Source: Coriobacteriia bacterium
GTDB taxonomy: Bacteria > Actinomycetota > Coriobacteriia > Coriobacteriales > Eggerthellaceae
Length of the DNA: 64,000 bases
NCBI GenBank assembly: GCA_030526515.1
Contig: JAUNCQ010000003.1
Coordinates: forward strand, 6,541-70,540
Reading direction: 5' to 3'
Shown: piece after piece, positions 1-64,000 of the stretch
Layout: every line of letters starts with the position of its first letter
Position numbering within the stretch: the first letter of the stretch is position 1
Position numbers and translations under genes: made by a program
Notes under the pieces: generated by a model
What the model was told of the DNA's origin: nothing
Databases searched by the model: none
What the model saw: the letters and a program-made list of their open reading frames with translations, nothing else

Positions 1-1
1 C

Positions 2-724
2 GGCCGCACCACCGGCCTGGCCCTGGACCCCATCGAAAAGAAGCCCTTCGCCCGCTTCATGCCCGGTACTTTCGTCCTGTCCACCGGCGGATACGGCTGC
101 AACATGAACTGCCCCTGGTGCCAAAACGACCACATCAGCACCGCCGGCCCCGCCGACGTCCGCTGGCGCTCCGTCACCCCCGACCAGCTGGTGGCCCAGG
201 CGCTGGACCTGCGCGACCGCGGCTGCGCAGGCCTGGCCTTCACCTTCAACGAGCCCCTGATCACCTGGGAATTCGTGCGCGATGCCGCCCTTCTAGCCCG
301 CCGCCACGACCTGATCACGACCCTGGTCAGCAACGGCATGGCCACCGATGCCGTCCTGGACGAGCTGCTGCCCGTCATCGACGCGGCCAACATCGACCTG
401 AAGACCTTCGACCCCGCCGCCTACCAGCGCGCCGGCGGCCACCTGCCCACGGTCATGAATACCATCCAGCGCATGGCCGCGCAGCCAGGCCTGCACCTGG
501 AAGTCACCTGGCTCGCCGTGCCGGGCGTATCTACGGACGAAAACCAGCTCCGACAGGCCACCGCCTGGCTGGTCGACCTGGACCCGAGCATCCCCCTGCA
601 CGTGACGCGCTTCTTCCCCTGCCACCGCATGAGGCACGTCCCGCCCACGGACCTGGGCCAGCTCTTCCACCTGGTCGACGTGGCCCGCGAGCACCTGACC
701 ACCGTCATCCCCGGCAACGTCTAG
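2..724 (+). CDS. AmmeMemoRadiSam-system-type radical SAM enzyme, 5' end outside window
   Basis: The frame is open from base 2 (GRTTGLALDPIEKKPFARFMPGT...). A DPIEKKP motif is followed by the GCNMNCPWCQN CxxxCxxC radical SAM cluster motif. Confidence 0.75.
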   Translation, partial: GRTTGLALDPIEKKPFARFMPGTFVLSTGGYGCNMNCPWCQNDHISTAGPADVRWRSVTPDQLVAQALDLRDRGCAGLAFTFNEPLITWEFVRDAALLARRHDLITTLVSNGMATDAVLDELLPVIDAANIDLKTFDPAAYQRAGGHLPTVMNTIQRMAAQPGLHLEVTWLAVPGVSTDENQLRQATAWLVDLDPSIPLHVTRFFPCHRMRHVPPTDLGQLFHLVDVAREHLTTVIPGNV

Positions 725-780
725 TCCCACAGCCTGCGCCAGCCCCACGGCCCAACCCCGCCGCCCGCAGCGGCCCGCGC

Positions 781-987
781 CGCAAAACTGACGACCCTTC
801 TACAACGGCCGCACGTTTTCGCCCAGGACCTCCCCTACCACGCAAAAATCGACGGCCCTTCTACAACGGCCGACCCCAAATCCCGAAAATCACGATTTTC
901 CTCACGGCTGTTCTACAAGGGACGAAAGAAACGTCGGCGCATCCCGCCCCGCACCACAAAGTTGACGCCCCTTGTACAAGGGACGCC
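781..987. repeat. Four ~60-bp-spaced copies of a TGACG-N-CCC-TT(C/G)TACAA(C/G)GG motif
   Basis: Copies at 784-811, 844-872, 906-924 and 958-987. The last contains the perfect 14-bp palindrome CCCTTGTACAAGGG (969-982). The array lies between two convergent 3' ends. Confidence 0.8.
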
Positions 988-1051
988 AACTTTGCAGCAG
1001 CCCGCCGACCCGCGCCGCGCCCCGCGTCCACTCCCGCGACCCACTCCCACC

Positions 1052-1095
1052 CCAAAACAAAACGAGCCCCGGGACGCAATCGCATCCCAGGGCTC
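1052..1095 (-). terminator. Rho-independent terminator after the ArsS-like gene
   Basis: On the minus strand, GAGCCCUGGGAUGCGAUUGCGUCCCGGGGCUC forms a hairpin followed by UUUUGUUUUGG. Confidence 0.7.
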
Positions 1096-1105
1096 GCGCG
1101 TCGTT

Positions 1106-1135
1106 CGCGTAGACCTACGCGGTAGAACCGCCTCA
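1106..1135 (-). promoter_or_regulatory. In-frame UGA (1133-1135) plus candidate SECIS hairpin
   Basis: The mRNA reads UGA GGC GGU UCU AC then CGCGUA-GGUC-UACGCG (1106-1121). This is a 6-bp stem with a GGUC loop starting 11 nt after UGA. The real UAG stop lies inside the hairpin. Confidence 0.6.
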
Positions 1136-2140
1136 AGAACTGCCGGCGCCGGCCGTGCACGCGTAGCAATGCGTGCCGAACACGATGCGCCGGCGCAGGG
1201 GCTCGGCCGGATCAAGCAGGTCGCCGATCATGCGGCCATCGGCGCAGGGCATGCCCGTGGCCTGGTTGAAGTCGCAGTCGTACAGGTGGCCATCGGGTGC
1301 CACGGAAAACTCCATGCGACACATCATCGACGGCACCGTTTCCGGGTTGAACGCCCCGATCAGCTTGTTCACGTAGGCATCCAGCTTGCCAGCGCGCATG
1401 AGCGCCTGGGCAAAGCGGCCGCCGGGGTTGTTGGTGAACACGAACAGGTTGTTGAACCGCACGTCGAAGTCCGCCGCCAGCCGGCGCTTGTACTCGGCCT
1501 CCATGGTGACCTGGTCCGGCGGCATGTTGGTGCCCGACGGGTTGAAAACCAGGTCCAGAACCAGCTCCTGACCTGCGGCGTTGGCGCCTTCCGCCCCGCG
1601 ACCGTAGCCCAACTCGTTCAAACGCTGCAGCCCGCGGATGATCGGCATGAACGTGCCCGCACCGCGCTGCTTTTCCGCGTTGCGCTCACGATAATGCGGC
1701 AGCGACGCCACCACGTTCACTCCCAGCTCCGCGAACAGCGCCGGATAATGCTCGTACCCCGGCTCCTCGTGGATCACCAGGTTCGACCGCACGATCATGG
1801 GAATGCCCCGACGCCCGGCCTCGCGGATGAACCACTCGAAGTCCGGGTTCATCTCCGGCGCGCCGCCGGTAATGTCCAGCGTCTTGAACCCGCGCTGCTC
1901 GAACACGTCCAGGCACTGCTCCAGATGCTCGCGGCTCATGTGCTCGTCCCGCTTGGGGCTGCAATCCAGATGGCAATGCTTGCACACGATGTTGCACTGC
2001 CGCGTGATGTTCACCTGCAGCACGTCCAGAGCATCCAGGCTCCACCTATATTCCTCTTCCACCTTTTCGCAGAACGGCGGAAACGCGCGCATAGCCGCCG
2101 CCAGCTCGGCGTCGGCCGCAACGCTCTTCAGTTCGGGCAT
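1115..2140 (-). CDS. ArsS-like radical SAM/Cys-rich (seleno)protein, Sec encoded by UGA at 1133-1135
   Basis: Radical SAM motif NITRQCNIVCKHCH is present. The ORF track stops at ...HCYACTAGAGSS, but readthrough gives SS-U-GGSTA-stop, where U stands for Sec. This matches the Cys/Sec-containing C-terminal motif of the ArsS family. RBS GAAGGGG lies upstream of the ATG at 2140. Confidence 0.8.
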
Positions 2141-2217
2141 AGCAGAATTCCCCTTCTGAGCACGTCAAAAGGCGGCCGGCCGCGCAGACGACCGACCGCC
2201 ACCACTATCAAATGAGC

Positions 2218-2556
2218 CTACAGCTCGTTTTCCTCGATGATGTTCATGGCCTGCACGCCATGGACCAGAGATGCGCCGCCGCGGATGGCGTTGGCAACAT
2301 GGATGGCCTCGATGATCTCAGCCTCGTCGCAGCCCTTCTCCAGCAGGCCGGTGGTGTAGGCGTCAATGCAGTACGGGCACTGCACGGCGGCAGCCACGGC
2401 CACGGCAATCAGGGACTTCTCGCGGGCGGTCAGCGCACCGTCCTGGAACACGGCGCCGTAGTAGTTCATGTACTTGTCCCACAGCTCGGGAGATGCGGAA
2501 CCCACGCCGTCAGCGCTGAACTTGCCCAGGTCGGCCGGATTGTAGTAAGTATCCAT
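2218..2556 (-). CDS. AhpD/carboxymuconolactone-decarboxylase-fold peroxidase-like protein (ArsS-associated type)
   Basis: MDTYYNPADLGKF...AVQCPYCIDAYT carries the CxxC motif of the CMD/AhpD fold. RBS AAAGGA precedes the ATG at 2556. The gene lies immediately upstream of the ArsS-like gene on the same strand. Confidence 0.75.
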   Translation of the reverse strand: MDTYYNPADLGKFSADGVGSASPELWDKYMNYYGAVFQDGALTAREKSLIAVAVAAAVQCPYCIDAYTTGLLEKGCDEAEIIEAIHVANAIRGGASLVHGVQAMNIIEENEL

Positions 2557-2718
2557 GTCGCGTCCTTTCGGAATCGGAATTTCTCCGCCCCATGGTACCA
2601 CTAGTAGATGCTATCCACTACCCCTGACCCGCCCTTCACAGGAACCCCTCAACAAAATCAGAACGAAAATCAAGCCCGAGAACACCCCCGCACGCACCAG
2701 CACCGCCATCGCCAGCGC

Positions 2719-2778
2719 CAACAAAAACGGGACGAAAGAAAGCCCCGGCTCCCCCGAGCCGCAGCTCCCTTTCGTCCC
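2719..2778 (-). terminator. Rho-independent terminator after fprA-like gene
   Basis: On the minus strand, GGGACGAAAGGGAGCUGCGGCUC-GGGG-GAGCCGGGGCUUUCUUUCGUCCC is followed by GUUUUUGUUG. Confidence 0.7.
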
Positions 2779-2812
2779 GTGAATCAGACGGTGCGGTAGC
2801 GAAAAGCGCCCG

Positions 2813-3991
2813 CTAGGCCAGCATCTCCGCAGCCAGGGCGTCCATCTGGGCGGCAGCGTCGTCGCCGGCCTTGCCCTTGACGGTCACTACAGCCTCGGCG
2901 ATGGTCAGGTCCTTGCACTCCTCCAGCTTGGCGCGCATGCCCTTGGCGGCGGTAGGTGCCCAGGAGCCGTTCTCCACCAGGCCCACCAGCTTGTTCTGGT
3001 AGTTGTGCTCCACCAGGTGCTCGATGAACGTGCTCATGGTCGGGAACACGCCGCCGTTGTAGGTGGTGGTGGCCAGGACGATCTTGCCGTAGCGGAAGGC
3101 GTCCTCCACGCACTCGGCCATGTCCTCGCGCGCCAGGTCGCTCACCACGACCTTGGGGCAGCCCGCGGCCTCGAACTTGGCGGCCAGCTGCTCCACGGCC
3201 TCCTTGGTGTGGCCGTAGACGCTGGTGTACGCAATGAACACGCCCTCGGTTTCCACGCCGTAGCTGGACCAGATGTTGTACAGGTTCAGGTAGAAGCCCA
3301 GGTCAGACTCGGTCTGGGCAAAGTACTCGTCGCAGAGCACGGGGCCGTGCAGCGGGCAGATGGCGGCCACGTCCAGCTTGCCGACCTTCTTCAGGAGCGC
3401 CTGGACCTGCTTGCCGAACTTGCCCACGATGCCGAAGTAGTAGCGGCGTGCCTCGCAGGCCCAGTCCTCCTCCACGTCCAGGGCGCCGAACTTGCCGAAG
3501 GCGTCGGCGCTGAACAGGACCTTGGCTGCGGCGTCGTAGCTCATCATGACTTCCGGCCAGTGGACCATGGGGGCGGCCACGAAAGTCAGCTCATGGGCGC
3601 CCAGGCTCAGGGTCGCACCCTCCTTCACCACCAGCTGACGGTCGGCGTAGTCGGTGCCGAAGTACAGCTGCATCATGGCGAAGGCCTTGGCGGATGCCAC
3701 CACCGTGGCGGTCGGATAGGCCTCCATGAACGCCTGGATGCTGCCGGAGTGGTCGGGCTCCATGTGGTGCACGACCAGGTAGTCAGGGGTGCGGCCGTCG
3801 ACGGCGGCGGCCACGTTGTCCAGCCACTGCTGGGTGAAGCGGGCGTCCACGCTGTCCATGACGGCAATCTTTTCGTCCAGGATCACGTAGGAGTTGTAGG
3901 CCATGCCGTTGGGGACGTCGTACAGACCCTCGAACAGGTCGATTTCATGGTCGTTCACGCCAACGTAGGCAATGCCCTGCGCAATGTTCAT
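2813..3991 (-). CDS. FprA-family A-type flavodiiron protein (MBL-like plus flavodoxin domains)
   Basis: N-terminus YVGVNDHEIDLFEG...NSYVI, the HHMEPDHSG metal motif, and a C-terminal flavodoxin-like domain. 392 aa. Confidence 0.8.
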   Translation of the reverse strand: MNIAQGIAYVGVNDHEIDLFEGLYDVPNGMAYNSYVILDEKIAVMDSVDARFTQQWLDNVAAAVDGRTPDYLVVHHMEPDHSGSIQAFMEAYPTATVVASAKAFAMMQLYFGTDYADRQLVVKEGATLSLGAHELTFVAAPMVHWPEVMMSYDAAAKVLFSADAFGKFGALDVEEDWACEARRYYFGIVGKFGKQVQALLKKVGKLDVAAICPLHGPVLCDEYFAQTESDLGFYLNLYNIWSSYGVETEGVFIAYTSVYGHTKEAVEQLAAKFEAAGCPKVVVSDLAREDMAECVEDAFRYGKIVLATTTYNGGVFPTMSTFIEHLVEHNYQNKLVGLVENGSWAPTAAKGMRAKLEECKDLTIAEAVVTVKGKAGDDAAAQMDALAAEMLA

Positions 3992-4098
3992 GGATTCCTC
4001 CTTGGTAATGCTTCAATAACCAAACCATTTTAACGCGCTCCAGCGGCGCATCGTCCGCGAACATATGCGGTCGGTGGATTGTAACCCAATCGAGACAA

Positions 4099-5967
4099 TC
4101 ACACCTCGTACTTCGCAATGGCGTCCAGGAACGCCTGGCCGTAGCGGTCGGCCTTCACCTGGCCCACGCCGGACACCTCCAGGAAGTCCTCCATGGTCTT
4201 GGGCCGCTTGCGGCACATGTCGTGCAGAGAGTGATTGGAGAACACCACGTACGACGGCACGTTCTGCTCGCTAGCCAGCTCCCAGCGCAGTTCCTTCAAG
4301 CGGGCGAAAAGCCCGGCGTCCAGCCCTGTTTCGTCCCCTTGCTCCGACGCGGCAGCAGCGGCACGCTTGCGTTCCGCGGCGCGCTCCTGGCGGGACTGCT
4401 CCTTGGGCATGCGCACCCGCAGGCTCTGCTTGTTCCGCAGGAACTCGCCGGACGCGGCGCAGAACCGCACCACCGGGTAGTCGCCCTCGGTCAGCTCCAG
4501 CACGCCCTCCTCGATCAGGCGCTCCAGCACGAAGCGGATGTGCTTCTTGCTAGCGTCGGCCATGATGCCGTAGGTGGACAGGGTGTCGAAGCCGTTGGAT
4601 TCGATGGCCTGGGTCTTCGCGCCGTGGAGGATGTCGATCACCGCAGTCTTGCCCATGGTCCGCCCGCGCTCCTGGAGCCGGTACACGCAGCTGATGACCT
4701 TCTGGGCGTCCACCGTCACGTCGCGGACCTCGAACTCCGTGGAGCAGTTGCTGCAGTTGTTGCAGTTCAGGGGCGCCTTTTCGCCGAAGTAGCGCAGGAT
4801 GAACCCCCGCAGGCAGTCGGTGGTGGTGCTGTAGAACGTCATCTGGCGCAAGTGCTCGCGGGCGCGGTCCGCCAGCAATTTGCGGGTGGGGCCGTCTATC
4901 TGGGCGTTTTCCTGGTAGCCGGCGTTGATCAGGAACTCGCAGGTATGCACGTCCCGGGGCGAATAGAGCAGCAGGCACACGGCCTCTTCGCCGTCGCGCC
5001 CAGCGCGGCCGGCCTCCTGGTAGTAGCTTTCCAGGTCAAGGGGCATGTTGTAGTGGACCACGTACGCCACGTTGGACTTGTTGATGCCCATGCCGAAGGC
5101 GTTGGTGGCCACCATGACCGTCTTGCGGTCGTACAGGAAATCGTCCTGGTTGCGCTGGCGCTCCTCCGCGGAAAGGCCCGCGTGGTAGCGGGTGGCCGCC
5201 AGGCCGTTGTCCTGCAGGTACTCGCAGACCTCCTCCACGCCCTTGCGCGACGTGCAGTACACGATGCCGCAGGACTCCTTGCGAGCGCGGCAGAACACCA
5301 GCAGCGTGGCCTTGCGCGACTTGGGCCGCCGCACCTCGAACCGCAGGTTGGGCCGGTCGAAGGTGCTGACCACGGTGTGCGGCCGCTCCAGGCTCAGGCA
5401 GATGCGTATGTCGTCCCGCACCTCGGCCGTGGCCGTGGCCGTGAACGCCGCCACCGGCACCCGCCGTGGCAGCGCGTCAATGAAGTCGATGATCTGAGTG
5501 TAGCTGGGGCGGAAGTCCTGCCCCCACTGGGAAATGCAGTGGGCTTCGTCAATGGCCACCATGCTGGGACAGTGGTCACGGCACAGCTGGACGAAGCTTT
5601 CCATGAGCAGCCGCTCGGGCGCCACGTACAGGAGCTTGTACGCGCCTTCGGCCGCCCGGGCCATGACCGCCCCCTGCTGTGCAGGCGAAAGGGAGCTGTT
5701 CAGGTACGCCGCCGGCACGCCCATCTGGCTCAGGGCGTTGACCTGGTCCTTCATCAGGGAGATCAGGGGCGATACCACCACCGCCATACCCGGCATCATC
5801 AGCGCCGGCACCTGGTAGCACACGGACTTGCCGGCGCCCGTGGGCATGACCGCCAGCACGTCGCGCCCCTGCAGGATGGCGTTGACGATGCCCTCCTGGT
5901 TGGCGCGAAACCCCGGGTAGCCGAAGTAGCGCTTCAGCACGTCCTGCGGCGTGGTCTGGTGCTCCAT
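4099..5967 (-). CDS. recQ: ATP-dependent DNA helicase RecQ
   Basis: FGYPGFRANQ, PTGAGKS and the DEAH-box (IDEAHCISQWGHDF-like) motifs, plus a zinc-finger region, winged-helix and C-terminal HRDC domain. RBS AAAGGAGGAG precedes the ATG at 5967. Confidence 0.9.
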   Translation of the reverse strand: MEHQTTPQDVLKRYFGYPGFRANQEGIVNAILQGRDVLAVMPTGAGKSVCYQVPALMMPGMAVVVSPLISLMKDQVNALSQMGVPAAYLNSSLSPAQQGAVMARAAEGAYKLLYVAPERLLMESFVQLCRDHCPSMVAIDEAHCISQWGQDFRPSYTQIIDFIDALPRRVPVAAFTATATAEVRDDIRICLSLERPHTVVSTFDRPNLRFEVRRPKSRKATLLVFCRARKESCGIVYCTSRKGVEEVCEYLQDNGLAATRYHAGLSAEERQRNQDDFLYDRKTVMVATNAFGMGINKSNVAYVVHYNMPLDLESYYQEAGRAGRDGEEAVCLLLYSPRDVHTCEFLINAGYQENAQIDGPTRKLLADRAREHLRQMTFYSTTTDCLRGFILRYFGEKAPLNCNNCSNCSTEFEVRDVTVDAQKVISCVYRLQERGRTMGKTAVIDILHGAKTQAIESNGFDTLSTYGIMADASKKHIRFVLERLIEEGVLELTEGDYPVVRFCAASGEFLRNKQSLRVRMPKEQSRQERAAERKRAAAAASEQGDETGLDAGLFARLKELRWELASEQNVPSYVVFSNHSLHDMCRKRPKTMEDFLEVSGVGQVKADRYGQAFLDAIAKYEV

Positions 5968-6007
5968 AGCTCCTCCTTTCATCGGGACGAAACTTTCGCC
6001 CTCCCCA

Positions 6008-6047
6008 GAATATAAGAAACCCGCCCATGCGTGCCATGGACGGGTTT
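6008..6047 (-). terminator. Terminator after rpsI
   Basis: On the minus strand, the hairpin AAACCCGUCCAUGGCACGCAUGGGCGGGUUU is followed by CUUAUAUU. Confidence 0.6.
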
Positions 6048-6090
6048 CGATGCAGCGAGTGAAATCGCCTGCGAGTAACCTCGCGTAAGA

Positions 6091-6483
6091 CTAGCGCTTG
6101 CTGAACTGCGGGCGCTTACGAGCCTTCTTCAGGCCGTACTTCTTGCGCTCGACCATACGAGCGTCACGAGTCAGGTAGCCAGCCTTCTTCAGCTCGGCAC
6201 GGTAGTCGCCGGCCTCCAGCAGAGCGCGGGAGATGCCGTGGCGCAGAGCGCCGGACTGACCGGAGATGCCGCCGCCGTTCAGGCGAGCGATGACGTCGAA
6301 GTGGCCCTCGGTGTCGGTGACCTTGAACGGGGTCAGTGCGTACTCAACCAGAGCATCGCGACCGAAGTACTCGCGAGCGTCGCGACCGTTGACGGTCATC
6401 TTGCCGGTACCCGGGATCAGACGAACGCGGGCAACAGCGTTCTTGCGGCGACCAGTGCCGTAGTACTTAGCTTCTTCTGCCAT
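6091..6483 (-). CDS. rpsI: 30S ribosomal protein S9
   Basis: YYGTGRRK...[19 protein letters not shown]...[18 protein letters not shown]. Confidence 0.95.
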
Positions 6484-6486
6484 GGT

Positions 6487-6921
6487 TTACTCCTCCACCT
6501 TGATCTCGCGCGGCTTCTGTGCGGCATGCGGATGCTCGGGGCCCGCATACACCTTCAGCTTCAGGCCCTGCTTGCGGCCCAGCGTGTTCTTCGGCAGCAT
6601 GCCCTTGACGGCGTGCTCGATAACGCGGGTCGGATGCTTCTCCATGGCCTCCTGGAAGGTTTCGCACTTCAGGCCACCCGGATAACCAGTGTGACGGTAG
6701 TATTCCTTGTCGGTGAACTTCTTACCGGTCACCTTGATCTTGTCGGCGTTGATGATGATGACGAAGTCACCGGTATCAACATGCGGGGTGTACTGCGGCT
6801 TATGCTTACCCTTAAGGATGTGAGCAGCCTTGGCAGCAACGCGGCCCAGGACCTGGTCGGTAGCGTCGATCAGGACCCATTCGCGCTCAACCTCATTGGG
6901 CTTTGCGTAATAAGTCTTCAC
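6487..6921 (-). CDS. rplM: 50S ribosomal protein L13
   Basis: [19 protein letters not shown]... matches the L13 N-terminus. GGAGGA lies 6 nt upstream of the GTG at 6921, which gives a canonical-length protein. The track ORF extends to an ATG at 6951. Confidence 0.9.
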
Positions 6922-7116
6922 TTCTGTTCCTCCACTGTCTTTTTTCGCCATGTAGCCGAGTTGTCTACACGGCTTCTGTTTGCTTTCAAAAGTGCAGGCT
7001 CGAGCAAGGTATTGGGTTCCTACGCCAACATACGCGGCGGTGTGGGTCTGGACCTCCCTCTTGCTGCGCTTATGCTCTTACTGCAGTGCACGGGGCTTTT
7101 GCAAGCAAGCTTTTGA

Positions 7117-7146
7117 ATTATACGTGCGAAAAAGCTCCCGCGTCAA
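7117..7146 (-). promoter_or_regulatory. Candidate sigma-70-type promoter for rplM-rpsI
   Basis: On the minus strand, TTGACG (7146-7141), an 18-nt spacer and TATAAT (7122-7117). This implies a leader of about 190 nt. Confidence 0.5.
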
Positions 7147-7339
7147 TGCAAAACCACAGCATATTGGGGAAGTTGTGGTGCGTATCCACAACTTGCGCAC
7201 AATTCGCCGTGGCTGCAGGGGCAAGCGGGCGCGGCGGCGCTTTTACGCCGGATGCCGAGCCCCCAGGCGCGGCGGCCCTTTGGCCCCGGCTGCCAGGGTC
7301 GACGGGCGCAGCGGCGCCTTCGCCCCTCCCCTGCCGGGC

Positions 7340-7540
7340 CTAGTCCCAGGGGCTGGCCTCGAACAGCGGGGGCTCCTCGCGACGATCCGAGTAGGGATCG
7401 TAGCCGTCGTCGTCTTCGTTGGCGGGGCGCAGGTAGGGGTCGTCGTGACGGGGCGCGGCGGCTTTTTCGCCCTTATGCTCCTGAGCCGACGGCAGCGGCG
7501 TGGTCACCACCGTCGGCTCGGCCTTGCGGACTTGGAACAC
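7340..7540 (-). CDS. Small acidic hypothetical protein
   Basis: A GTG start lies 2 nt after the stop of the upstream ATPase gene, and GC3 is high. There is no recognisable domain. Confidence 0.45.
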   Translation of the reverse strand: MFQVRKAEPTVVTTPLPSAQEHKGEKAAAPRHDDPYLRPANEDDDGYDPYSDRREEPPLFEASPWD

Positions 7541-7542
7541 GG

Positions 7543-9126
7543 CTACCTCTTCAGGGAGCCGAACAGGCCGCGAATCAGCTGGCGGCCGACCTCGCGACCC
7601 ACCTGGCCCACCACGGAGTTGACGGTCTTGCTCATCTGGTCGGCGCGCTTCTGGCGAGCCTTTTCCTCGGCGATGGCCTGGCGCTCGGCCTCCTTGGCGG
7701 CACGGGCCTCCTCGCGCTCCTTTTCCTTGGCGGCGCGGGCGGCTTCCTTTTCGGCCTCCTTGGCGGCCTTTGCCTCAGCCTCGGCCTGCTCCTTGGCAGC
7801 CTTGGCCTCCTCTTCGGCCTTGGCCTTGGCGGCGGCTTCCTCCTCCGCCTTGCCGGACAGGACCTCGAAGGCGCTTTCGTTGTCCACGGCGGTGCCGTAC
7901 TTGTTGTACAGGTCCATCTCGTCGACGCGGACCAGGTCCACGTAGCGAGACTCCGGCGCGGCCATCAGGCACTGGGGCGGCAGGACCTTGGCGTTTTCCA
8001 CGATGGTCGGGCGACCGTTTTCGTCCAGGAAGCTGATGAGCGCTTCGCCCGTGCCCAGCTCCATGATCACGTCTTCGGACTTGAAGGCGGGGTTTTCACG
8101 GAAGCTCTGGGCAGCCACCTTGACGGCCTTCTGCTCGGCCGGGGTGTAGGCGCGCAGGCCATGCTGGACGCGGTTGCTGAGCTGGGCCAGGACCGGGTTG
8201 GGGATGTCGCTGGGGCTCTGAGTGATGAAGTACACGCCCACGCCCTTGGAGCGGATGAGCTTCACAACCTGGACGATCTTGTCCAGCAGCTCGTTGGGCA
8301 TGCCGTTGAACAGCAGGTGGGCTTCGTCGAAGAAGAACACGAACTTGGGCTTGTCCAGATCGCCCACCTCGGGCAGGGTCTCGAACAGGGTGCTGAGCAT
8401 CCACAGCAGGAACATGGAGTAGATCAGCGGGCTGTTGATGAGCTTGGCGGCGTCCAGGATGTTCACGTAGCCGCGGCCTTCGTCGTTGCAGGCGAACCAG
8501 TCGTTCAGGTCGAGGTTGGGCTCGCCGAAGAAGACGTCGCCGCCCTGGTCTTCCAGGGAGATCAGGGAGCGCAGGATTGCGCCCACGGACTGGCTGCTGA
8601 CGCGGCCGTAGGTGGTTTCGATTTCCTTGGAGTGGTCGGCCACGTAGTTGAGCATGGCGCGCAGGTCCTTCAGGTCGATGAGCAGCAGGCCCTGCTCGTC
8701 AGCCACGCGGAACACGATGTCCAGCACGCCCTGCTGCACGTCGGTCAGCTGCAGCAGGCGGGCCAGCAGCGTGGGGCCCATGTCGGAGATGGTCACGCGC
8801 ACGGGGATGCCGTCGCCCTCCAGCATGTTCCAAAAGCGGCAGGGCACGCCTTCGTAGCTCCAGCCCTCGATGCCGAACTTCTGGATGCGGGCCTGCATCT
8901 TTTCGCTGTCGGCGCCGGGCTGGCACATGCCGCGCACGTCGCCCTTCACGTCGGCCATGAACACGGGAACGCCGGCCTTGCTGAAGCCTTCGGCGATGAC
9001 CTTCAGCGTGACGGTCTTGCCGGTGCCGGATGCGCCGGCGATCAGGCCGTGGCGGTTAGCCTGGTTCAGCAGCAGATAGCAGGGGTTTTCGCCCTGCCCA
9101 ACCCAAATCTTGTCTTCGAGCAGCAT
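7543..9126 (-). CDS. DUF853-family (YjgR/HerA-FtsK-like) P-loop ATPase
   Basis: MLLEDKIWVGQG...GASGTGKT Walker A, FFFDEAHLLF Walker B, and a Lys/Glu/Ala-rich coiled C-terminus. RBS GGGAAAGGA precedes the ATG at 9126. The track ORF extends upstream into repeat DNA. Confidence 0.8.
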   Translation of the reverse strand: MLLEDKIWVGQGENPCYLLLNQANRHGLIAGASGTGKTVTLKVIAEGFSKAGVPVFMADVKGDVRGMCQPGADSEKMQARIQKFGIEGWSYEGVPCRFWNMLEGDGIPVRVTISDMGPTLLARLLQLTDVQQGVLDIVFRVADEQGLLLIDLKDLRAMLNYVADHSKEIETTYGRVSSQSVGAILRSLISLEDQGGDVFFGEPNLDLNDWFACNDEGRGYVNILDAAKLINSPLIYSMFLLWMLSTLFETLPEVGDLDKPKFVFFFDEAHLLFNGMPNELLDKIVQVVKLIRSKGVGVYFITQSPSDIPNPVLAQLSNRVQHGLRAYTPAEQKAVKVAAQSFRENPAFKSEDVIMELGTGEALISFLDENGRPTIVENAKVLPPQCLMAAPESRYVDLVRVDEMDLYNKYGTAVDNESAFEVLSGKAEEEAAAKAKAEEEAKAAKEQAEAEAKAAKEAEKEAARAAKEKEREEARAAKEAERQAIAEEKARQKRADQMSKTVNSVVGQVGREVGRQLIRGLFGSLKR

Positions 9127-9369
9127 GTGGGGTCCTTTCCCGTCGGGTGCATGCGCGCATTTGGATTCAGTATACCGCGGGCGTGCCGTCGCACGGGCGG
9201 CGCTTGGCGGTTTACCAGCGGGTTTGCAGGGTTGGGCGCCGGGCACCCACGCGCGCCTGGCGCTGCTCCGGCCCGCTGCCGCGCTAGGCCCGGCACGGCG
9301 CGGCAGTGGGCCCGGCACGGCGTGTGGCCAGCGCGCCCCAGCCGTCTCTGACCCTAAGCGGGCGGCGTC

Positions 9370-9650
9370 GGGCAAAGGCGATGAAATCGGTAGCTGAGCT
9401 CGCCCGCGCCGGGCAAACGCAGCGAAGTCGGTAGCTGAGCTCGCCCGCGCCGACGGATATTCCAAAACTGGTAGGGTCACCGCACCCAAGGCCGCCCCCT
9501 CCATGACAAACGCGCGATTATTTACACCCTTTCTTCCCCGTTTGTCATCAATGAGCGGCGCGGGAAGGGAAAACACCCAGGTCAACCTACCAGTTTTGGG
9601 TTATCTGCCGAGAGAAAGCCGACTCGCTACCGATTTCCGCCCATCCGTCA
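9370..9650. repeat. Nested-inverted-repeat intergenic element, copy 1
   Basis: Outer IR TCGGTAGC (9387, 9428) / GCTACCGA (9627). Inner IR CCAAAACTGGTAGG (9462-9475) / CCTACCAGTTTTGG (9586-9599). Innermost IR ATGACAAACG / CGTTTGTCAT surrounds the AT-rich core ATTATTTACACCCTTTCTTCC. The left end carries a 41-bp tandem duplication (9370-9410 and 9411-9451). Confidence 0.85.
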
Positions 9651-9858
9651 GAGCCGCGCCCGGCACCCGCCGTCCGCACCCCAGGCACCCCGCCCACGCG
9701 CCCGCCCGCCGAGCCCGCCGCGGCACCCCGCCGCCCACGCGCCCGCGCACCGGCCCCAAACGCAAAACGGCCCCCGGGCGCACATGCCCGGGGGCCGCAA
9801 AAATCACGGAAGCCGCAGCACCATCCGCTCGCGAGCCGCCCGCTCGCAGGCAACCCGC

Positions 9859-10509
9859 CTACAGCAGCTCCTCCCAGCTGCGGATAGCCACATCGGCCTC
9901 CGCGGTGAGCTGCTCCCAGGTGCCGCAGCCGGGCGTATCCAGAATGCCCAGCGCATGGAACCCGGCGCTCTTCAGGGTGCGGATGGCGTACACCGCATCC
10001 TCGGCGCCCCACGTCTGCTCCTTGGGGGTGCCCAGCACCTCGCGGCAGTACTCGTAGATCTTGGGCTCACGCTTGCTGGCGCCCACGTCGTCGGTGGACA
10101 CGATCCGGACGAAACACTCCTCCAGACCCACATGGCGCATGCCAGCAACCAGCTGGTCGTGGGGCGTGGACGAAGCCAGGGCCAGGCGCACGCCCTTCTC
10201 GTACAGGTGCTCCACCATGGCGATGGCGCCGGGGCGCGGCTGGGCGCGATTGGTGTAGAAGTCCATCATGAACTCCTCCATCATGCGCTCCACCGCAGCG
10301 TTGGAATCCGCCAGGCCGTGCTCCTCGTGCAGCCAGCGAGCCGCCTCCGGAGACGTCAGCGTAGCCAGCATGCTCGTGACCTCCGGCGTCTTCTCAACGC
10401 CAGCACGGTCGCACAGCATCTGCTCCATTTCCTCCCACGCGCCAATGGAATCCAGCAGCGTGCCGTCGCAGTCGAAGATGACGCCCTTCGCGTCCAGGAA
10501 TCCCGCCAT
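9859..10509 (-). CDS. HAD-superfamily hydrolase (subfamily IA)
   Basis: The VIFDCDGTLLDS motif I and downstream HAD motifs are present. Confidence 0.8.
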   Translation of the reverse strand: MAGFLDAKGVIFDCDGTLLDSIGAWEEMEQMLCDRAGVEKTPEVTSMLATLTSPEAARWLHEEHGLADSNAAVERMMEEFMMDFYTNRAQPRPGAIAMVEHLYEKGVRLALASSTPHDQLVAGMRHVGLEECFVRIVSTDDVGASKREPKIYEYCREVLGTPKEQTWGAEDAVYAIRTLKSAGFHALGILDTPGCGTWEQLTAEADVAIRSWEELL

Positions 10510-10511
10510 GA

Positions 10512-11798
10512 CTACTTCTCCACGCGGATCAGGGACGGCTCACCGTAGAGCACGCCGTCCAGGGCGGCAACGTCGTCGAGCACCTTGCGCATGGCGGACT
10601 CCTCCGCCGTGTGGGTGATGTAGATCACGTTCACGGTGTCGGTGTCGCGGTCCTTCTGGCCGCGCTGCATGACGGAGTGCACGCTCACGCCGTAGTCGGC
10701 GAAGATCTTGGTCATGGCAGCCAGCACGCCGGGACGGTCGGCCACGTTGAAGCGCACATAATAGCGGGTCTTCAGCTTCTCCATGGGCGCAATGGGCAGG
10801 TCGTCAGTGCAGGTGCAGCCCAGCACCGGGCCAATGCCCATGCCCACGCGGCGAGCCACCTCGAGCACGTCGCCCATGACAGCGCTGGCAGCGGGGCCCG
10901 CACCGGCGCCGGGGCCGAAGAACATGGTCTCGCCCACTGCGTCACCGGTCACGTAGATGGCGTTGTCCACGCCGTTGACGGTGGCCAGCTGATGGGTCTT
11001 CGGCAGCATGGTGGGATGCACGCGCACGCTCACGCCCTTGCCGGTACGACGACCAATGGCCAGCAGCTTCACGCTGTAGCCCAGGTCGTCCGCTGCCTCC
11101 AGGTCCAGCGGCGTGATGTTGCGAATGCCGCGGGTGAACACGTCGTCCAGGACCACGCGGGAGTTGAAGGCAATGCTGGACAGGATGGCAATCTTGGCCG
11201 CCGCGTCAAAGCCGTCCACGTCAGCGGTGGGATCAGCCTCGGCATAGCCCTTGGCCTGGGCCTCCTTCAGCGCATCCTCGTAGGACAGGCCCTGGGAGAT
11301 GCGGGTCAGCATGTAGTTGGTGGTGCCGTTCACAATGCCCATGACGCTCTTGATGCCGTTGCTGATCAGCTGGTTCTTCAGCGGGCCGATGATTGGGATA
11401 CCGCCGCCCACGCTGGCCTCGAACGCCAGATCAACGCCGTTTTCCTTAGCCAGCGCCATGAGCTCGCCACCGCAGGTGGCCATGAGCGCCTTGTTGGCGG
11501 TGACCACGTGCTTGCCGGCCTTCAGCGCGCCAACGACCACGTCCTTGGCCACGCGGGTACCGCCGATCAGCTCGATGATCAGGTCGATCTCCGGATTGTT
11601 CAGCAGATCGTTGTAGTCAAAGGTGAACAGATCCGCCAGACCATAGGACTCAGCGACCTCGGGAGAACGGGAGCACACGCCCGCCAGCTCAAGATCAATG
11701 CCGTAATGGCGCTTGAAGTCGTCCTTGTGGTTCTTCAGGATCTCCAGGCAGCCACCGCCAACCGTGCCGGTGCCCACCAGACCAATCTTTACCGTCAT
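10512..11798 (-). CDS. hom: Homoserine dehydrogenase
   Basis: MTVKIGLVGTGTVGGG NAD-binding N-terminus, catalytic domain, and C-terminal ACT domain. RBS GGGAG precedes the ATG at 11798. Confidence 0.9.
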   Translation of the reverse strand: MTVKIGLVGTGTVGGGCLEILKNHKDDFKRHYGIDLELAGVCSRSPEVAESYGLADLFTFDYNDLLNNPEIDLIIELIGGTRVAKDVVVGALKAGKHVVTANKALMATCGGELMALAKENGVDLAFEASVGGGIPIIGPLKNQLISNGIKSVMGIVNGTTNYMLTRISQGLSYEDALKEAQAKGYAEADPTADVDGFDAAAKIAILSSIAFNSRVVLDDVFTRGIRNITPLDLEAADDLGYSVKLLAIGRRTGKGVSVRVHPTMLPKTHQLATVNGVDNAIYVTGDAVGETMFFGPGAGAGPAASAVMGDVLEVARRVGMGIGPVLGCTCTDDLPIAPMEKLKTRYYVRFNVADRPGVLAAMTKIFADYGVSVHSVMQRGQKDRDTDTVNVIYITHTAEESAMRKVLDDVAALDGVLYGEPSLIRVEK

Positions 11799-11969
11799 GC
11801 GAATCTCCCGTCCTATTCCCGTTCGTCCAGTCTTCCGTTCCCGTTCCAACAGAGCCCCCGAGCCTCACAGCAAGGGGGCGAAAATTTCGTCCCGAACCGC
11901 AAGCGCCCCCGCCAACCGGCACGGCGCCGCGGCCGTCACGCCGGCCCCGCAGGACCGGCCGCCGCTTCC

Positions 11970-13328
11970 CTACAGGTCGCGGGCGTACAGGTCTGCGTAG
12001 GTCTCGCGGCGGGTCACCACGCGAGCCTGGCCGTCCTTCACGAACACCACGGCCGGGCGCGGCTGGCCGTTGTAGTTGCTGGCCATGGTGCAGCAGTAGG
12101 CGCCGGTGCCGAACACGCAGACCACGTCGCCCAGCTCGGGGGTCTGGATGGAGCCGTCGGCCACCACGTAGTCGCCGCTCTCGCAGTGCTTGCCCACCAG
12201 GGTGACCACTTTGTCGCGCGGCTGATCGGCGCGGTTCGCCACCACGGCCTCGTAGTCGGCGCCGTACAGGGCCGGGCGGATGTTGTCGGACATGCCGCCG
12301 TCAATGGCCACGATGTTGCGGATGCCCGGCAGGGTCTTCAGAATGCCCACCGTGTACAGGGTCAGGCCGGCGTTGGCCACCAGGCTGCGGCCCGGCTCAA
12401 CGGACAGGGCCGGCAGCACCAGGTCGCGCTCCTCGCACAGCTCCTTCACGGCGGTGCAGGTCACGTTGGCGAACTGCTGGATGGTGGACGGCGCGTCCTC
12501 GGCCACGTAGGCAATGCCCAGGCCGCCGCCCAGGTCCAACTCGGTGATCTCATAGCCGTAGCGCTCCTTGATGCGTGCAATAAAGTCGATCATGACCGCC
12601 GCGGCCTCCTTGAAGGAATGCAGGGCGAAGATCTGGCTGCCAATGTGGCAGTGCAGGCCGGCCAAGCGCACGTTGGGGGCGTTCAGCACGTCCTCCACGC
12701 AGTTGAAGGCAAAGTCCTCGCGCATGGTGAAGCCGAACTTGGAGTCCTCGCAGCCGGTGCGGATGTACTCGTGGGTGTCGGCCTCCACGCCGGGGGTGAT
12801 GCGCATGTAGATGTCCTGCACCTTGCCCAGCTTGCCGGCGATCTCAGAAACGCGGCCCAGCTCAATGCGGCTGTCGATCACAATGCGGCCCACGCCGGCG
12901 GCGATGGCCTCCTCCAGCTCCTTGGGGGTCTTGTTGTTGCCGTGCACGATGACGCGCTCCATGGGGAAGCCCACGGACTGGGCGCAGGCCAGCTCGCCGC
13001 CGCCGGAAACGTCCAGGCTCATGCCCAGCTCGTTGGCAATGCGGCAGACCTCCTTGTTCAGGAACGCCTTGGACGCATAGGCCACGTGGGTCGGCGCCGG
13101 ATACTCGGCGGCAAAGGACTCCACGTAGGCGCTCATACGGGAGCGCATGTCCGCTTCGTCGAACACCACCAGAGCGGTGCCCTGCTCATGAGCCAGCTCC
13201 ACCATGTCGACGCCGCCCACGAACAGGTGGCCGTCCTTGACTTCGGCGGTCAGCGGCAGAACTTGACCCAGCTCCATGGTAGTGCGGCCGTCGGCCTGCT
13301 TCGTAGTATCAGAGGTAGGGAGCGACAT
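11970..13328 (-). CDS. lysA: Diaminopimelate decarboxylase
   Basis: Alanine-racemase-like PLP barrel (YASKAF..., CHIGSQ, EPGRSLVA, CESGD). RBS GGAAAGGAGAGGG precedes the ATG at 13328. Confidence 0.9.
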   Translation of the reverse strand: MSLPTSDTTKQADGRTTMELGQVLPLTAEVKDGHLFVGGVDMVELAHEQGTALVVFDEADMRSRMSAYVESFAAEYPAPTHVAYASKAFLNKEVCRIANELGMSLDVSGGGELACAQSVGFPMERVIVHGNNKTPKELEEAIAAGVGRIVIDSRIELGRVSEIAGKLGKVQDIYMRITPGVEADTHEYIRTGCEDSKFGFTMREDFAFNCVEDVLNAPNVRLAGLHCHIGSQIFALHSFKEAAAVMIDFIARIKERYGYEITELDLGGGLGIAYVAEDAPSTIQQFANVTCTAVKELCEERDLVLPALSVEPGRSLVANAGLTLYTVGILKTLPGIRNIVAIDGGMSDNIRPALYGADYEAVVANRADQPRDKVVTLVGKHCESGDYVVADGSIQTPELGDVVCVFGTGAYCCTMASNYNGQPRPAVVFVKDGQARVVTRRETYADLYARDL

Positions 13329-13573
13329 ACCCTCTCCTTTCCGCTTCAGCAGCACCCGCCCCATCAGGGCAGAGCCGCCACGAGTGTCCATAATTTGTTA
13401 ATTGGTAGAGTCTACCATCACGCTGACCCGCGAATCTTTCGCCCAGGTTAATAAAAGGTGCACGGGGCGTTGCAATATCCTTTGGGCGAAATATCCGGCC
13501 CCAGCCTCCCGAAGACCGAGCGCCTTGCCCCGCACGTGGCAAATCGATCCCGTGCGGCCCAAAAGTCCCAGGG

Positions 13574-13611
13574 CGAAAAGAAAGGCCGCGAAGCATTGCT
13601 GCTCCGCGGCC
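13574..13611 (-). terminator. Terminator after the amidase/LRR surface-protein gene
   Basis: On the minus strand, the hairpin GGCCGCGGAGCAGCAAUGCUUCGCGGCC is followed by UUUCUUUUCG. Confidence 0.65.
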
Positions 13612-13631
13612 CTCAAGGAATCCGCTGGGCG

Positions 13632-15683
13632 CTAGGCCACGACCTTGGCCTTGCTGCTCAGGCCCCTCTTGGTCAGCCACTTCTTGTACGCGCTGGCCTT
13701 GGCGCCGGCGTGGACCGTCAGGGTGGAGGGGGTGTCGGCGAAGGTGTACTTGCCGGGCACGTTGGAGCTGGTCAGCTTCTGGGTGGTCAGGTTCAGCTCC
13801 TGCAGGGCCGCGCAACCGCGCAGCGCCTGGTCGCCAATGCCGCTGACGCCCGCGGGCAGGGTCAGCTTGGTCATGCGCTTGCAGCTGCGGAAGGCGCCTT
13901 CGCCCACCGTGGTCAGGGTGGCGGGCAGCTCCACGGTCTTCAGCTTCACGCAGCCTCGGTACACGTCCTTGCTCAGGTACGTGGCCTTGGCCGGCACCGG
14001 AACGCTGGTCAGGCGGTAGCAGTTGCGCAGGGCAGCCGTGCCCAGGTACTTCAGCTTGGGCAGCGCGGGCAGCTCCGTCAGGTACTGGCAGTTGTAGAAG
14101 GCGTAGCCGTACACGTGGGTCACGGCCTTGGCACCCTGGACCTTGGCCAGGTTCTTGCAGCCGGAAAACGCGCTGGCGCCCACGTACTTCACGTACTTGG
14201 GGATGGTCACGCTGGTCACGGTCGTGTTGCCCTTGAAGGCGTTGCGACGGATGTTAGTGACCTTGTGGGCCCTGCCGCCGCGGGTCACGGTGGCGGGAAT
14301 GACCACCTCGGCCGCCGTGGACTTGACGGAGTGCAGCTGGGCGGTGGTGGTGCTGGTGCTCATCCAGGTGAAGGTGGTCTTCTTGTCCTTGGACTTGGTG
14401 GTGTACAGGTTGTGACCGGTGTTGCTGCGGGTCAGCTGGATGGTGCAGCGCTTGGCGTTGTTGTAATAGGTGTAGGGCATGTGGTAGCGGTCGCTGTTGT
14501 GGGAGTTGATGATAGGCGTGCCGGCGCTGTCACGGCCCACGCACAGCACAGCGTGGTTCCACAGGGTGCCGACGCGATACAGCACCGGGCTGCCGGTGAA
14601 CACCTGGCTGGCCTTGGGGTTTTCGATGTACTTGCCGTACTCCTTGAAGTGGGTAACGAAGCTGGGGCAGTAGATCCAGGCCGTGGACACGCCGCTGCCC
14701 AGCTCGCCGTCAGTGTAGAACCAGGCCTTGGCGTCGGACGTGGAGCCCTTGACGTGCTTCATGCCGCCCGCGGAAATGGACTGGGACGTGAAGTTGGCGC
14801 AGTCGCCGCCCACGGGGTTGTAGTTCTTGTAGGCCTTGTTGTACTTGGACCAGTACTTGTTGGAATAGGCCACGGCGTCCGCAGGGCAGTAGGTGGCCTG
14901 GTACTTGGCGGTGGGGCTGGGCGAAGATGCCGGTCCCTCGTCGCCGACGCCTGCGGGGGACTCCTCACCAGTGTCGCCCGGGCTCGCCACGTCGCCAATG
15001 TTCAGGGCGCTCAGGCCACCGGCGGGCTGGTCGGCAGTCGGGTCGGTGGACACGCCGCACAGGTCCTGCTCGTCGAAGGAGTCCTGGGCGATCACAGGAG
15101 CCGGGCCGTCGGTGGCCAGGGTCAGGTCGTGGGAGGTGCCGAAGCGGGCGGTGTCGGAGCCGCCGACGCCGTCAGCCAGGTTGTCGTAGGTGAACACCAC
15201 CTGCTCGTAGGCCTGGACCTGCAGCTCGTCGCCCACGGCCTTGGCGCTGGTGACGGTCACATCGGTCTGCACGCCGGTGATGCGGATGTTGGCGCTCTCC
15301 TCCATTTCGGCAAAGCCATCAGCGCGCCCCTGCTGGGCGTCCGCCACCTGATCCTCAACCACATCCTGGTCAAGGTCGGTCTGGCCCATGACGGTCTGGC
15401 TGCGGTCCTGGAAGTAGTCCTCCAGCAGCTCCTGGACCGGCTGGTCCACTGCTGCCTGGGCCTTGGCGGCCACGTCAACGTCGGAGCTGGCGCCATCGGC
15501 CACGGGAGCCAGGGTGCCGTCAGCATCGGGAACGCCGGCTCCGGTGGGAGCGACGGCTTCAGTAGCGCTCGCGGCGCCCGCCTGGGGCTCCGCGGCAAAG
15601 GCGCTCAGGGCGCCCGCCGGCACCAGGCCGCAAGCCAAGGTCAGGCTCAGGGCGGTACGAATCACGTTCTTGGGGTTAATCAT
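13632..15683 (-). CDS. Secreted protein: putative amidase domain plus BspA-type leucine-rich repeats
   Basis: Signal peptide (MINPKNVIRTALSLTLACGLVPAGALSAFAAEP), the GGDCANFTSQSISAGG amidase-like motif, and C-terminal repeats of the type AFxGCxxLxxV. RBS GGAGGG precedes the ATG at 15683. Confidence 0.75.
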   Translation of the reverse strand: MINPKNVIRTALSLTLACGLVPAGALSAFAAEPQAGAASATEAVAPTGAGVPDADGTLAPVADGASSDVDVAAKAQAAVDQPVQELLEDYFQDRSQTVMGQTDLDQDVVEDQVADAQQGRADGFAEMEESANIRITGVQTDVTVTSAKAVGDELQVQAYEQVVFTYDNLADGVGGSDTARFGTSHDLTLATDGPAPVIAQDSFDEQDLCGVSTDPTADQPAGGLSALNIGDVASPGDTGEESPAGVGDEGPASSPSPTAKYQATYCPADAVAYSNKYWSKYNKAYKNYNPVGGDCANFTSQSISAGGMKHVKGSTSDAKAWFYTDGELGSGVSTAWIYCPSFVTHFKEYGKYIENPKASQVFTGSPVLYRVGTLWNHAVLCVGRDSAGTPIINSHNSDRYHMPYTYYNNAKRCTIQLTRSNTGHNLYTTKSKDKKTTFTWMSTSTTTAQLHSVKSTAAEVVIPATVTRGGRAHKVTNIRRNAFKGNTTVTSVTIPKYVKYVGASAFSGCKNLAKVQGAKAVTHVYGYAFYNCQYLTELPALPKLKYLGTAALRNCYRLTSVPVPAKATYLSKDVYRGCVKLKTVELPATLTTVGEGAFRSCKRMTKLTLPAGVSGIGDQALRGCAALQELNLTTQKLTSSNVPGKYTFADTPSTLTVHAGAKASAYKKWLTKRGLSSKAKVVA

Positions 15684-15915
15684 GCTGCCCTCCAAGGGGT
15701 CGCTTCGTTTCTGCTGCGTTCAGGGTATGCGCCGCCAAGGGCGCACGAACCCATCTTTCGCCCGATTATGGCATACCCCGCTCCCCCATCAGGCAATAAT
15801 CGCGCAAAGCACACAAGCCGTTACCTTCGGCCCGTTGCAAAGGGCACACGCCGTCGCCTAGGGGGATGCTATGATATTGCGCAACGCAAATAGCCACGTG
15901 AAGAAAGGATTTTCC

Positions 15916-16314
15916 ATGGCAAAGATCGAGCCGAATATGCAGGAGTGGCTGGAGGAAGCCAAGAAGAGCCCCAACGCTGACCAGTGCGGCATGTTCCTGA
16001 CCCACAACGGCGTGGTTCGCTGCACCCCCAAGAAGCAGGTGCGCGAAGGCGTCCAGGACCTGCCCGCCGTGACGCAGGTTGAGTTCAGCTACGACGCCGA
16101 GGGCCTGGAGAAGGCCATCGCCGAGGCTCTGACCTGGGACGGCATCTACTACGTGAAGGTATGGCTGAACGAAGGTGTGTGCAACGTGGGCGACAGCCTC
16201 ATGTACGTGCTCATCGGCGGCGACATCCGCCCCCGCGTCATCGACGCCCTGCAGAACCTGGTCGGCCACATCAAGAACGAGCTCGTGGTCGAAAAGGAGG
16301 TCTACGCTCAGTAG
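15916..16314 (+). CDS. MoaE-like protein (divergent molybdopterin-synthase large-subunit fold)
   Basis: The layout resembles MoaE (GMFLTHNGVVR ... VGDSLMYVLIGGDIRP ... HIKNELVVEKEVY). The canonical HR of the catalytic region is not obvious. RBS GAAAGGA. Confidence 0.5.
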   Translation: MAKIEPNMQEWLEEAKKSPNADQCGMFLTHNGVVRCTPKKQVREGVQDLPAVTQVEFSYDAEGLEKAIAEALTWDGIYYVKVWLNEGVCNVGDSLMYVLIGGDIRPRVIDALQNLVGHIKNELVVEKEVYAQ

Positions 16315-16337
16315 TCCCCGCGCTTCCATAACGCACG

Positions 16338-16383
16338 AATGCCCTGGTCAGGACCGCTCCCGACCAGGGCATTACTTTTATAT
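16338..16383 (+). terminator. Rho-independent terminator
   Basis: A 12-bp stem AATGCCCTGGTC / GACCAGGGCATT is followed by ACTTTTAT. Confidence 0.7.
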
Positions 16384-16484
16384 AAACCAAAATTCAGGGC
16401 GAAAGCGCCGCGCGCCCACCGGCGCGCCCGCGAGCTCGCTGCCAGGCAGCCGCCGAGCAGCTGCCAGCCAATCGCCCGCCGACC

Positions 16485-17018
16485 CTAGGCCAGGGTCTTC
16501 TCCAGGCAGACCAGCTGCACGCCCTCGATCCCGTTGAACACGCACGGGACGATGTCAGGCTCCGCATAGCCCAGCTTGGCGTACAGGGCACGGGCGCGGA
16601 CGTTGCGCTCGTTAGTGTCCATGCGCAGGTAGGGGCAGTTGCGCTCCCGGGCCAGCTGCTCGTAGAACGCCACGAACTGCCGGCCGTAGCCGCGACCGCC
16701 GCGGTTCGGGTCCACCACCAGCGTGTGCAGCACCAGGACCTGGTCCGCCGGAGCATCCACCGCCCAGGCGGCATCGGCGTACTCGGGCACCTGCTCCTGG
16801 TTGATGCGAGCAGCGGCCACCACGACGCCGTCGTCCACGGCCACGTACATGTCGCCCGCGTCCAGGGCAACCTGGGCAGACGCGCGGGACGGATACACGC
16901 CCCGCACCCAGCCGATGGTCACCGCGCCGGACTCCTCCTGGTCGTGGATGGCATCGTAGATCTGCTCGATGGCATCAAGGTCGGCCTCCGTGGCCAACCG
17001 GAACTGGATTTCGCCCAT
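16485..17018 (-). CDS. GNAT-family N-acetyltransferase
   Basis: The acetyl-CoA-binding motif RGGRGYGRQFV is present. Confidence 0.8.
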   Translation of the reverse strand: MGEIQFRLATEADLDAIEQIYDAIHDQEESGAVTIGWVRGVYPSRASAQVALDAGDMYVAVDDGVVVAAARINQEQVPEYADAAWAVDAPADQVLVLHTLVVDPNRGGRGYGRQFVAFYEQLARERNCPYLRMDTNERNVRARALYAKLGYAEPDIVPCVFNGIEGVQLVCLEKTLA

Positions 17019-17029
17019 AGCCTGCTCCT

Positions 17030-17500
17030 TTACTTATGGTACGGCTCACCGCGGGAGATCTTGAACGCGCGGTACACCTGCTCCACCAGCACCACGCGGG
17101 CCAGGTTGTGAGGCAGCGTGATGCGGCCGAAGCTCAGCAGCTCGTTGGCGCGGTCGTACACCGCGGGGCTGGAGCCGTCGGAGCCGCCGATCACGAAGCA
17201 GATGTCGCTCTTGCCATGCAGCGCCAGGTCGTCCAAGCGCTGGGACAGCTCCACGCTGCTGCGCTCCTTGCCCTCAATGGCCAGCAGGATCACGTGGCTG
17301 CGATCCGGGATGGCTGCCAAGACGGCGCGGCCCTCGGCATCGCGTGCCTGCTCGACGCCGCCGGCACGGGCCGGGTCAACGTCGGCGATCTCCTTCACCT
17401 GGACCTTGGCGTAGGGCTGCAGCCGCTTCAGATACTCGTCAATGGCCTGCTTCCAGAACTTTTCCTTCAGCTTGCCCACGGCAACAATGGTCACGTTCAC
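17030..17500 (-). CDS. rlmH: 23S rRNA (pseudouridine1915-N3)-methyltransferase RlmH
   Basis: NVTIVAVGKLKEKFW...EYLKRL...FVIGGSDG...LSFGRITLPHNLARVVLVEQVYRA. GTG start. Confidence 0.9.
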   Translation of the reverse strand: MNVTIVAVGKLKEKFWKQAIDEYLKRLQPYAKVQVKEIADVDPARAGGVEQARDAEGRAVLAAIPDRSHVILLAIEGKERSSVELSQRLDDLALHGKSDICFVIGGSDGSSPAVYDRANELLSFGRITLPHNLARVVLVEQVYRAFKISRGEPYHK

Positions 17501-17518
17501 CGGGCGCTCCCCTGCGAG

Positions 17519-18634
17519 CTACAGCGGGCTGGCGCCGGTACGAACGGACTCCTGCACCCAGTCGGGAGCAAAGCGGCCGACCCAGTAGCCCAGCGCACGA
17601 TAGGTCACCAGGTTGGCAACCACGCTGACCGCCACGATCAGGTAGCAGCATGCCAGCACGATCAGCACGCCGAACAGGCCCATGCCGCCAGCCACCGCGG
17701 AGCTGGTGTCGACGGCCACCACCGCGAACATGGACACGCCGAAGAACATGAACACCACGAACATGACCACCAGCAGCACTATCAAGCTGGGGACGAAGCA
17801 GATGCACAGCAGTCCGCCGAAGTCCTGCTTGATCTTCTCCCACAGGTCGCTGACGCGGAAACCAGCGCCCAGCTGGTCAACCAGGGCCATGTAGGTGGTG
17901 CCCAGCATCATGGGCACGCACAGGGCCAGGGCGGCAATCCAGCCCACCAGCGGAATCAGGTTGCACAGGCTCATCACCAGGCCGAAGACCAGGGCAATCA
18001 CGAAGCCGTAGAAGCCGGTGACGAAGGCCTTGTCGCCGAACAGGTCAGTGGGCAGCTCGTCGCCGGTGCGGAACGCAGCGCGACGGCCCCAACGCAGGCA
18101 GTAACCGGTGGTCACGAAGTTCAGGATGGGCACGCAGCCGACCAGGCCCAGCAGCGCAGTGCGGGGAACCAGGCCCTCGGCGGTCTTCACGTCGTTCCAA
18201 GCCAGGCCCAGCAGACCCTGGCTGGTCTTCTGACCGTTGTAGGGATTCGTGTTCTGGTCGTAGCTGGAGCGAGAGTAGTCCTGCTGCGCGCTGTACGACG
18301 GCGGCACATAGGACGGCTCGGGGCTTCCGCCCACGGCAGCGCCGGCAGCGGCGCCAACACCAGCAGCTGCGGCACCGGCAGCAGCGCCCACGCCAGCAGA
18401 AGCATCGGAGTCAGCGGACGAAACAGCCGCCGGCTCCTGCACCGGGGTTGCCTCCAGCTCGATGGGCTGCACCGACTCGGCGGGCTGGATAGGCTCCGCC
18501 GGCTGGATGGGCTCAGCGGGCCTGATGGGCTCGGCCGGCTGCACAAAGTCAGCCGGAGCCAGGGATGCGCCGCAGTTGACGCAGAACTTGGGGGTACCGG
18601 TGTACTCGGCACCGCACTGGGAGCAGAAGCTCAT
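17519..18634 (-). CDS. Zinc-ribbon membrane protein with a Pro-rich tandem-repeat linker
   Basis: N-terminal ribbon MSFCSQCGAEYTGTPKFCVNCG, a PAEPI(R/Q) x4 repeat, then several TM helices. RBS AAGGAGA precedes the ATG at 18634. Confidence 0.7.
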   Translation of the reverse strand: MSFCSQCGAEYTGTPKFCVNCGASLAPADFVQPAEPIRPAEPIQPAEPIQPAESVQPIELEATPVQEPAAVSSADSDASAGVGAAAGAAAAGVGAAAGAAVGGSPEPSYVPPSYSAQQDYSRSSYDQNTNPYNGQKTSQGLLGLAWNDVKTAEGLVPRTALLGLVGCVPILNFVTTGYCLRWGRRAAFRTGDELPTDLFGDKAFVTGFYGFVIALVFGLVMSLCNLIPLVGWIAALALCVPMMLGTTYMALVDQLGAGFRVSDLWEKIKQDFGGLLCICFVPSLIVLLVVMFVVFMFFGVSMFAVVAVDTSSAVAGGMGLFGVLIVLACCYLIVAVSVVANLVTYRALGYWVGRFAPDWVQESVRTGASPL

Positions 18635-19049
18635 GGAGGGTCTCCTTATCTCTAACCGTGCGAAAAACAACGCAGCGGCACTTTCGACATAGGCAGAATA
18701 GTACCACTGCGTTCGATTGCTCGACTCCTAAGCGCACCGCCCTGCAGTACCAATCACGGCAAATTCGTAACCGCAACTAGCAAAACCCACGGGTGCAGGC
18801 GCAGGTTCAAGTCCGAATGGAATTACTATGGGCGTTAAAGTGCAAACGGCAGGGTGCATACCCCGCCGTCACGCGCACATATAGTCAGAATGGCAAGCGG
18901 CCTTTTCGGTGTTCGAACGATCTGCACATGGGAAAAGAGCAGAGCCTAGTGAATGTTGCGGGCATCCATTTCGGCGTGTTACTTAATTAGTAGCAGTAGA
19001 CGAGAAACACCGTTCGAGCACCGAAAAAGCAGCTTGTCCTTCCAACCCG

Positions 19050-19071
19050 AAGCCCCCCTTTGCGGGGGCTT
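19050..19071. terminator. GC hairpin directly after fdhE stop (weak or no U-tract)
   Basis: Stem AAGCCCCC / GGGGGCTT with a 6-nt loop. It could act in either direction. Confidence 0.4.
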
Positions 19072-19073
19072 TC

Positions 19074-19967
19074 CTATGCCGCACCTCCCTGGAAGCGCGG
19101 ATCCATGGCCACTGCGTCAAGGCGAGCCATGACCACGTCCTCGACCTCATAGGAAGTCGGGAGCAGCTTGGATTCGCTGAACAAGGTGCGGATGTACTGG
19201 CCGCATTCGTCACAGGTGGCAATGCGATGGGAATCATCGCCCTCCAGGTTGAAGAAGTGCAGGGACGTCTGGTCCTGGGTACCGCAGCGAGCACAGCGGA
19301 CGCGCTCGTACTCCCAAGCGGTGCCGCACTGGGTGCAGACCAGCTTGCGACCACGGCCGCTGGAGGACGTTTCGCCGCCAACGTGGGAAAGGGACGGAGC
19401 GGAACCGCACACCGGGCATGCCTGCGGATGGCAGATCTCCACCAGCTCGGCAGCCTTGACGGCGTTCCAAACCTCCTCGGCCGGACCCTCGATCATGGTG
19501 CGCAGCGCCATGGACACGAAGGACAAGGCCATGCCGATGGAAACCTGGCTCACGCCGGCGGCCATCAGCTGCTCGGAAACCTGTACCAGATAGGCGCTGG
19601 GGTTCACGCCTGCCAGCTCCAGGTCGGATGCAGTTACGATTTCGTCCCACTTGATGGCAGCCAGGTCAGCGTTGACCTCCGGCAGGGCCACCTGCGCCTC
19701 CACGGTTGCCTTGCACAGGGCCTCAATGACCTGGGCGAAAGCCGCGCCGTCGACCGGCACGCCCTTGGTGGCGAACACGGGGGTGGAAAGCTTGATAGCA
19801 GCCTTCAGGTCGTGGGCGGAGGGAACCTCGTATGCAACTTCCAGGTCCTGGGCACATTCCTGCTGAACGCCCCACAGGGTCCGGAAGAACGCCAGACGTG
19901 CGTTGTCGTTTTCGTCCAGGATGCCCTGGTACGCCTTGATTGCCATGTCAGCCAAACGAAGATTCAT
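19074..19967 (-). CDS. fdhE: Formate dehydrogenase accessory protein FdhE
   Basis: Four CxxC pairs (CPVCGS, CTQCG, CARCG, CDECG) in the FdhE arrangement. The gene lies downstream of fdnGHI. Confidence 0.85.
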   Translation of the reverse strand: MNLRLADMAIKAYQGILDENDNARLAFFRTLWGVQQECAQDLEVAYEVPSAHDLKAAIKLSTPVFATKGVPVDGAAFAQVIEALCKATVEAQVALPEVNADLAAIKWDEIVTASDLELAGVNPSAYLVQVSEQLMAAGVSQVSIGMALSFVSMALRTMIEGPAEEVWNAVKAAELVEICHPQACPVCGSAPSLSHVGGETSSSGRGRKLVCTQCGTAWEYERVRCARCGTQDQTSLHFFNLEGDDSHRIATCDECGQYIRTLFSESKLLPTSYEVEDVVMARLDAVAMDPRFQGGAA

Positions 19968-20119
19968 GAAACTATTTCCCTCTTACCCTTACCTTCTCCC
20001 GCAAAGAAGAAAGGTCGTACGAATGCTACTACCGTAAGTTCGGCGGGGCCGGGACGGGCGAACCGCCCCGGCCCTTCGGCTATATGCCAGCGCTGCCGAA
20101 TGCGCTAATCAAGAACAAG

Positions 20120-20950
20120 CTACTTGCCCTTGGGGAACTCGACGATGTTGCCGTCCTTGTCCTTGTAGACGACGTTTTCGCCGCTTTCGAGCTCTTCGCG
20201 AGCCCAGTGGCCCCAGTGGTACAGTGCGTCAGCTTCGGAGACCATGCCGTCACCGAACATGAGGTTCCAGCAGCCCTTGACCTTGTTGCCGTTGATGTCC
20301 TTGCCACCACGATAGGGCTGGAAGATGCCAGCACCCAGGAAGATGTGAGCGGTAGCGAAGATGCACAGCAGGAAGAAGCCCAGGTCATGCAGGAACAGCC
20401 ACACGGCATGAGCACCCGGGCTCAGGGTGAACACCATGGAGCCCAGCAGCAGGATCACGCCGGAGATGGCCATCAGGAAGCCGCACACCCACAGCATGCC
20501 GTCAGCGAAGCGCTGGCCGGACTTCTGCTCGTCCTGGTCCGGCATGTGGATCCACTTTGCGCCGAACAGGTACGGGAAGAACATGACCATCCACATCACG
20601 TCGTCGGAAGTCCACTTGCAGGTGTTTGCCTTCCAGATGTGACGTGCGCCAGACGGTGCCATGAAGAAGCTGATCAGCGGAACCGCGCAGAAGACCACGC
20701 CGATGATGCGGTGGCTCATGCGGAAGGCGAAGATCAGCTCCTGGGGGCAGAGCTGAGTCAGGGGCGGAGCGAACACGAACAGACCGGAGATCATCAGCCA
20801 GATGCAGCAGATGATGGTCACGTCGTGGGTAATACGAGCCTGCTTGGAATGACGCTTGATGTAACGGGTCAGACCAGCGTTCTTGCTCTCTTCCAGGAAC
20901 TTCTGGTCAGAAGCCTGGGCCTCCGGGGAGACGGTGATTGCGTGACTCAT
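20120..20950 (-). CDS. fdnI: Formate dehydrogenase gamma subunit (cytochrome b556)
   Basis: Four TM helices with conserved His residues. The ATG at 20950 lies 1 nt after the fdnH stop. The longer track ORF overlaps fdnH. Confidence 0.8.
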   Translation of the reverse strand: MSHAITVSPEAQASDQKFLEESKNAGLTRYIKRHSKQARITHDVTIICCIWLMISGLFVFAPPLTQLCPQELIFAFRMSHRIIGVVFCAVPLISFFMAPSGARHIWKANTCKWTSDDVMWMVMFFPYLFGAKWIHMPDQDEQKSGQRFADGMLWVCGFLMAISGVILLLGSMVFTLSPGAHAVWLFLHDLGFFLLCIFATAHIFLGAGIFQPYRGGKDINGNKVKGCWNLMFGDGMVSEADALYHWGHWAREELESGENVVYKDKDGNIVEFPKGK

Positions 20951-20951
20951 A

Positions 20952-21938
20952 TTATTCACCACCCTTCTTCTTACGATTGGCAGCCATGAACGGGAGGTTC
21001 TCGAACACGGCGTCGGTCCAGCCGCGGGTGTCCGCGGGCCTGGTACCGGTCTTGGCGACCTCACCGGTCTCAAGGATGATGGTGTCCTTGGTGTCGGTGT
21101 TGTACACCAGGGTGTCGCGCTTGTAGCCTGCGGCCAGGGCGGTCATGACGCCGAAGCCAACAATGCACAGCGGGAACACAACGCCCGTGAGGGGCTTGGT
21201 GACGCCTGCCAGGGCAACAGCCGGGGAAACCTTCGGGTTCTCGACTGCGCCATGGGCAGCAGCGCCGTACTTGAGGACCTGGATGACATGCAGGCCGCCC
21301 ATCTCCTTTTCGCCATAAACCATGGCGTCAGAGTAGCCGCGGGCCTTCAGCATCTCAAGTCGCTCGTATGCCTTCTTGATCATCTCATCGCGATCGCCGA
21401 AGTCCAGAGCCTCAGGCTGGCAGGTGGAAACGCACGCGGGCTTCATGCCGTTGTGAACGCGATCCACGCAGCCGGTGCACTTCTGGATGGTGCCCACAGC
21501 GGTGCCCTCGTCGTACTGAGGAACCTCGAAGGGGCAGGCGGCGGAGCAGTACTGGCAGCCGATGCACTTGGAGTCATCGGTGGTGACCAGACCAGTCTCC
21601 GCGTCAACGAAGATGGCGCCAGCCGGGCAGATGTTGGAGCACGGTGCGTCGGTGCAGTGCTGGCAAGCACGGCGACCGAAGGCCCACTTCACGCGCTTGG
21701 TGGCCAGCTGAGCGCTGACTTCACCGGTAGTGGTGTAAGCGGGGTTCTCCATCTCGTTGTAGAGCATGATCAGACGAGTGGTGCCGTTGACATCAGGCGG
21801 ATTCTGGTGGGAACCAGACCACTTGTTGCCGTTCAGCTCCAGCGTGGACGGAAGCTCGTTCCAAACCTTGCAGGCAATCTGGCATGCATGGCAGCCAGAG
21901 CAGCGGGAGGTGTCAAACAGGAATGCCTTATCAGCCAT
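20952..21938 (-). CDS. fdnH: Formate dehydrogenase iron-sulfur subunit
   Basis: Four ferredoxin-type Cys clusters (CSGCHACQIAC, CQHCTDAPC, CIGCQYCSAAC, CTGC...) and a C-terminal TM anchor. Confidence 0.9.
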   Translation of the reverse strand: MADKAFLFDTSRCSGCHACQIACKVWNELPSTLELNGNKWSGSHQNPPDVNGTTRLIMLYNEMENPAYTTTGEVSAQLATKRVKWAFGRRACQHCTDAPCSNICPAGAIFVDAETGLVTTDDSKCIGCQYCSAACPFEVPQYDEGTAVGTIQKCTGCVDRVHNGMKPACVSTCQPEALDFGDRDEMIKKAYERLEMLKARGYSDAMVYGEKEMGGLHVIQVLKYGAAAHGAVENPKVSPAVALAGVTKPLTGVVFPLCIVGFGVMTALAAGYKRDTLVYNTDTKDTIILETGEVAKTGTRPADTRGWTDAVFENLPFMAANRKKKGGE

Positions 21939-24900
21939 TAGTGAACGCCTCCTTCATGTGCCTTCTCAATCTTGACCATAAATGCCTTGTACTCAGGCGT
22001 GAAGCTGTTCGGGTCGCCGACGTTCGGGGTCAGATCGTTGACCACGTCACCCTGGCCGAACTCGTGAGTAAAGCCGAAGTGGTGGGTCAGGCCAACCTGA
22101 TGCTGAACCTTGCCGTCAACCATGAACGGAGCGAAGCGGCGGGTGACCAGTGCCTTCACAACAACGGATGCGCGACGGCTGGAAACCTTCACGTCGTCGT
22201 TGTTCTGGATGCCCAGCTCCTCAGCCAGCTCGTAGGACATTTCCACGAACTGGGTCGGCATTGCTTCGAGCAGTGCCGGGCAGGAACGGGACTGGCCGCC
22301 GGTCTGCCAATGCTCGGTGACGGAGTAGGTGGTAGCCACGATCGGGAAGTCCTTCAGATCGTGCTCTTCGCCCGTAACCGCGTCGAGCTTGGCGGAGTCG
22401 TACTTGCTTGCGCCGGACATACCGAAGGCAACCGGGTTGTGCAGGCTGCCGTTCAGGATGTTGCGGTCCATCGGAGACTCGAAGGGCTCGAAGAACTCGG
22501 GGAACGGACCGTCGGCCATGCCGTAGGACTCCAGACGTGCACGCTGCTCCCACAGCATGAAGAAGGAATTCGGGTTCTTCGGATCCGGAGCAACCTGGGT
22601 GACCGTGCCGTCGGCCTCGGTCTTGGTTGCAACGAAGTCGTTGACGTCCACGATTTCCCACTTCTTGGCCTTTGCGTCCCAACGGTTCAGCTTCTTGGCT
22701 TCGTTCCAAGGCTGGCCGTTGACGTCGGAAGCGTTGCGGTTGTACAGGATACGACGGTTGGAGGGCCAGCTGAATGCCCACTCGGGGTTCAGGCCCAGGC
22801 CGCCATGCTCCTCGTCGTTCAGGATACGACGACCAACCGGCTGCTCGGCCGGGTTCAGCGGGTACTCGGAGTTGTTGTAGTAACCAGAGTAGATCCACAT
22901 TGCGCAAGCGGTGGAGCCGTCGGCTGCCAGATCGGCGTAGCCGGGCAGCAGGTCGACCTTGCCCTCGGACAGAGAGCCCTTCTTCTCGGCGCCCACGACG
23001 GTGCGGCCGTCGCCCCACTGACCGGGGGTCAGCTGGCAATGGATGTTGCCGGACTCGTCCAGGCCGTTGGCCTTGAAGCCCTTGCCGCCATTGCCCTCGA
23101 AGGTAGAGGTCTTGACGCGATAACCGTTCAGAGCCCAGGTGACCGGGTAGAAGGAGATCTCGCCGTTGACGTAGTAGTCCCACTTGGCCTTGGTGATCGG
23201 CTCGGGGTTAGCGCCGCCCTCTGCCTCGTACAGGTCGCGGACAGCGGTGAAGATCTGGTCGACCATCCACAGGTCGGTCTTTGCCTCGTCGTACGGTGCA
23301 ACGGCCTCGTAGCGCCACTGCAGCCAACGACCGGAGTTCAGGATCGTACCCGGCTTCTCGTAGATCAGAGCGCAGGGCAGGAAGTAGACCTCGGTGGCAA
23401 TTTCCTTCGGGTTCATGTCCGGAGCGTGCCAGAAGCCTGCGGACTCGGTTTCGACCTGGTCGGCCACGACGAGCCAGTCCAGGTTGGCCATGGAACGACG
23501 CACGTGGGCGGCGTTCGGAGCAGAGTGGCAGGGGTTCATGCCCCAGTTGAAGTAACCCTTGATGACGCCCTGGTCCATCAGCTCGAAGGTGGAGATGTGG
23601 GTCCAGTCCTGAGCACCAACGGTGGAGGGAACCTTCGGCCACCAGTCGTAACCGAAGTCGTTCTCCAGGGTAGCGTTCTTACCGAACCACTCCTTCAGGG
23701 AGCTGACGATGAACTTGGGCTTGTTGGAGTAGTAACCAGCAGAGTAGGTCTGGGACTCCAGCCATGCTGCCAGGCTCTTACGATCAGTGGTGTTTGCCCA
23801 CTTCAGGTAAGCAGGATGCTCGTTAACCATCATGCCCATGTCGGTTGCGCCCTGAACGTTGGGCTCACCGCGCAGTGCGTTGACGCCACCACCGGGGATG
23901 CCGATGTTGCCGAGCAGCAGCTGCATGACGGACATTGCACGGGTGTTCTGAGCACCGTAGGTGTGCTGGGTCTGACCCAGTGCGTACAGGATCATGCCGG
24001 TCTTGTCAGGCGCGGCAGACTCGCAGTAGGTCTTGTAGACCAGCTCCAGGTTGTCCTTGTCCATGCCGCAGATGCTGCACACGGTATCAAGGTCATAGCG
24101 CGAATAGTGCTTCTTCATCTGCTGATAGACGCAGCGGGGATGAGAAAGATCCATGGAGCGCTTGGGCTTTTCGAAGGTAGGCTTCTTGAACTTGGGCACG
24201 TTGTCCTTATAGGCCCACGGATACTGCTCCTCGGTCCAAGGAATCTCTTCCTCGGTCTCATAGTGCCAAGAGTGGTTGCTGTAGACCTCGTTCTCCGGAT
24301 CGAAGCCGCTGAACAGACCCGTCTCGGGGTCGAACTCGAACTCGGGATCCAGGATGTAGGTAGCGTTGGTGTAGTTGAGCAAGTACTCGAAGTTGTACAC
24401 GTCGCAACGCTTGCCCGTCTTCAGATAATCGGCCAGGTTCGGCTCGATCAGGTTCTCGAAGATGTAGTGATACATGCCGCCGTAGAAGGCGATGTCCGTG
24501 CCGGAGCGGATCGGGCAGTAGATGTCTGCCAGCTCGGCGGTACGGGTGTAGCGCGGATCGACGACGATCCACTTGGCGCCACGCTCGTGGGCCTTGTTCA
24601 GCCACTTGGAGCTGATGGGATGATTCTCGGAGCTGTTAGAACCACAGTGGAGAATGTAGTCGGTGTTTTGGAAGTCACACCAATGGCTCGTCATGGAGCC
24701 ACGACCGAATGAAGCCGCCAGACCGGCGACGGTGGGGCCGTGTCAAACACGAGCCTGATTGTCAATGCCAACGATGCCGAACGCACGCATGGCCTTGAGG
24801 ATCAGGTATTCCTCCTCGGAGTTTTCCTGAGAACCGCCCAGGCTCGCAATGCCCTCGCAGCGGTTCACGGTGAGCATCTCACCGTTTACTTCTTCCTTCT

Positions 24901-25354
24901 CGACGAAGGTTGCGTCGCGCGTGTCCTTGACCTTGCGCGCGATCTCCTTGATGGCGTCCTCCCAAGAGATTTCCTCCCACTCCGTGGAGTAGGGACGACG
25001 AACCATGGGCTTGGTCCTACGATCAGGGTTCTTGATGATTTCGCGGGTCTTCGGATCCACGACGTTACGCAGCTGGAACATAGCAGCACCCTTGGGGCAC
25101 AGGCCACCCTTGTTGATGGGATGGTCCGGGTCGCCTTCCAGGTGGATCAGCTCGCCGTCGCGCACCGAGCACAGAGAACCGCAGCCACCTGCGCAATAGC
25201 AGCAGATGTTGGAGCGCTCTTCCGTGTTGACCAGCTTCCAGTCGCCAGAAACCTCGGCGGCCAGAGCCGGAGCAGCGGCAGTCATCTCAAAGGCCATGGT
25301 TGCTGCGAATGCGGCGCCAATGCCCTTGAAGAAACCTCTACGTGTTAATTCCAT
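21938..25354 (-). CDS. fdnG: Formate dehydrogenase-N-type catalytic subunit, selenocysteine-containing (UGA at 24743-24745)
   Basis: Track ORFs 24743..25399 and 21938..24694 are in the same frame and are joined by TGA in the conserved context NQARV-U-HGPTVAGL, as in E. coli FdnG. Tat signal MELTRRGFFKG. RBS GGAAAGGAGGG precedes the ATG at 25354. Confidence 0.9.
24714..24745 (-). promoter_or_regulatory. Sec UGA plus candidate SECIS of fdnG
   Basis: The mRNA reads UGACACGGCCCCACC, then GUCGCC-GGUCU-GGCGGC (24714-24730). The GGUC-containing apical loop resembles the E. coli fdhF SECIS. Confidence 0.6.
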
Positions 25355-25773
25355 AGGACACCCTCCTTTCCTCTTCTCTCGTCTACCTCTTGAAGCCAAT
25401 TGCCGCGCCCCTCACTACGCAGGGACGGCAAAGTACATATTGCACGGTATCAAACTGACCGCTCGCCCCCTCTCAGACGCCGCTTCGGCGGGGTTGAGCG
25501 GTAGAAAGCATCCATAACCCGTTTACCTACGGGGCGAACGGTAGGTTTTCGCCCGCGAACGGATATTTGCCAGCTCAAGGCCTATTTCGCCCTGACATAA
25601 CCGCTTGTACAAGTACGCAGGGCCCGTCACTCATTTCAAGGGGCCGTTGGCGTCCAGATGCTCCATACTCGTATACAAAGGGAGTCCGCGCCCTCGGGGC
25701 ATGCTTGAAGGGAGAAGAGGCCTTGGCCGCTACGCACGCACAGCTGTACTCAGACGCTCGTATTTCTGCCCTC

Positions 25774-26592
25774 ATGGATGCCATCAACCTTTCGGGCGAA
25801 AAGAAGCCCGACATCGACCGCCCCTACTATCGCGTGGGCGTGGGCATTGGCTCCATCACCTCCAAGGTGGCCGTGCTGGAAGGCAACAAGCTGGTGCACA
25901 AGTTCATCTTCCCCACCGGCCTAAACAGCAACGACGCCGCCAAGCGCTGCCTGGATCAGCTGGAGGCCGACGGCTACTCCCGCGACGACTGCGCCTTTGC
26001 CGCAACGGGCATCGGCCAGATGGCGGTCACCTACGCCCAGAAGAACGTGGACATTGCGGTGTGCCACGGCAAGGGCGCCCACTTCCTGTTCAGCTCCGAC
26101 GGCATTGTCATTGACATCGGCGGTCAGGAAACCCAGATCATGGAGGTCTCCAGCGGCCGCGTGGAGAAGATCGCCTCCAACGACCGTTGCTCCGCAGCTG
26201 TGGGCAAGTTCCTGGAAAGCACCGCCCTGCGCATGGGCATTTCCGTGAGCCAGCTGGAGGAGATTGCCCAGCGCGGCACCCCGGTTCCCCTTTCGTCCAT
26301 GTGCATGGTGTTCGTGGAATCCGAGCTGGCCAAGCGCATGGCCCAGGGCGCGTCCAACGAAGACCTGGCCTGGATGGCCATCGAATCCGTTGCCAACCGC
26401 GTTGCCCCGCTGATTCCGCTCCATAAGGACGAAACGTACATGCTCACCGGCGGCCAGTGCGACAATCACCTCCTCATCCAGCGCCTGAGCGAAAAGCTGG
26501 GCGTGGAGATCAAGACGTCCCCGCTGGGTCGCTATGCCGGCGTCATCGGCGCGGCCCTGAGCCTGCCCGCCAAGCGGCCCACCAGCCGCTAG
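25774..26592 (+). CDS. BcrAD/BadFG/HgdC-family ATPase (acyl-CoA dehydratase activase type)
   Basis: YRVGVGIGSITSKVAVL ... IDIGGQETQ ... NDRCSAAVGKFLE ... MCMVFVESE ... LTGGQ. The start is uncertain because the ATG at 25774 has no clear RBS. Confidence 0.7.
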   Translation: MDAINLSGEKKPDIDRPYYRVGVGIGSITSKVAVLEGNKLVHKFIFPTGLNSNDAAKRCLDQLEADGYSRDDCAFAATGIGQMAVTYAQKNVDIAVCHGKGAHFLFSSDGIVIDIGGQETQIMEVSSGRVEKIASNDRCSAAVGKFLESTALRMGISVSQLEEIAQRGTPVPLSSMCMVFVESELAKRMAQGASNEDLAWMAIESVANRVAPLIPLHKDETYMLTGGQCDNHLLIQRLSEKLGVEIKTSPLGRYAGVIGAALSLPAKRPTSR

Positions 26593-26595
26593 CGC

Positions 26596-26660
26596 AACCC
26601 CATAGAACCACCGGAAGGCGGCCCGCGGGTCGCCTTCCTGCATTGTGGGGTTTTGGTTTG
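26596..26660 (+). terminator. Terminator-like hairpin after the activase gene
   Basis: GGAAGGCG-GCCCGCGGGT-CGCCTTCC (26613-26638) sits inside an outer AACCCCA / TGGGGTT pairing and is followed by TTTTGGTTTG. Confidence 0.55.
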
Positions 26661-26682
26661 CCCTGCTCCCAAGGGCTATACT
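26653..26682 (+). promoter_or_regulatory. Candidate selD promoter
   Basis: TTGGTT (26653-26658), an 18-nt spacer and TATACT (26677-26682), about 40 nt upstream of the selD GTG. Confidence 0.4.
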
Positions 26683-26725
26683 GGTACGCGAACCAAATGC
26701 ACATCAAGGGACGAAAGAGGAGCAC

Positions 26726-27802
26726 GTGGCCAAGGAAAAGGTCTATCTTTCCAAGCTCACCAGCAAGGGCGGTTGAGCCGCAAAGTGGGGTCCGGGTGAC
26801 CTCGAAAGCATATTGGAGCCGATCCTCAACGCCAACCTGGGCGTTGACGGCGCCGAAAACCTACTGCTGGGCTTCGAAACCGCAGACGACGCCGCCATCT
26901 ACAAGGTCAGTGACGACGCCGCGGCCGTGCTCACGGTGGACTTCCTGACGCCGCTGGTGGACGACCCCTACCAGTTCGGCCGCCTGGCCGCCGCCAACGC
27001 CCTGTCCGACGTGTTCGCCATGGGCGGCAGGCCCGTGTGCGCCCTGAACATCCTGGCCCTGGACTGCGCCCTGGGCACCGAGGTCGCGGCCGAGATCATG
27101 CGCGGCGGCGCCAGCGCCGTCCGTGAGGCCAACTGCTTCCTGGTGGGCGGCCACTCCGTGGACGACCCCGAGCCCAAGTACGGCCTGTGCGTGTTCGGCC
27201 TGGTGCACCCCGACCACATCATGAAGAACGGCGGCGCCCGCCCCGGCGACCTGCTGTACCTGACCAAGCGCATTGGCACGGGCTTGCTTTCGGCCGCATT
27301 CAAGATCGGCGAATGCGAGCAGGCCGACTTCGACCCCGCCATTGAAAGCATGTGCGAGCTCAACAAGGCCGGCGGCGTGGCAGCCGTGGAAGCCAGTGCC
27401 CACGCGGTCACCGACGTGACCGGCTTCGGCCTGGCGGGCCACCTCCATGAGATGCTGGAGGCCAGCGACTGCAGCGTGGAGCTGGACTGGGACCGCCTGC
27501 CCCTGTTCAACAAGGCCTGGGAGCTGTGCGAAGCCTACTGTCGCCCCAACCGCACCTTCAGCATCATGGACTTTGCCGAGCCCTTCGTAGCCCAGGGCAA
27601 CCTTGACGACGAAGAGTTCGACAACCGCATGGGCATCATCTGCGACCCCCAGACCTCCGGCGGCCTGCTGGTGGCAGTCGACCCCGCCAACGCGGCCACC
27701 TTCGAAGCCGCCTTCAAGCGAGAGTCCGGCCGCGCCCCCTGGCGCATCGGCCGCTTCGTGGACGGCCCCGACTGCACCATCCGCTTCAGCGACGCCAACT
27801 AG
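26726..27802 (+). CDS. selD: Selenide, water dikinase SelD, itself a selenoprotein (UGA at 26774-26776)
   Basis: The GTG at 26726 follows RBS AAAGAGGAG. The N-terminus VAKEKVYLSKLTSKGG-U-AAKWGPGDLE places Sec where other SelD proteins have the catalytic Cys/Sec. The track ORF starts downstream at 26813. The remainder is a typical PurM-like SelD. Confidence 0.9.
26774..26803 (+). promoter_or_regulatory. Sec UGA plus candidate SECIS of selD
   Basis: UGAGCCGCAAAGU is followed by GGGGUC-CGGGU-GACCUC (26787-26803). Confidence 0.5.
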
Positions 27803-27810
27803 GAGACCCC

Positions 27811-28467
27811 GTGACCGCACCTACTCGCAAGCACCCCAATCATCAGGACGAAAACCAGCCCAACCACCGCGCCGCCGGCGCGTCGACGGACGCACCGGCC
27901 AAGGCCCCCAACCGCGACCGATACGGCCGCGACCACAAGCGCAACCCCTTCCGCATTGCCAACGCCGTGGTGGCCAGCTTCATCACGGTGCTGTTCCTGG
28001 GCCACGCCTTCATGGGTGAGCTTTCCCTGGTGTTCCCCGTATCCAAGAACCTAGAGCCCCTGGTGTTCGTAGGCCTGGGCGCCCTGGCGCTGCACATCAT
28101 CCTGAGCGCCATCACCACCCTGGACATGTGGCTTAGCAAGACCCGCCCCGCCAGCGACCGCAAGAAGAAGCACCAGATCAAGAAGTGGGTCTTCGGCGTG
28201 ATACTGCTGATCATCGCAGGCCTGCACATAGTGGTCATGATGACCCCGGCCGCTTCCCTGCGCGCCAGCGGCCAGGTGATCCCCGCCCTGCTGCTCATGG
28301 GCGTGGCCGCCATAGTGCTGTGCGTGCACATCTGCACCGGCGCCAAATCCGTGGCCCGCGACCTGAACCTCCCGGCCGAGGTCCGCTTCCCCATCCGCGC
28401 CCTGGCCATCAGCCTGACCCTGGCCCTGTGCCTGGCCATAGCGCTGATCATCGCTTTCGGCATCTAG
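27811..28467 (+). CDS. Five-TM membrane protein, dihaem cytochrome b558 (SdhC/FrdC type B)-like
   Basis: GTG start after TAGGAGA, 9 nt after the selD stop. There is one His in each of four TM helices (LGHAF, ALHII, GLHIV, CVHIC), and the topology and length resemble B. subtilis SdhC. Confidence 0.55.
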   Translation: MTAPTRKHPNHQDENQPNHRAAGASTDAPAKAPNRDRYGRDHKRNPFRIANAVVASFITVLFLGHAFMGELSLVFPVSKNLEPLVFVGLGALALHIILSAITTLDMWLSKTRPASDRKKKHQIKKWVFGVILLIIAGLHIVVMMTPAASLRASGQVIPALLLMGVAAIVLCVHICTGAKSVARDLNLPAEVRFPIRALAISLTLALCLAIALIIAFGI

Positions 28468-28487
28468 CCAAACCCAACCCCAAACGC

Positions 28488-28517
28488 AAGGAAGGCGGCC
28501 CGCAAGCCGCCTTCCTT
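28488..28517. terminator. Bidirectional hairpin between convergent genes
   Basis: A perfect 12-bp stem AAGGAAGGCGGC / GCCGCCTTCCTT with loop CCGCAA. It is nearly identical to the hairpin at 26613-26638. Confidence 0.6.
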
Positions 28518-28539
28518 CATTTATAGGACGAAATCCCCG

Positions 28540-30216
28540 CTAGTAGCGGACCTTCTTCACCGGGCTCCACTTGCCGTAGTAGGTCTTGCCGTCGGCCGCC
28601 TTCTTGTAGGCGCAGATGCGGAAGTAGTAGGTCTTGCCGGGTTTGCAGCCTACGAACTTCACCTTGCTTCGAGCCGCACTGTAACGCTTGGTGATGGTGT
28701 GGCTCTTGGCGAACTTGGAGGTGGAGCTGATCTGCACGCGATAGCCATCGCACTGGGAGGCAACGCGGGTCCAGCTGGCCACCATCTGGCGAGCAGAGCG
28801 CTTCGGCGTCAGGCTCCGGGTCTTGATGGTCTTGGGGACAATGGTGTAAGACGCCACCTTGTGGCTGGGCAGCAGGCTGTATGGATAGCTGGCGGTCACG
28901 TAGTAGCGGCCCACCTTGGTGCTCTTGGGGTACGTCAGCTTGTAGCTCTTGCCGGCTACGAACAGCTTGCTGCGGGACGTCAGGGTCGGATGCTGGCTGC
29001 GGCCGGTGTAACCGCGGCTCTTCCAGGAGAAGATGAAATCCTTGCTGGACATGCGCTTCAGACCCACGGCGTCAAAGCCCCCGCCCAAGCTCACCAGATT
29101 GCGCACGCGCCAGCTGGAAACGTACATGTTGTACGACTGGAACGCATTCTGACCAACCGCCGTCAGCGACTCCGGCAGGATGGCATGCAGTCGGCCGGAC
29201 TCGAGGAACGCCTCGGCACCCACCGTGGTCAGGCCCTCGGGGAACTTTGCCTTGCGCAGTCCCTCCGCCCCAAAGAACGCACGCTTCCCGATGGTCTTCA
29301 GGGACGACGGGAAGGTCACCTGCTCCAAGCTGAAGCGGTTACCCGCAAAGGCATAGGCGCCAATGGAGTCAACGGTGTTGCTGAACACAATGGTATCCAG
29401 ACCGCGGAAGCCCTCGAAGGCACGGGCGCCCACACGGGTGCAGCCCTTGCCGATGACCACCTTGCGGGTGCTTTCCTTGGCCGAAGTCGGGAAGTCAATG
29501 TTGTTCCAGGGCGCATCGGCCGCACTGCCATAGTCGTACATATCGCCCGTGCCGGAAACGGTCAGCGTGCCGTCCTTCAGCGTGTAGGTCAGGTTCTGGC
29601 CGCACTCGCCCGCGTCCTGAGGGAAGGCGTTGGGGTAATCACGCACCACCATGCGCTCGAAGCACCAGCCGGAATTGCGCACCAGGGTGGCAACCTTCGC
29701 GCTGTGCACGACCACCTTGCTCACGCCCTTGAACGCATTGTTGTCCACGCTCGTGACAGAATTCGGCAGATCGATGACCACGTTCGAGCACCCCAGGAAC
29801 GCATTGCATCCAATAGATTGCAAGGTGTCCGGCAGGTTCACCATCTTCAACGTAGTGGACCCCTCGAACGCCGTAGAGATACCCGTGCAGCCCTCCCCTA
29901 CGATCAGGGTGCTCACGCGGTTCACGTTCACCACGGCGTCACGGTCCACCTCCCAGAACTGGGAATCCTCCAGCACGCCCGTGCCCTTGGTGGTGAACAC
30001 GCCGTCCTCGTAGGTGAAAGTCATATTAGTGCCGCACGTGCCGGTGACGGCAGCGGCATGGGCCCGCTCCCCCGCACCGGGCATGAGCAGCAGGGCGAAA
30101 GAGACGGCCGCAACGGCCAGGATGACGAACGGGGCTTTCGCCCACTTTATTATGGGGTGCGTGACGGCGGGGTTCGCGGCGGCAAGATTCGTGGTGGTGG
30201 GGTTCATAGCAGCCAT
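28540..30216 (-). CDS. Secreted/anchored BspA-type leucine-rich-repeat protein with C-terminal Ig/FN3-like domain
   Basis: N-terminal TM/signal sequence, repeated AFxGCxxL LRR_5-like units, and a C-terminal ...GKTYYFRICAYKK...YGKWSPVKKV. RBS GGAG. Confidence 0.7.
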   Translation of the reverse strand: MAAMNPTTTNLAAANPAVTHPIIKWAKAPFVILAVAAVSFALLLMPGAGERAHAAAVTGTCGTNMTFTYEDGVFTTKGTGVLEDSQFWEVDRDAVVNVNRVSTLIVGEGCTGISTAFEGSTTLKMVNLPDTLQSIGCNAFLGCSNVVIDLPNSVTSVDNNAFKGVSKVVVHSAKVATLVRNSGWCFERMVVRDYPNAFPQDAGECGQNLTYTLKDGTLTVSGTGDMYDYGSAADAPWNNIDFPTSAKESTRKVVIGKGCTRVGARAFEGFRGLDTIVFSNTVDSIGAYAFAGNRFSLEQVTFPSSLKTIGKRAFFGAEGLRKAKFPEGLTTVGAEAFLESGRLHAILPESLTAVGQNAFQSYNMYVSSWRVRNLVSLGGGFDAVGLKRMSSKDFIFSWKSRGYTGRSQHPTLTSRSKLFVAGKSYKLTYPKSTKVGRYYVTASYPYSLLPSHKVASYTIVPKTIKTRSLTPKRSARQMVASWTRVASQCDGYRVQISSTSKFAKSHTITKRYSAARSKVKFVGCKPGKTYYFRICAYKKAADGKTYYGKWSPVKKVRY

Positions 30217-30220
30217 GGCT

Positions 30221-30562
30221 CTACTCCGGACTGTTGCCTTTTGCGGTGGGCTTCTGGCCCTTCAGGAAACGCCAGGACCAGTGGCCGCCCTTCATGGAGC
30301 GCACGTCGGCGTAGCCCAGCTCGGTGAGCTTGTCGGCCACCACCTTGGAGGCGCCGCCGCGATAGCAGTAGACCACCATGGGCACGTGCTTGGGGAAGCG
30401 CTGCTCGTACATATCCGGGTTCGTGGCGCCGAAGGGTGCGCAGATGGCGCCCTTCAGGTGGCCCTTCACGTAGGAGCTGTTGTTGCGGATGTCGACCAGG
30501 ATGAAGTCGTCGCCGCGCAGGATCATGTCCCGCACCTCCGCCGGGGTGATTTCCACTGCCAT
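30221..30562 (-). CDS. Rhodanese-domain sulfur/selenium transferase
   Basis: FILVDIRN...GHLKGA...VVYCYRGGAS active-site loop. The ATG overlaps the fdhD stop (TAATG). RBS AAGGAAGGA. Confidence 0.8.
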   Translation of the reverse strand: MAVEITPAEVRDMILRGDDFILVDIRNNSSYVKGHLKGAICAPFGATNPDMYEQRFPKHVPMVVYCYRGGASKVVADKLTELGYADVRSMKGGHWSWRFLKGQKPTAKGNSPE

Positions 30563-31662
30563 TAGGAGTTCCTTCCTTGGGGCTTGCACAGCTGGTCGTT
30601 GAACACCTTCATGGAGTCGGGGCGGGCGCTGCAGATGAGCGTCAGACCGAACTCCTGGGCCAGCTTGATGGTCATGTTGGTGGGCACCGCCTTGCTGACC
30701 AGCACGGGGACGCGGCTGCGGATGCCCTTGAGCACCATGTCCACCGGCAGGCGGCCGCTGCTGAACACGATGGCGCTGGTCAGGTCCACGCCGTCACGCA
30801 GGGCGCAGCCGATCACCTTGTCGAAGGCGTTGTGGCGGCCAAGGTCCTCGCAGCAGTAGAGCACCTGGTCGCGAACGGCCAGGTAGCAGCTGTGGGTGCC
30901 GCTGGTCTTGCGATGCATGGGGCTGTCGGTGGCGAACTGGCGGGCCAGGCTGAAGATCCACTCCGGGTCCCAGTCCATGGGGTCCAGGGGACGCAGGGTC
31001 TGGTCGCCTTCGAAGTAGCTGTTGAACACCTGGTTGCCAGTACAGCAGGTGGGCACCGTCTTGACCATGGCGCGGGACAGGTCCGCCTCACGGTCGCGCA
31101 GGTACACGTTTGCCCGGGTGGAGTTGCCCAGCAGCTCAATGGACTCGATTTCCGCAGGACCACCGATCAGGCCTTCGGTGAACAGGCGGCCCACGATCAG
31201 GTCAAACAGGTGGTCCGGGGTGCAGACCACGCGCATGGTCAGGATCTCGTTCACGTACACGTCCAGGGTATGCTCCACCTGCACGTCTTCGTCCACGTCC
31301 TCGGCCGGGTCCTCCTGCTCCGCGTCGGAGCGGTACAGCGTGATGGGCACCGTGGTCAGGGTGTTGCCCGGGTTCGGGTCACCGGAGGTATGGAACCAGG
31401 TGCCGAAGACCTGGGCACGCTTGCCGTCCACCAGCACGTGCCAGGAGCTGCGCTGGACAATGTCAGCGTGGTCCGCCAGCACGTCCTTGGCCTGGGCGGC
31501 CGCCTCCGCGCTCATGCGCAGCGATATGCCGCAGCTTGCGGTGATTTCCTTGGGGGTGGGAATGACGAACGGCTGCAGATGGGCCAGCAGCTTCTGAGCT
31601 GCCATGGCCGCATGGGTGGAGTCGAACGCCAGTATGTGCCAGATATTTTTCATGCAGACCAT
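30562..31662 (-). CDS. fdhD: DUF3343 (Se/S-carrier-like) domain fused to formate dehydrogenase accessory sulfurtransferase FdhD
   Basis: The N-terminal ~85 aa (NIWHILAFDSTHAAMAAQKLL...PTPKEITASCGISLRM) look like DUF3343. The remainder is FdhD-like (...GRHNAFDKVIG...SSGRLPVDMVLK...). The start is 31662 or 31653. Confidence 0.75.
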   Translation of the reverse strand: MVCMKNIWHILAFDSTHAAMAAQKLLAHLQPFVIPTPKEITASCGISLRMSAEAAAQAKDVLADHADIVQRSSWHVLVDGKRAQVFGTWFHTSGDPNPGNTLTTVPITLYRSDAEQEDPAEDVDEDVQVEHTLDVYVNEILTMRVVCTPDHLFDLIVGRLFTEGLIGGPAEIESIELLGNSTRANVYLRDREADLSRAMVKTVPTCCTGNQVFNSYFEGDQTLRPLDPMDWDPEWIFSLARQFATDSPMHRKTSGTHSCYLAVRDQVLYCCEDLGRHNAFDKVIGCALRDGVDLTSAIVFSSGRLPVDMVLKGIRSRVPVLVSKAVPTNMTIKLAQEFGLTLICSARPDSMKVFNDQLCKPQGRNS

Positions 31663-31707
31663 TCTATTTCAACAGGGGACCAAAGGAAGCGCGAGCCTGG
31701 GCCAGAA

Positions 31708-31754
31708 CGTAAAACGGCCCCGACCTGCGGTGGCAGGCCAGGGCCGCGGGGCCG
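31708..31754 (-). terminator. Terminator-like hairpin after yedF
   Basis: On the minus strand, CGGCCCC...GGGGCCG (31754-31715) is followed by UUUU. Confidence 0.5.
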
Positions 31755-31767
31755 CAAGCGGCGTGAT

Positions 31768-32373
31768 TTACAGGGTGATGACCTTGGCGGACTCGTGCAT
31801 GCGCTCCAGGATGTCGTACATGTTGGAGACCTCGCCCACCTTCAGGTCGTCGGCGCACTCGTAGAAGTTCAGGCAGGTGCCGCAGACCAGGACGTCGGTG
31901 CCCTTCTCCATCATTTCCTTCACGGAGTCGATGATCTGGGCTTCGTCACCGCACAGCAGCTTGACGCCGGAGTTCATGAACAGCAGGTTCATGGGAGCGA
32001 CCTCGGCCTGGTTCAGGGTGTACAGGGCCATCTTCATGAGGTTGTAGCCCAGCTCGCCGTCGCCTTCGCCCACATGGTCCTTGCCGATGAACACGGAGTA
32101 GCCGCAGCTGCCACCGGTCACGCTGCATGCGGCAGCGGCCTTGGGAGCCTCGGCGTTGGGGTCCAGCTCGCCGCCCAGGGTGATCAGGAAGCCGCCGTCA
32201 ATGTCGGCCACCTGGAAGCCCAGGCCCTTCTTGCCGGCCAGGCGGGTGATGTTCTTAACGGCGGTTTCGTTGTCCACCTTGATGGCCACGTCGGTGTTGC
32301 CGGCGTCGATTTCCTTCTTCACCATGACCAGCGGCTGCGGGCACGGCTTGCCAAAACCATCGAGTTCTACCAT
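31768..32373 (-). CDS. yedF: Selenium metabolism protein YedF (SirA/TusA-like plus DsrE-like domains)
   Basis: MVELDGFGKPCPQPLVMVKK carries the TusA-type CPxP motif, followed by a C-terminal DsrE-like half. RBS GAAAGGA precedes the ATG at 32373. Confidence 0.8.
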   Translation of the reverse strand: MVELDGFGKPCPQPLVMVKKEIDAGNTDVAIKVDNETAVKNITRLAGKKGLGFQVADIDGGFLITLGGELDPNAEAPKAAAACSVTGGSCGYSVFIGKDHVGEGDGELGYNLMKMALYTLNQAEVAPMNLLFMNSGVKLLCGDEAQIIDSVKEMMEKGTDVLVCGTCLNFYECADDLKVGEVSNMYDILERMHESAKVITL

Positions 32374-32464
32374 TGTTGCGTCCTTTCGCTCATCGCGCAT
32401 TCGCTGCGCGCCGTTACCGTTTCTCATTCATGGGACGATATTTCCTTTCGTCCCCTATTGCTCA

Positions 32465-33607
32465 TTATGCCAGGTCAGCGGCTATGTGCTGCAGGGCAGC
32501 CACCGACTGGTCCACTTCGTCGGCGGTGTTGAACCAGCCGAAGCTGAAGCGCACCGCGCCCTGGTGCTCGGTGCCCAGCGCCTTGTGCATGAGGGGCGCG
32601 CAGTGGGCGCCGGCGCGGGTGGCAATGCCGTAGTCCATGTTCAGGACGTCGGACACCTGACCGGAGTCCACGTCCGCCAGGTTCACGGCCACGATGCCCG
32701 TGCGGCCCAGCTCGGTGCCGCCGCCCAGCACGCGCATGCCGGGGATAGCGGCAATGCCCGCCTCGAAGCGCTGGGCCAGGGCGTCCTCGTGGGCGCGGAT
32801 GACGTCCACGCCGGTGTCCAGGATGAACTGGGCTCCTGCCGCCAGGCCCGCGATGCCGTGGCCGTTGATGGTGCCGGCCTCCAGACGCTCGGGCATGAAG
32901 GCCGGGTGCTCCTCGTCATAGCTGTGGGTGCCGGAGCCGCCCACCTTCAGCGGGGCCACGTCCACGCCCTCGGCCACGATCAGGCCGCCGGTGCCCTGGG
33001 GACCGTACAGGCCCTTGTGGCCGGTGAAGCACAGCACGTCCAGCTGCTGGTCGACCGCGTGCAGCGGCACCACGCCGGCGGTCTGGGCCGCGTCCACCAC
33101 GATCAGCGCGCCGTGGGCGTGGGCCATCGCGGCCAGGCGCTCCACGTCGTACAGGTCGCCGGTCAGGTTGGAGGCATGGGTCACCGCCAGCACCCGGGTG
33201 TTGGGCTGGAACAGGGCCTCCAGCTGGTCGTAGTCCAGGGAGCCGTCGGGGCCTATGGGGCAGATGGACAGCTCCACCCCCTGCTTGCGCAGCTGGTAGA
33301 GGGGACGCAGGACGGAGTTGTGGCTGGCCGCCGTGGTGATGGCGTGGTCACCGGGCTTCAGCAGGCCGAACAGCGCCGTGTTCAGGGACTCGGTGACGTT
33401 GCAGGTGAAGCTCACGCGGGATGCGTTGGCGGCACCCAGCAGGGTGGCCAGCACGTCGCGGGCCTCGAACACGGCCATGCCCGCGGAAAGGGACGCCCCG
33501 TGCACGCCGCGGCCCACGCCGCCGAAGTGGGTCAGGGCATCCGCCACGGCCTGGGCCACCTGGGGCGGCTTGAGCATGGTGGTTGCTGCGTTGTCGAAGT
33601 AGATCAT
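32465..33607 (-). CDS. Class-V aminotransferase-fold PLP enzyme (cysteine desulfurase / selenocysteine lyase-like)
   Basis: MIYFDNAATT..., HASNLTG, FTGHKGLYGPQGTGG (PLP Lys) and the RAGAHCAP active-site Cys loop. RBS GGAAAGGGA. Confidence 0.85.
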   Translation of the reverse strand: MIYFDNAATTMLKPPQVAQAVADALTHFGGVGRGVHGASLSAGMAVFEARDVLATLLGAANASRVSFTCNVTESLNTALFGLLKPGDHAITTAASHNSVLRPLYQLRKQGVELSICPIGPDGSLDYDQLEALFQPNTRVLAVTHASNLTGDLYDVERLAAMAHAHGALIVVDAAQTAGVVPLHAVDQQLDVLCFTGHKGLYGPQGTGGLIVAEGVDVAPLKVGGSGTHSYDEEHPAFMPERLEAGTINGHGIAGLAAGAQFILDTGVDVIRAHEDALAQRFEAGIAAIPGMRVLGGGTELGRTGIVAVNLADVDSGQVSDVLNMDYGIATRAGAHCAPLMHKALGTEHQGAVRFSFGWFNTADEVDQSVAALQHIAADLA

Positions 33608-33652
33608 GGGTCCCTTTCCGTCTTATATTTCGTCCCCTTGATGCGGGGCGTG

Positions 33653-33916
33653 CTAGCAGAACACGTCCCGGCGGGGGTTGATCTGGTTTTCCAGCTCCAC
33701 CACGTCCTCGTAGGGCGGCATACCCGGCTGGTCCAGGGCCGCCCGCACGTCGTCGATGTGCTCGGGCTTGACCAGCAGCGAAACGCCGCAGCAGGCCTGC
33801 AGGCCCCGGGGCACCGGGGAGATGCGGGCCACGCAGCCCGCTGCCCGCAGCGCCTGGTACAGGGCCATGCCCGTGGTGGAGCTTTCCACCAGAATGTAAT
33901 ACGCCTTTTCCGCCAT
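33653..33916 (-). CDS. Stand-alone DUF3343 (putative Se/S carrier) protein
   Basis: MAEKAYYILVESSTTGMALYQALRAAGCVARISPVPRGLQACCGVSLLV. The start lies 6 nt after the upstream stop. The track ORF is over-extended. Confidence 0.7.
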   Translation of the reverse strand: MAEKAYYILVESSTTGMALYQALRAAGCVARISPVPRGLQACCGVSLLVKPEHIDDVRAALDQPGMPPYEDVVELENQINPRRDVFC

Positions 33917-33921
33917 AGACC

Positions 33922-35070
33922 TTACAGCATCTCGATGAACGCCGCTATGCGGGTGTCGATCTGACCCTGGTCGTTGGGGGCGTAGTCGGTTTCGATCTTC
34001 AGGTACGGGATGCCGGCGTCCTCCATGCGCTGGCGCATGAGCTCGGACTCCACGTTGAAGGTGTGGCAGGCCATGAGGACGATGTCGATGACGCCGTCCA
34101 CCTGGTACTTGCGGCACATGTCCGCGGTGTTGTCCAGGCGGCCGCCGTTGGGGGTCATGACCGAGCAGTTGATGCCCAGGTAGCGGTCGGCCAGCTCCTG
34201 CATGATGTCCTCCGCCTCCGGGTCCACCATGGCGAACTGGGTGCGGGGGCCGCCGCAGTCGTCGAAGCAGACGATGACGCCGCCGTTCTTTTCAATGGAG
34301 GCGCCCACCTTGTTCATGACGCCAGAGGAGGGGCAGCCGGTGATCAGGATGCGCTTGGCGTCGTCCGCGACACGGCGCTCGCCGGCCTCATAGGCGGCCT
34401 TGGCCTCCGCCACCTTCTTGTTCACGGCGGCGGTGTAGTCCGTCAGGCTGAAGTTGAAGCCGGCGGCGGCCACAGTTGCCATGATGTCGGTGCCCTTCAT
34501 GATGGGCGGGGTGGCCAGCTGGCACTCGTACAGGTCCAGGATGGCGCGGCGGAAGGCGTTGCGGTTGCGGGCGGCCTGGCGCAGGTCCTCGTCGGTGATG
34601 GTCACGTCGTAGGTCTGCTCCAGCTTTTCCTTGAGGAGCTCCAGCTCCTGGCGCCAGCCTGCGCGGCCCCAGGGACGGTCCTGGTTCTGGGGCAGCTGCA
34701 TGACGTAGGTTTCCTTCAGGTCGTTGAGCAGCTCGTACATCTTCTTCTTGCCGTCGCAGGTGGTTTCGCCCACGATGAAGTCAGCGTAGTACGTGAAGGG
34801 GCACTTTTCCGTGTAGGCAAAGCCGTAGGTGCCCTTGATCAGCGGGCACAGGTTCTTGGGCAGGACCTCTTCGGCGTCGGCCACGGTTTCGTTGCTGGTG
34901 CCGCACAGGGCGACCGCGGAGGCGCCGGCGGCTTCGATGATCTCCAGCGGGGTGTAGCTGCACAGGTAGCCGATGAGCTTGCCGCCGTTTTCCTTGAAGT
35001 CCTTGACCTTCATGAAGGCGCCCTTGCGGGCGTCGGCGAACTCTTCGTAGTTAGTGGGCAGATCTGCCAT
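33922..35070 (-). CDS. 2-hydroxyacyl-CoA dehydratase D-component / double-cubane-cluster reductase family protein (short form)
   Basis: [12 protein letters not shown]..., [24 protein letters not shown]..., CHTFNVE. RBS GAAAGAAGGA. Confidence 0.75.
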
Positions 35071-35099
35071 GTTCGTTCCTTCTTTCTTTTGCGGCTGGG

Positions 35100-36173
35100 C
35101 TACAGGGCCAGCTCATGGAGGGATTCGTAGGTGCAGCCGGCGGCTTCAGCGGCTGCCAGCACCGCGACGCGGTCGGCCAGCGGGGCCTGCCAGGCATAGC
35201 CGCAGCCGGCGCTGACCTGGGCCGGGATGGGGCTCAGGCGGCCGGGGGCCTTTGCCAGGCGGCACGCGCGCTCGAAGGCCAGGGCCTGGGACGTGGTGTC
35301 GAAGGTGACCACCAGGGTGGCGGGCTCGGCGTCCGTCGGCGCCGGGGCTGCCGGGGAGGGGGCGGGGTCGGCGGGGCTTTCGTCCTGCTGATCCTGGTCT
35401 TCCCACTGGCAGGGCTCCACGTCCTCCGGCAGGCACAGGGCCGCGCCGATCGCGCCGGCGAAGCGGGCCAGGGCGCTGGTCTCCACCGTGCCCTGGAGCT
35501 GGTTGGCCAGGCGCTCGACCACGTAGTCGTTCTCGCACAGGCCGCCGGTGAGGATGTAGACGTCGTTGGCGGACTTGGGGACCAGCGGCTTGACCTTGGC
35601 CACCACCGATTCGATGATGCCCCAGCAGATGTTTTCCCGCGGGGTGCCGGAGCCGATCAGGCTGATGACCTCCGATTCCGCGAACACCGTGCACATGCTG
35701 CTGATGGTGGTGGGCTGGCCCTGGCGGGCCAGGTCGGACAGCTCGGTCTGGGACAGGCCCAGGCGGTTGGCCATGACCTCGATGAACTTGCCGGTGCCTG
35801 CGGAGCACTTGTCGTTCATGTTGAACTTGATGACCTTGCCGTTCTTCAGCACGATGGCCTTGGTGTCCTGGCCGCCGATGTCCACGACCGTGCAGTCGCC
35901 GCCGAACAGCAGCGCCGCGCCCTTGCCGTGGCAGGTGATCTCGGTCACCGTCTTAGTGGCGAAGGGGACGGCCACGCGGCCGTAGCCGGTGGCGCCGAAT
36001 GCGCACTCGGTGCGGGGGTAGCCGTGGGCCTCCAGGTTCGCCACCACCTGCGCCGCCGCCTCCACGGAGCTGTAGCCCGTGGGGATGACCAGCGTGTAGG
36101 CGATCTTGTCTCCGTCGAGCACGGCCGCCTTGGTTGCGGTCGAGCCAATGTCTATGCCAACGCGATACGTCAT
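35100..36173 (-). CDS. HgdC-type activase ATPase fused to a C-terminal DUF3343 domain
   Basis: [19 protein letters not shown] ... DIGGQDTK ... [13 protein letters not shown] ... LTGG, then a Pro/Asp-rich linker, then [19 protein letters not shown]...[25 protein letters not shown]. Confidence 0.8.
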
Positions 36174-36230
36174 GATCTTCCTTCTAGTTCAACCGGTCCA
36201 CTCATACTAGCAGTCGAAACGTCAGCGAGC

Positions 36231-36328
36231 GGCGCCGTGGCGGGATGCAGGGCCCCGAGCGACCGACCGAGCGTGCTTCGCACGTGAGGAAGAGGGTCGC
36301 GCAGGGGCCCTGGGCCCACCACGGCGCC
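36231..36328. repeat. Long imperfect inverted repeat in the 204-nt gap between the reductase and activase genes
   Basis: The arms GGCGCCGTGGCGGGATGCAGGGCCCC (36231-36256) and GGGGCCCTGGGCCCACCACGGCGCC (36304-36328) enclose nested hairpins (GCGACC...GGTCGC and CGTGC-TTC-GCACG). Confidence 0.75.
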
Positions 36329-36377
36329 GCGCAGCGTCGAGCAGTTGCGCGGTTCCGTCAGGACCGCGCAGCGGGTT

Positions 36378-37658
36378 TTAGCCAAGCATCTCGATGAATG
36401 CCTCGATGCGGGTGCGCAGCTGACCTGCGTCTGCATCGTCGTAGTCAGTCTCCAGACCCAGGTACGGGATGCCGGCCTCTTCGCACGCAGCGGCGATGCC
36501 GCGCTTTTCGGTGTTGTACAGGTTGCAGAACTTCAGGTTCACGTCGATGACGCCGTCGACGTTGTACTCCTTGGCCAGGCGCAGCACGTCGTCGACGCGG
36601 CCCTGGTTCGGGGTGAAGCAAGCGCAGTTGATGCCCATGTAGCGCTTGGCCAGGTTCATGTACATGTCCTCGAGGGTTTCGGCGCTTTCGTCCACCTGGT
36701 TCTCAAAGTAGCGGGTGCCGGTGCAGGCTTCCTCGACGACCACGGCGCCGCCGCAGGTCTCGACCAGGTGATGCATCTTCCAGTTGGGGATGGCCATGGG
36801 GGTGCCGGCGATCATGATGCGCTTGGTGCCGGCCGGGAACACGCTCACGCCGTCAGCGTTGCGCTGCTCCAGCTCGTCGGCCAGCTTGTTGCACATGGTG
36901 GCGCAGCGAGCAGGGTCGTCGAAGAAGGCGATCTGCATCATGAGCAGGGCGTCCTTGCCGGAGATGGGGATGTTGTTGGCGTTCTTGCGAGCGTCGTAGA
37001 CGCGGGCCAGGGCGGCGCGCTTTTCGTTGATCAGCTTGATGGCGGCGGCCAGGTTCTCAGCCGTGACCTTCTTGCCGGTGAGCTCCTCCATGCGGTCAGC
37101 GAACAGGGCGATCTCGTTGGCCCACTTCTCGATGTCCTGGGGGCGCTTCATCTGGGGCATGTCCATGACGTAGACGGGGGCGTCGTCGGCCAGGATCTCG
37201 TATGCCTTCTTCTTGGCGTCGCAGGTGGTTTCGCCCACGAACAGGTCGGCGATGCGGAAGAACGGGCAGGTCTTGCCGAAGCGGGCGCCGATGGATGCCT
37301 TGACCAGCGGGCAGGTGTCCTTGGGCAGGTACTTTTCTCCGTCGGGGACCCAGAACTGGGAGCCGCCGCACAGGCCGGTCACGATGCCGTCAGCGGCGAT
37401 CACGACCTCGTCGGGAACGTACACGCAGAACGTGCCGACGACCTTCTTGCCCTCTTCCTTCTGGGCCTTGATCAGCTCTTCGGGGCGGATGCCGTGGACG
37501 TCAGCCACGACCATGTCCCAGAAGGCCATGCCCTCGGGGCGGTTTTCCTGGCTCAGGTAGGTGTCGCCGAAAGCGGTCGGCAGAACGGAGCACAGGACGT
37601 CGTGGTTTTCCAGGTCCATGCCCAGCTCTTCCCACATGGGGTGACGGTCAACTGCCAT
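36378..37658 (-). CDS. Double-cubane-cluster-type anaerobic reductase (DCCP/YjiM-like, HgdB superfamily)
   Basis: GTFCVYVPDEVV..., CPLVKAS, LFVGETTCDAKKK, IAGTPM..., ACTGTRYF, CACFTPN, KFCNLYN. RBS AAGGGAGA precedes the ATG at 37658. Confidence 0.8.
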   Translation of the reverse strand: MAVDRHPMWEELGMDLENHDVLCSVLPTAFGDTYLSQENRPEGMAFWDMVVADVHGIRPEELIKAQKEEGKKVVGTFCVYVPDEVVIAADGIVTGLCGGSQFWVPDGEKYLPKDTCPLVKASIGARFGKTCPFFRIADLFVGETTCDAKKKAYEILADDAPVYVMDMPQMKRPQDIEKWANEIALFADRMEELTGKKVTAENLAAAIKLINEKRAALARVYDARKNANNIPISGKDALLMMQIAFFDDPARCATMCNKLADELEQRNADGVSVFPAGTKRIMIAGTPMAIPNWKMHHLVETCGGAVVVEEACTGTRYFENQVDESAETLEDMYMNLAKRYMGINCACFTPNQGRVDDVLRLAKEYNVDGVIDVNLKFCNLYNTEKRGIAAACEEAGIPYLGLETDYDDADAGQLRTRIEAFIEMLG

Positions 37659-38054
37659 GTTTGATCTCCCTTGGATCGGAGCGCCCTGGGAGGCCGCGCG
37701 AGTGTGCGGGGTGCCGTCGCTGCGCCTGTCCAGCGTTGCCTGCGGACCGGGCGGCATGCCGCTCACGGGCCCCAAAGCGCTGTGGTCTTTCTTGGATGTG
37801 CATACGCAGAATTCGGGCCCGTGGGCCCGTAACGCAAGCAGAACTCAATTGCAGACGCAGCTTGCGGTTTGCAGAATCCCCGCACGGCGCAGAAGTATGC
37901 GGGGGCGCAAGTTGCGTACGGATTCATGGTAGCGCAAACGGGGCCTTTGCGGCGGGGGTTTTCGCCTGCTTGTGGCGCCGCGGCGGCTAGCGCCGCGCTG
38001 CGCCCTGCGGCGGATGGCGGGCGCGGGGCACGGGGCCCGCTTCCGCGGGCGCCC

Positions 38055-38285
38055 GGGCAAACGAGCGGAAGTCGGTAGCCGCGCGCTCGCCGGCCGACGG
38101 ATATGCGGAAACTGGTAGGTTGCCGCACCCATGGACCCCGCCCTCACTGCCAATTCAGCGTTTTCTTCTGGAAATAACTCCGGAATTGTCAGCGAGAGGC
38201 GACCAAGGCACCCTCAGACCCGTCGCAAACCTACCGACTTTGATATATCTGCCGGCCGCGACGAGTTCCGCTACCGATTTCTGCT
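38055..38285. repeat. Nested-inverted-repeat intergenic element, copy 2
   Basis: GGGCAAACGAGCGGAAGTCGGTAGC...GCCGACGGATATGCGGAAACTGGTAGG...CCGCACCC aligns with the left half of copy 1. The right half is CCTACCGACTTTGATATATCTGCCG...GCTACCGATTT. The central AT-rich loop differs (TTTTCTTCTGGAAATAA). Confidence 0.8.
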
Positions 38286-38432
38286 CGGTTGTCAGCGCGC
38301 GAGCGGGCGAGGGCCATCGGCACGAGGGCGAGCGAAAGCCGCCCGGCACGACGGCCGCCGCCAACGCAGCGCGCCAGCGCAACCGCGGCGCAGCACGACG
38401 GGGCCGCCCGCGCCGCGCCAGCACCCGCGCCC

Positions 38433-39779
38433 CTAGCGCTCCCCCACGAAGCCAACCAGGCGCGCAGCCAGGGCATCCCAGCTCACAGCGCTCACGTCCG
38501 CGGGGCCGGCCGACGACTCCATCGCCTCCCGCAGCGCCGCCGCCAATCGCTCCTCGAACGCAGGCAGCTCCGCGGCAACGGGCCGATCCACAGCCTCCAT
38601 AGCCGGCGGCGCCACGTACCACACCGGCGCATCCGGCACATTCGCGCGAGTCCACGGCTGAATGCCCGGCAGATCCGACACCACCACGCGACACCCGCAC
38701 GCCATGGCCTCGATGGTCACCAGCGGCAGCCCCTCGTAAAAGCTCGGCAGCACGAACACATCCGCGTCCCGATACTCCGCCACCAGCCGCTCCGTGCTCA
38801 CCTTGCCCAGCAGCCGCACGTCGTAGCGACTCACCGCCGCCAGCCGCTCCACCTCCGCCAGCTCATCCGGCGACCCGGAACCGCCGACCAGGTGCAGCCG
38901 CAGCTCATCAGCCCCATACGGCAGCCGCTCCAGCGCCCGCACCAGGCTGGGCACGCCCTTGGCCCGGGCAATCTTGCCCACATACACCAGCTTCCGCATC
39001 GGGACAGAAGAAGAGCCTGGGACGAAAGAAACGCCGGCTTCCCCGGCCTGCTCGAGCTCGCTAGCCGCGCTGGACTCACCAGCCGCGCCAGCCGAGCGGG
39101 CCGCATCGGCCTCGTCGCCCTCACCGGCAGCGCCGGCCTCGCTGGCCGCGCCGGCTTCCGCGCCCTCACCGCGGTTGAACACCCGCGCATCGTAGCCGGT
39201 GCCCAGGATGCGAATCCCCTCCCGCGCCACGCCGAACAGCTCAGCAATCTGCGCCGCCTGCTCGTCATGCAGGCTCAAGATCCCGTCCAGCTGCGGAATG
39301 GCCCGCAGGATCCGCTCCCGCTCCAAGCCATGAGAGCGCAGCTGTCGCAGGCAGGTCGAATGGCAGATGCCCCACACGGGCGTCTCCGGGAACCGCTCCC
39401 GCACGAACGCCGTCAGCAAATACAGGTGGTTGCACACGATCACGTCCGGCTGCAGCGCCGCCACGGCCGCGTCCAACTGCTGGGCGAACGCCCCCAGGAA
39501 CTGCTCCACCATGACCGGCGACATATCCCTGTACAGCGTCGACTCGTACGGCATCACATCGCTCATGCCCACCACGGGAAACGGCACCGCCTCCGTGTTG
39601 AACCTCACCGCAAACGCAGGCACATCGGCCGGCAGCGTGGAAATCACATCCGCCGCATCCACGCCGCAGACCACGGCCTGCTCATGCCCCAGCCGCGCGC
39701 ACGCGCCCACGACCTGGGAAAGATACACACCGCTGCCAGTACTGTCCGGCTTCTGCGCCGTCACGTGCAGGATCCTCAT
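38433..39779 (-). CDS. GT4-family glycosyltransferase with an internal Ala/Gly/Glu-rich insertion
   Basis: MRILHVTAQKPDSTGSGVY ... a C-terminal EGLPLVTIEAMACG motif. About 50 aa of low-complexity sequence (GEGAEAGAASEAGAAGEGDEADAARSAGAAGESSAASELEQAGEAG) lie between the two Rossmann halves. Confidence 0.8.
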   Translation of the reverse strand: MRILHVTAQKPDSTGSGVYLSQVVGACARLGHEQAVVCGVDAADVISTLPADVPAFAVRFNTEAVPFPVVGMSDVMPYESTLYRDMSPVMVEQFLGAFAQQLDAAVAALQPDVIVCNHLYLLTAFVRERFPETPVWGICHSTCLRQLRSHGLERERILRAIPQLDGILSLHDEQAAQIAELFGVAREGIRILGTGYDARVFNRGEGAEAGAASEAGAAGEGDEADAARSAGAAGESSAASELEQAGEAGVSFVPGSSSVPMRKLVYVGKIARAKGVPSLVRALERLPYGADELRLHLVGGSGSPDELAEVERLAAVSRYDVRLLGKVSTERLVAEYRDADVFVLPSFYEGLPLVTIEAMACGCRVVVSDLPGIQPWTRANVPDAPVWYVAPPAMEAVDRPVAAELPAFEERLAAALREAMESSAGPADVSAVSWDALAARLVGFVGER

Positions 39780-40031
39780 CCGCCGCACCTCCCGATTTGC
39801 CTACCGCTTGCCGCAGGCAAGCATACCACGCCGCCCACCTGGGGCGCTCGCCCACGCACGGCACCCGTGGGCCCCGCGGCGTGTTAGGGTGAACGCTAGC
39901 AAAAAATCCGCAGGACGAAACACCCGCCCGCGCGGCAGCCCCGCCTGGGGCGCGACCGCAGCACGGCAGCGCCCCGAGCAGCCGCCGGCGTTTTCGTCCC
40001 CTGAACTGGAACGCACTACCAAGGAGAGCCC

Positions 40032-41504
40032 ATGGCCACCACCGAGCAGCAAAGCCTTCTGCGCAGCCTTCCCCAGGTCGAGGAGCTGTTGCACCACGCG
40101 CACGTCACCCCGCTGGAGAAGGACCTGCCGCGGGTGAGCATCGTGGAGACCGTGCGCGCCGTCATCAACGACGCGCGCCAGGGCATCCTGGCCGGCGCCG
40201 TGACCTGCGTGGACGCTGACGCCCTGGCCGCCCAGGTTCACCTGCGGGGCCTGGCGCTGCGCCGCGCGTCCCTGCGCCGGGTGGTGAACGCGTCCGGCGT
40301 GATCATCCACACCAACCTGGGCCGCAGCGTGCTGGCCAAGCCCGCGGTGGACGCCGTCAACGACGTGGCCCGCGGCTACTCCACCCTTGAGTACAGCACC
40401 GACGCCATGGCCCGCGGCAGCCGCCACGACCACTGCGAGCAGCTCATCTGCACCCTGACCGGCGCGGAAGCCGCCATTGCCGTGAACAACAACGCCGCCG
40501 CCGTCATGATGGTGCTGGCCGAGTTCGCCCAGGGCCACGAAGCCGTGGTCAGCCGCGGCGAGCAGGTGGAGATCGGCGGCTCCTTCCGCATCCCGGACAT
40601 CATGGCCCAGTCCCACGCCACCATGGTGGAGGTGGGCGCCACCAACAAGACCCACCCCATTGACTACGAGCGCGCGCTTTCGCCCGCCACATCCATGTTG
40701 CTGAAGGTCCACACCTCCAACTACCGCATGATCGGCTTCACGGAAAGCGTCAGCATCAAGGAGCTGCGCCACATTGCCGACGCGGAAAACGCCCGTCGCG
40801 ACGCAGCCGCACAGGCAGCCGGCCGCCCCGGCAGCGCGGACCGCGTGATGGTGTACGAAGACCAGGGCTCCGGCGCGTTCATCCGCCTGGACTGCTTCGG
40901 CGAGTACGCGGAGCCCACCGTGGCCGAATCCGTGAAGCAGGGCGTTGACCTGGTCAGCTTCAGCGGCGACAAGCTGCTCGGCGGACCCCAGGCCGGCATC
41001 GTGGTGGGCCGCAAGGAGTTCATCGACCGCCTGAAGAAGAACCCGCTGGCCCGCGCCATGCGCCTGGACAAGATGACCCTGGCCGCCCTGGAGGCCACCC
41101 TGCGCCTGTACCTGGACCCGGAGCGCGCGCTGCGGGAGATCCCGACCCTGGCCATGCTGTCCACCCCGGCCGACCAGATCCGCCCCCGGGCCGAAGCACT
41201 GGCCGCCGCCATCCAGGCCACGCTGCCCCAGGGCTGCGCCGAGGTCACCGTGGTGCCGGAGATCAGCCGCGCCGGCGGCGGCGCCCTGCCCATGTGCGAC
41301 ATCCCCACCTTCGTGGCCCGCGTCCGCTTCCTGCAGGGCACGGCGCTGGACTGCAACCGCCACCTGATCAGCGAGCGCGACCTGCCGGTCATCGGCCGCC
41401 TGAGCCACGACACGCTCCTGTTCGACGCCCGCACCCTGCTGAACACCGACGAGTACAAGGAAGTTGCCCTGGCCCTGGCCGAGTACTTCAGCACCCTGAT
41501 CTAG
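40032..41504 (+). CDS. selA: L-seryl-tRNA(Sec) selenium transferase
   Basis: LRSLPQVEELL..., VINASGVIIHTNLGRS, and FSGDKLLGGPQAG (PLP Lys). RBS AAGGAGA. Confidence 0.9.
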   Translation: MATTEQQSLLRSLPQVEELLHHAHVTPLEKDLPRVSIVETVRAVINDARQGILAGAVTCVDADALAAQVHLRGLALRRASLRRVVNASGVIIHTNLGRSVLAKPAVDAVNDVARGYSTLEYSTDAMARGSRHDHCEQLICTLTGAEAAIAVNNNAAAVMMVLAEFAQGHEAVVSRGEQVEIGGSFRIPDIMAQSHATMVEVGATNKTHPIDYERALSPATSMLLKVHTSNYRMIGFTESVSIKELRHIADAENARRDAAAQAAGRPGSADRVMVYEDQGSGAFIRLDCFGEYAEPTVAESVKQGVDLVSFSGDKLLGGPQAGIVVGRKEFIDRLKKNPLARAMRLDKMTLAALEATLRLYLDPERALREIPTLAMLSTPADQIRPRAEALAAAIQATLPQGCAEVTVVPEISRAGGGALPMCDIPTFVARVRFLQGTALDCNRHLISERDLPVIGRLSHDTLLFDARTLLNTDEYKEVALALAEYFSTLI

Positions 41505-41593
41505 CTTTTTCGGACGAAAGCGCCGCTACGCCGCCGGCCCCCGCGGGGAGCTGGAAGGCGAGCGGGGATTTCGTCCTGATGTAAGGAGGAACC

Positions 41594-43522
41594 ATGAGCA
41601 CCACCGGCACGGGAAGCCTGATCCTGGGCACCGCTGGGCACATCGACCACGGCAAGTCGTCCCTGATCATGGCGCTGACCGGCACCGACCCGGACCGCCT
41701 GAAGGAGGAAAAGAAGCGCGGCATCACCATTGAGCTGGGCTTTGCGCAGCTGCTGCTGCCCAGCGGCCGCCACATGGGCGTGGTGGACGTGCCCGGCCAC
41801 GAGCGGTTCGTGCGCCAGATGGTGCAGGGCGCCACCGGCGTTGACGTGGCGCTGCTGGTCATTGCCGCGGACGACGGCGTCATGCCCCAGACCATCGAGC
41901 ACATGGCCGTGCTGGAACTGCTGGGCGTGCGCACTGCCGTGGTGGCGCTGACCAAGATCGACCTGATGGACGAGGAGTGGGTCGAGTTCATGGCGGACGA
42001 AGTGGCGGAGAAGCTGTCGGGGACCTGCTTTGCGGATGCGCCGGTGGTGCCGGTATCGTCCCGCACGGGAGCCGGCCTGGACGATCTGCGGGCCGCCCTG
42101 GACGCCGCGGCCGATGCCGCCGAGCGCACCAAGCCCGAAGGATCCATGCGCCTGCCGGTGGACCGCGTGTTCACCGTCAAGGGGTTCGGCACCGTCATCA
42201 CCGGCACCCTGTGGAGCGGCACCGTTGCCGTGGGCGACGAGCTGGAGGTTCTGCCCTCCGGCCTGCGGACCCGCGTGCGCTCCATCCAGGAGCACGGCGT
42301 TGACCAGGACGTGGCCTACGCCGGCAACCGCGTGGCCCTGAGCCTGAACGGCCTGACCACCGACGACGTGCGACCCGGCGACTTCCTGGCCGCGCCGGAG
42401 ACCATGGTGGCCTCCGACCGGTTCGACGCCAACCTGACCTACCAAGATCCGTTCCACAGCGGCAAGCCCTTCAAGACCGGCAGCCGCGTGCACGTGGCCC
42501 ACGGCACCCGCGAGGTCACCGGCCGCGTGCTGCTCATGAACGGGCGGGAGACCCTGGAGCCCGGCGCCACCGACCTGGTGCAGATCCGTCTGGACGAGCC
42601 TCTGGCCCTGAGCTATCAGGACCGGTTCATCCTGCGATCCTATTCGCCCGTGCGCGTCATTGCCGGCGGCAGCGTGGTCATGGCGCATCCGCGCAGGCGA
42701 ACGAACCTTTCGCCCGAAGAAGAGGCATTGCTGGCAGCCCTGAGGGACGGCCGGGTGCAGGAGGCGGTGGATGCCCACGTGGCGCTCATGGAGCTGCCCG
42801 AGCTTCCCGCCCAGGTGGCGGAGGCCGTGGGCTTGGACGCCGCGCTGGTGGAGCCGTGCCTGCAGGAGGCCATTGCCGGCAAGCGGCTGGCCTGGCTGGG
42901 ATCGGCCGGACGCTACCTGGTGCGGCCGGCGCTGGTGCAGAAGACGCTTTCCGCCATCGAGCGGGCGCTCATGGACTTCCATAGCAAGAATCCCGAGGCC
43001 ACGGGCATTGCCAAGGAGGCGCTGCGCCAGCGGGTGAACGACAAGCTGCCCAAGGACTGCTTCGACGCGCTGCTGGAGGAAGCCGCCGCCCGCGAGCAGG
43101 TGGTCCAGAACGGCGGCGAGGTCAGCCACCCCAAAGCCGGTGCCGGCGCCCGCGCCCTGGAGCAGAAGACGGCCCAGACCCTTGCGGCGCTGCTGGCCGA
43201 TGCCGCCGGTGCTCCCCCGCTGTTCGGCGAGCTGGCCGCCCAGGCAGGAGCCAGCCCCGACGTGGCCCGCAAGGCGCTGGCATCGCTGGTGGCCGACGGC
43301 CGCGTGGTCCGCGTGGAGCAGGAGCGCTACTACGACGCCGCCGTGATCGAACGGTACCGGAAGCTGATCCGCGGGCACCTGCGAGAGCACGGCAGCGCCA
43401 CCGCCGCGACCCTTAAGGATGTTTTGGGCACCACTCGCAAGTTCGCCATGCCGCTGCTGGAATATTTTGACGAGGAAGGCCTGACGCGACGCGACGGGGA
43501 CGAGCGATTGCTGGTAGAATAG
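41594..43522 (+). CDS. selB: Selenocysteine-specific translation elongation factor
   Basis: GTAGHIDHGKSSL, DVPGHERF and TKID G-motifs, EF-Tu-like domains II/III, and C-terminal winged-helix repeats. RBS AAGGAGGA. Confidence 0.9.
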   Translation: MSTTGTGSLILGTAGHIDHGKSSLIMALTGTDPDRLKEEKKRGITIELGFAQLLLPSGRHMGVVDVPGHERFVRQMVQGATGVDVALLVIAADDGVMPQTIEHMAVLELLGVRTAVVALTKIDLMDEEWVEFMADEVAEKLSGTCFADAPVVPVSSRTGAGLDDLRAALDAAADAAERTKPEGSMRLPVDRVFTVKGFGTVITGTLWSGTVAVGDELEVLPSGLRTRVRSIQEHGVDQDVAYAGNRVALSLNGLTTDDVRPGDFLAAPETMVASDRFDANLTYQDPFHSGKPFKTGSRVHVAHGTREVTGRVLLMNGRETLEPGATDLVQIRLDEPLALSYQDRFILRSYSPVRVIAGGSVVMAHPRRRTNLSPEEEALLAALRDGRVQEAVDAHVALMELPELPAQVAEAVGLDAALVEPCLQEAIAGKRLAWLGSAGRYLVRPALVQKTLSAIERALMDFHSKNPEATGIAKEALRQRVNDKLPKDCFDALLEEAAAREQVVQNGGEVSHPKAGAGARALEQKTAQTLAALLADAAGAPPLFGELAAQAGASPDVARKALASLVADGRVVRVEQERYYDAAVIERYRKLIRGHLREHGSATAATLKDVLGTTRKFAMPLLEYFDEEGLTRRDGDERLLVE

Positions 43523-43533
43523 CGTCCGCTCAT

Positions 43534-43630
43534 GGAGATGGATGGGCCCTGGTGGGTCCCGCGGCCTTCAAAGCCGTTGTGGGGCGCGCAGAACGTCTCG
43601 GATGTGTTCGATTCGCATGCATCTCCGCCA
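43534..43630 (+). tRNA. selC: tRNA-Sec (anticodon UCA)
   Basis: GGAGATG...CATCTCC-G-CCA acceptor stem. 6-bp D stem GGGCCC/GGGTCC with the 4-nt loop TGGT. Anticodon loop CTTCAAA. Long variable arm. T arm ATGTG-TTCGATT-CGCAT. CCA is encoded. The gene starts 11 nt after selB. Confidence 0.9.
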
Positions 43631-43639
43631 TATACGTAA

Positions 43640-43677
43640 CCGGCCCGCCAGGCATTGCCCGGCGGGCCGTTTTTTTG
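43640..43677 (+). terminator. Rho-independent terminator after selC
   Basis: Stem CGGCCCGCC / GGCGGGCCG followed by TTTTTTT. Confidence 0.85.
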
Positions 43678-43862
43678 CAGGTGTGAGCAGGGGTTTTGCG
43701 GGTGGCGGCGCTGGCGTGCGGGCCGCGGGTGCGGCGTGCGGCGCGCGAACGCCCCGCGGTCGCAGACCCCGGTGACGGCGGCGCGAGCGGCGCTTTCGCC
43801 CACTACTTCGCCGGCCGCTGCGCCGGCCAGCCCCACGGAAGGCGACGCCACCCCACACTCAC

Positions 43863-44132
43863 TGGCAGTTCCTCGACCTGTGGAGAAAGGCCCCCTCAGC
43901 GCACCTCCAAAATGGCAGTTCCCCGACCTGTGGAGCAACCCCTCCCGACCTCGCTGACAGTTCCACGACCTGTGGAGCAAAATCCCGCTGAAACCCCTCC
44001 ACAAGTCGTTGAAATGGCAGCGAAATCGCACTGATGCACCCGATCACCGGGTGACGGCGCTCCACAGGTCAGGGAACTGCCATCTGGGGCCCCTCCGACG
44101 ACCCCTCAACTCCACAGGTCGGGGAACTGCCA
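43863..44132. repeat. Cluster of six 23-bp repeats (3 direct, 3 inverted)
   Basis: TGGCAGTTCCNCGACCTGTGGAG at 43863, 43913 and 43955 (the last starts TGACAG). Its reverse complement CTCCACAGGTCNGGGAACTGCCA lies at 43997 (degenerate), 44060 and 44110. Spacing is 42-63 bp. Confidence 0.9.
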
Positions 44133-44303
44133 GCCGCGAGGGATGCCAGCCGCGGGGAACTGCCATCCGCATGGAGCACCATCCGCACGGCGCCAGCGGC
44201 CGAGGACGCCTCTGCCCGCACGGGCGCCAGCCGCGGGGGGATGCCATCCGCAGGAGCCACCCACTCGTCGTGCCGCCCGTGCGCCATGCCGCCCGCGCCC
44301 GCA

Positions 44304-45290
44304 TCAGCGCTCCTCCGCGGAAGCATCCCCCTCCGCACGCAGGCGCTTCGGCCGCACGCCGTCAAGCTGCTCCCACAGCTCATCCTGCCTGCGCCGAAAA
44401 TCCGCGCACCGGATCCGCAAAGACCGCCCCGAGCCGCAATACAGCGACTTCACCAGCGCCGACATCAGCTCCGGGCTTCTGAGCTGCGCATTCGTAAGCA
44501 CGTGAATGGGCACGCCCAAGGAGCTCAGCACCGTCCTGCGCGACGCGTCGTCATCATGCTGCTTCTTACCCAGATGCTCCTGATAGCTATCGTACTCGAC
44601 CCCGCATCCGAGCTTCGGAAAGTACAGGTCAACGCGACAATGCCCCTTCCCCAGCAGCTTCGCGCCGACCTCATCCAGCGGCACCTCATGGTTCAGCAAG
44701 ATGGGCGAAACACCCAGTCCCCCGTGCCGGTTCGGCAGACTCAGCTTCAAATACCCCCGCGATTCCTGCGGCGACGCCGCGCCCTCCCCCGCATATCGGG
44801 CGATCTCCCGCAGGCTCCGCACGTGCGGCGCCCCCTTCACTGCACCCAACGCATCCGCCAACGCGGCACGGCTGCTGAGCATCGGCTGGTCGTACCGCGC
44901 CTCATCGCCCAGCACCCTGTACGTCCCGAAGAACTCCCCCAGCAACAGCAGCCGTTGGCCAAAATCCAGACCCGCAGCATTCTGCGCAAGGCACAGCTCC
45001 GGGCAAACCACCCAGACACCAGGCAGCCACGTCTTCCGAACCAGCCCCTCAAGAGCATGCCGCCAAACGCGGCCGTTCAACGACCCATTCCGCGCCCGAG
45101 GCCCATCGCCGCTGATCAGCACATCGAACGGTCGCTCGATTCCCAGCAGGTCAAGAGCCCGCAAGGCATTTTCATCCACCTGAGCCCGGTCCGGCGCATG
45201 GCGCACGTCGGCCAAGGCAAGCCGATCAGGCTGCCCTTCGAACCGACGCCACCAGGCCAGCGCGCTGCTATGAGACAAGACAATCGCCAT
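44304..45290 (-). CDS. DUF559/Vsr-like endonuclease-fold protein, paralogue A
   Basis: The C-terminal ...HCRVDLYFPKLGCGVEYDSYQEHLGKKQHDDDASRRTVLSSLGVPIHVLT matches the DUF559 D...E-x-D...H...D..R...L..G pattern. It is a paralogue of 49857..50879. Confidence 0.65.
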   Translation of the reverse strand: MAIVLSHSSALAWWRRFEGQPDRLALADVRHAPDRAQVDENALRALDLLGIERPFDVLISGDGPRARNGSLNGRVWRHALEGLVRKTWLPGVWVVCPELCLAQNAAGLDFGQRLLLLGEFFGTYRVLGDEARYDQPMLSSRAALADALGAVKGAPHVRSLREIARYAGEGAASPQESRGYLKLSLPNRHGGLGVSPILLNHEVPLDEVGAKLLGKGHCRVDLYFPKLGCGVEYDSYQEHLGKKQHDDDASRRTVLSSLGVPIHVLTNAQLRSPELMSALVKSLYCGSGRSLRIRCADFRRRQDELWEQLDGVRPKRLRAEGDASAEER

Positions 45291-45479
45291 GCCTCCAGCC
45301 TACCGCACGGACCTTCGCGGAATCTTCCGCGTTTTCCCAACGCATTCCCAATGAAAAGGAGCCGGCAAACTGCACGGCTCCAGGTCTTTTGGGCGAAAAA
45401 TATGTCGAAGCGTAGACGGCGGCACGGGCGCTCGGCCACGCGGTCAGCACGGCGCGAGCGGCGCTTTCGCCCGCCGACG

Positions 45480-46097
45480 CTAAAGGTCCAGCTCCTGGCC
45501 GGGTTCCAGGATGATGCGGCCCTCCACATCGAACTGCTCGGCGGTGCTGCGGTCGAAGATCACCGCGTCGTTCACATCGTGAACCGGCACCAGGTGCACC
45601 GGGATGGTGTGGCGCGCGCCGATGAGCCGGGCGCACTCGCTGGCCTCGGCGGGGCCCATGTTGTAGAAGCCGTCGCCGGGCAGGGCCGCGTAGTCCAGGT
45701 TCATCTTGGCCAGCAGGCCGTTGCGCATGAAGTCGGTGGTCGAGGTGTCGCCGGACGCGTAGAACTTCACGCCGTCGAACTCCAGCACCACGCCCACGCA
45801 CTCCTCCACCGGATGGTTGTCGTTGCAGGCGGGCACGGCGCGCATGCTCACGCCGCGGCGGCTGAACGTCTGGTACGCGCCGGCGATGGGCTGGAAGTCC
45901 CGCGCCCGCAGAATCAGGCAGTCGTCGGCCTTGGGCACGCGGTCCAGCATGGTGTGGTCCGGATGCTCGTGGGTGACCAGGATAAAGTCGGCAGGGCGGT
46001 CGTAGCCTTCGCCCGCAAACGGGTCCACGTAGATCACGCGGCCGTTGCGCAGCGTGAACCTATAACTTCCGTGTCCTTGATACAGCATGCGTGCCAT
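45480..46097 (-). CDS. MBL-fold metallo-hydrolase
   Basis: The ILVTHEHPDH motif is present. RBS GAAGGAGGA. Confidence 0.8.
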   Translation of the reverse strand: MARMLYQGHGSYRFTLRNGRVIYVDPFAGEGYDRPADFILVTHEHPDHTMLDRVPKADDCLILRARDFQPIAGAYQTFSRRGVSMRAVPACNDNHPVEECVGVVLEFDGVKFYASGDTSTTDFMRNGLLAKMNLDYAALPGDGFYNMGPAEASECARLIGARHTIPVHLVPVHDVNDAVIFDRSTAEQFDVEGRIILEPGQELDL

Positions 46098-46221
46098 AGG
46101 GCATCCTCCTTCGTCGGGGCCTTAGCTCATGGGGACGAAAACGCCGTCCGGCGCCCTCAAGCTCCGGCGCCTCAAACACCGTCGGCGCCCAAAGCGCCGC
46201 CGGCACCTTCGCCCCGCTGCG

Positions 46222-48126
46222 CTACTCGCCCAGCTTCTCAGCAGCTTCCAGCCACTCCATCTCCAGCTCATCCAGCTTGTCCTGCAGGTCGCGGATCTGA
46301 TCCTGCACCGCGGTCAGCGCCAGGTAGTCGGACGGGTCCACCTGGGTCATCTCCTCCTCCTTGGCGGCGATCTTCTTGCGCAGGGTGTCCATCTTGCGAT
46401 CGTTGGAGTCCATGAGCTTGCGCAGGGCGCGGATCTCGCCGCCGGACAGCTTGGGCTTTGCGGGCTCGTTTTCGTCCGCTTGCTCCGTTTCCAACGGGGC
46501 GAAGCCCAGCTCCGCCAGCAGATCGCCCGCCAGCGGGTCGGCCGCAGGGGCGCCGGTCTTGATGAAGCTCTTGGGCGCGCCCTCCTGCTCCTGGCGCCAC
46601 TCGCGCTCGCCCATGATCTGCAGGTACTGGTCAACGCCGCCGGGCAGGTGCTGCAGCTTGCCGTCGATGAGCGCGTACTGGTGGTCCGTGACGCGCTCCA
46701 TCAGGTAACGGTCGTGGGTGACCAGCACCAGCGTGCCGGGCCAACCGTCCAGCAGGCTTTCCACCTGGGCCAGCATGTCCACGTCCAGGTCGTTGCCGGG
46801 CTCGTCCAGGATGAGCACGTTGGGCTCCTCCAGCAGGATCATCATGAGCGCCAGGCGACGCTTCTGGCCGCCGGACAGGTCGTGGACGCGCTCGTTCAGG
46901 TCGGCGTTGGTGAAGCCCAGGCTCTCCAGGAGCTGGGCGGGGGTCATCTCACGGCCGTCCAGCATGGTGCGGCGGGTGAAGCGGCCGGTGACCTGGCGGA
47001 CGCGCTCGTCGGGGTGGCAGTCCTTCAGGTTGTCCAGGTGCTGGGACAGCACGGCAAAGCGGACGGTCTTGCCGATCTTCACGTTGCCGGCGCGCAGGGG
47101 CTGCAGGCCCTGGATGACCCGCAGCAGGGTGGTCTTGCCAGCGCCGTTTTCGCCGATGAGGCCGAAACGGTCGCCCGGGCCGATCATCCAGGTAACGTCG
47201 CTCAGCACGGTCTTGCCGGGGACGCCGTCGGATTCGTCGAAGCGCACGGTCACGTTGTTCACGTCCACGCACTGCTTGCCCAGGCGGGCCATGGCCATGC
47301 GCTTCAGCTCCAGCTCGTTGCGGAGCTCCGGCACGTCAGCGATGAGCTCACGGGCGGCCTTGACGTGGAACTTGGGCTTGGTGGCACGGGCGCGGGCGCC
47401 GCGGGAAAGCCATGCCAGCTCGCGACGAAGCTGGTTTTGGCGCTTTTCCTCAGCCAGGGCAGCCAGGCGGTCGCGCTCCACGCGCTGCATGATGTAGGCG
47501 GAGAAGCCGCCCTCGAAGGGCTCGACCACGCCGTCGTGGACCTCCCACATCTGCAGGCAGACCTCGTCCAGGAACCAGCGGTCGTGGGTGACCACCAGCA
47601 GCGCGCCCACGCCGGGCTTCCAGCGGGTCTTCAGGTGGTTGGCCAGCCAGGTGATGGCGCGCATGTCCAGGTGGTTGGTGGGCTCGTCCAGCATGAGCAC
47701 GTCCCAGTCGCCCACCAGCAGGCGGGCCAGGTCCACGCGACGGCGCTGGCCGCCGGACAGGGTGCCGACCTTGGCCTCCCAGTCGATGTCCGAGATCAGC
47801 CCCGCCAGGATGCTGCGGGTGCGCACGTTGCTGGCCCATTCGTACTCGGGGGCGTCGCCGACCACAGCGCGATGGACGGTGTCGTCGTCGCGCAGGTCGT
47901 CGCCCTGGCCCAGCACGCCCACGGTCACGCGGCGGGTGCGGACCACGCGGCCCTCGTCGGGCTCCAGCTGCTCGGACAGCAGCGTGAGCAGGGTGGACTT
48001 GCCGTCTCCGTTTCGTCCTACAATGCCAATGCGCGCGCCTTCGTCCACGCCCAGCGACAAGTCCTTGAAGACCTGCTTGGTGGGAAAGTCGACGCGGACC
48101 TTTTCGCAACCTAACATAAACGCCAT
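46222..48126 (-). CDS. ABC-F family ATPase (Uup-like, two ABC domains plus C-terminal coiled coil)
   Basis: Two Walker A motifs (GRNGDGKST and GENGAGKTT), two LSGGQ signature motifs, an inter-domain linker and a coiled-coil tail. RBS AAGGAG. Confidence 0.85.
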   Translation of the reverse strand: MAFMLGCEKVRVDFPTKQVFKDLSLGVDEGARIGIVGRNGDGKSTLLTLLSEQLEPDEGRVVRTRRVTVGVLGQGDDLRDDDTVHRAVVGDAPEYEWASNVRTRSILAGLISDIDWEAKVGTLSGGQRRRVDLARLLVGDWDVLMLDEPTNHLDMRAITWLANHLKTRWKPGVGALLVVTHDRWFLDEVCLQMWEVHDGVVEPFEGGFSAYIMQRVERDRLAALAEEKRQNQLRRELAWLSRGARARATKPKFHVKAARELIADVPELRNELELKRMAMARLGKQCVDVNNVTVRFDESDGVPGKTVLSDVTWMIGPGDRFGLIGENGAGKTTLLRVIQGLQPLRAGNVKIGKTVRFAVLSQHLDNLKDCHPDERVRQVTGRFTRRTMLDGREMTPAQLLESLGFTNADLNERVHDLSGGQKRRLALMMILLEEPNVLILDEPGNDLDVDMLAQVESLLDGWPGTLVLVTHDRYLMERVTDHQYALIDGKLQHLPGGVDQYLQIMGEREWRQEQEGAPKSFIKTGAPAADPLAGDLLAELGFAPLETEQADENEPAKPKLSGGEIRALRKLMDSNDRKMDTLRKKIAAKEEEMTQVDPSDYLALTAVQDQIRDLQDKLDELEMEWLEAAEKLGE

Positions 48127-48294
48127 GTGTGAGCTCCTTGCGGCTCCGAATGCTTGAGTGTTTCCCGCTGATTATACGGCTTCGACGGCCCGGCGCGCCG
48201 CGTCACTTCCGCCAGCGCCCGCCGCCACGGCCGTGCCACGACCACGTCGCCGCCACACCGCAGCCTCGCCACGGTCGCGCCGTCGCCCGTGCCC

Positions 48295-49671
48295 CTAGCG
48301 TATGCGCAACACAATGACCGCCAGCATGACCAGGGCGAAAACCGCCGAGAACCCGAACGCGCCCTGATACGCCAGCGCCTCCGACACGCCCCACGCGTCG
48401 GCCGAGCCCAGCACCAGGTAGATGATGGCCACCATGACGGCCGTGCCCAGGGACGCGCACGCCTGCCTGACCAGCACGATGAACGAGCTGCCGTCCATGG
48501 CGATTCCTCGCGGCAGCTCCGACAGGCCATAGCTCATGGTGGGCCCGATCAGCGCGCCCATGCCCACGCCGCGGATGCCCTGGAACAGCATGGGATACCA
48601 CAGCGGCGTCTGGGCATCCATGGGCACCATGGCCACGGCGCCCACCGCCATGCACACGCCGCCGAACAGCGCCACCGGCCGCACGCCCAGCCGATCGGTC
48701 AGCACGCCGCAGACGGGGTTCACGAACAGCGCCGCCACCGTGGCCGGCACAAACACCAGACCCGCGTCAACCGCCGTGCCGCCGCACAGCCCCTGCACGT
48801 ACAGCGGCACCACCAGCGTGATGCCCATGTACGACGTGGTCAGCGCGTTCTGCACCACGAACGTGGAGCGGAACCGCTGCGATTGGAAGATGTCCAGGTT
48901 GATCAGCGGGTTGTCCACGCGCCGCTGCCTTGTCAGGAACAGCACCACGAACACCGCGCCGACCAGCAAGGGTCCCAGGACGAAAACGCTGGTCAGACCC
49001 ATGCCCGACGCGTTGGAGAACGCCAGCAGCACGCCGCCGAAGCCCAGCGTCGAAAACACGAACGACAGGCCGTCGAAAGGAGTGCGGACACCGCCGTCCT
49101 CTCGCGGGATCACCGCCAGCGCGGCTACGACCAGCAGCGCGCTCAAGGCCAGCAGCAGCACGAAGAAGCTGCGCCAGCCCCAGGCATCGGCCATGATGCC
49201 GCCCAGCACGGGCCCGATGTTCGGGGCAAAGCCCAGCGCAATTCCCGCCACGCCCATGGCGGTGGCCTTCTGACCTGCGGGGAAACGCACCTGCGCGATG
49301 GCCTGCACCAGCGGCATGGTGATGCCCGCGCTCACCGCCTGCAGCACGCGGCCTGCGAACATGACGGGGAAGCTGGATGCCAGCAAGCCCGCCACGGAGC
49401 CGGCCAGGAACAATGCCAGCGCAATGAGCATGAGCTGGCGCGTGCAGAAGCGACGGGAAAGGAACGTCACCGCCGGCACCGTGATGCCCAGCACCAGCAT
49501 ATAAATGGTGGTGAGCCACTGGCCCGTGCCCGCGGTTATGCCGAAGTCCGCATCCACTGCCGTCAGCATGGAGCTGACCGCGGTCTGGGACAGGTTGCCC
49601 ATGGCGGTGGTCAGCACCACCACGGCGAACATCAGGTATAGGGGCAGGTTGCTCTTGGGAGCGGTTTCCAT
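48295..49671 (-). CDS. MFS transporter (DHA2/EmrB-QacA-like, about 14 TM)
   Basis: Hydrophobic throughout, with MFS-typical motifs (LTDRLGVRP). RBS AAGGA. Confidence 0.8.
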   Translation of the reverse strand: METAPKSNLPLYLMFAVVVLTTAMGNLSQTAVSSMLTAVDADFGITAGTGQWLTTIYMLVLGITVPAVTFLSRRFCTRQLMLIALALFLAGSVAGLLASSFPVMFAGRVLQAVSAGITMPLVQAIAQVRFPAGQKATAMGVAGIALGFAPNIGPVLGGIMADAWGWRSFFVLLLALSALLVVAALAVIPREDGGVRTPFDGLSFVFSTLGFGGVLLAFSNASGMGLTSVFVLGPLLVGAVFVVLFLTRQRRVDNPLINLDIFQSQRFRSTFVVQNALTTSYMGITLVVPLYVQGLCGGTAVDAGLVFVPATVAALFVNPVCGVLTDRLGVRPVALFGGVCMAVGAVAMVPMDAQTPLWYPMLFQGIRGVGMGALIGPTMSYGLSELPRGIAMDGSSFIVLVRQACASLGTAVMVAIIYLVLGSADAWGVSEALAYQGAFGFSAVFALVMLAVIVLRIR

Positions 49672-49856
49672 GGGGCAATCCTTGGCTCGAAGGGGCTTTC
49701 ATGCGTGGGGGCAGGCCGAGAGCGGCCCGTGCTTTCAAACTGTAGCAAACGAACCCGAATCCATCGGGAACCTAACGGTAATACGGCCAAGAGCGGCGGG
49801 AATTCGCTACAGAAACGCGTAAGTTTCGCCCAAGGTCCGTAGTGTAGGCTTTTCCC

Positions 49857-50879
49857 ATGGCTATCATCCTGTCACATAGCAGCGCCCTTGCGTGGTGGCG
49901 CAACTTCACGGGAAACCCCGACGACCTCCCCGTCGCCGACGTCCGCCGCGCCCTCAACCGCTCCGAAGCCGACCGAAGCGTCGTGGCGTCGCTTGATCGA
50001 CAGGGGCTGCCCCGACCTTTTCAGGTCCTGGTGGAAAGCCGCGGGTCCAAGCTTCGGTCCAGCACCTTCTGGGGCCACAGCACCGACAAGCCGCTGAGCG
50101 GGCTGATCAGGCAGACGGACCTTCCCCAAGTGTTCGTGGTCTGCCCCGAGCTTTGCCTGATGCAGAATGCCACGGGGCTGGATTTCGCCCAACTCATTGA
50201 GCTGGTCTGCGAGTTCCTGGGCGAATACCGCATTATCAGCGAAGACGAGACCCGCTACGACCAACCTCGGCTGTGCAGCAAGGAATCGATCGCCTACGTG
50301 CTTCCCCTTGCCAAGGGAATTCACGGCTCCAATCGAATCCGCGCCGTGCTCAAGCACGCAGAGGAGGGGTCGGCGTCACCTCAGGAAACGCGCTCCTTCC
50401 TCAAGCTGTCGCTCCCCAACAGCCGCGGGGGCCTGAGCGTTTCCCGCATCCTGATGAACCACCCGATTCCCCTTGACCGCAAGAACGCGAAGCTCCTTGG
50501 GAAGGACCATTGCCGCATCGACCTCTACCTGCCCGACCTCAACAGGGGCATCGAGTACGACAGCTACCAGGAACATCTGGGCAAGGCAAGGCACGACGAC
50601 GATGCCATGCGCAGAACGGTCCTCGAGTCGCTGGGCATTCCCGTCAGCGTGCTCACCCATGCACAGACGCAGAGCCCCGAGCTCATGGAAGCGCTGGTCA
50701 AGTCTCTCTACCATGGCACCGGGCGGGTGCTGCGCATTCGTTGCAAGGGGTTCCGCGAAAAGCAGGACAAGCTTTGGAAGCAGCTCGACGGCAAGAAGCC
50801 CCAGCGTCTTTCCGCGGAGGAGGAGTCGTCGGACGAGCTGCAGGTGCCGCTCGAGGTCTACGACACGTGGGCGCCTTAG
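49857..50879 (+). CDS. DUF559/Vsr-like endonuclease-fold protein, paralogue B
   Basis: MAIILSHSSALAWWR... compares with MAIVLSHSSALAWWR... in paralogue A. The two are collinear over the full length and, by eye, identical at more than half of positions. No clear RBS. Confidence 0.6.
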   Translation: MAIILSHSSALAWWRNFTGNPDDLPVADVRRALNRSEADRSVVASLDRQGLPRPFQVLVESRGSKLRSSTFWGHSTDKPLSGLIRQTDLPQVFVVCPELCLMQNATGLDFAQLIELVCEFLGEYRIISEDETRYDQPRLCSKESIAYVLPLAKGIHGSNRIRAVLKHAEEGSASPQETRSFLKLSLPNSRGGLSVSRILMNHPIPLDRKNAKLLGKDHCRIDLYLPDLNRGIEYDSYQEHLGKARHDDDAMRRTVLESLGIPVSVLTHAQTQSPELMEALVKSLYHGTGRVLRIRCKGFREKQDKLWKQLDGKKPQRLSAEEESSDELQVPLEVYDTWAP

Positions 50880-51014
50880 CGTATCGCGCCCCGCGCCTCC
50901 AGCCGCACTTCGCTGCCAACCGCGCACCGCGCGCCACGCCTCTCACTACCAACCGCGGCCCGCTATGCCAACCGTGCCTCCCAAGGCGAACCGCGCCCCG
51001 CGCTGCCAACCGTC

Positions 51015-51232
51015 AAAGAATCGGTAGCGAGTCGGCTTCCGCTCGACGGATTATGCAAAACTGGTAGACTCCGGCGCCCGGCAAGGGTCCTGTTTGCCCA
51101 CGTCGCTGACAATTCCTGGATTATTTACACCCATTCTTCCCTGGATGGCATCAAGTCAAAGAAGCCGCGCCCACGAACCTACCAGTTTCCATCTTTTCGC
51201 CCGGCAGAAGCGCCGGCGCTACCGATTCTTGC
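51015..51232. repeat. Nested-inverted-repeat intergenic element, copy 3
   Basis: AATCGGTAGCGAGTCGGCTT...CGACGGATTATGCAAAACTGGTAG ... core ATTATTTACACCCATTCTTCC ... CCTACCAGTTT ... GCTACCGATTC. Confidence 0.8.
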
Positions 51233-51484
51233 CGCGTTGGCATGGCCCCGAGCCCGGCTCAGCCGCACGCCCTGCGCCTCCCGCCCGCGCACCCCGGCCC
51301 CTCAGCGGCAGCGCACTCCCCGCCCGCGCCACCCCGCGCACGCCCGCGCGCCACCCGCACGCCACCCTGCGGTGTGCGCTTTTCCCGCAGTTTCTCGTTT
51401 CCCCGCCCCGCGCCCCCGCAAGCACGATAAAATCACTCCAAAGGCGAAAATCCCGCCTGCCACCCTCCACGAAAGGAGACTCTC

Positions 51485-52855
51485 ATGGGCCTCATTGCTG
51501 CAGCAACCGGTGCACTGGGCGGCGTCCTTGCCGATCAGTACAAGGAATACTTCTACTGCGATTCCATGCCCCCCGAAGTCCTCATGACCAAGGGCAAGCG
51601 CCACACCAGCGAGCGCGCTACCAACAAGGGCAGCGAAAACATCATCACCAACGGCTCCGTCATCGCGGTCAACGAAGGCCAGGCCATGGCAATCGTGAGC
51701 CAGGGCAAGATCGTGGAGTTCACCGCCGAGCCCGGCGCCTTCAAGTGGGAGGGCTCCACCGAGCCGTCCATCTTCACCGGCGACCTGGCCCAGGGCATCA
51801 TGGACACCGTCCAGCGCTTCGCCGACCGCTTCACCTTCGGCGCCGACACCGGCGCTGACCAGCGCGTCTACTTCTTCAACCTGAAGGAGATCATGGGCAA
51901 CAAGTACGGCACGCCCACTCCCATCCCCTTCCGCGTGGTGGACCGCAACGTCAACCTGGACATTGACATCTCCGTCCGTTGCAACGGCGAATACTCCTAC
52001 AAGATCGTCGACCCGCTGCTGTTCTACATCAACGTGGCCAGCAACGTCACCGACACCTACACCCGCGACCAGCTTGACTCCCAGATGCGCACCGAGCTGC
52101 TGGCCGTCATGCAGGACGCCTTCAGCGCCATCAGCGAAAAGGGCGTCCGCTACAGCGCCATCCCGGCTCACACCACCGAGCTGTGCGAGATCCTGGACCA
52201 GAAGCTGTCCCCCAAGTGGACCGAGCTCCGCGGCATCAAGATCGTCAGCTTCGGCATGAACTCCATCTCGGCCTCCGAGGAAGACCAGGAGCGCATCAAG
52301 AACCTGCAGATGGCAGGCGCGCTGCGAGACGAAAACATGCGCGCGGGCTCCATGGCCGCCGCCACCGCGGACGCCATGCGCATCGCCGCCGGCAACGAGG
52401 CCGGCGCCATGACCGGCTTCATGGGCATGGGCTTTGCCAACATGACCGGCCAGCAGATGGGCCAGACCATGTACTCCCCCAACGCCGGCGCCGGCTACGT
52501 GCCCACCAACAACTACCCCGTGGCCGCTGACGGCGGCTTCGGCGCGGCAACCCGCAACCAGCCCGCAGCCGCAGCAGCCCCCGCCGGCTGGACCTGCTCC
52601 TGCGGCGCCACCAGCACCGGCAACTTCTGTGCAGAGTGCGGCTCCCCCAAGCCCGCCGACCCGGCTGGCTGGACCTGCAGCTGCGGCGCCGTCAACCAGG
52701 GCAAGTTCTGCCCCGAGTGCGGCAGCCCCAAGCCTGCCGGCGCCCTGCAGTACCGCTGCGACAAGTGCGGCTGGCAGCCGGAGGACCCGGCCAACCCGCC
52801 CAAGTTCTGCCCCGAATGCGGCGACCCCTTCGGTGACGAGGACGTCGTGAGGTAG
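51485..52855 (+). CDS. SPFH/band-7-like domain protein with three C-terminal zinc ribbons
   Basis: The N-terminal ~330 aa are SPFH-like. The C-terminus carries GWTCSCGA...FCxECGSPKPA twice, plus YRCDKCGW...FCPECGDPF. RBS GAAAGGAGA. Confidence 0.7.
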   Translation: MGLIAAATGALGGVLADQYKEYFYCDSMPPEVLMTKGKRHTSERATNKGSENIITNGSVIAVNEGQAMAIVSQGKIVEFTAEPGAFKWEGSTEPSIFTGDLAQGIMDTVQRFADRFTFGADTGADQRVYFFNLKEIMGNKYGTPTPIPFRVVDRNVNLDIDISVRCNGEYSYKIVDPLLFYINVASNVTDTYTRDQLDSQMRTELLAVMQDAFSAISEKGVRYSAIPAHTTELCEILDQKLSPKWTELRGIKIVSFGMNSISASEEDQERIKNLQMAGALRDENMRAGSMAAATADAMRIAAGNEAGAMTGFMGMGFANMTGQQMGQTMYSPNAGAGYVPTNNYPVAADGGFGAATRNQPAAAAAPAGWTCSCGATSTGNFCAECGSPKPADPAGWTCSCGAVNQGKFCPECGSPKPAGALQYRCDKCGWQPEDPANPPKFCPECGDPFGDEDVVR

Positions 52856-52879
52856 CACTCGCCCACCCCATACAACAAA

Positions 52880-52917
52880 GTGCCCGGACCCCCAAGGATC
52901 CGGGCACTTTCAGTTTC
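52880..52917 (+). terminator. Rho-independent terminator
   Basis: Stem GTGCCCGGA / TCCGGGCAC followed by TTTCAGTTTC. Confidence 0.7.
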
Positions 52918-53065
52918 AGGACGAAATTTAGGCCGCAAGGGACGAAACCGGGGACGAAACCGCCGCCAGTCGCAAACGGCCCGGTGCGAACCGCCGCCAG
53001 CCTCAGGCCGCCCGGCGAAAACCACCCGGCGCGAACCGCCGCCGCGGGCCATCGCAGCCGCAGCC

Positions 53066-53623
53066 CTAGTTGAACTTCTGCTGCGTCTTCTCCAGGCCGT
53101 TCTGCACCAGGAACAGCGTGGCCTCGGCGGCCAGGTCCGTGGCCTGGGCAAAGTCGTCGGCCTGCTCCTTCTTGGGCAGGCTCAGCACGTAGTCGGCCAC
53201 CGGCATGCGTCCCGGCGGGCGGCCGATGCCGCAGCGCACGCGGAACCAGTCGCGGGTGCCCAGCTTGTCACAGATGGAACGCAGGCCGTTGTGACCCGCA
53301 TGGCCACCGCCGAACTTGCAGCGGATAGTGCCAGGGTCAATGTCCAGCTCGTCATGGATCACGATCAGATGGTCCGGCTGGATCTTGTACGTGGACATGA
53401 GGGTCTTCACCGGGCCGCCGCTGGTGTTCATGTAGCTCTGCGGCTTGGCCAGGATCAGCTCCTCGCCCCGATACTCACCCTTGCCCACCAGCGCGCCGCC
53501 CTGGGACTTCCAATAGCGCACGCCAATCTCCTCCGCGATCTTGTCCACGGTGTCGAAGCCGGCGTTGTGGCGCGTATGCGCGTAATCTTCGCCCGGATTA
53601 CCCAGGCCAGCGATCAGGTACAA
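53066..53623 (-). CDS. pth: Peptidyl-tRNA hydrolase
   Basis: YLIAGLGNPG..Y..TRHNAGF...GHNGLRS. TTG start preceded by GAGGAGGG. Confidence 0.9.
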   Translation of the reverse strand: MYLIAGLGNPGEDYAHTRHNAGFDTVDKIAEEIGVRYWKSQGGALVGKGEYRGEELILAKPQSYMNTSGGPVKTLMSTYKIQPDHLIVIHDELDIDPGTIRCKFGGGHAGHNGLRSICDKLGTRDWFRVRCGIGRPPGRMPVADYVLSLPKKEQADDFAQATDLAAEATLFLVQNGLEKTQQKFN

Positions 53624-53733
53624 AGCGTTCCCTCCTCAGGGGACGAAAAACATTCGGTCGAAAAAGTCAGCGAGCGCCCCAGCACGGGGCGCTCGCCAGT
53701 CAGCCGCGCGGCCCAGCGGGCCCCGCGACGAAG

Positions 53734-54717
53734 CTACAGGCTCATCTCGAACAGGCTGGAGATGGACTTGCCGTCATAGGTGCGACGGATGCCCTTGGCG
53801 ATCAGCGGGGCAACGGACACGACCTTGATTTTGCCGGTCTGACGATCCTCGGGAACGGGGATGGTGTCGCAGACCACGACTTCCTTGATGTCGGCGTTCT
53901 CCAGGCGCTCGTAGGCCGGGCCGCTGAAGACCGGATGGGTGGCGCACACGTACACGTCCTCGGCGCCCTTGTTCTTCAGGGTGTTGACGGCAGCGACCAC
54001 GGAGCCCGCGGTGTCGATCATGTCGTCGTTCAGGATGCAGATCTTGCCGGCAACGTCACCGATCAGCGCGGTGATCTCGGCCTTGTTGTGGCCCGGACGA
54101 CCCTTGTGCATGATGGCCAGGTCGGCTTCCATCATGTCGCTGAACTTCTTGGCAGCCTTGGCGCGTCCCACGTCGGGGCTGACAATGCACAGCTTGTCAG
54201 AGGGCAGGTTCTTGGACTTGAAGTAGTCAACCAGGATCGGCAGAGCGGTCAGGTGGTCGACGGGGATGTCGAAGTAGCCCTGGATCTGGCCCACATGCAG
54301 GTCAATGGACATGACGCGGGTCACGCCGGCAACCTGCAGCAGGTCAGCCACCAGCTTGGCGGTGATGGGCTCGCGGGAGGCAGCCTTGCGGTCCTGGCGT
54401 GCGTAGCCGTAGTGGGCGACCACGGCGGTGATGGAGCGAGCGGATGCGCGCTTGGCGGCGTCCACCATGATCAGCAGCTCCATGAGTGCGTCGTTGACGT
54501 CGAAGTCGTGGGATGCGGAGTCGCACACGGACTGAATCAGGAACACGTCAGCCCCGCGGATGCTCTCCAGGTAGCGAGCGTAGATTTCGCCATTGCTGAA
54601 CTTTTCCAGACGAACGTTGCCCAGCTCAATGCCGAGCTCCTTGGAAATCTTCTGGGCCAGAGAGGGGTTAACGGAACCGGAGAAAACAGCCATCCTGCGC
54701 TGCTGAGTATCCGCCAT
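53734..54717 (-). CDS. prs: Ribose-phosphate pyrophosphokinase
   Basis: ...FSNGE...YARQDRK...DLH..QIQGFF.. and the PRPP-binding loop ILNDDMIDTAGS. RBS GAAGGAG precedes the ATG at 54717. Confidence 0.9.
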   Translation of the reverse strand: MADTQQRRMAVFSGSVNPSLAQKISKELGIELGNVRLEKFSNGEIYARYLESIRGADVFLIQSVCDSASHDFDVNDALMELLIMVDAAKRASARSITAVVAHYGYARQDRKAASREPITAKLVADLLQVAGVTRVMSIDLHVGQIQGYFDIPVDHLTALPILVDYFKSKNLPSDKLCIVSPDVGRAKAAKKFSDMMEADLAIMHKGRPGHNKAEITALIGDVAGKICILNDDMIDTAGSVVAAVNTLKNKGAEDVYVCATHPVFSGPAYERLENADIKEVVVCDTIPVPEDRQTGKIKVVSVAPLIAKGIRRTYDGKSISSLFEMSL

Positions 54718-54818
54718 AGTTGATGCTCCTTCGTGTGTGCGCAAGGGACCGCGGCCCCCTGCTTTTTACATACCTTTGCGTATTGTACCGTGAGCAGGCC
54801 CGAATGGGGCCCGCGGGT

Positions 54819-56198
54819 CTATTCTTGTTCCAGCTTCTTGCGGCGCTTCGCGGCCCAGCCCTCCACGCAGCGCTGATCGGAGCGCTCCAGGGCCAGCGCG
54901 TCGGCCGGCACATCCTTGGTGATGCAGGACGCCGCGCCAACGACCGCGCCCGCGCCGATGCTCACCGGGGCCACCATCATGGTGTCGGACCCGATGAACG
55001 CGCCGTCGCCGATGACCGTGGCGTGCTTGTGCTTGCCGTCGTAGTTGCAGGTGATGGAGCCGGCGCCTATGTTCACGCCCGCGCCGATGGTGCAGTCGCC
55101 GATGTAGCTCAGATGCGGCACCTTGGATCCTTCGCCCACCGTGGACTTCTTGATCTCAACGTGGGTGCCCACATGCGCGTTGGCGCACAGATGGGCGCCC
55201 GGGCGCAGGTAGGCGCGGGGACCCGCGTTGGCGCCGTCGTCGATCACGGCGTCCAGCGCCACGACCTCCTGCAGCACGCAGCCCTGGCCCACCTGGGTGT
55301 TGGTCAGGCGGGTGTTGGGGCCGATCACGCTGTCTTCGCCAATGACCGTGCTCCCCCACAGCATGACCTGGGGCAGCAGCTCCACGTCCTGGGCAATCTG
55401 CACGTCGGGGCCGATCCAGACCTGGTCGGGGTCGGTCATGGTCACGCCGTTTGCCATGTGGGCGAAATTGATGCGGCGCTGCAGCTGCTTGCCGGCGGCA
55501 GCCAGCTGCGCGCGGGAGTTCACGCCCAGGCACTCGGCGGGGTCGTCGGTGACCAGGGCCATGACCTTGCGGCCGGCCTCGCGGCAGATGCCCAGCACGT
55601 CGGTCAGGTAGAACTCGCCCTGGGCGTTGTTGTTGCTGACCTGGGTCAGGGCGTCGAACAGCGCGCGGGCATCAAAGCAGTAGAAGCCGGAGTTGCACTC
55701 GGTGACGGCGGCTTCCTCGGGGGTGGCGTCCTTCTGCTCCACGATGCGGGCCACTTCGCCCTGCTCGTCGCGGATGATACGGCCGTAGCCGAAGGGGTCG
55801 TCCATCTCCATGGTCAGCACCACCACGGCGGCGTCGTTTGCCTCACGCAGCTCCACCAGGCGCTGGATGGTCTGGGGCGTGATCAGGGGACTGTCGCCGG
55901 TCAGGACCACCAGGGATCCGTCGAAGTCAGCCAGCGCGTCACGGCACACGTTCACGGCACCCGCCGTGCCGTTGCGGTCCGCCTGCTCCACGGGAGTGGT
56001 GTCCTGGGCCACCAGCGGCTCCACCTGCTCCTTCAGATGGCCCACCACGGTGACCACCCGCTCGATCCCGGCGGCATGGGCGGCGTCGACCACCCAGCGG
56101 ACCAGGGGCTTGCCCAACACCTCGTGGGCAACCTTGGGCTTCTTGGACTTCATGCGGGTGCCGGCGCCGGCGGCCAGCACGATGGCAGCAGTGTTCAT
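54819..56198 (-). CDS. glmU: Bifunctional UDP-GlcNAc pyrophosphorylase / GlcN-1-P N-acetyltransferase
   Basis: The N-terminus LAAGAGTRMKS is followed by left-handed beta-helix hexapeptide repeats at the C-terminus. Confidence 0.9.
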   Translation of the reverse strand: MNTAAIVLAAGAGTRMKSKKPKVAHEVLGKPLVRWVVDAAHAAGIERVVTVVGHLKEQVEPLVAQDTTPVEQADRNGTAGAVNVCRDALADFDGSLVVLTGDSPLITPQTIQRLVELREANDAAVVVLTMEMDDPFGYGRIIRDEQGEVARIVEQKDATPEEAAVTECNSGFYCFDARALFDALTQVSNNNAQGEFYLTDVLGICREAGRKVMALVTDDPAECLGVNSRAQLAAAGKQLQRRINFAHMANGVTMTDPDQVWIGPDVQIAQDVELLPQVMLWGSTVIGEDSVIGPNTRLTNTQVGQGCVLQEVVALDAVIDDGANAGPRAYLRPGAHLCANAHVGTHVEIKKSTVGEGSKVPHLSYIGDCTIGAGVNIGAGSITCNYDGKHKHATVIGDGAFIGSDTMMVAPVSIGAGAVVGAASCITKDVPADALALERSDQRCVEGWAAKRRKKLEQE

Positions 56199-56505
56199 AT
56201 GAGACGCACCCCTTAGGCGAGTTCGTTTTCCAGTGGCTATGAGTATACAGCGGGCGAAACAAACTGCCGCGTCAATGCGGTGTGCGGCAAGCCCTACACA
56301 AACTATTCAAAACCGCGTTTTCCCAGGTCAAACCAGCACACGGGTACTGGCGTATCTACTTCTGGCACTATCTTTCGCCCTGAAGATGAGCTATGCTGGG
56401 ACTATCAAAACAGCAGGGAAGGGAGGCTGATGGCGAGGATCTGAAGGTTTTCGCAAGACGCGCCCGAACCCTGCTTTTTTATTGGACACGGTTGAAGGAG
56501 CCACT

Positions 56506-57081
56506 ATGAACATCAACGTAATCGGCCGCAAAATGTCCATCAAAGACGCCCTGCAGGACTACGCCATTGAGAAGATCGGCGGAGCCATGAAGGTCATGAA
56601 CATCGACCCGCTGGATGCCGAAGTCGTGCTGCACGTCGAGCAGAACCGATCCAACCCGCGCCGTGCCTGCTGCGAGGTCACCATCCGCAGCCGCGGTCAC
56701 ATCATCCGCGTGGAGGAGCGCGACGAGGACATGTACGCGGCCATTGACGTTGCCGCCGCCAAGGTCGACCGCCAGCTGCGCAAGTTCAAGACCCGCGTGA
56801 TCGACCACCACATCCAGGAGGTCCAGGAATCCGCGGCCGAGGCCAAGGTCGGCGAGCCCCTTGACCTGGACGCCCTCATGGCGGATCTGTCCAAGGACGA
56901 CGACGAGATCGTCCGCGTGAAGGAAGTCGAGTTCCCGCCCATGACCGAGGAGCAGGCCCTCATCCAGATCGACCTGCTGGGCCACGACTTCTTCGCCTAC
57001 ACCGACCGCGATACCGGCCTGGTGAACGTGCTGTATCGCCGCAACAACGGCGGATACGGCCTGCTCAAGCAGCAGAGCTAG
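56506..57081 (+). CDS. hpf: Ribosome hibernation-promoting factor (long HPF)
   Basis: MNINVIGRKMSIKDALQDY... sigma-54-modulation/S30EA domain, linker, and C-terminal dimerisation domain (DFFAYTDRDTGLVNVLYRR). RBS GAAGGAG. Confidence 0.85.
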   Translation: MNINVIGRKMSIKDALQDYAIEKIGGAMKVMNIDPLDAEVVLHVEQNRSNPRRACCEVTIRSRGHIIRVEERDEDMYAAIDVAAAKVDRQLRKFKTRVIDHHIQEVQESAAEAKVGEPLDLDALMADLSKDDDEIVRVKEVEFPPMTEEQALIQIDLLGHDFFAYTDRDTGLVNVLYRRNNGGYGLLKQQS

Positions 57082-57171
57082 ACTGTTCCTGCCCATCGCG
57101 CGGCGGACCGCTCCTCCTCGATCGGCCCTGAGCGGTCCCGCGGTTCCGCCGCGCGATCGGAGCGGTGCATT

Positions 57172-57215
57172 GCGGCCGACGGCTGGCCTAGCGCCCCGCC
57201 GGCCGCTTTCTTTTT
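57172..57215 (+). terminator. Terminator after hpf
   Basis: GCGGCCG...CGGCCGC is followed by TTTCTTTTT. It is preceded by a second long hairpin at 57092-57160. Confidence 0.6.
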
Positions 57216-57363
57216 GCGTACGGGGCGCGACACCAGGCCGCTAGGTGGCGGCCGTAGCCTGACGGGCCGACCGCGACTCTCTTTCGCCCCGCCCTTCTCC
57301 CTCCCGCGGCTCACGCGGCGCGCTACAATGAACCAGTCACCAAACCGGACGAAAGGACTGCCC

Positions 57364-57582
57364 ATGGCAACCATCGATACCATCAAGGACGTGCTTCAGG
57401 AGAACCTGGACATCGACCCCTCGAACGTGACCCCCGAGTCCACCTTCGAAACCCTGGGCGTTGACTCCCTGGACCTGGTCGAGCTCATCTGCGAGCTGGA
57501 GGACCGCCTGGGCATTGACTTCGGCGAGCCCGAGGGCCTGTCCACCCTGGCCGACGTGGTGGCCCACATCGACTCCCTGTAG
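57364..57582 (+). CDS. Acyl carrier protein
   Basis: The LGVDSLDLVELI phosphopantetheine-attachment motif is present. 72 aa. RBS GAAAGGA. No fab genes are adjacent. Confidence 0.85.
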   Translation: MATIDTIKDVLQENLDIDPSNVTPESTFETLGVDSLDLVELICELEDRLGIDFGEPEGLSTLADVVAHIDSL

Positions 57583-57626
57583 GAGCGCGGCCCCGCACTG
57601 CGGCGTTGCCGCTGCCAGCGGCCCAA

Positions 57627-57913
57627 CCTCACGGCGCGGCCCCATCGGCGGCCCCAGCCCACGGCGCGGCCCCATCGGCGGCCCCGCGCCAAAATCCACG
57701 CATCTCAAATCTCAAATCGAAGGCGGGCGTGATTCCGGATCGCGCCCGACTTCGATTTCGTCTTTCAGGAAGGTTGGCTACCCTTTCAGGGCGAAAGATA
57801 CGGCCTCGATTCCTCGTTTTGCCGCAGCATTCGCCCAATCCGTCCCGCCGGCGCACGTTTCGCCCCACCCTGGGTGCGCCGCCCTTTCAGCAAACCGCGC
57901 CCGACTTCGATTT
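57627..57913. repeat. Short repeat cluster downstream of the ACP gene
   Basis: A 26-bp unit CACGGCGCGGCCCCATCGGCGGCCCC occurs twice (57630-57655 and 57660-57685). The hairpin AAATCGAAGGCGGGCG / CGCCCGACTTCGATTT spans 57714-57758, and a third copy GCGCCCGACTTCGATTT lies at 57897-57913. Confidence 0.8.
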
Positions 57914-58004
57914 GGTTCCCAGAATGGCCGATTCCTGACGCGGAACACAGCCCACCCGCAATCCAGCGCCAAAGCCCACCTCGCTCTGGTTAGCGCGGAT
58001 AAAT

Positions 58005-58033
58005 TCATCGACTTGCATGCAAATTGCATCTAT
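58005..58033 (+). promoter_or_regulatory. Candidate promoter with palindromic operator for the TA pair
   Basis: TATAAT at 58028-58033, a weak -35 TCGACT at 58005-58010, and a perfect 13-bp palindrome ATGCAAATTGCAT at 58014-58026. This is a local AT-rich patch. Confidence 0.5.
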
Positions 58034-58065
58034 AATGAATGCATGTCGAACGAAGGGAGGCGCAC

Positions 58066-58407
58066 ATGCCCGCTGTGCAGGTTCGAAACCTACCTCAGGA
58101 AACATACGACCAACTGAAAGCCCTGGCGCAGGAAAATGGACGCTCCATCACAAAGCAGACCGAAGCCATCCTGATAGACTTCTTCGCCGCACGACCCGCA
58201 TATCAATCTCCCGAAGCAACACCCTCCGCGCCAATGGCTACCATGTTTCAACCGAACCCCTTTCACCGGGAATCTCCTGCGGAGATCCAGGAACGCGCCG
58301 CACGCCGTGCAGCACTTTTCGCCGAAATAGACTCCCGAGAAGCCTTCGACCCGCCCAAGGACTGGGACCCCGCAACAGTCGTGCGCCAGATGAGGGACGA
58401 ACGATGA
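58066..58407 (+). CDS. vapB: Ribbon-helix-helix (FitA/VapB-like) antitoxin
   Basis: MPAVQVRNLPQETYDQLKALAQENGRSI... is an Arc/MetJ-type N-terminus. RBS GGGAGG. The stop overlaps the next start (ATGA). Confidence 0.65.
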   Translation: MPAVQVRNLPQETYDQLKALAQENGRSITKQTEAILIDFFAARPAYQSPEATPSAPMATMFQPNPFHRESPAEIQERAARRAALFAEIDSREAFDPPKDWDPATVVRQMRDER

Positions 58408-58811
58408 TCGTTTTGGACTGCAGCGCTGCCATAGCAATCGTTCAGCGAACAGAGCAGGGGGCAGCCCTGCGCAAGCTCATCGATCCGGGCGAAAAAGTCA
58501 TCGCCCCTTCCCTTTTTACGACTGAAGTTGCGAACGTCGCCTGGAAATACGTTCATGCGGACATGGTGACGGCCTCTAGAGCAAAGCAGATGACGGCTGA
58601 TGCTCTCGCGCTCGTGGACGAATACGTTCCCGTCGAAAGCCTGATCGAGGAGTCCTTCGCTACCGCAATTCACCTAGACCACAGCGTGTACGACATCACC
58701 TATCTGGTGCTCGCCCGTCGCAACGCTGCGATCATGATGACCTGCGACCTGAAGCTGCAGCGCCTGTGCGAAGACGCCGGCGTCAGCTGCATCGCCGAAG
58801 TCGCGCTGTAG
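58404..58811 (+). CDS. vapC: PIN-domain toxin (VapC-like)
   Basis: MIVLDCSAAIAIV... with acidic residues spaced as in PIN domains (D5, E in TTEVAN, D in SVYD, D in TCD). 135 aa. Confidence 0.65.
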   Translation: MIVLDCSAAIAIVQRTEQGAALRKLIDPGEKVIAPSLFTTEVANVAWKYVHADMVTASRAKQMTADALALVDEYVPVESLIEESFATAIHLDHSVYDITYLVLARRNAAIMMTCDLKLQRLCEDAGVSCIAEVAL

Positions 58812-58902
58812 CCGTACGCCCGTCGGCCCCTTGGCCCATGCCGCCCAAATCCTGCTAAACTGGCATGATTAAAACCCGCATCTTCTAAAGGAGCAGCACG
58901 GC

Positions 58903-59805
58903 ATGAGCGCGGAACACATCACTCCCATCATCGGCGTAATCCCGGGCCTGGTGTCCGACCAGGAGATCGTGCGCCTTCGGGAAAACTACTGCCATGCCAT
59001 CATCGCAGCCGGCGGCGCGCCCATCGTCTTCCCGGTAACCGAGGACGTGACCGTGTATGAGAAGCTGCTGCCCCTGGCCGATGCGTTCCTGCTATCCGGC
59101 GGCTCCGACATCGACCCCCGCCGCTACGCTGACCGCGCGGACGTATACGAGCCCAAGAGCTATGCCGAGGACGACGCCCGCTCCAGCGTGACCCAGCCCT
59201 CCCCCCGTCGCGACAACGTCGAGGAGCTGGTCCTGAACTTCGCCTACCAGCACGACATGCCCGTACTCGGCATCTGCCGCGGTGCCCAGATGCTCAACGT
59301 GCACTTCGGCGGCACCCTGTACCAGGACCTGAGCGACCAGATGGAGAACCCCGAGGACGACGAGACCCTGGTCATCAGCCACTGGCAGGGCGTTTCCTTC
59401 GACAAGGCCACCCACGCCGTGACAATCAAGCCCTTCAGTCAGCTGTGGGACATCCTGAACGCCACCGCCACCAACGTGAACTCCATGCACCATCAGGGCA
59501 TTCGCGACCTGGCACCCAACATGGAGGCCGTGGCCTTCGCCCCCGACGGACTGGTGGAGGCCATCGAGGCAACCGACCGTCGCTTCATGATCGGCGTGCA
59601 GTGGCACCCCGAGTTCTTCCGCAACTCCCAGCGCTCCAAGCGCCTGTTCCGCGCCTTCATCCAGTACGCCCGTGAAAGCCACAAGGAGCGCATGGAGCGT
59701 CGGGGCGAAGAGGTTGTCGACCGTCGCCTGCACATCAGCCTGGGCAGCGACGAGCTCACCGGATGGGCCCAAGCGGAAATCGACGATTCCGAGTTCAGGG
59801 CGTAG
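58903..59805 (+). CDS. Class-I glutamine amidotransferase-like hydrolase (peptidase C26 / PuuD family)
   Basis: The nucleophile elbow LGICRGAQMLNV and the GVQWHPE motif are present. RBS AAAGGAG. Confidence 0.75.
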   Translation: MSAEHITPIIGVIPGLVSDQEIVRLRENYCHAIIAAGGAPIVFPVTEDVTVYEKLLPLADAFLLSGGSDIDPRRYADRADVYEPKSYAEDDARSSVTQPSPRRDNVEELVLNFAYQHDMPVLGICRGAQMLNVHFGGTLYQDLSDQMENPEDDETLVISHWQGVSFDKATHAVTIKPFSQLWDILNATATNVNSMHHQGIRDLAPNMEAVAFAPDGLVEAIEATDRRFMIGVQWHPEFFRNSQRSKRLFRAFIQYARESHKERMERRGEEVVDRRLHISLGSDELTGWAQAEIDDSEFRA

Positions 59806-59957
59806 CTCACCAGCCATCGCGGCCCAAGAATGCCGCCGACCGCCTACTTCACCCCGCTAAAGCGTTTCCGCTCCGTTAAACCCAACTCAAAGCTACGCGT
59901 TGCCAAGGCGCGCACGTATAATCTACCAATTACGAAATCAACGGGAGGAAGCGTCAC

Positions 59958-61508
59958 ATGGCTGAGAATCTTTACATCGACACTCGCGGCAACGTCACCG
60001 AGCCTGTTCCCTTCACGCAGGCAGTTATCAACGGTCTGGCCCAGGGCGGCGGTCTGTACGTCCCCCAGAACGTCCCCAGCCTGACCCTGGAGCAGATCTG
60101 CGACCTGGCGAAGCTCCCCTACGCGGAGCGCGCCGCTGCCATCTACAAGCTGTTCGACGTGGACATGCCCGCCGAGCTGGTTGATTCCCTCATGGCCAGC
60201 ACATACGGCGAGCAGTGGGACACCGCGGACATCGCGCCTATCTCCTCTCTGGACGAAAACACCCACATCCTCGAGCTGTGGCACGGCCCCACCAGCGCCT
60301 TCAAGGACATGGCGCTGCAGTGCCTGCCCCGCTTCTTCAGCGCAAGCGCCCAGCTGCTGCGCGAGCGAGGCCAGCTCGACCACGAGTTCATGATCCTGGT
60401 TGCCACTTCCGGCGACACCGGCAAGGCCGCCCTGGAGGGCTTCAAGGACGTTGACGGCGTCTCCATCGGCGTCATGTACCCCGATGGCGGCGTGTCCGAC
60501 ATCCAGTACAAGCAGATGGCAACCCAGCGCGGCTCCAACGTGCAGGTCTGGGCCGTCCGCGGCAACTTCGACGACTGCCAGACCGGCGCCAAGAACACCT
60601 TCAACGACGAAGCCTTCGCCCAGAAGCTGGCCGCCGAGCAGGGCGTGGCCCTGTCCAGCGCCAACTCCATCAACTGGGGCCGCCTGCTGCCGCAGGTCGT
60701 GTACTACATCTCGGCATACGCCCAGATGGTGGCCGACGGCAAGGTCGAGGCCGGCGCCAAGATCGACGTGTGCGTGCCCACCGGCAACTTCGGCAACATC
60801 CTTGCCGCCTGGTACGCCAAGCAGATCGGCACTCCCATCGACATGCTGCTGTGCGCCAGCAACACCAACCGCGTGCTGACCGACTTCATCAACACCGGCA
60901 CCTACGACATCTCCGACCGTCCCTTCGTGCTGACCCCGTCCCCGTCCATGGACATCCTGGTGTCCTCCAACCTGGAGCGCCAGCTGTTCGAGCTCACCGG
61001 CCGCAACCCCCAGGCCATCGCCGGCTGGATGAACGACCTGCGTGAGCAGAAGAAGTTCCAGGTGGACAAGGAAACCTTCGCCAAGGTGCGCGAGGCGTTC
61101 CGTGCCGACTCCGTGGGCGATCAGGAGTGCCTGGACACCGTCAAGGAGGTCTTCGACCAGTACGGCTACCTGCTGGATCCCCACACGGCCGTCGCCTACC
61201 GCGCAGCCCAGAACCTTCGGGGCGAAAACCCCGTCCTCATTGCCAGCACTGCCCACTGGGCCAAGTTCGGCAACAACGTCTACCGCGCACTGCACAACAT
61301 CGCCGCTGGCGACGACCTGCCGGCCGAGGTGGCTGCATTATCTGGCTGCCAGCTGAACGAGCTGATCCAGAAGGAAACCAACGCCTCCGCCGTTCCCGCG
61401 GGCCTGGCCGAACTCGACGATCTGGATATCCGCTTCACCCAGGTCATCGACGGAAACACGGCAGCCATTGAAGAATCCGTGGTCGCCTTCGTGGAGTCTC
61501 TGAAATAA
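59958..61508 (+). CDS. thrC: Threonine synthase (long form)
   Basis: ELWHGPTSAFKDMALQ (PLP Lys), ATSGDTGKAA, and NSINWGRLLPQ. RBS GGGAGGA. Confidence 0.9.
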   Translation: MAENLYIDTRGNVTEPVPFTQAVINGLAQGGGLYVPQNVPSLTLEQICDLAKLPYAERAAAIYKLFDVDMPAELVDSLMASTYGEQWDTADIAPISSLDENTHILELWHGPTSAFKDMALQCLPRFFSASAQLLRERGQLDHEFMILVATSGDTGKAALEGFKDVDGVSIGVMYPDGGVSDIQYKQMATQRGSNVQVWAVRGNFDDCQTGAKNTFNDEAFAQKLAAEQGVALSSANSINWGRLLPQVVYYISAYAQMVADGKVEAGAKIDVCVPTGNFGNILAAWYAKQIGTPIDMLLCASNTNRVLTDFINTGTYDISDRPFVLTPSPSMDILVSSNLERQLFELTGRNPQAIAGWMNDLREQKKFQVDKETFAKVREAFRADSVGDQECLDTVKEVFDQYGYLLDPHTAVAYRAAQNLRGENPVLIASTAHWAKFGNNVYRALHNIAAGDDLPAEVAALSGCQLNELIQKETNASAVPAGLAELDDLDIRFTQVIDGNTAAIEESVVAFVESLK

Positions 61509-61545
61509 TCGTAAAACTGAGAATAAATTATTCATAGAATAGCCC

Positions 61546-61589
61546 TACCTGCGATTATCACGTAGTAAGATAGCCGCAGGTATTTTTTT
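61546..61589 (+). terminator. Rho-independent terminator after thrC
   Basis: Stem TACCTGCG / CGCAGGTA followed by TTTTTTT, in an AT-rich spacer. Confidence 0.75.
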
Positions 61590-61610
61590 GCAACGGAAAC
61601 AGAGGTACCC

Positions 61611-61955
61611 ATGAGCACTATTTCACACCTCAAGCCCAGCATCAGGCTCTCCATCAAGAACCCTGAGTCCGGCAGCAACTCCGTCCTCGGACGCGGCGTT
61701 GCCGACCTTTGCCTTGGCGTTCGCGAGACCGGCTCCCTGAACGCAGCCTCCAAGAAGATGCGCATGGCCTACAGCAAGGCATGGCGCATCGTCAAGGAAA
61801 CCGAGAAGGCCCTGGACGTCCAGCTGCTCAACCGCGACGGCGCCCATGGCAGCACCCTGACCCCGGAGGGCGACCGCATCGTGGACGCCTACGTGGCCGT
61901 GAACGAGAAGCTGCAGAAGTACGCCGAAGAAGAGCTGGCAAAGCTGCTGAAGTAG
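61611..61955 (+). CDS. ModE-N-terminal-like winged-helix DNA-binding protein
   Basis: GSLNAASKKMRMAYSKAWRIVKETEK...GAHGSTLTPEG parallels ModE GSISQGAKDAGISYKSAWDAINEMN...GGGGAVLT. There is no Mop domain. Confidence 0.6.
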   Translation: MSTISHLKPSIRLSIKNPESGSNSVLGRGVADLCLGVRETGSLNAASKKMRMAYSKAWRIVKETEKALDVQLLNRDGAHGSTLTPEGDRIVDAYVAVNEKLQKYAEEELAKLLK

Positions 61956-61973
61956 TCTTCGCCCCCTAACAAT

Positions 61974-62345
61974 CTATTCGTATGCAACCGAGATGCCGCG
62001 GCATGTCCGTGGTATCTCTATTTTCAGGACCAAGGCGTCCTGATCGGAGGCCGACGCGGGATCGGCAGGTCGCCTCACCTGATCGATAGAGCCTGGCGCC
62101 ACAGCGCATACCGATACCGCCGGAACCTCCATGACTTGGGGATTCGGCAGCCTCGGCACATCACCGGCCACACCTTCGCCCTCCGCCGCGCCAGGCTCAG
62201 ATCGGGAATCGACCTGGCGCTCCTCCTCTCCCGAAAGCTGCTTCACCGCCTGAGCTCCCGGCTCCTGGGCAAAGCGATGCATGCAGCCGTAGCAGACATC
62301 CATGTCGTCGAACACGCGCGCACCGCACACGGGACATACCTTCAT
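61974..62345 (-). CDS. Small zinc-ribbon protein
   Basis: MKVCPVCGARVFDDMDVCYGCMH. RBS AAGGAGGAAGG. The start overlaps the upstream stop. Confidence 0.6.
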   Translation of the reverse strand: MKVCPVCGARVFDDMDVCYGCMHRFAQEPGAQAVKQLSGEEERQVDSRSEPGAAEGEGVAGDVPRLPNPQVMEVPAVSVCAVAPGSIDQVRRPADPASASDQDALVLKIEIPRTCRGISVAYE

Positions 62346-62716
62346 CTGCCTTCCTCCTTGCTCTTCACCTGCGCGCACACCGTCAGCGCCAGGCAATCCC
62401 CTTCGCTGAACCACGGCTCGTCCGCCCGCGATATGCGCTCCACCACGATGGCCGCCCGTCGGTTGCGCATGCGCTTCAGGGGCCGCACGCACCGATGGGA
62501 CTCTATGACCATGCCCCGGGCATCCACGAACGCCACGTCAATGGCATATCGCATGCCAAAGGTGTGCACGTCCCTGCACGGAAACAGGGCCAGGCTTCCC
62601 TGACCAGGGGGCGAAAACAACAGACCCTTAGCCCGCCTGCTTGCCGTAGCCGCCCACGCCAGGCTCATCCGCACCGGCGTCCTCCGAGCCGGCTCGGCCG
62701 CTTGAACCGTACCCAT
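62342..62716 (-). CDS. DUF192-domain protein
   Basis: ...LFPCRDVHTFGMRYAIDVAFVD... is typical of DUF192. RBS GGAAGGAGGAG. Confidence 0.65.
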   Translation of the reverse strand: MGTVQAAEPARRTPVRMSLAWAATASRRAKGLLFSPPGQGSLALFPCRDVHTFGMRYAIDVAFVDARGMVIESHRCVRPLKRMRNRRAAIVVERISRADEPWFSEGDCLALTVCAQVKSKEEGR

Positions 62717-63241
62717 CTACTCCTCCTTCCCCAGGTCGACCGCGCTCTGAATCACCACGCTGGCAGATCCACCCGCATCGGAGCAGCTCACCAGCAACCA
62801 GCGCAATCGGCCATCCTCCTTCACGAAGGTCCCGCAGACGTCCTGCCCGCTGGGAACCGTCGTCCATCCCGCTTCCTCCAAACCCGTGGCCATGCGGGCG
62901 AAAGCATCAGCCGCCGACCCTGGCAGGCTGAAGCCCACCACGCGGCCCTGGCCGCCTATCCGCACGTCGCAGGCCTTCGCGGGCACGAACCCCTCCTCCA
63001 CCAGCAGCGGAGCCACCTGGTCCGCGGAGCCTGCAGCTCCGCCGCCGGCCACGACCTGGTCTTCGCCCGCCATGATGTCCACCACTTCCCGCACGGGATC
63101 CCCTTCGGGATCGGTCAGGTCCCGGGCAACCTGCAAGGCCACCCCATCGCCCCGCAGCACCCACGCCGCCGCGCCGCTCAGGGACACCAGGGCCACCATG
63201 GCCAGGACCGCCAACAACGCGCCCACCGCCCGGCGCCTCAT
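62717..63241 (-). CDS. Membrane-anchored hypothetical protein
   Basis: N-terminal TM segment (MRRRAVGALLAVLAMVALVSL). Translationally coupled on both sides. Confidence 0.55.
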   Translation of the reverse strand: MRRRAVGALLAVLAMVALVSLSGAAAWVLRGDGVALQVARDLTDPEGDPVREVVDIMAGEDQVVAGGGAAGSADQVAPLLVEEGFVPAKACDVRIGGQGRVVGFSLPGSAADAFARMATGLEEAGWTTVPSGQDVCGTFVKEDGRLRWLLVSCSDAGGSASVVIQSAVDLGKEE

Positions 63242-63684
63242 TGGAGCACCCCGGGCTTGTACGTTTCCACCGTCAGACTGGTGGAGTGGGTGAGCACGGG
63301 CATTCGCACGCCCATGACCTTGCTCTTCATGCCCAGCCCGAACAACGTGGGCCGGAACTTCAACGTTGCCGTGTAGGTGGTATGGGCCGACCCGCTACCG
63401 GAAGACTCCACGCTGACCTGCAGGTTCCGATCGTCGAAGGACCGTCTCAGCTCAGCGGCCACCAGGTCGCCGCCATGGCCGTACTCGCCCTGGGACGGAG
63501 ACGTGCAGCAGGCCCTCACCGCCTGGGCAGCCGCACGGTCGAAGGCCGCGCACTGGCCCATGAACAACAGCGCGTTCACGGTCACGGCTGCAAGGGCCAC
63601 GGCCACGGGCAGGAACAGGGCCATCTCCACCGTGGCCTGGCCGCGCTCTTCCCGCATCAACCGCACCAGCCTCATCAGCCCCAT
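63238..63684 (-). CDS. TadE/TadG-like pilus assembly protein
   Basis: The ERGQATVEMALFLPV N-terminal motif is present. Confidence 0.7.
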   Translation of the reverse strand: MGLMRLVRLMREERGQATVEMALFLPVAVALAAVTVNALLFMGQCAAFDRAAAQAVRACCTSPSQGEYGHGGDLVAAELRRSFDDRNLQVSVESSGSGSAHTTYTATLKFRPTLFGLGMKSKVMGVRMPVLTHSTSLTVETYKPGVLQ

Positions 63685-64000
63685 GAACTCACCCCCGTCG
63701 CATTCACCACCAGGATCCGCAGCCGGGCGATCAGCGAATCCACCAGGCCCTTGCCTGCGTTCTGCAGGGGCTCCGGCAGCGTCAGGGTCAGGGGCAGCGA
63801 TGGCCCCAGCTCGCCCAACGGCTCCACCGTGGCAATGGTGTACTCAGCGCCCAACGCGGCAACCGCCTGCTGCTCCACCTTGCTCAGCACCGTGCTGAAC
63901 ACATCGGCGCTGCTGCCGGAAAGCAGCTTCGACCGCTCCTTCACCTGCCGGTAGGCAACGGCGAACTGCCCTTGGTCCTTAGCCACCACGCTGCCCGTGC
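63675..64000 (-). CDS. Hypothetical protein of the Tad-like locus, 5' end possibly outside window
   Basis: The frame is open to the window edge, with a possible GTG at 63989. High GC3. Overlaps the next gene by 10 nt. Confidence 0.45.
   Translation of the reverse strand, partial: TGSVVAKDQGQFAVAYRQVKERSKLLSGSSADVFSTVLSKVEQQAVAALGAEYTIATVEPLGELGPSLPLTLTLPEPLQNAGKGLVDSLIARLRILVVNATGVSSWG

Follow-up and report, generated by a model that had tools for sequence, protein, structure and literature searches.

Within a 64,000-nt stretch of Coriobacteriia DNA (hereafter the window), we identified eight consecutive minus-strand genes (30221-37658) that combine double-cubane cluster proteins (DCCPs), an ATP-hydrolysing activase and DUF3343 cysteine-carrier domains. 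We read the region as a conserved Se/S-handling island of three-component double-cubane modules in which a carrier-bound chalcogen would be reduced and selenide passed to SelD, and we assign this reading a probability of about 0.4. The gene associations beneath it are observed directly: DCCP1-type genes almost always have a subfamily-A DUF3343 gene just downstream, subfamily-B DUF3343 is part of the activase here and its neighbour elsewhere, and a TIGR01977 PLP lyase, YedF, a LysR regulator and selD are repeated members of such clusters. This pairing of reductase and carrier gives a testable lead to the natural role of double-cubane reductases.

A double-cubane gene cluster within a selenium island

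Pfam and NCBIfam profile searches confirmed every domain assignment that a first-pass annotation had proposed for this gene cluster, including DUF3343 domains at the activase C terminus, in a free-standing gene and at the FdhD N terminus (PF11823, 60.7, 55.8 and 48.3 bits, respectively); we counted eight genes rather than the nine it gave. DCCP1 (36378..37658, minus strand) is a class-I (long, 426 aa) DCCP scoring 491.9 bits against NF040772 (cut-off 350), and DCCP2 (33922..35070, minus) is a class-II (short, 382 aa, YjiM-like) member at 476.5 bits. The two share 39% identity, and DCCP2 is without the N-terminal extension. Both have the predicted GETTCD(A/G)KKK motif (GETTCDAKKK and a second ten-residue form) and keep the Cys ligand pattern. 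DCCP1 is homologous across the entire protein to the crystallised C. hydrogenoformans DCCP (6ENO/7YYL; E 3e-138), and its Cys 78, 97, 116, 131, 146, 312, 345 and 378 are invariant.

The activase gene (35100..36173, minus; TIGR00241, 226 bits) encodes a DCCP reductase of the 'archerase' type, in which a Pro/Ala/Asp-rich linker connects the BcrAD_BadFG domain (residues 5-246) with a DUF3343 domain at the C terminus (residues 287-354; approximately 35112-35315). The free-standing DUF3343 gene (33653..33916, minus; 87 aa) is real, with its start now set at 33916, 5 nt past the DCCP2 stop. A class-V PLP cysteine desulfurase or selenocysteine-lyase-like enzyme (32465..33607, minus) belongs to the EF2568/SclA-related family TIGR01977 (409 bits, cut-off 377); it fails as SclA itself (336 against a cut-off of 525). 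YedF (31768..32373, minus; TIGR03527, 172.9 bits, cut-off 110) has TusA-like and DsrE-like domains, with a CPxP motif in its translation. The last two genes encode a DUF3343 domain (residues 9-65) fused to an FdhD-NarQ domain (residues 129-356; 30562..31653, minus; PF02634, 196.5 bits; TIGR00129, 142.3, barely above its cut-off of 140.9) and a single-domain rhodanese (30221..30562, minus; PF00581, 54.7 bits). The rhodanese start and the fdhD stop share 1 nt, and two related loci (L006 and L009) have the same gene arrangement.

The cluster is set among genes for selenoprotein synthesis. On one side lies an FDH-N type operon (19074..25354, minus), assigned from translations and from Pfam Molybdopterin, Fer4_11, Ni_hydr_CYTB and FdhE as fdnG followed by fdnH, fdnI and fdhE; the fdnG translation has a Tat signal and a Sec codon (TGA at 24743-24745). 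selD (26726..27802, plus; TIGR00476, 332 bits) itself encodes a selenoprotein, with in-frame read-through of a TGA at 26774-26776 (context GG-U-AAK). It was correctly placed close to the cluster, at a measured distance of 2.4 kb rather than 3 kb. Verified selenoprotein genes in the window number two, selD and fdnG, and not the three or more put forward earlier. Between fdnG and selD sits a second, divergent activase paralog (25774..26592, plus; TIGR00241, 176 bits), 47% identical to the first, kept in L006 and L009 and with no DCCP adjoining it. selA, selB and tRNA-Sec follow at 40032..43626 (plus), called as ORFs with homology to SelA/SelB of relatives and, for the tRNA (43534-43626), by Rfam (RF01852, 66.6 bits) and ARAGORN. 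No YedE gene was found beside the cluster within the window. The genome comes from a gut Coriobacteriia.

DUF3343 genes are conserved neighbours of DCCP genes

We surveyed 80 species-level loci carrying a DCCP1 ortholog. The gene directly downstream of DCCP1 encodes DUF3343 in 73 of them (median gap 16 nt), and 77 have such a gene within the locus; each of the 107 candidate DUF3343 ORFs was confirmed as PF11823. The proposal that DUF3343 ties the redox genes to the carrier genes holds beyond the window, and the neighbourhood check found the reductase-carrier pairing in E. coli as well. An activase lies within 3 kb of DCCP1 in 58 of the 80 loci, and all 58 are orthologous to the fused activase of the window. 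TIGR01977 desulfurases occur nearby in 38 loci (5/5 sampled were confirmed as TIGR01977), YedF in 18, SelD in 12 and SelA/B in 7. For the 39 DCCP1 loci with full flanks, 11 (about a quarter) have a selenium marker within 10 kb, against a rough chance estimate below ~5%. The extended set selD-lysR-activase-yedF-desulfurase-DUF3343-DCCP-DUF3343 was found again in a Bacillota MAG, and YedF also adjoins DCCP1 in Coriobacteriia and Synergistota clusters.

On clustering, DUF3343 fell into three subfamilies, each specific to a gene context, and all three are represented once in the window: the free gene belongs to subfamily A, the type found 3' of DCCP1 in other species; the activase domain to subfamily B; and the FdhD-fused domain to subfamily C, the type that comes after YedF. 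A P-x-P…C-G loop is invariant across all three. The free protein has the invariant loop cysteine (CCG) and a C-terminal cysteine (…VFC), the latter present in 52 of 73 members downstream of DCCP1. Its AF2 model (pLDDT 84.6) is a beta-alpha-beta-loop-beta-alpha-beta fold with a disordered tail, generic ferredoxin-like and resembling PII and ACT regulatory proteins at TM <= ~0.5. The fusions with the activase and with FdhD, a known sulfur-relay protein, arose independently. At least 23 protein clusters (60-85% identity) have the activase fusion, and its conserved partner in loci L001-L008 is DCCP2; in L001-L005 this pair stands far from any selenium gene. Fusion to FdhD occurs only in close relatives (L006, L007, L009 and L095). 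FdhD and rhodanese, which the first-pass annotation had included in the system, are lineage-specific additions outside the conserved core, and the adjacent FDH-N(Sec)/fdhE operon explains both.

DCCP1 has a clade-specific cysteine, Cys23, in its N-terminal extension, and its presence correlates perfectly with DUF3343 linkage: all 82 members of the clade linked to DUF3343 have it, against 0/118 in the Carboxydothermus clade, which has Leu at this position and Phe at the window clade's Ala125. DUF3343 was absent from 4/4 Carboxydothermus-type DCCP loci, with no desulfurase nearby either.

Relation to known systems

The Carboxydothermus hydrogenoformans DCCP/DCCP-R system (6ENO, 7YYL; Jeoung and Dobbek) shares with DCCP1 the Cys ligand pattern and N-terminal extension, and likewise has an archerase-type activase adjacent. 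Its clade has two components without DUF3343, whereas the window clade has DUF3343, and the window adds a short DCCP and an activase-fused carrier domain. E. coli yjiM-yjiL-ytiA is the same triad of class-II DCCP, activase and DUF3343 protein, and is core in that species (5374/5426 genomes). YjiM clusters with DCCP2 at a looser threshold only. The ytiA start overlaps the yjiL stop, and this gene order is the domain order of the window's fused activase. YtiA (PF11823, 48.9 bits) is divergent, fitting neither subfamily A nor B, and our literature search found no paper on it. Unlike the window, the E. coli triad has no desulfurase, YedF or sel genes adjacent.

An earlier statement that reductases and carriers had never been linked proved too strong: the association is given in a STRING table of Lin et al. 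2015 (PMC5322559), and Haft and Gwadz 2022 (bioRxiv 10.1101/2022.07.06.499078) reported that 955/970 strong DCCPs (98%), of the same NF040772 family as the window's, are in SelD-positive genomes. The YedE/YedF-DUF3343-Sec-lyase module of Lin et al. resembles the present cluster in having YedF followed by DUF3343, a NifS-like lyase and selD/selA/selB close by. Slackia, the organism they used as a reference, is a relative whose cluster is almost the same. They also described a LysR subfamily related to selenium, for which STRING ranks a DCCP-type gene as the top partner. Their activase and 'HgdB-like' genes appear in the STRING table only, undiscussed, and DUF3343 subfamilies and DCCP pairing are unaddressed there. 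Haft and Gwadz offered two hypotheses, a selenium substrate or selenium in the cofactor, with no mention of YedF, YedE, FdhD, selenocysteine lyase or PF11823. We found no paper giving DUF3343 as a DCCP partner.

A candidate mechanism and its alternatives

Reduction of carrier-bound selenium for SelD is a plausible candidate mechanism. The PLP lyase, acting on selenocysteine or cysteine, would bind the Se (or S) that it removes as a perselenide or persulfide; the DUF3343 carriers, through their invariant loop cysteine, and YedF would then receive this atom. A loaded DUF3343 carrier would then dock on the DCCP, where the extra Cys23 is predicted to lie in helices capping the substrate channel. 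At the double cubane, electrons boosted through ATP hydrolysis by the activase would reduce the Se(0)-level atom, setting selenide free for SelD. In this lineage, the FdhD-fused subfamily C carrier and the rhodanese may together supply the neighbouring Sec formate dehydrogenase with sulfur for its Mo/W-bisPGD cofactor.

In the IscS-TusA and IscS-FdhD relays, persulfide moves from a PLP desulfurase through a small cysteine carrier to an acceptor enzyme. The proposed scheme has the same desulfurase-carrier-acceptor order, and FdhD itself is in the cluster; the carrier fold here is DUF3343 rather than TusA, though YedF has a TusA-like domain. We know of no precedent among such relays for an ATP-driven reductase as acceptor. 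Ordinary thiols or thioredoxin reduce perselenides and persulfides, so the need for such a reductase is not obvious. DCCPs do reach potentials out of range for dithionite or Ti(III) citrate (PMC9351452). The mechanism is further weakened because activase-DUF3343 and DCCP2 pairs occur away from selenium genes, and because natural deletion haplotypes lose DCCPs yet keep the selenium genes. Many contigs from a Slackia-like gut population (97% identity) contain only a decayed DCCP1 or have lost DCCP1-activase-DCCP2; these contigs retain the desulfurase, both DUF3343 genes, YedF and selBAD, so that in this population the selenium pathway can dispense with the DCCPs.

Such retention of supply genes is expected if they also serve Sec synthesis while the DCCPs are consumers of the chalcogen, an alternative that we consider unlikely overall but the strongest of those weighed. 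Here the desulfurase, DUF3343, YedF and possibly SelD would provide a sulfur or selenium atom for assembly or repair of the double cubane, for example at its bridging mu2 position, perhaps yielding a selenium-bridged analog of the [8Fe-9S] cluster, and DUF3343 would be a maturation factor comparable to the FdhD-fused carrier. That fusion indicates that DUF3343 can feed a cofactor-maturation protein, and a desulfurase beside a complex Fe-S enzyme fits a familiar pattern, that of nif systems with their dedicated NifS-like desulfurase. The distribution is also asymmetric, DCCPs being nearly confined to SelD-positive genomes, most of which are without DCCPs, and the idea was raised as a formal possibility (Haft and Gwadz 2022). 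Against it, Carboxydothermus-type DCCPs manage without DUF3343 or a desulfurase nearby (4/4 loci), and a DUF3343 gene wedged between DCCP and reductase in 73/80 species resembles a stoichiometric partner more than an assembly factor. To our knowledge, no DCCP structure has been reported with selenium. The crystallised [8Fe-9S] DCCP was reportedly a recombinant product from E. coli; as an argument against chalcogen supply to the cluster this is not decisive, because E. coli itself encodes YtiA.

Slightly less likely again is that the DCCP substrate is a different refractory small molecule, or an organic or organometallic compound, with DUF3343 as a regulatory, gating or redox partner and selenium genes nearby through shared regulation (LysR_Se, strict anaerobiosis) or a selenium-dependent step elsewhere in the pathway. 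Acetylene, azide and hydrazine are all reduced by DCCPs in vitro, no selenium marker lies within 10 kb in about 70% of DCCP1 loci, and the DUF3343 model is only generic ferredoxin-like, with its PII/ACT resemblance; Haft and Gwadz 2022 linked DCCPs to the SAO organometallic system and preferred 'pathways with obligatory selenium-dependent steps'. The invariant cysteine, the FdhD fusion and the presence of an adjacent TIGR01977 desulfurase at roughly half the loci nevertheless point to chalcogen chemistry, and YedF, SelD and LysR are drawn into an operon-like cluster in Bacillota, with YedF adjoining DCCP1 in Coriobacteriia and Synergistota too. If the chemistry involved sulfur alone, the system would be an ATP-driven persulfide/polysulfide reductase, or a sulfur relay for Fe-S or Mo-cofactor biogenesis, adjoined by selenium genes since Se and S chemistry share carriers. 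The sulfurtransferases FdhD and rhodanese and a lyase above the generic TIGR01977 cut-off but below that for SclA are consistent with this, and DUF3343 is present in SelD-lacking organisms and has no selenium-specific subfamily (Lin et al. 2015). We regard it as improbable given the 98% of strong DCCPs in SelD-positive genomes and the recurrence of YedF (TIGR03527), selD and the LysR regulator in clusters; an ATP-consuming route would also be hard to justify with sulfide abundant in these anaerobes.

Intergenic hairpins

Both hairpins noted in the first-pass annotation exist. A long imperfect hairpin of ~100 nt (36231..36328, minus) occupies the DCCP1-activase intergenic region (36174-36377), whose MFE of -109.6 kcal/mol corresponds to z = -5.1 against 200 shuffles; it matched no Rfam family and is possibly an attenuator, terminator or RNA-stability element. 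The gap between yedF and DUF3343-fdhD contains a terminator-like GC-rich hairpin (31714..31747, minus); its stem has 15 pairs, including 11 G-C, and a weak T tail comes after it.

Gene content of the reductase–DUF3343 cluster

Pfam and NCBIfam profile searches upheld every domain assignment that the first-pass annotation had made by reading the sequence; the nine genes it listed come to eight by our count, all on the minus strand at 30221-37658, and both hairpins it described are found in the cluster. Two double-cubane cluster proteins, DCCP1 (36378-37658; 491.9 bits) and DCCP2 (33922-35070; 476.5 bits), exceed the curated equivalog cut-off of 350 bits for NF040772, 'double-cubane-cluster-containing anaerobic reductase'. 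The activase gene (35100-36173; TIGR00241, 226.4 bits versus 125.4) is located between them, that is, as an adjacent BcrAD_BadFG archerase, and a Pro/Ala/Asp-rich linker joins its product to a C-terminal DUF3343 domain (Se_S_carrier, PF11823; 60.7 bits). Two further DUF3343 domains, one free-standing (33653-33916; 87 aa, 55.8 bits) and one fused to an FdhD-like domain (30562-31653; 48.3 bits), likewise score above the PF11823 gathering threshold of 25 bits. YedF (31768-32373; TIGR03527, 172.9 bits, cut-off 110) shows TusA and DsrE domains in Pfam, and a rhodanese is encoded at 30221-30562. The class-V PLP enzyme (32465-33607) should be called SclA-related rather than SclA, because it missed the SclA cut-off (NF040779; 336.3 versus 525 bits) while passing the broader TIGR01977 'cysteine desulfurase family' (409 versus 377). 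An Rfam scan of the hairpin between DCCP1 and the activase matched no known RNA family.

The translated activase contains the motifs NDKC(123)SAGTG and SSMC(161)TVFAE, whose Cys123 and Cys161 we take, from what is known of the family, to be cluster ligands. The FdhD-like domain passes TIGR00129 narrowly (142.3 versus 140.9 bits) and falls below NF001943 (147.5 versus 269); its loop reads TCCTG, with adjacent cysteines, at a position where E. coli FdhD presumably has a CxxC pair. A public annotation (P0125, NCBI source) reduces the activase ORF to its C-terminal 106 residues (35100-35420, minus strand), given as a separate 'DUF3343 domain-containing protein'; in the window the activase-DUF3343 ORF is continuous, at 357 aa. 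In the protein collection searched, the full fused protein had no match at ≥90% identity. We considered whether the fusion is an assembly artefact and rejected this, as independent assemblies show it in 23 or more clusters.

Both DCCPs carry GETTCD(A/G)KKK and the cysteine ligand pattern. Cysteines 78, 97, 116, 146, 312, 345 and 378 of DCCP1, together with Cys131, are invariant in both DCCP types, and the counted DCCP1 spacings (18/18/29/165/32/32; DCCP2 equivalent) are within one residue of the published seven-cysteine motif, CX19CX18-19CX29CX166-170CX32-34CX32C (PMC7317905). DCCP1 can be aligned over its whole length with the crystallised DCCP of Carboxydothermus (E 3e-138) and is accordingly a class I protein with an N-terminal extension. 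DCCP2 has no such extension, like E. coli YjiM, whose type of short DCCP is termed 'class II' (PMC7317905).

A DUF3343 gene accompanies DCCP1 orthologs

A DCCP alignment was used to search a single genome from each species, which gave 80 loci with DCCP1 orthologs (54-75% identity; Lachnospiraceae, other Clostridia, Peptococcaceae, Syntrophomonadaceae, Peptoniphilaceae, Synergistota and Coriobacteriia); their annotation relied on six-frame phmmer and hmmsearch. A DUF3343 ORF lies on the same strand within 600 bp downstream of DCCP1 in 73 of the 80 loci, where its start follows the DCCP1 stop at a median distance of 16 nt, and anywhere in the locus in 77, the contigs of the remaining 3 being too short. 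All 107 candidate DUF3343 ORFs from these loci are PF11823 by Pfam. An activase occurs within 3 kb of DCCP1 at 58/80 loci and a desulfurase at 38/80 (TIGR01977 in five of five sampled), with YedF at 18, SelD at 12 and SelA/B at 7 of the 80. Where full flanks were available (n = 39), the counts were 38 for DUF3343, 35 for activase, 20 for desulfurase, 10 for YedF, 6 for SelD and 4 for SelA/B. The cluster exemplifies an arrangement that is both conserved and widespread, in which DCCP, activase and DUF3343 are tightly coupled genetically, the TIGR01977 lyase is frequent, and YedF, SelD and a LysR regulator appear repeatedly; the physical tie between redox and carrier genes through DUF3343, as proposed from the sequence, is real and general.

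The entire arrangement is retained in close relatives at 84% identity, and another relative, with an activase of 60% identity, encodes activase-DUF3343, DCCP2, desulfurase, YedF, DUF3343, SelD, FdhD, SelA and SelB. One Bacillota MAG has the compact order selD-lysR-activase-yedF-desulfurase-DUF3343-DCCP1-DUF3343. The pair of fused activase and DCCP2 also occurs on its own, near ribosomal-protein or glycyl-radical genes. DCCP clusters 70-72% identical to that of the window were found on contigs binned as Methanocorpusculum, Alloprevotella, Melainabacteria and Bacteroidaceae (L025, L028, L029 and L042); gene order is Coriobacteriia-like in L028, L029 and L042 and follows a Clostridia-like pattern in L025. 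These observations suggest mis-binning or recent transfer.

DUF3343 is not a universal partner of class I DCCPs, a possibility that we rejected because Carboxydothermus-clade loci consist of DCCP and activase only. A carrier HMM found no DUF3343 within 6 kb at the Carboxydothermus islandicus, Thermincola potens and Desulfosporosinus youngiae loci, and precomputed Pfam annotation shows none at a Paradesulfitobacterium DCCP locus (L094). These DUF3343-free loci include one encoding a protein 96% identical to the crystallised DCCP. The contrast between this clade and the DUF3343-linked one may explain why the model enzyme has yielded no substrate clue. At the Paradesulfitobacterium locus, the gene immediately after the DCCP-activase pair is ferredoxin:thioredoxin-reductase-like (FeThRed_B; L094:8022-8654), and an HdrA-like gene lies farther along.

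DUF3343 subfamilies and a clade-specific DCCP cysteine

By genomic context, the DUF3343 domains group into three subfamilies, in all of which a P-x-P…C-G loop is invariant (107 sequences). Subfamily A, of about 87 aa, lies downstream of DCCP1, and 52 of its 73 members there have cysteine as the C-terminal residue; the free DUF3343 of the window belongs here, relocated behind DCCP2. Subfamily B (…SAGCGxAW) adjoins activase, desulfurase or YedF in Clostridia; in a clade of Coriobacteriia it forms a fusion with the activase. Subfamily C (FDSTHAAM…ITASCG) is encoded behind YedF, which in a metagenome scan was upstream at almost all loci that extended far enough to include that gene; most of these loci are near selA, selB or selD, and roughly half of the contigs carry DCCPs. 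Its fusion to FdhD is confined to close relatives of the window; the FdhD part of the proposed system is local. DUF3343 has been fused independently to an electron-donating ATPase, the activase, and to a sulfur-relay protein, FdhD.

The AlphaFold (AF2) model of the window's subfamily-A domain (pLDDT 84.6) has a beta-alpha-beta-loop-beta-alpha-beta fold, with the invariant cysteine in the long beta2-beta3 loop and a disordered tail bearing the terminal cysteine. A sequence search against the PDB returned nothing significant, and the fold offers no functional clue, because Foldseek matched this model only to generic ferredoxin-like proteins (PII, ACT; TM ≤~0.5, E ≥5e-3). When the three DUF3343 domains were used as queries, a word-indexed homolog search gave only 33 hits and is unfit as a census of the family. 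The name Se_S_carrier for PF11823 is a prediction going back to Lin et al. 2015 (PMC5322559).

DUF3343-linked and Carboxydothermus DCCP clades separate cleanly by sequence. In an alignment of 82 and 118 sequences, respectively, Cys23 of the N-terminal extension (window 37590-37592) is present in all 82 DUF3343-linked DCCPs, whereas about 98% of the 118 proteins of the Carboxydothermus type have Leu at position 23; at position 125 the former clade has Ala and the latter Phe. Because only two clades are compared, the correlation of Cys23 with DUF3343 could derive from one ancestral change; fixation of Cys or Leu on either side suggests constraint.

E. coli encodes the same three components

In E. 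coli K-12, yjiM (DCCP) is followed by yjiL (activase) and then by ytiA, which overlaps the yjiL stop. YtiA (L093:8669-8926 at the K-12 locus; NC_000913.3 4563668-4563925) is an 85-aa 'uncharacterized protein' that scores 48.9 bits against PF11823. With this DUF3343 gene beside yjiM and yjiL, E. coli has a DCCP-activase-DUF3343 triad, matching the three components in the window, and 5374 of the 5426 complete E. coli genomes (99%) carry all three genes. Placement of YtiA in a subfamily failed (21.9 versus 21.3 bits), and a search of the accessible literature found no paper on YtiA or on the function of YjiM. The triad gives immediate genetic tractability.

Candidate routes of chalcogen transfer

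The first-pass annotation proposed that the reductases act on carrier-bound selenium or sulfur destined for SelD and/or FdhD. In our version of that model, the lyase would load the DUF3343 carriers, whose invariant cysteine would hold the chalcogen atom; a DCCP energised by the activase would reduce this atom from the Se(0) level, releasing selenide to SelD; and the DUF3343-FdhD fusion and rhodanese would serve maturation of the neighbouring formate dehydrogenase. We hold this unproven route tentatively, at a probability of roughly 0.4. A literature search for a citable Se(0)/HSe- potential gave nothing usable, and the thermodynamic argument from 'very low potential' is for that reason left out of the evidence.

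Its main rival runs in the reverse direction, with the carriers supplying sulfur or selenium to the DCCP's own cluster, and natural variation bears on both. Within a single Slackia-like species of the gut (97% identity), DCCP1 is decayed on some contigs and DCCP1-activase-DCCP2 is missing from many; the haplotypes among the human-gut metagenome contigs L156, L142 and L143 are the full block, a DCCP1 remnant or deletion of the whole block, and desulfurase, two DUF3343 genes, YedF and selBAD are intact in every one. Loss of the DCCP block argues against an essential supplier role. It fits either an accessory, source-specific role for the reductases or supply to the DCCP itself. We consider this reverse route rather doubtful. 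That the DCCPs act on an unrelated substrate is unlikely, and a function confined to sulfur is more improbable still.

A broader reading, which we consider unlikely, is that DCCP, activase and DUF3343 form an unrecognised, widespread three-component machine and a further SelD-linked selenium trait. Such a machine could be an ATP-driven selenium reductase that opens otherwise inaccessible Se(0)-level selenium, or an enzyme with a DUF3343-delivered selenium atom in its double cubane; it would have been kept from YjiM-YjiL-YtiA of E. coli to gut Coriobacteriia and Clostridia, and the carrier's loop or C-terminal cysteine would form with Cys23 of DCCP1 a relay into the cluster.

Relation to earlier work

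The assertion that redox and carrier genes had not been linked before was overstated. The STRING table of Lin et al. 2015 (PMC5322559) lists 'CoA-substrate-specific enzyme activase' and '2-hydroxyglutaryl-CoA dehydratase subunit' as partners, undiscussed in the text, and Haft and Gwadz 2022 (bioRxiv 10.1101/2022.07.06.499078), who built NF040772, counted 955 of 970 strong DCCPs in genomes that are SelD-positive. They proposed that selenium compounds are processed by DCCPs, or that DCCPs belong to pathways in which an earlier or later step depends obligatorily on selenium, and raised a selenium-bridged DCCP cofactor as a formal possibility; YedF, DUF3343 and FdhD go unmentioned. The selenium link of DCCPs thus has precedent. 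Structural papers on DCCPs (PMC7317905, PMC9351452) call the physiological function unknown and mention neither selenium nor DUF3343. DUF3343 as a conserved third component, its subfamilies and fusions, Cys23 and the E. coli triad appear undescribed in the searchable literature.

We file the system as a three-component version of the DCCP/activase reductase tied to selenium/sulfur carriers. DCCPs were described as a nitrogenase-like ATP-driven reductase family. In a large clade of them the DCCP gene comes with that of a dedicated cysteine carrier, in very many cases with an SclA-type lyase gene, and time and again with genes for YedF, SelD and a LysR regulator; what DCCPs do physiologically and what YedF and DUF3343 do in selenium metabolism thereby merge into one question. 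The candidate route from lyase through carrier and DCCP to SelD has defined components and mutable residues, namely the loop cysteine, the C-terminal cysteine and Cys23.

The surrounding selenium island

An FDH-N type operon (19074-25354, minus strand) comprises fdnG, then fdnH, fdnI and fdhE. FdnG, the FDH-N alpha subunit (21938-25354, minus strand), has a Tat signal (periplasmic) and selenocysteine at an in-frame TGA (24743-24745); gene callers break it up, into fragments of 203 and 918 aa. selD (26726-27802, plus strand) itself encodes a selenoprotein (GG-U-AAK, TGA 26774-26776), and its start in the mechanical ORF list, 26813, is too late. selA, selB and tRNA-Sec lie on the opposite flank of the cluster from selD. 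Between fdnG and selD is a second, divergent activase gene (25774-26592, plus strand), a paralog whose product is 47% identical to the first; it has no DCCP alongside and is kept in close relatives. As a partner for DCCP1 it was rejected, since 58 of 58 DCCP1-linked activases from other loci are closer to the first activase.

No SAO genes (MerB-like SaoL, the ABC transporter SaoABP or other Sao) are among the genes annotated at 17.5-48 kb. A gene for a BspA-type LRR/fibronectin-III surface protein (28540-30216, minus strand) separates the rhodanese from the selD-side membrane protein; L006 and L007, relatives at 84% identity, lack it at the equivalent position. That membrane protein (27811-28467, plus strand), a 218-aa multi-pass protein adjoining selD and giving no Pfam match, might qualify as a candidate transporter within the island; close relatives likewise have a membrane protein without a Pfam match at the equivalent selD-side position.

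Follow-up and report, generated by a model that had tools for sequence, protein, structure and literature searches.

Converging 23-bp repeats downstream of tRNA-Sec: a putative binding-site array in a gene-plus-repeat cassette of Coriobacteriia

Six 23-bp repeats, located between a tRNA-Sec gene and a gene for a predicted Vsr-like nuclease (W1), probably constitute the cis-acting module of a gene-plus-repeat cassette, that is, a putative binding-site array for the protein encoded by the adjacent gene, in a selfish nuclease-and-repeat system. They lie in a 64-kb stretch of DNA, referred to here as the window, which judging by SelB homologs comes from an uncultured member of the Eggerthellaceae (Coriobacteriia). 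In the original prediction, the array was likened to multiple recombinase- or transposase-binding sites at the two ends of an element, and its adjacency to a ‘DUF559-like’ gene was pointed out. Both views have gained support: the repeats are most likely protein-binding sites arranged in the manner of paired element ends, and this gene is their relevant partner. As a more tentative proposal, the family to which W1 belongs may represent an undescribed class of selfish DNA, in which Coriobacteriia-wide nucleases, with a novel N-terminal DNA-recognition domain and a Vsr-like PD-(D/E)XK domain, recognize, maintain and occasionally copy or move their own lineage-specific inverted-repeat modules, whether these are gene-linked or solo. 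Such a class would be the functional counterpart of RAYT-REPIN systems or of pairs of transposase and MITE. The main rival to the cassette explanation is a non-mobile role of the repeats as operators or parts of a regulon.

The repeat array between tRNA-Sec and W1

When the window was scanned with TGGCAGTTCCNCGACCTGTGGAG and up to three mismatches were allowed, five matches with 0-1 mismatch apiece were obtained, while 100 dinucleotide-preserving shuffles gave none, and no copies are expected by chance. These five are the strong ones among the six repeats (three direct, three inverted) of the original prediction; the remaining copy 4 is degenerate, with four mismatches. It nonetheless occupies the position predicted by symmetry and reaches 33 bits on a position matrix in whose construction it was included, and outside the array no position-matrix score in the window exceeds 13 bits. 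The whole set at 43863-44165 thus consists of five near-exact 23-bp copies, one degenerate copy and one 13-bp half-copy (44153-44165), the last being situated to the right of the array, within a run of decayed partial copies that separates the array from the W1 stop codon (Table 1).

Table 1. Coordinates of the repeat arrays, the two nuclease-family genes and their surroundings in the window
Feature	Position	Strand	Basis
tRNA-Sec, anticodon TCA; neighbor, outside the element	43534..43630	+	ARAGORN; Rfam RF01852, 66.6 bits
Hairpin followed by T-run, likely tRNA-Sec terminator	43638..43672	+	inverted repeat; same hairpin in L003 and L005
Left copy of perfect 23-bp direct repeat CGGCGCGAGCGGCGCTTTCGCCC; imperfect extension back to 43770	43779..43801	.	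repeat finding
Repeat copy 1, TGGCAGTTCCTCGACCTGTGGAG	43863..43885	+	motif scan, 0 mismatches
Repeat copy 2	43913..43935	+	motif scan, 0 mismatches
Repeat copy 3	43955..43977	+	motif scan, 1 mismatch
Repeat copy 4, degenerate, TGCCATTTCAACGACTTGTGGAG, 4 mismatches	43997..44019	-	repeat finding and position matrix
Repeat copy 5	44060..44082	-	motif scan, 1 mismatch
Repeat copy 6	44110..44132	-	motif scan, 0 mismatches
Decayed 17-33-bp partial copies of the TGGCA-bearing end (‘head’) of the repeat, GGGAACTGCCAKCCGC	44120..44254	-	repeat finding
W1 gene, 328 aa, predicted Vsr-like PD-(D/E)XK C-terminal domain	44304..45290	-	ORF, alignment, AlphaFold2, Foldseek
W1 upstream region, presumed promoter and 5' UTR	45291..45449 (159 bp)	-	blastn against W2 upstream
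Right copy of 23-bp direct repeat, 7 bp before the stop codon of the MBL-fold gene	45450..45472	.	repeat finding
W2 gene (P0122), 340 aa, 58% identity to W1	49857..50879	+	homology
W2 partial repeats: five, 19-bp period, TGCCA-bearing end of the motif (TGCCAACCGYG), just after stop codon	50910..51013	+	repeat finding
W2 converging 2+2 module: TGCCAACCGTCAAAGAATCGGTAGCG, AAACTGGTAGAC and reverse complements	51004..51242	.	inverted-repeat finding

Three copies run forward and three in reverse in a dyad layout, with start-to-start spacings of 50, 42, 42, 63 and 50 bp, which agree with the 42-63 bp given originally and place the sites about five helical turns apart. The outer two pairs of copies have a common dyad center at 43997.5, and the inner pair is centered at 43987, with an offset of 10.5 bp. 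The outermost copies (43862-43885 and 44110-44133) are 96% complementary over 24 nt, and the ends of the array read TG...CA (TGGCAG...CTGCCA). Its first copy starts 232 bp downstream of tRNA-Sec as located by ARAGORN and Rfam, much as had been stated (about 230 bp), and the array sits between two convergent transcription units, tRNA-Sec and W1. The claim that no ORF explains the repeats also holds: the ORFs overlapping the array have neither a Pfam match nor the GC1/GC2/GC3 pattern of the real genes in the window (about 0.70/0.45/0.90), and because half of the copies are inverted, no single reading frame can explain both halves. An iteron-type origin, which had been named as another reading, was rejected, as the copies are 42-63 bp apart instead of forming a ~22-bp tandem, half of them are inverted, and no rep gene is present.

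A single strand of the array region folds as one long interrupted hairpin (dG -87 kcal/mol, z = -12 versus shuffles), and modules of two arms with an 80-130-nt spacer are frequent in the family. The repeats might therefore act through their fold, either as a structured RNA of the guide-like or bridge-like kind or as an ssDNA hairpin or cruciform serving as the substrate of structure-specific cleavage, a reading also favored by the best, although non-significant, whole-chain PDB matches of the W1 protein in Foldseek, which are RAP-domain RNA-binding proteins. This reading is highly improbable, however, because three stems of the same sequence are not required by a fold and the would-be hairpin partners differ without compensation (copies 1 and 6 at position 11, copies 2 and 5 at position 12, copies 3 and 4 at five positions). 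In addition, tRNA-Sec is the sole Rfam match at 43400-45600 with E <= 1, leaving the array without any, and no convincing promoter was found, the one weak consensus match lying inside copy 3. That all six copies have one common sequence while their differences are non-compensatory fits recognition by a protein better than a folded strand.

The cassette, its boundaries and its paralog

The array belongs to a cassette of about 1.65 kb (43802-45449), which contains, besides the array, the decayed partial repeats, the W1 gene and 159 bp of W1 upstream sequence, and which is enclosed by a direct repeat. The two copies of the latter (43770-43801 and 45441-45472; spacing 1671 bp) are identical at 28 of 32 nt (88%), the last 23 nt being exact. 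The left copy, 61 bp from the array at the left cassette boundary, runs on from inferred-native sequence 3' of the tRNA, and the right copy runs into native sequence preceding the MBL stop codon; the hairpin of the likely tRNA-Sec terminator is kept in relatives and thus counts as native sequence.

Contigs from three related species, chosen through SelB homologs (L002/L003, L004 and L005; SelB 84-86% identical), have the same gene order, selA-selB-tRNA-Sec-MBL-ABC-F-MFS, and both the W1 gene and the array are absent from the selB/tRNA-Sec/MBL locus in all of them. The tRNA terminator is separated from the MBL gene by 55-150 bp in these relatives, as opposed to about 1.85 kb in the window, and the reconstructed empty site reads …CGGTGACGG-CGGCGCGAGCGGCGCTTTCGCCC-GCCGACG…. 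It appears from this comparison that the cassette has been inserted, or at least is variably present, between tRNA-Sec and the MBL-fold gene; with empty sites from different species, deletion between the direct repeats and gain by insertion cannot be distinguished. The pyrK locus of L006 was considered as a second empty site, where the contig of an 87% relative ends within the repeat module and a 75% relative differs in synteny.

The genes identified at 40-53 kb are selA, selB, W1, MBL, ABC-F, MFS, W2 and Band_7, with no transposase or integrase among them. Terminal inverted repeats were not found at the insertion boundaries, the array being near one boundary only, and we know of no transposase for which a 23-bp duplication would be typical. 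Because selC is a classic integration hotspot and direct repeats flank the inserted segment, the array could be taken as the remnant of a genomic island at tRNA-Sec, namely arm-type integrase sites of a former attL or attR that outlasted deletion of the island. Such an origin is hardly credible. Unlike the repeats of a tRNA-targeting integrative island, the direct repeat at 43779-43801 is clear of the tRNA 3' end, starting 148 bp beyond the end of the gene (43630) without overlap and with the terminator and about 105 bp of inferred-native sequence in between; moreover, no integrase gene or fragment was seen, and homologous units of gene and array sit in many contexts without tRNA. The tRNA as an integration hotspot, to which weight had originally been given, is therefore probably incidental.

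A paralog of W1, W2, is encoded in the same window, 4.5 kb away across the conserved MBL/ABC-F/MFS block. The order at W2 is that at W1, with the gene and its stop codon followed by partial repeats and a converging array, and the motif is different. The homology of W1 and W2 also extends about 44 bp upstream of the genes, as blastn gives 76% identity over 88 bp spanning the start codon. At the W2 site, such a gene survives in the relatives L002/L003 as no more than a decayed 3' remnant, which suggests that W1/W2-type genes have been gained, lost and eroded between species, on the timescale of species divergence. Both genes are lower in GC3 than host genes, and this, together with ortholog evolution that is faster than that of flanking genes, fits an accessory or selfish element. 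Around W2, too, there is a direct repeat, of 15 bp (49842 / 51372), but it was not accepted as a boundary, since its left copy lies within the sequence homologous to the W1 upstream region.

The motif of the W1 array can be written as TGRCAGTTCCNNGACCTGTGGAG. In exact and degenerate form, the motif had no match in the genome contigs (185,579 species-representative genomes) or the IMG/VR viral contigs, and its only match in JGI metagenomes was a chance one (L001), within a low-GC coding region; likewise, the array had no blastn match in PLSDB. Neither a full-length element carrying the motif nor a copy of the W1 motif outside its array was found in the window or in any collection searched. The exact motif is unique to its locus in every collection searched, but the segment around it is absent from relatives and not conserved in them.

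These searches bear on the possibility of an orphan MITE, or of a conventional transposon (Tn7-, Mu-, Tn5053- or IS21-like) reduced to its joined ends, whose transposase would be encoded elsewhere and which would lie next to the nuclease gene by chance. The TG...CA ends, the terminal inverted repeats and the lack of coding capacity of the array would all be expected of such a structure, and 3+3 sites at about 50 bp spacing recall the ends of Mu and Tn7. Nevertheless, this reading is very unlikely. The 270-bp array has no target-site duplication of 2-10 bp, its flanks being ACTCAC and GCCGCG; neither another copy of the motif nor a full-length element is present in the window or the collections, and the genes identified at 40-53 kb offer no transposase or integrase. 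Gene and array are also paired at the paralog and at dozens of homologous loci, where motif and gene diverge together; adjacency by chance does not account for this. Of the MITE-like character ascribed to the array by the original prediction, what stands is the existence of solo equivalents in Collinsella; the W1 array itself is not an orphan remnant, but a conserved part of a gene-plus-array cassette.

The W1 protein and the repeats of its family

An alignment of W1 with nine homologs revealed invariant residues, S173-P-x-E176, D221, E232-Y-D-S235 and H239, which form a constellation of the Vsr/PD-(D/E)XK type and include residues of catalytic type. In the AlphaFold2 model of W1 (pLDDT 88, pTM 0.86), the C-terminus superposes on the catalytic domain of I-Bth0305I (3r3p) with a TM of 0.64 (target-normalized) and an rmsd of 3.3 A over 94 columns. 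With Foldseek, nothing in the PDB matched the whole chain at E < 0.09, and local matches of the C-terminal domain, all with weak E-values, were to TnsA (PDB 1f1z and 1t0f; E 0.16-0.23, non-significant), the I-Bth0305I catalytic domain and Vsr (1cw0); among viral models (BFVD), the C-terminus matched Vsr, DUF559 and phage homing endonucleases, with a best E of 2e-4. The N-terminal ~165 aa, by contrast, matched no known family in sequence, profile or structure searches.

Like the DUF559, MTES_1575 and Vsr families, W1 has a D...E-x-D...H motif, a predicted alpha-beta-beta-beta-alpha-beta core and, at residues ~217-265, weak profile matches (MTES_1575, DUF559 and DUF2726, all sub-threshold); unlike them, it scores far under the cut-offs, and no described family is related to its N-terminal two thirds. 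Against MTES_1575 it reaches 15.7 bits, the gathering cut-off being 38.2, and in the Pfam test for DUF559 it has no match, the sole family member to pass being the distant homolog P0130 (27.8 versus 20.6). Apart from a weak Vsr-like signal, Pfam, NCBIfam, PADLOC, PHROGs and PDB sequences give no assignment. Accordingly, of the ‘DUF559-like nuclease fold’ reported initially, Vsr-like residues and a Vsr-like fold are retained, as residues and model predict, yet the protein is below the Pfam gathering cut-offs and is not a formal member of DUF559/MTES_1575 (PF04480, PF18741).

When 1.84 billion cluster representatives were searched with a profile, at least 2,851 clusters (50% identity) scored at E < 1e-30, and in nearly all of these the match was full-length, at about 320 aa. 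Gut Coriobacteriia such as Eggerthella, Adlercreutzia, Slackia, Collinsella and Olsenella commonly have members of the family, those of Collinsella being labelled ‘hypothetical protein’ in RefSeq; no phage homologs of W1 were found by tblastn. Judging by these searches, the family is large, unannotated and almost confined to Coriobacteriia. No prior description of it, or of its association with repeats (DUF559 with inverted repeats), was found in the literature. A gene with a cognate population of inverted repeats is a known type of arrangement.

A degenerate-pattern scan with one genome per species yielded 57 homologous loci, nearly all from Coriobacteriia, with several genomes giving more than one. 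Self-comparison of their flanks revealed inverted-repeat modules, their arms 20-50 bp and their spacers 60-180 bp long, which are placed upstream of the gene, downstream of it or on both sides, position and site orientation varying by locus. At least one inverted pair occurs in 48 of the 57 loci and three or more copies in 23, while at strict thresholds modules are missing in about half of the family loci. Their density is 0.39 per kb at up to 700 bp from the gene versus 0.023 per kb beyond, although the distal control, being mostly coding, is an imperfect one. With up to three mismatches allowed, an 18-mer occurring four or more times, with copies on both strands, was present in 13 of 57 real flanks, and in none of 55 dinucleotide-shuffled flanks or 32 distal stretches.

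Arrays comparable to that of W1 exist at several of these loci. In Ellagibacter (L015 and L022), five or six 25-bp sites, ATGGCRNCCTGTGACGGTTTTGCAA, run forward and then in reverse at a spacing of 51-52 bp on both sides of the gene; a site spacing of 50-51 bp is also seen at L061 and L065, and L038 has two flanking modules of 140 bp that are 91% identical and in inverted orientation. A motif core is common to related loci, namely L015/L022 (73% protein identity), L062/L068 (75%) and L020/L023/L025 (55-60%), and within-genome paralogs, with 32-58% identity, have different motifs. Orthologous loci are syntenic, and their genes and arrays diverge faster than the flanks, as between L015 and L022, where the gene is 74% and the flanks are 90% identical. 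Consistent target-site duplications were found neither at the W1 array nor at ten homologous loci nor at solo modules in Collinsella. Copy 4 of the W1 array resembles the motif of the homologous locus L006. A TGGCA/TGCCA start is seen in many loci and is given here purely as an observation, since k-mer enrichment for a universal ‘TGGCA head’ was swamped by the difference in composition between coding and non-coding sequence.

Modules without a gene were encountered in Collinsella aerofaciens. The sole PLSDB match for the protein is a 900-kb C. aerofaciens record, NZ_OY725717.1, which is labelled a plasmid and is evidently a piece of chromosome. In the 705 kb of it that were searched, genes by means of the family profile and modules by BLAST, there are two paralogs, each with an inverted-repeat module 13-30 bp after its stop codon. 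A further copy of the first module type is found at 720.03-720.26 kb, between ABC transporter and DAHP synthase genes, and another at 616.5/620.5 kb, where it is split by a copy of IS256 that is itself interrupted by IS21; the second type recurs at 220.56-220.80 kb. Solo modules are thus found at two loci for one type and at least one for the other, and no family gene is near those at 720.0, 616.5/620.5 and 220.6 kb. Conservation (80-90%) is limited to the ~50-bp arms, the spacers being unalignable, and no target-site duplication is evident at these modules.

Arm-only conservation of this kind suggests selection on binding sites, and it is among the points that suit an operator or regulon role, in which the protein would be mainly a sequence-specific regulator or a self-controlled nuclease, the modules would be operators, and nothing would move. 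Gene-linked modules would then control the nuclease gene or insulate its neighbors, and solo modules would control other genes, as the one upstream of the DAHP synthase gene might do. In one subfamily (L010, L020, L023, L025, L026 and L031), moreover, 17-30 bp separate the end of the module from the start codon downstream of it, a layout expected of an operator-promoter, and the synteny of orthologs is in keeping with a stationary function. We nevertheless consider this role rather unlikely. The W1 array lies 3' of a stop codon between convergent units, where there is no promoter to control; gene and array as a unit vary in presence and have a perfect 23-bp direct repeat at their borders; the invariant nuclease residues argue for catalysis; and a regulator family with targets in the host would not usually have a private motif for each paralog.

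Proposed action and likeness to known systems

In the preferred explanation, that of a selfish nuclease-and-repeat system, we infer that W1 acts by binding and cleavage, with mobility as a possible outcome. The N-terminal domain of the W1 family may be its sequence-specific DNA-binding part, through which several W1 molecules would bind the 23-bp sites, about five helical turns apart and in dyad layout. Such binding would assemble a paired nucleoprotein complex, and the nuclease would act on or beside the module, an action that could serve the maintenance, copying or movement of module and gene. The helical phasing of the sites and the change of motifs with the protein fit recognition by the encoded protein, presumably via the N-terminal domain, while the insertion polymorphism with its perfect 23-bp direct repeat, the lower GC3 of W1 and W2, the erosion in relatives, the private paralogs and the solo modules are evidence for an accessory or selfish element. 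As within-genome paralogs are old (32-58% identity) and orthologs are syntenic, movement, if any, would be rare; to our knowledge, the Vsr-like PD-(D/E)XK class of enzymes does not mobilize DNA alone.

If this reading were right, it would open a first way to the function of a very large protein family without annotation, and would provide a second, enzymatically unrelated case of a gene co-evolving with its own inverted-repeat doublets, which would bear on the persistence of repeat systems in bacterial genomes. In addition, with a long private motif (23-50 bp) apparently paired with each paralog, the family could amount to a natural library in which recognition domains of programmable appearance are fused to a nuclease. 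The modules would also be of practical interest, as they break metagenome assemblies and cause presence/absence differences between close species.

Several subterminal transposase-binding sites are a feature of Tn7, Mu, Tn5053, IS21 and CACTA/En-Spm elements, and MITEs have been derived from them. The W1 array is like the ends of the Tn7, Mu and IS21 type in that several sites of the same sequence, ~22 bp long, are forward on one side and reverse on the other, spaced by tens of bp and with TG...CA outermost; as with the MITEs derived from such elements, non-coding solo versions exist. It differs from them in that the cassette has no DDE (rve) transposase, judging by the genes identified at 40-53 kb, and no short target-site duplication, that the full converging array stands to one side of the gene, or complete arrays stand to both, instead of half at each end, and that near-identical copies within a genome are lacking. 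TnsA of Tn7 offers a further parallel, since it is a PD-(D/E)XK nuclease in a mobile element with multi-site ends, although its match to W1 is local, weak and non-significant, and TnsB/C/D, which TnsA needs, are missing here.

I-Bth0305I, the prototype of the EDxHD/Vsr-like homing endonucleases, is homodimeric, and its footprint covers about 60 bp (Taylor et al. 2011, PMC3239194). W1 resembles it as a multidomain protein, in which a predicted C-terminal Vsr-like catalytic domain would be joined to an N-terminal DNA-recognition part, and as the product of a selfish-looking, variably present gene. Unlike that of I-Bth0305I, the gene of W1 is intergenic and chromosomal in Coriobacteriia, associated with neither intron nor intein and not of phage, and the sequence similarity is below Pfam cut-offs. 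We know of no homing endonuclease that keeps an array of sites beside its own gene.

A further parallel is offered by REPIN-RAYT systems, in which REP doublets accompany REP-associated tyrosine transposases (Bertels & Rainey 2011, PMC3116915; PMC3337134; PMC5581495). In both cases, genomes have one or a few copies of a gene that is bordered by its short cognate repeat in inverted doublets, the repeat type differs from paralog to paralog, gene-free copies of the doublet occur elsewhere in the genome (here in Collinsella), and inheritance is mostly vertical with fast sequence evolution. The proteins are different, W1 being a predicted Vsr-like PD-(D/E)XK nuclease with an unmatched N-terminus instead of an IS200-like Y1/HUH transposase, with no match to Y1_Tnp (IS200/IS605-like). 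The W1-family sites are also longer, at 23-50 bp versus about 20 bp, and can form multi-site arrays with a 50-bp period. Finally, they are far fewer: one array in the 64-kb window and 1-3 copies per 0.7 Mb in Collinsella, compared with tens to hundreds for REPINs.

W2 and the history of the second site

W2, the paralog of W1, is 58% identical to it and is accompanied by a repeat module of its own. A conserved MBL/ABC-F/MFS block sits between the two genes, which are oppositely oriented. In a related species with the matching selB/tRNA-Sec/MBL gene order (L003, also L002), MFS and Band_7 flank what is left of the 3' end of a W-type gene; this remnant is decayed (…RRQDELWEQLDGMRP…) and is followed by a small palindrome. 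The second site was thus ancestrally occupied by a W-type gene that has since been eroded.

The GC3 of W1 and W2 is 0.77 and 0.82, respectively, versus 0.89-0.95 for selA, selB, MBL and ABC-F. The lower values point to codon usage that is less well adapted in the two genes, or to their having come from a foreign source.

Features and their coordinates
Feature	Location	Description
W2 with its repeat module	window 49857-51242	second family member, 340 aa; module downstream of gene
W2 gene	window 49857-50879
W1 gene	window 44304-45290
W1 direct repeat, left copy	window 43779-43801	contains GGCGCTTTC
Solo module, left flank	NZ_OY725717.1 ~720013-720021	contains GGCGCTTTC
Split solo module	NZ_OY725717.1 616485-620513 (L084)	IS256, itself interrupted by IS21
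'Vsr' gene	NZ_OY725717.1 730145-731134 (L082)	329-aa product
W-type remnant	L003 ~14340-14500
W-type remnant	L002 ~14214-14245
Palindromes around P0130	L011 400-2050	~13 copies
Spacer palindromes	L026 215-258; L028 2431-2491
Broken module	L069 1-125	contig end

Solo modules in Collinsella

PLSDB lists NZ_OY725717.1 (L073-L087) as 'plasmid 6' of Collinsella aerofaciens TSDC17.2-1.1. The record contains recA, ftsK, rpoB/C and operons for ribosomal proteins, and is a piece of chromosome rather than a plasmid. In one of its solo modules, located away from family genes, a copy of IS256 that is in turn interrupted by an IS21 element has separated the two arms, which are now 4 kb apart. GGCGCTTTC, found in the left flank of another and within the perfect 23-bp direct repeat bounding W1 and its array, could reflect coincidence or target preference. 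The same record encodes a protein that bears the annotation 'DNA mismatch endonuclease Vsr' and is roughly double a typical Vsr in length; the family profile gave no match to it.

Other repeat styles, outliers and contig ends

Perfect palindromes, ATAAGGTCCGACCTTAT, surround P0130, a distant homolog and the only one exceeding the DUF559 threshold, and differ in repeat style from the 23-bp arrays. In two termite-gut Coriobacteriia loci, additional TTGCATATGCAAC-based palindromes lie within the upstream-module spacer and may represent a second operator.

Family loci also occur in bins labelled Bacteroidaceae (L043) and Subdoligranulum (L054), non-Coriobacteriia placements that may result from mis-binning or horizontal transfer. 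Inverted-repeat modules appear to break short-read assemblies; one 65-kb metagenome contig terminates exactly within such a module adjoining pyrK.
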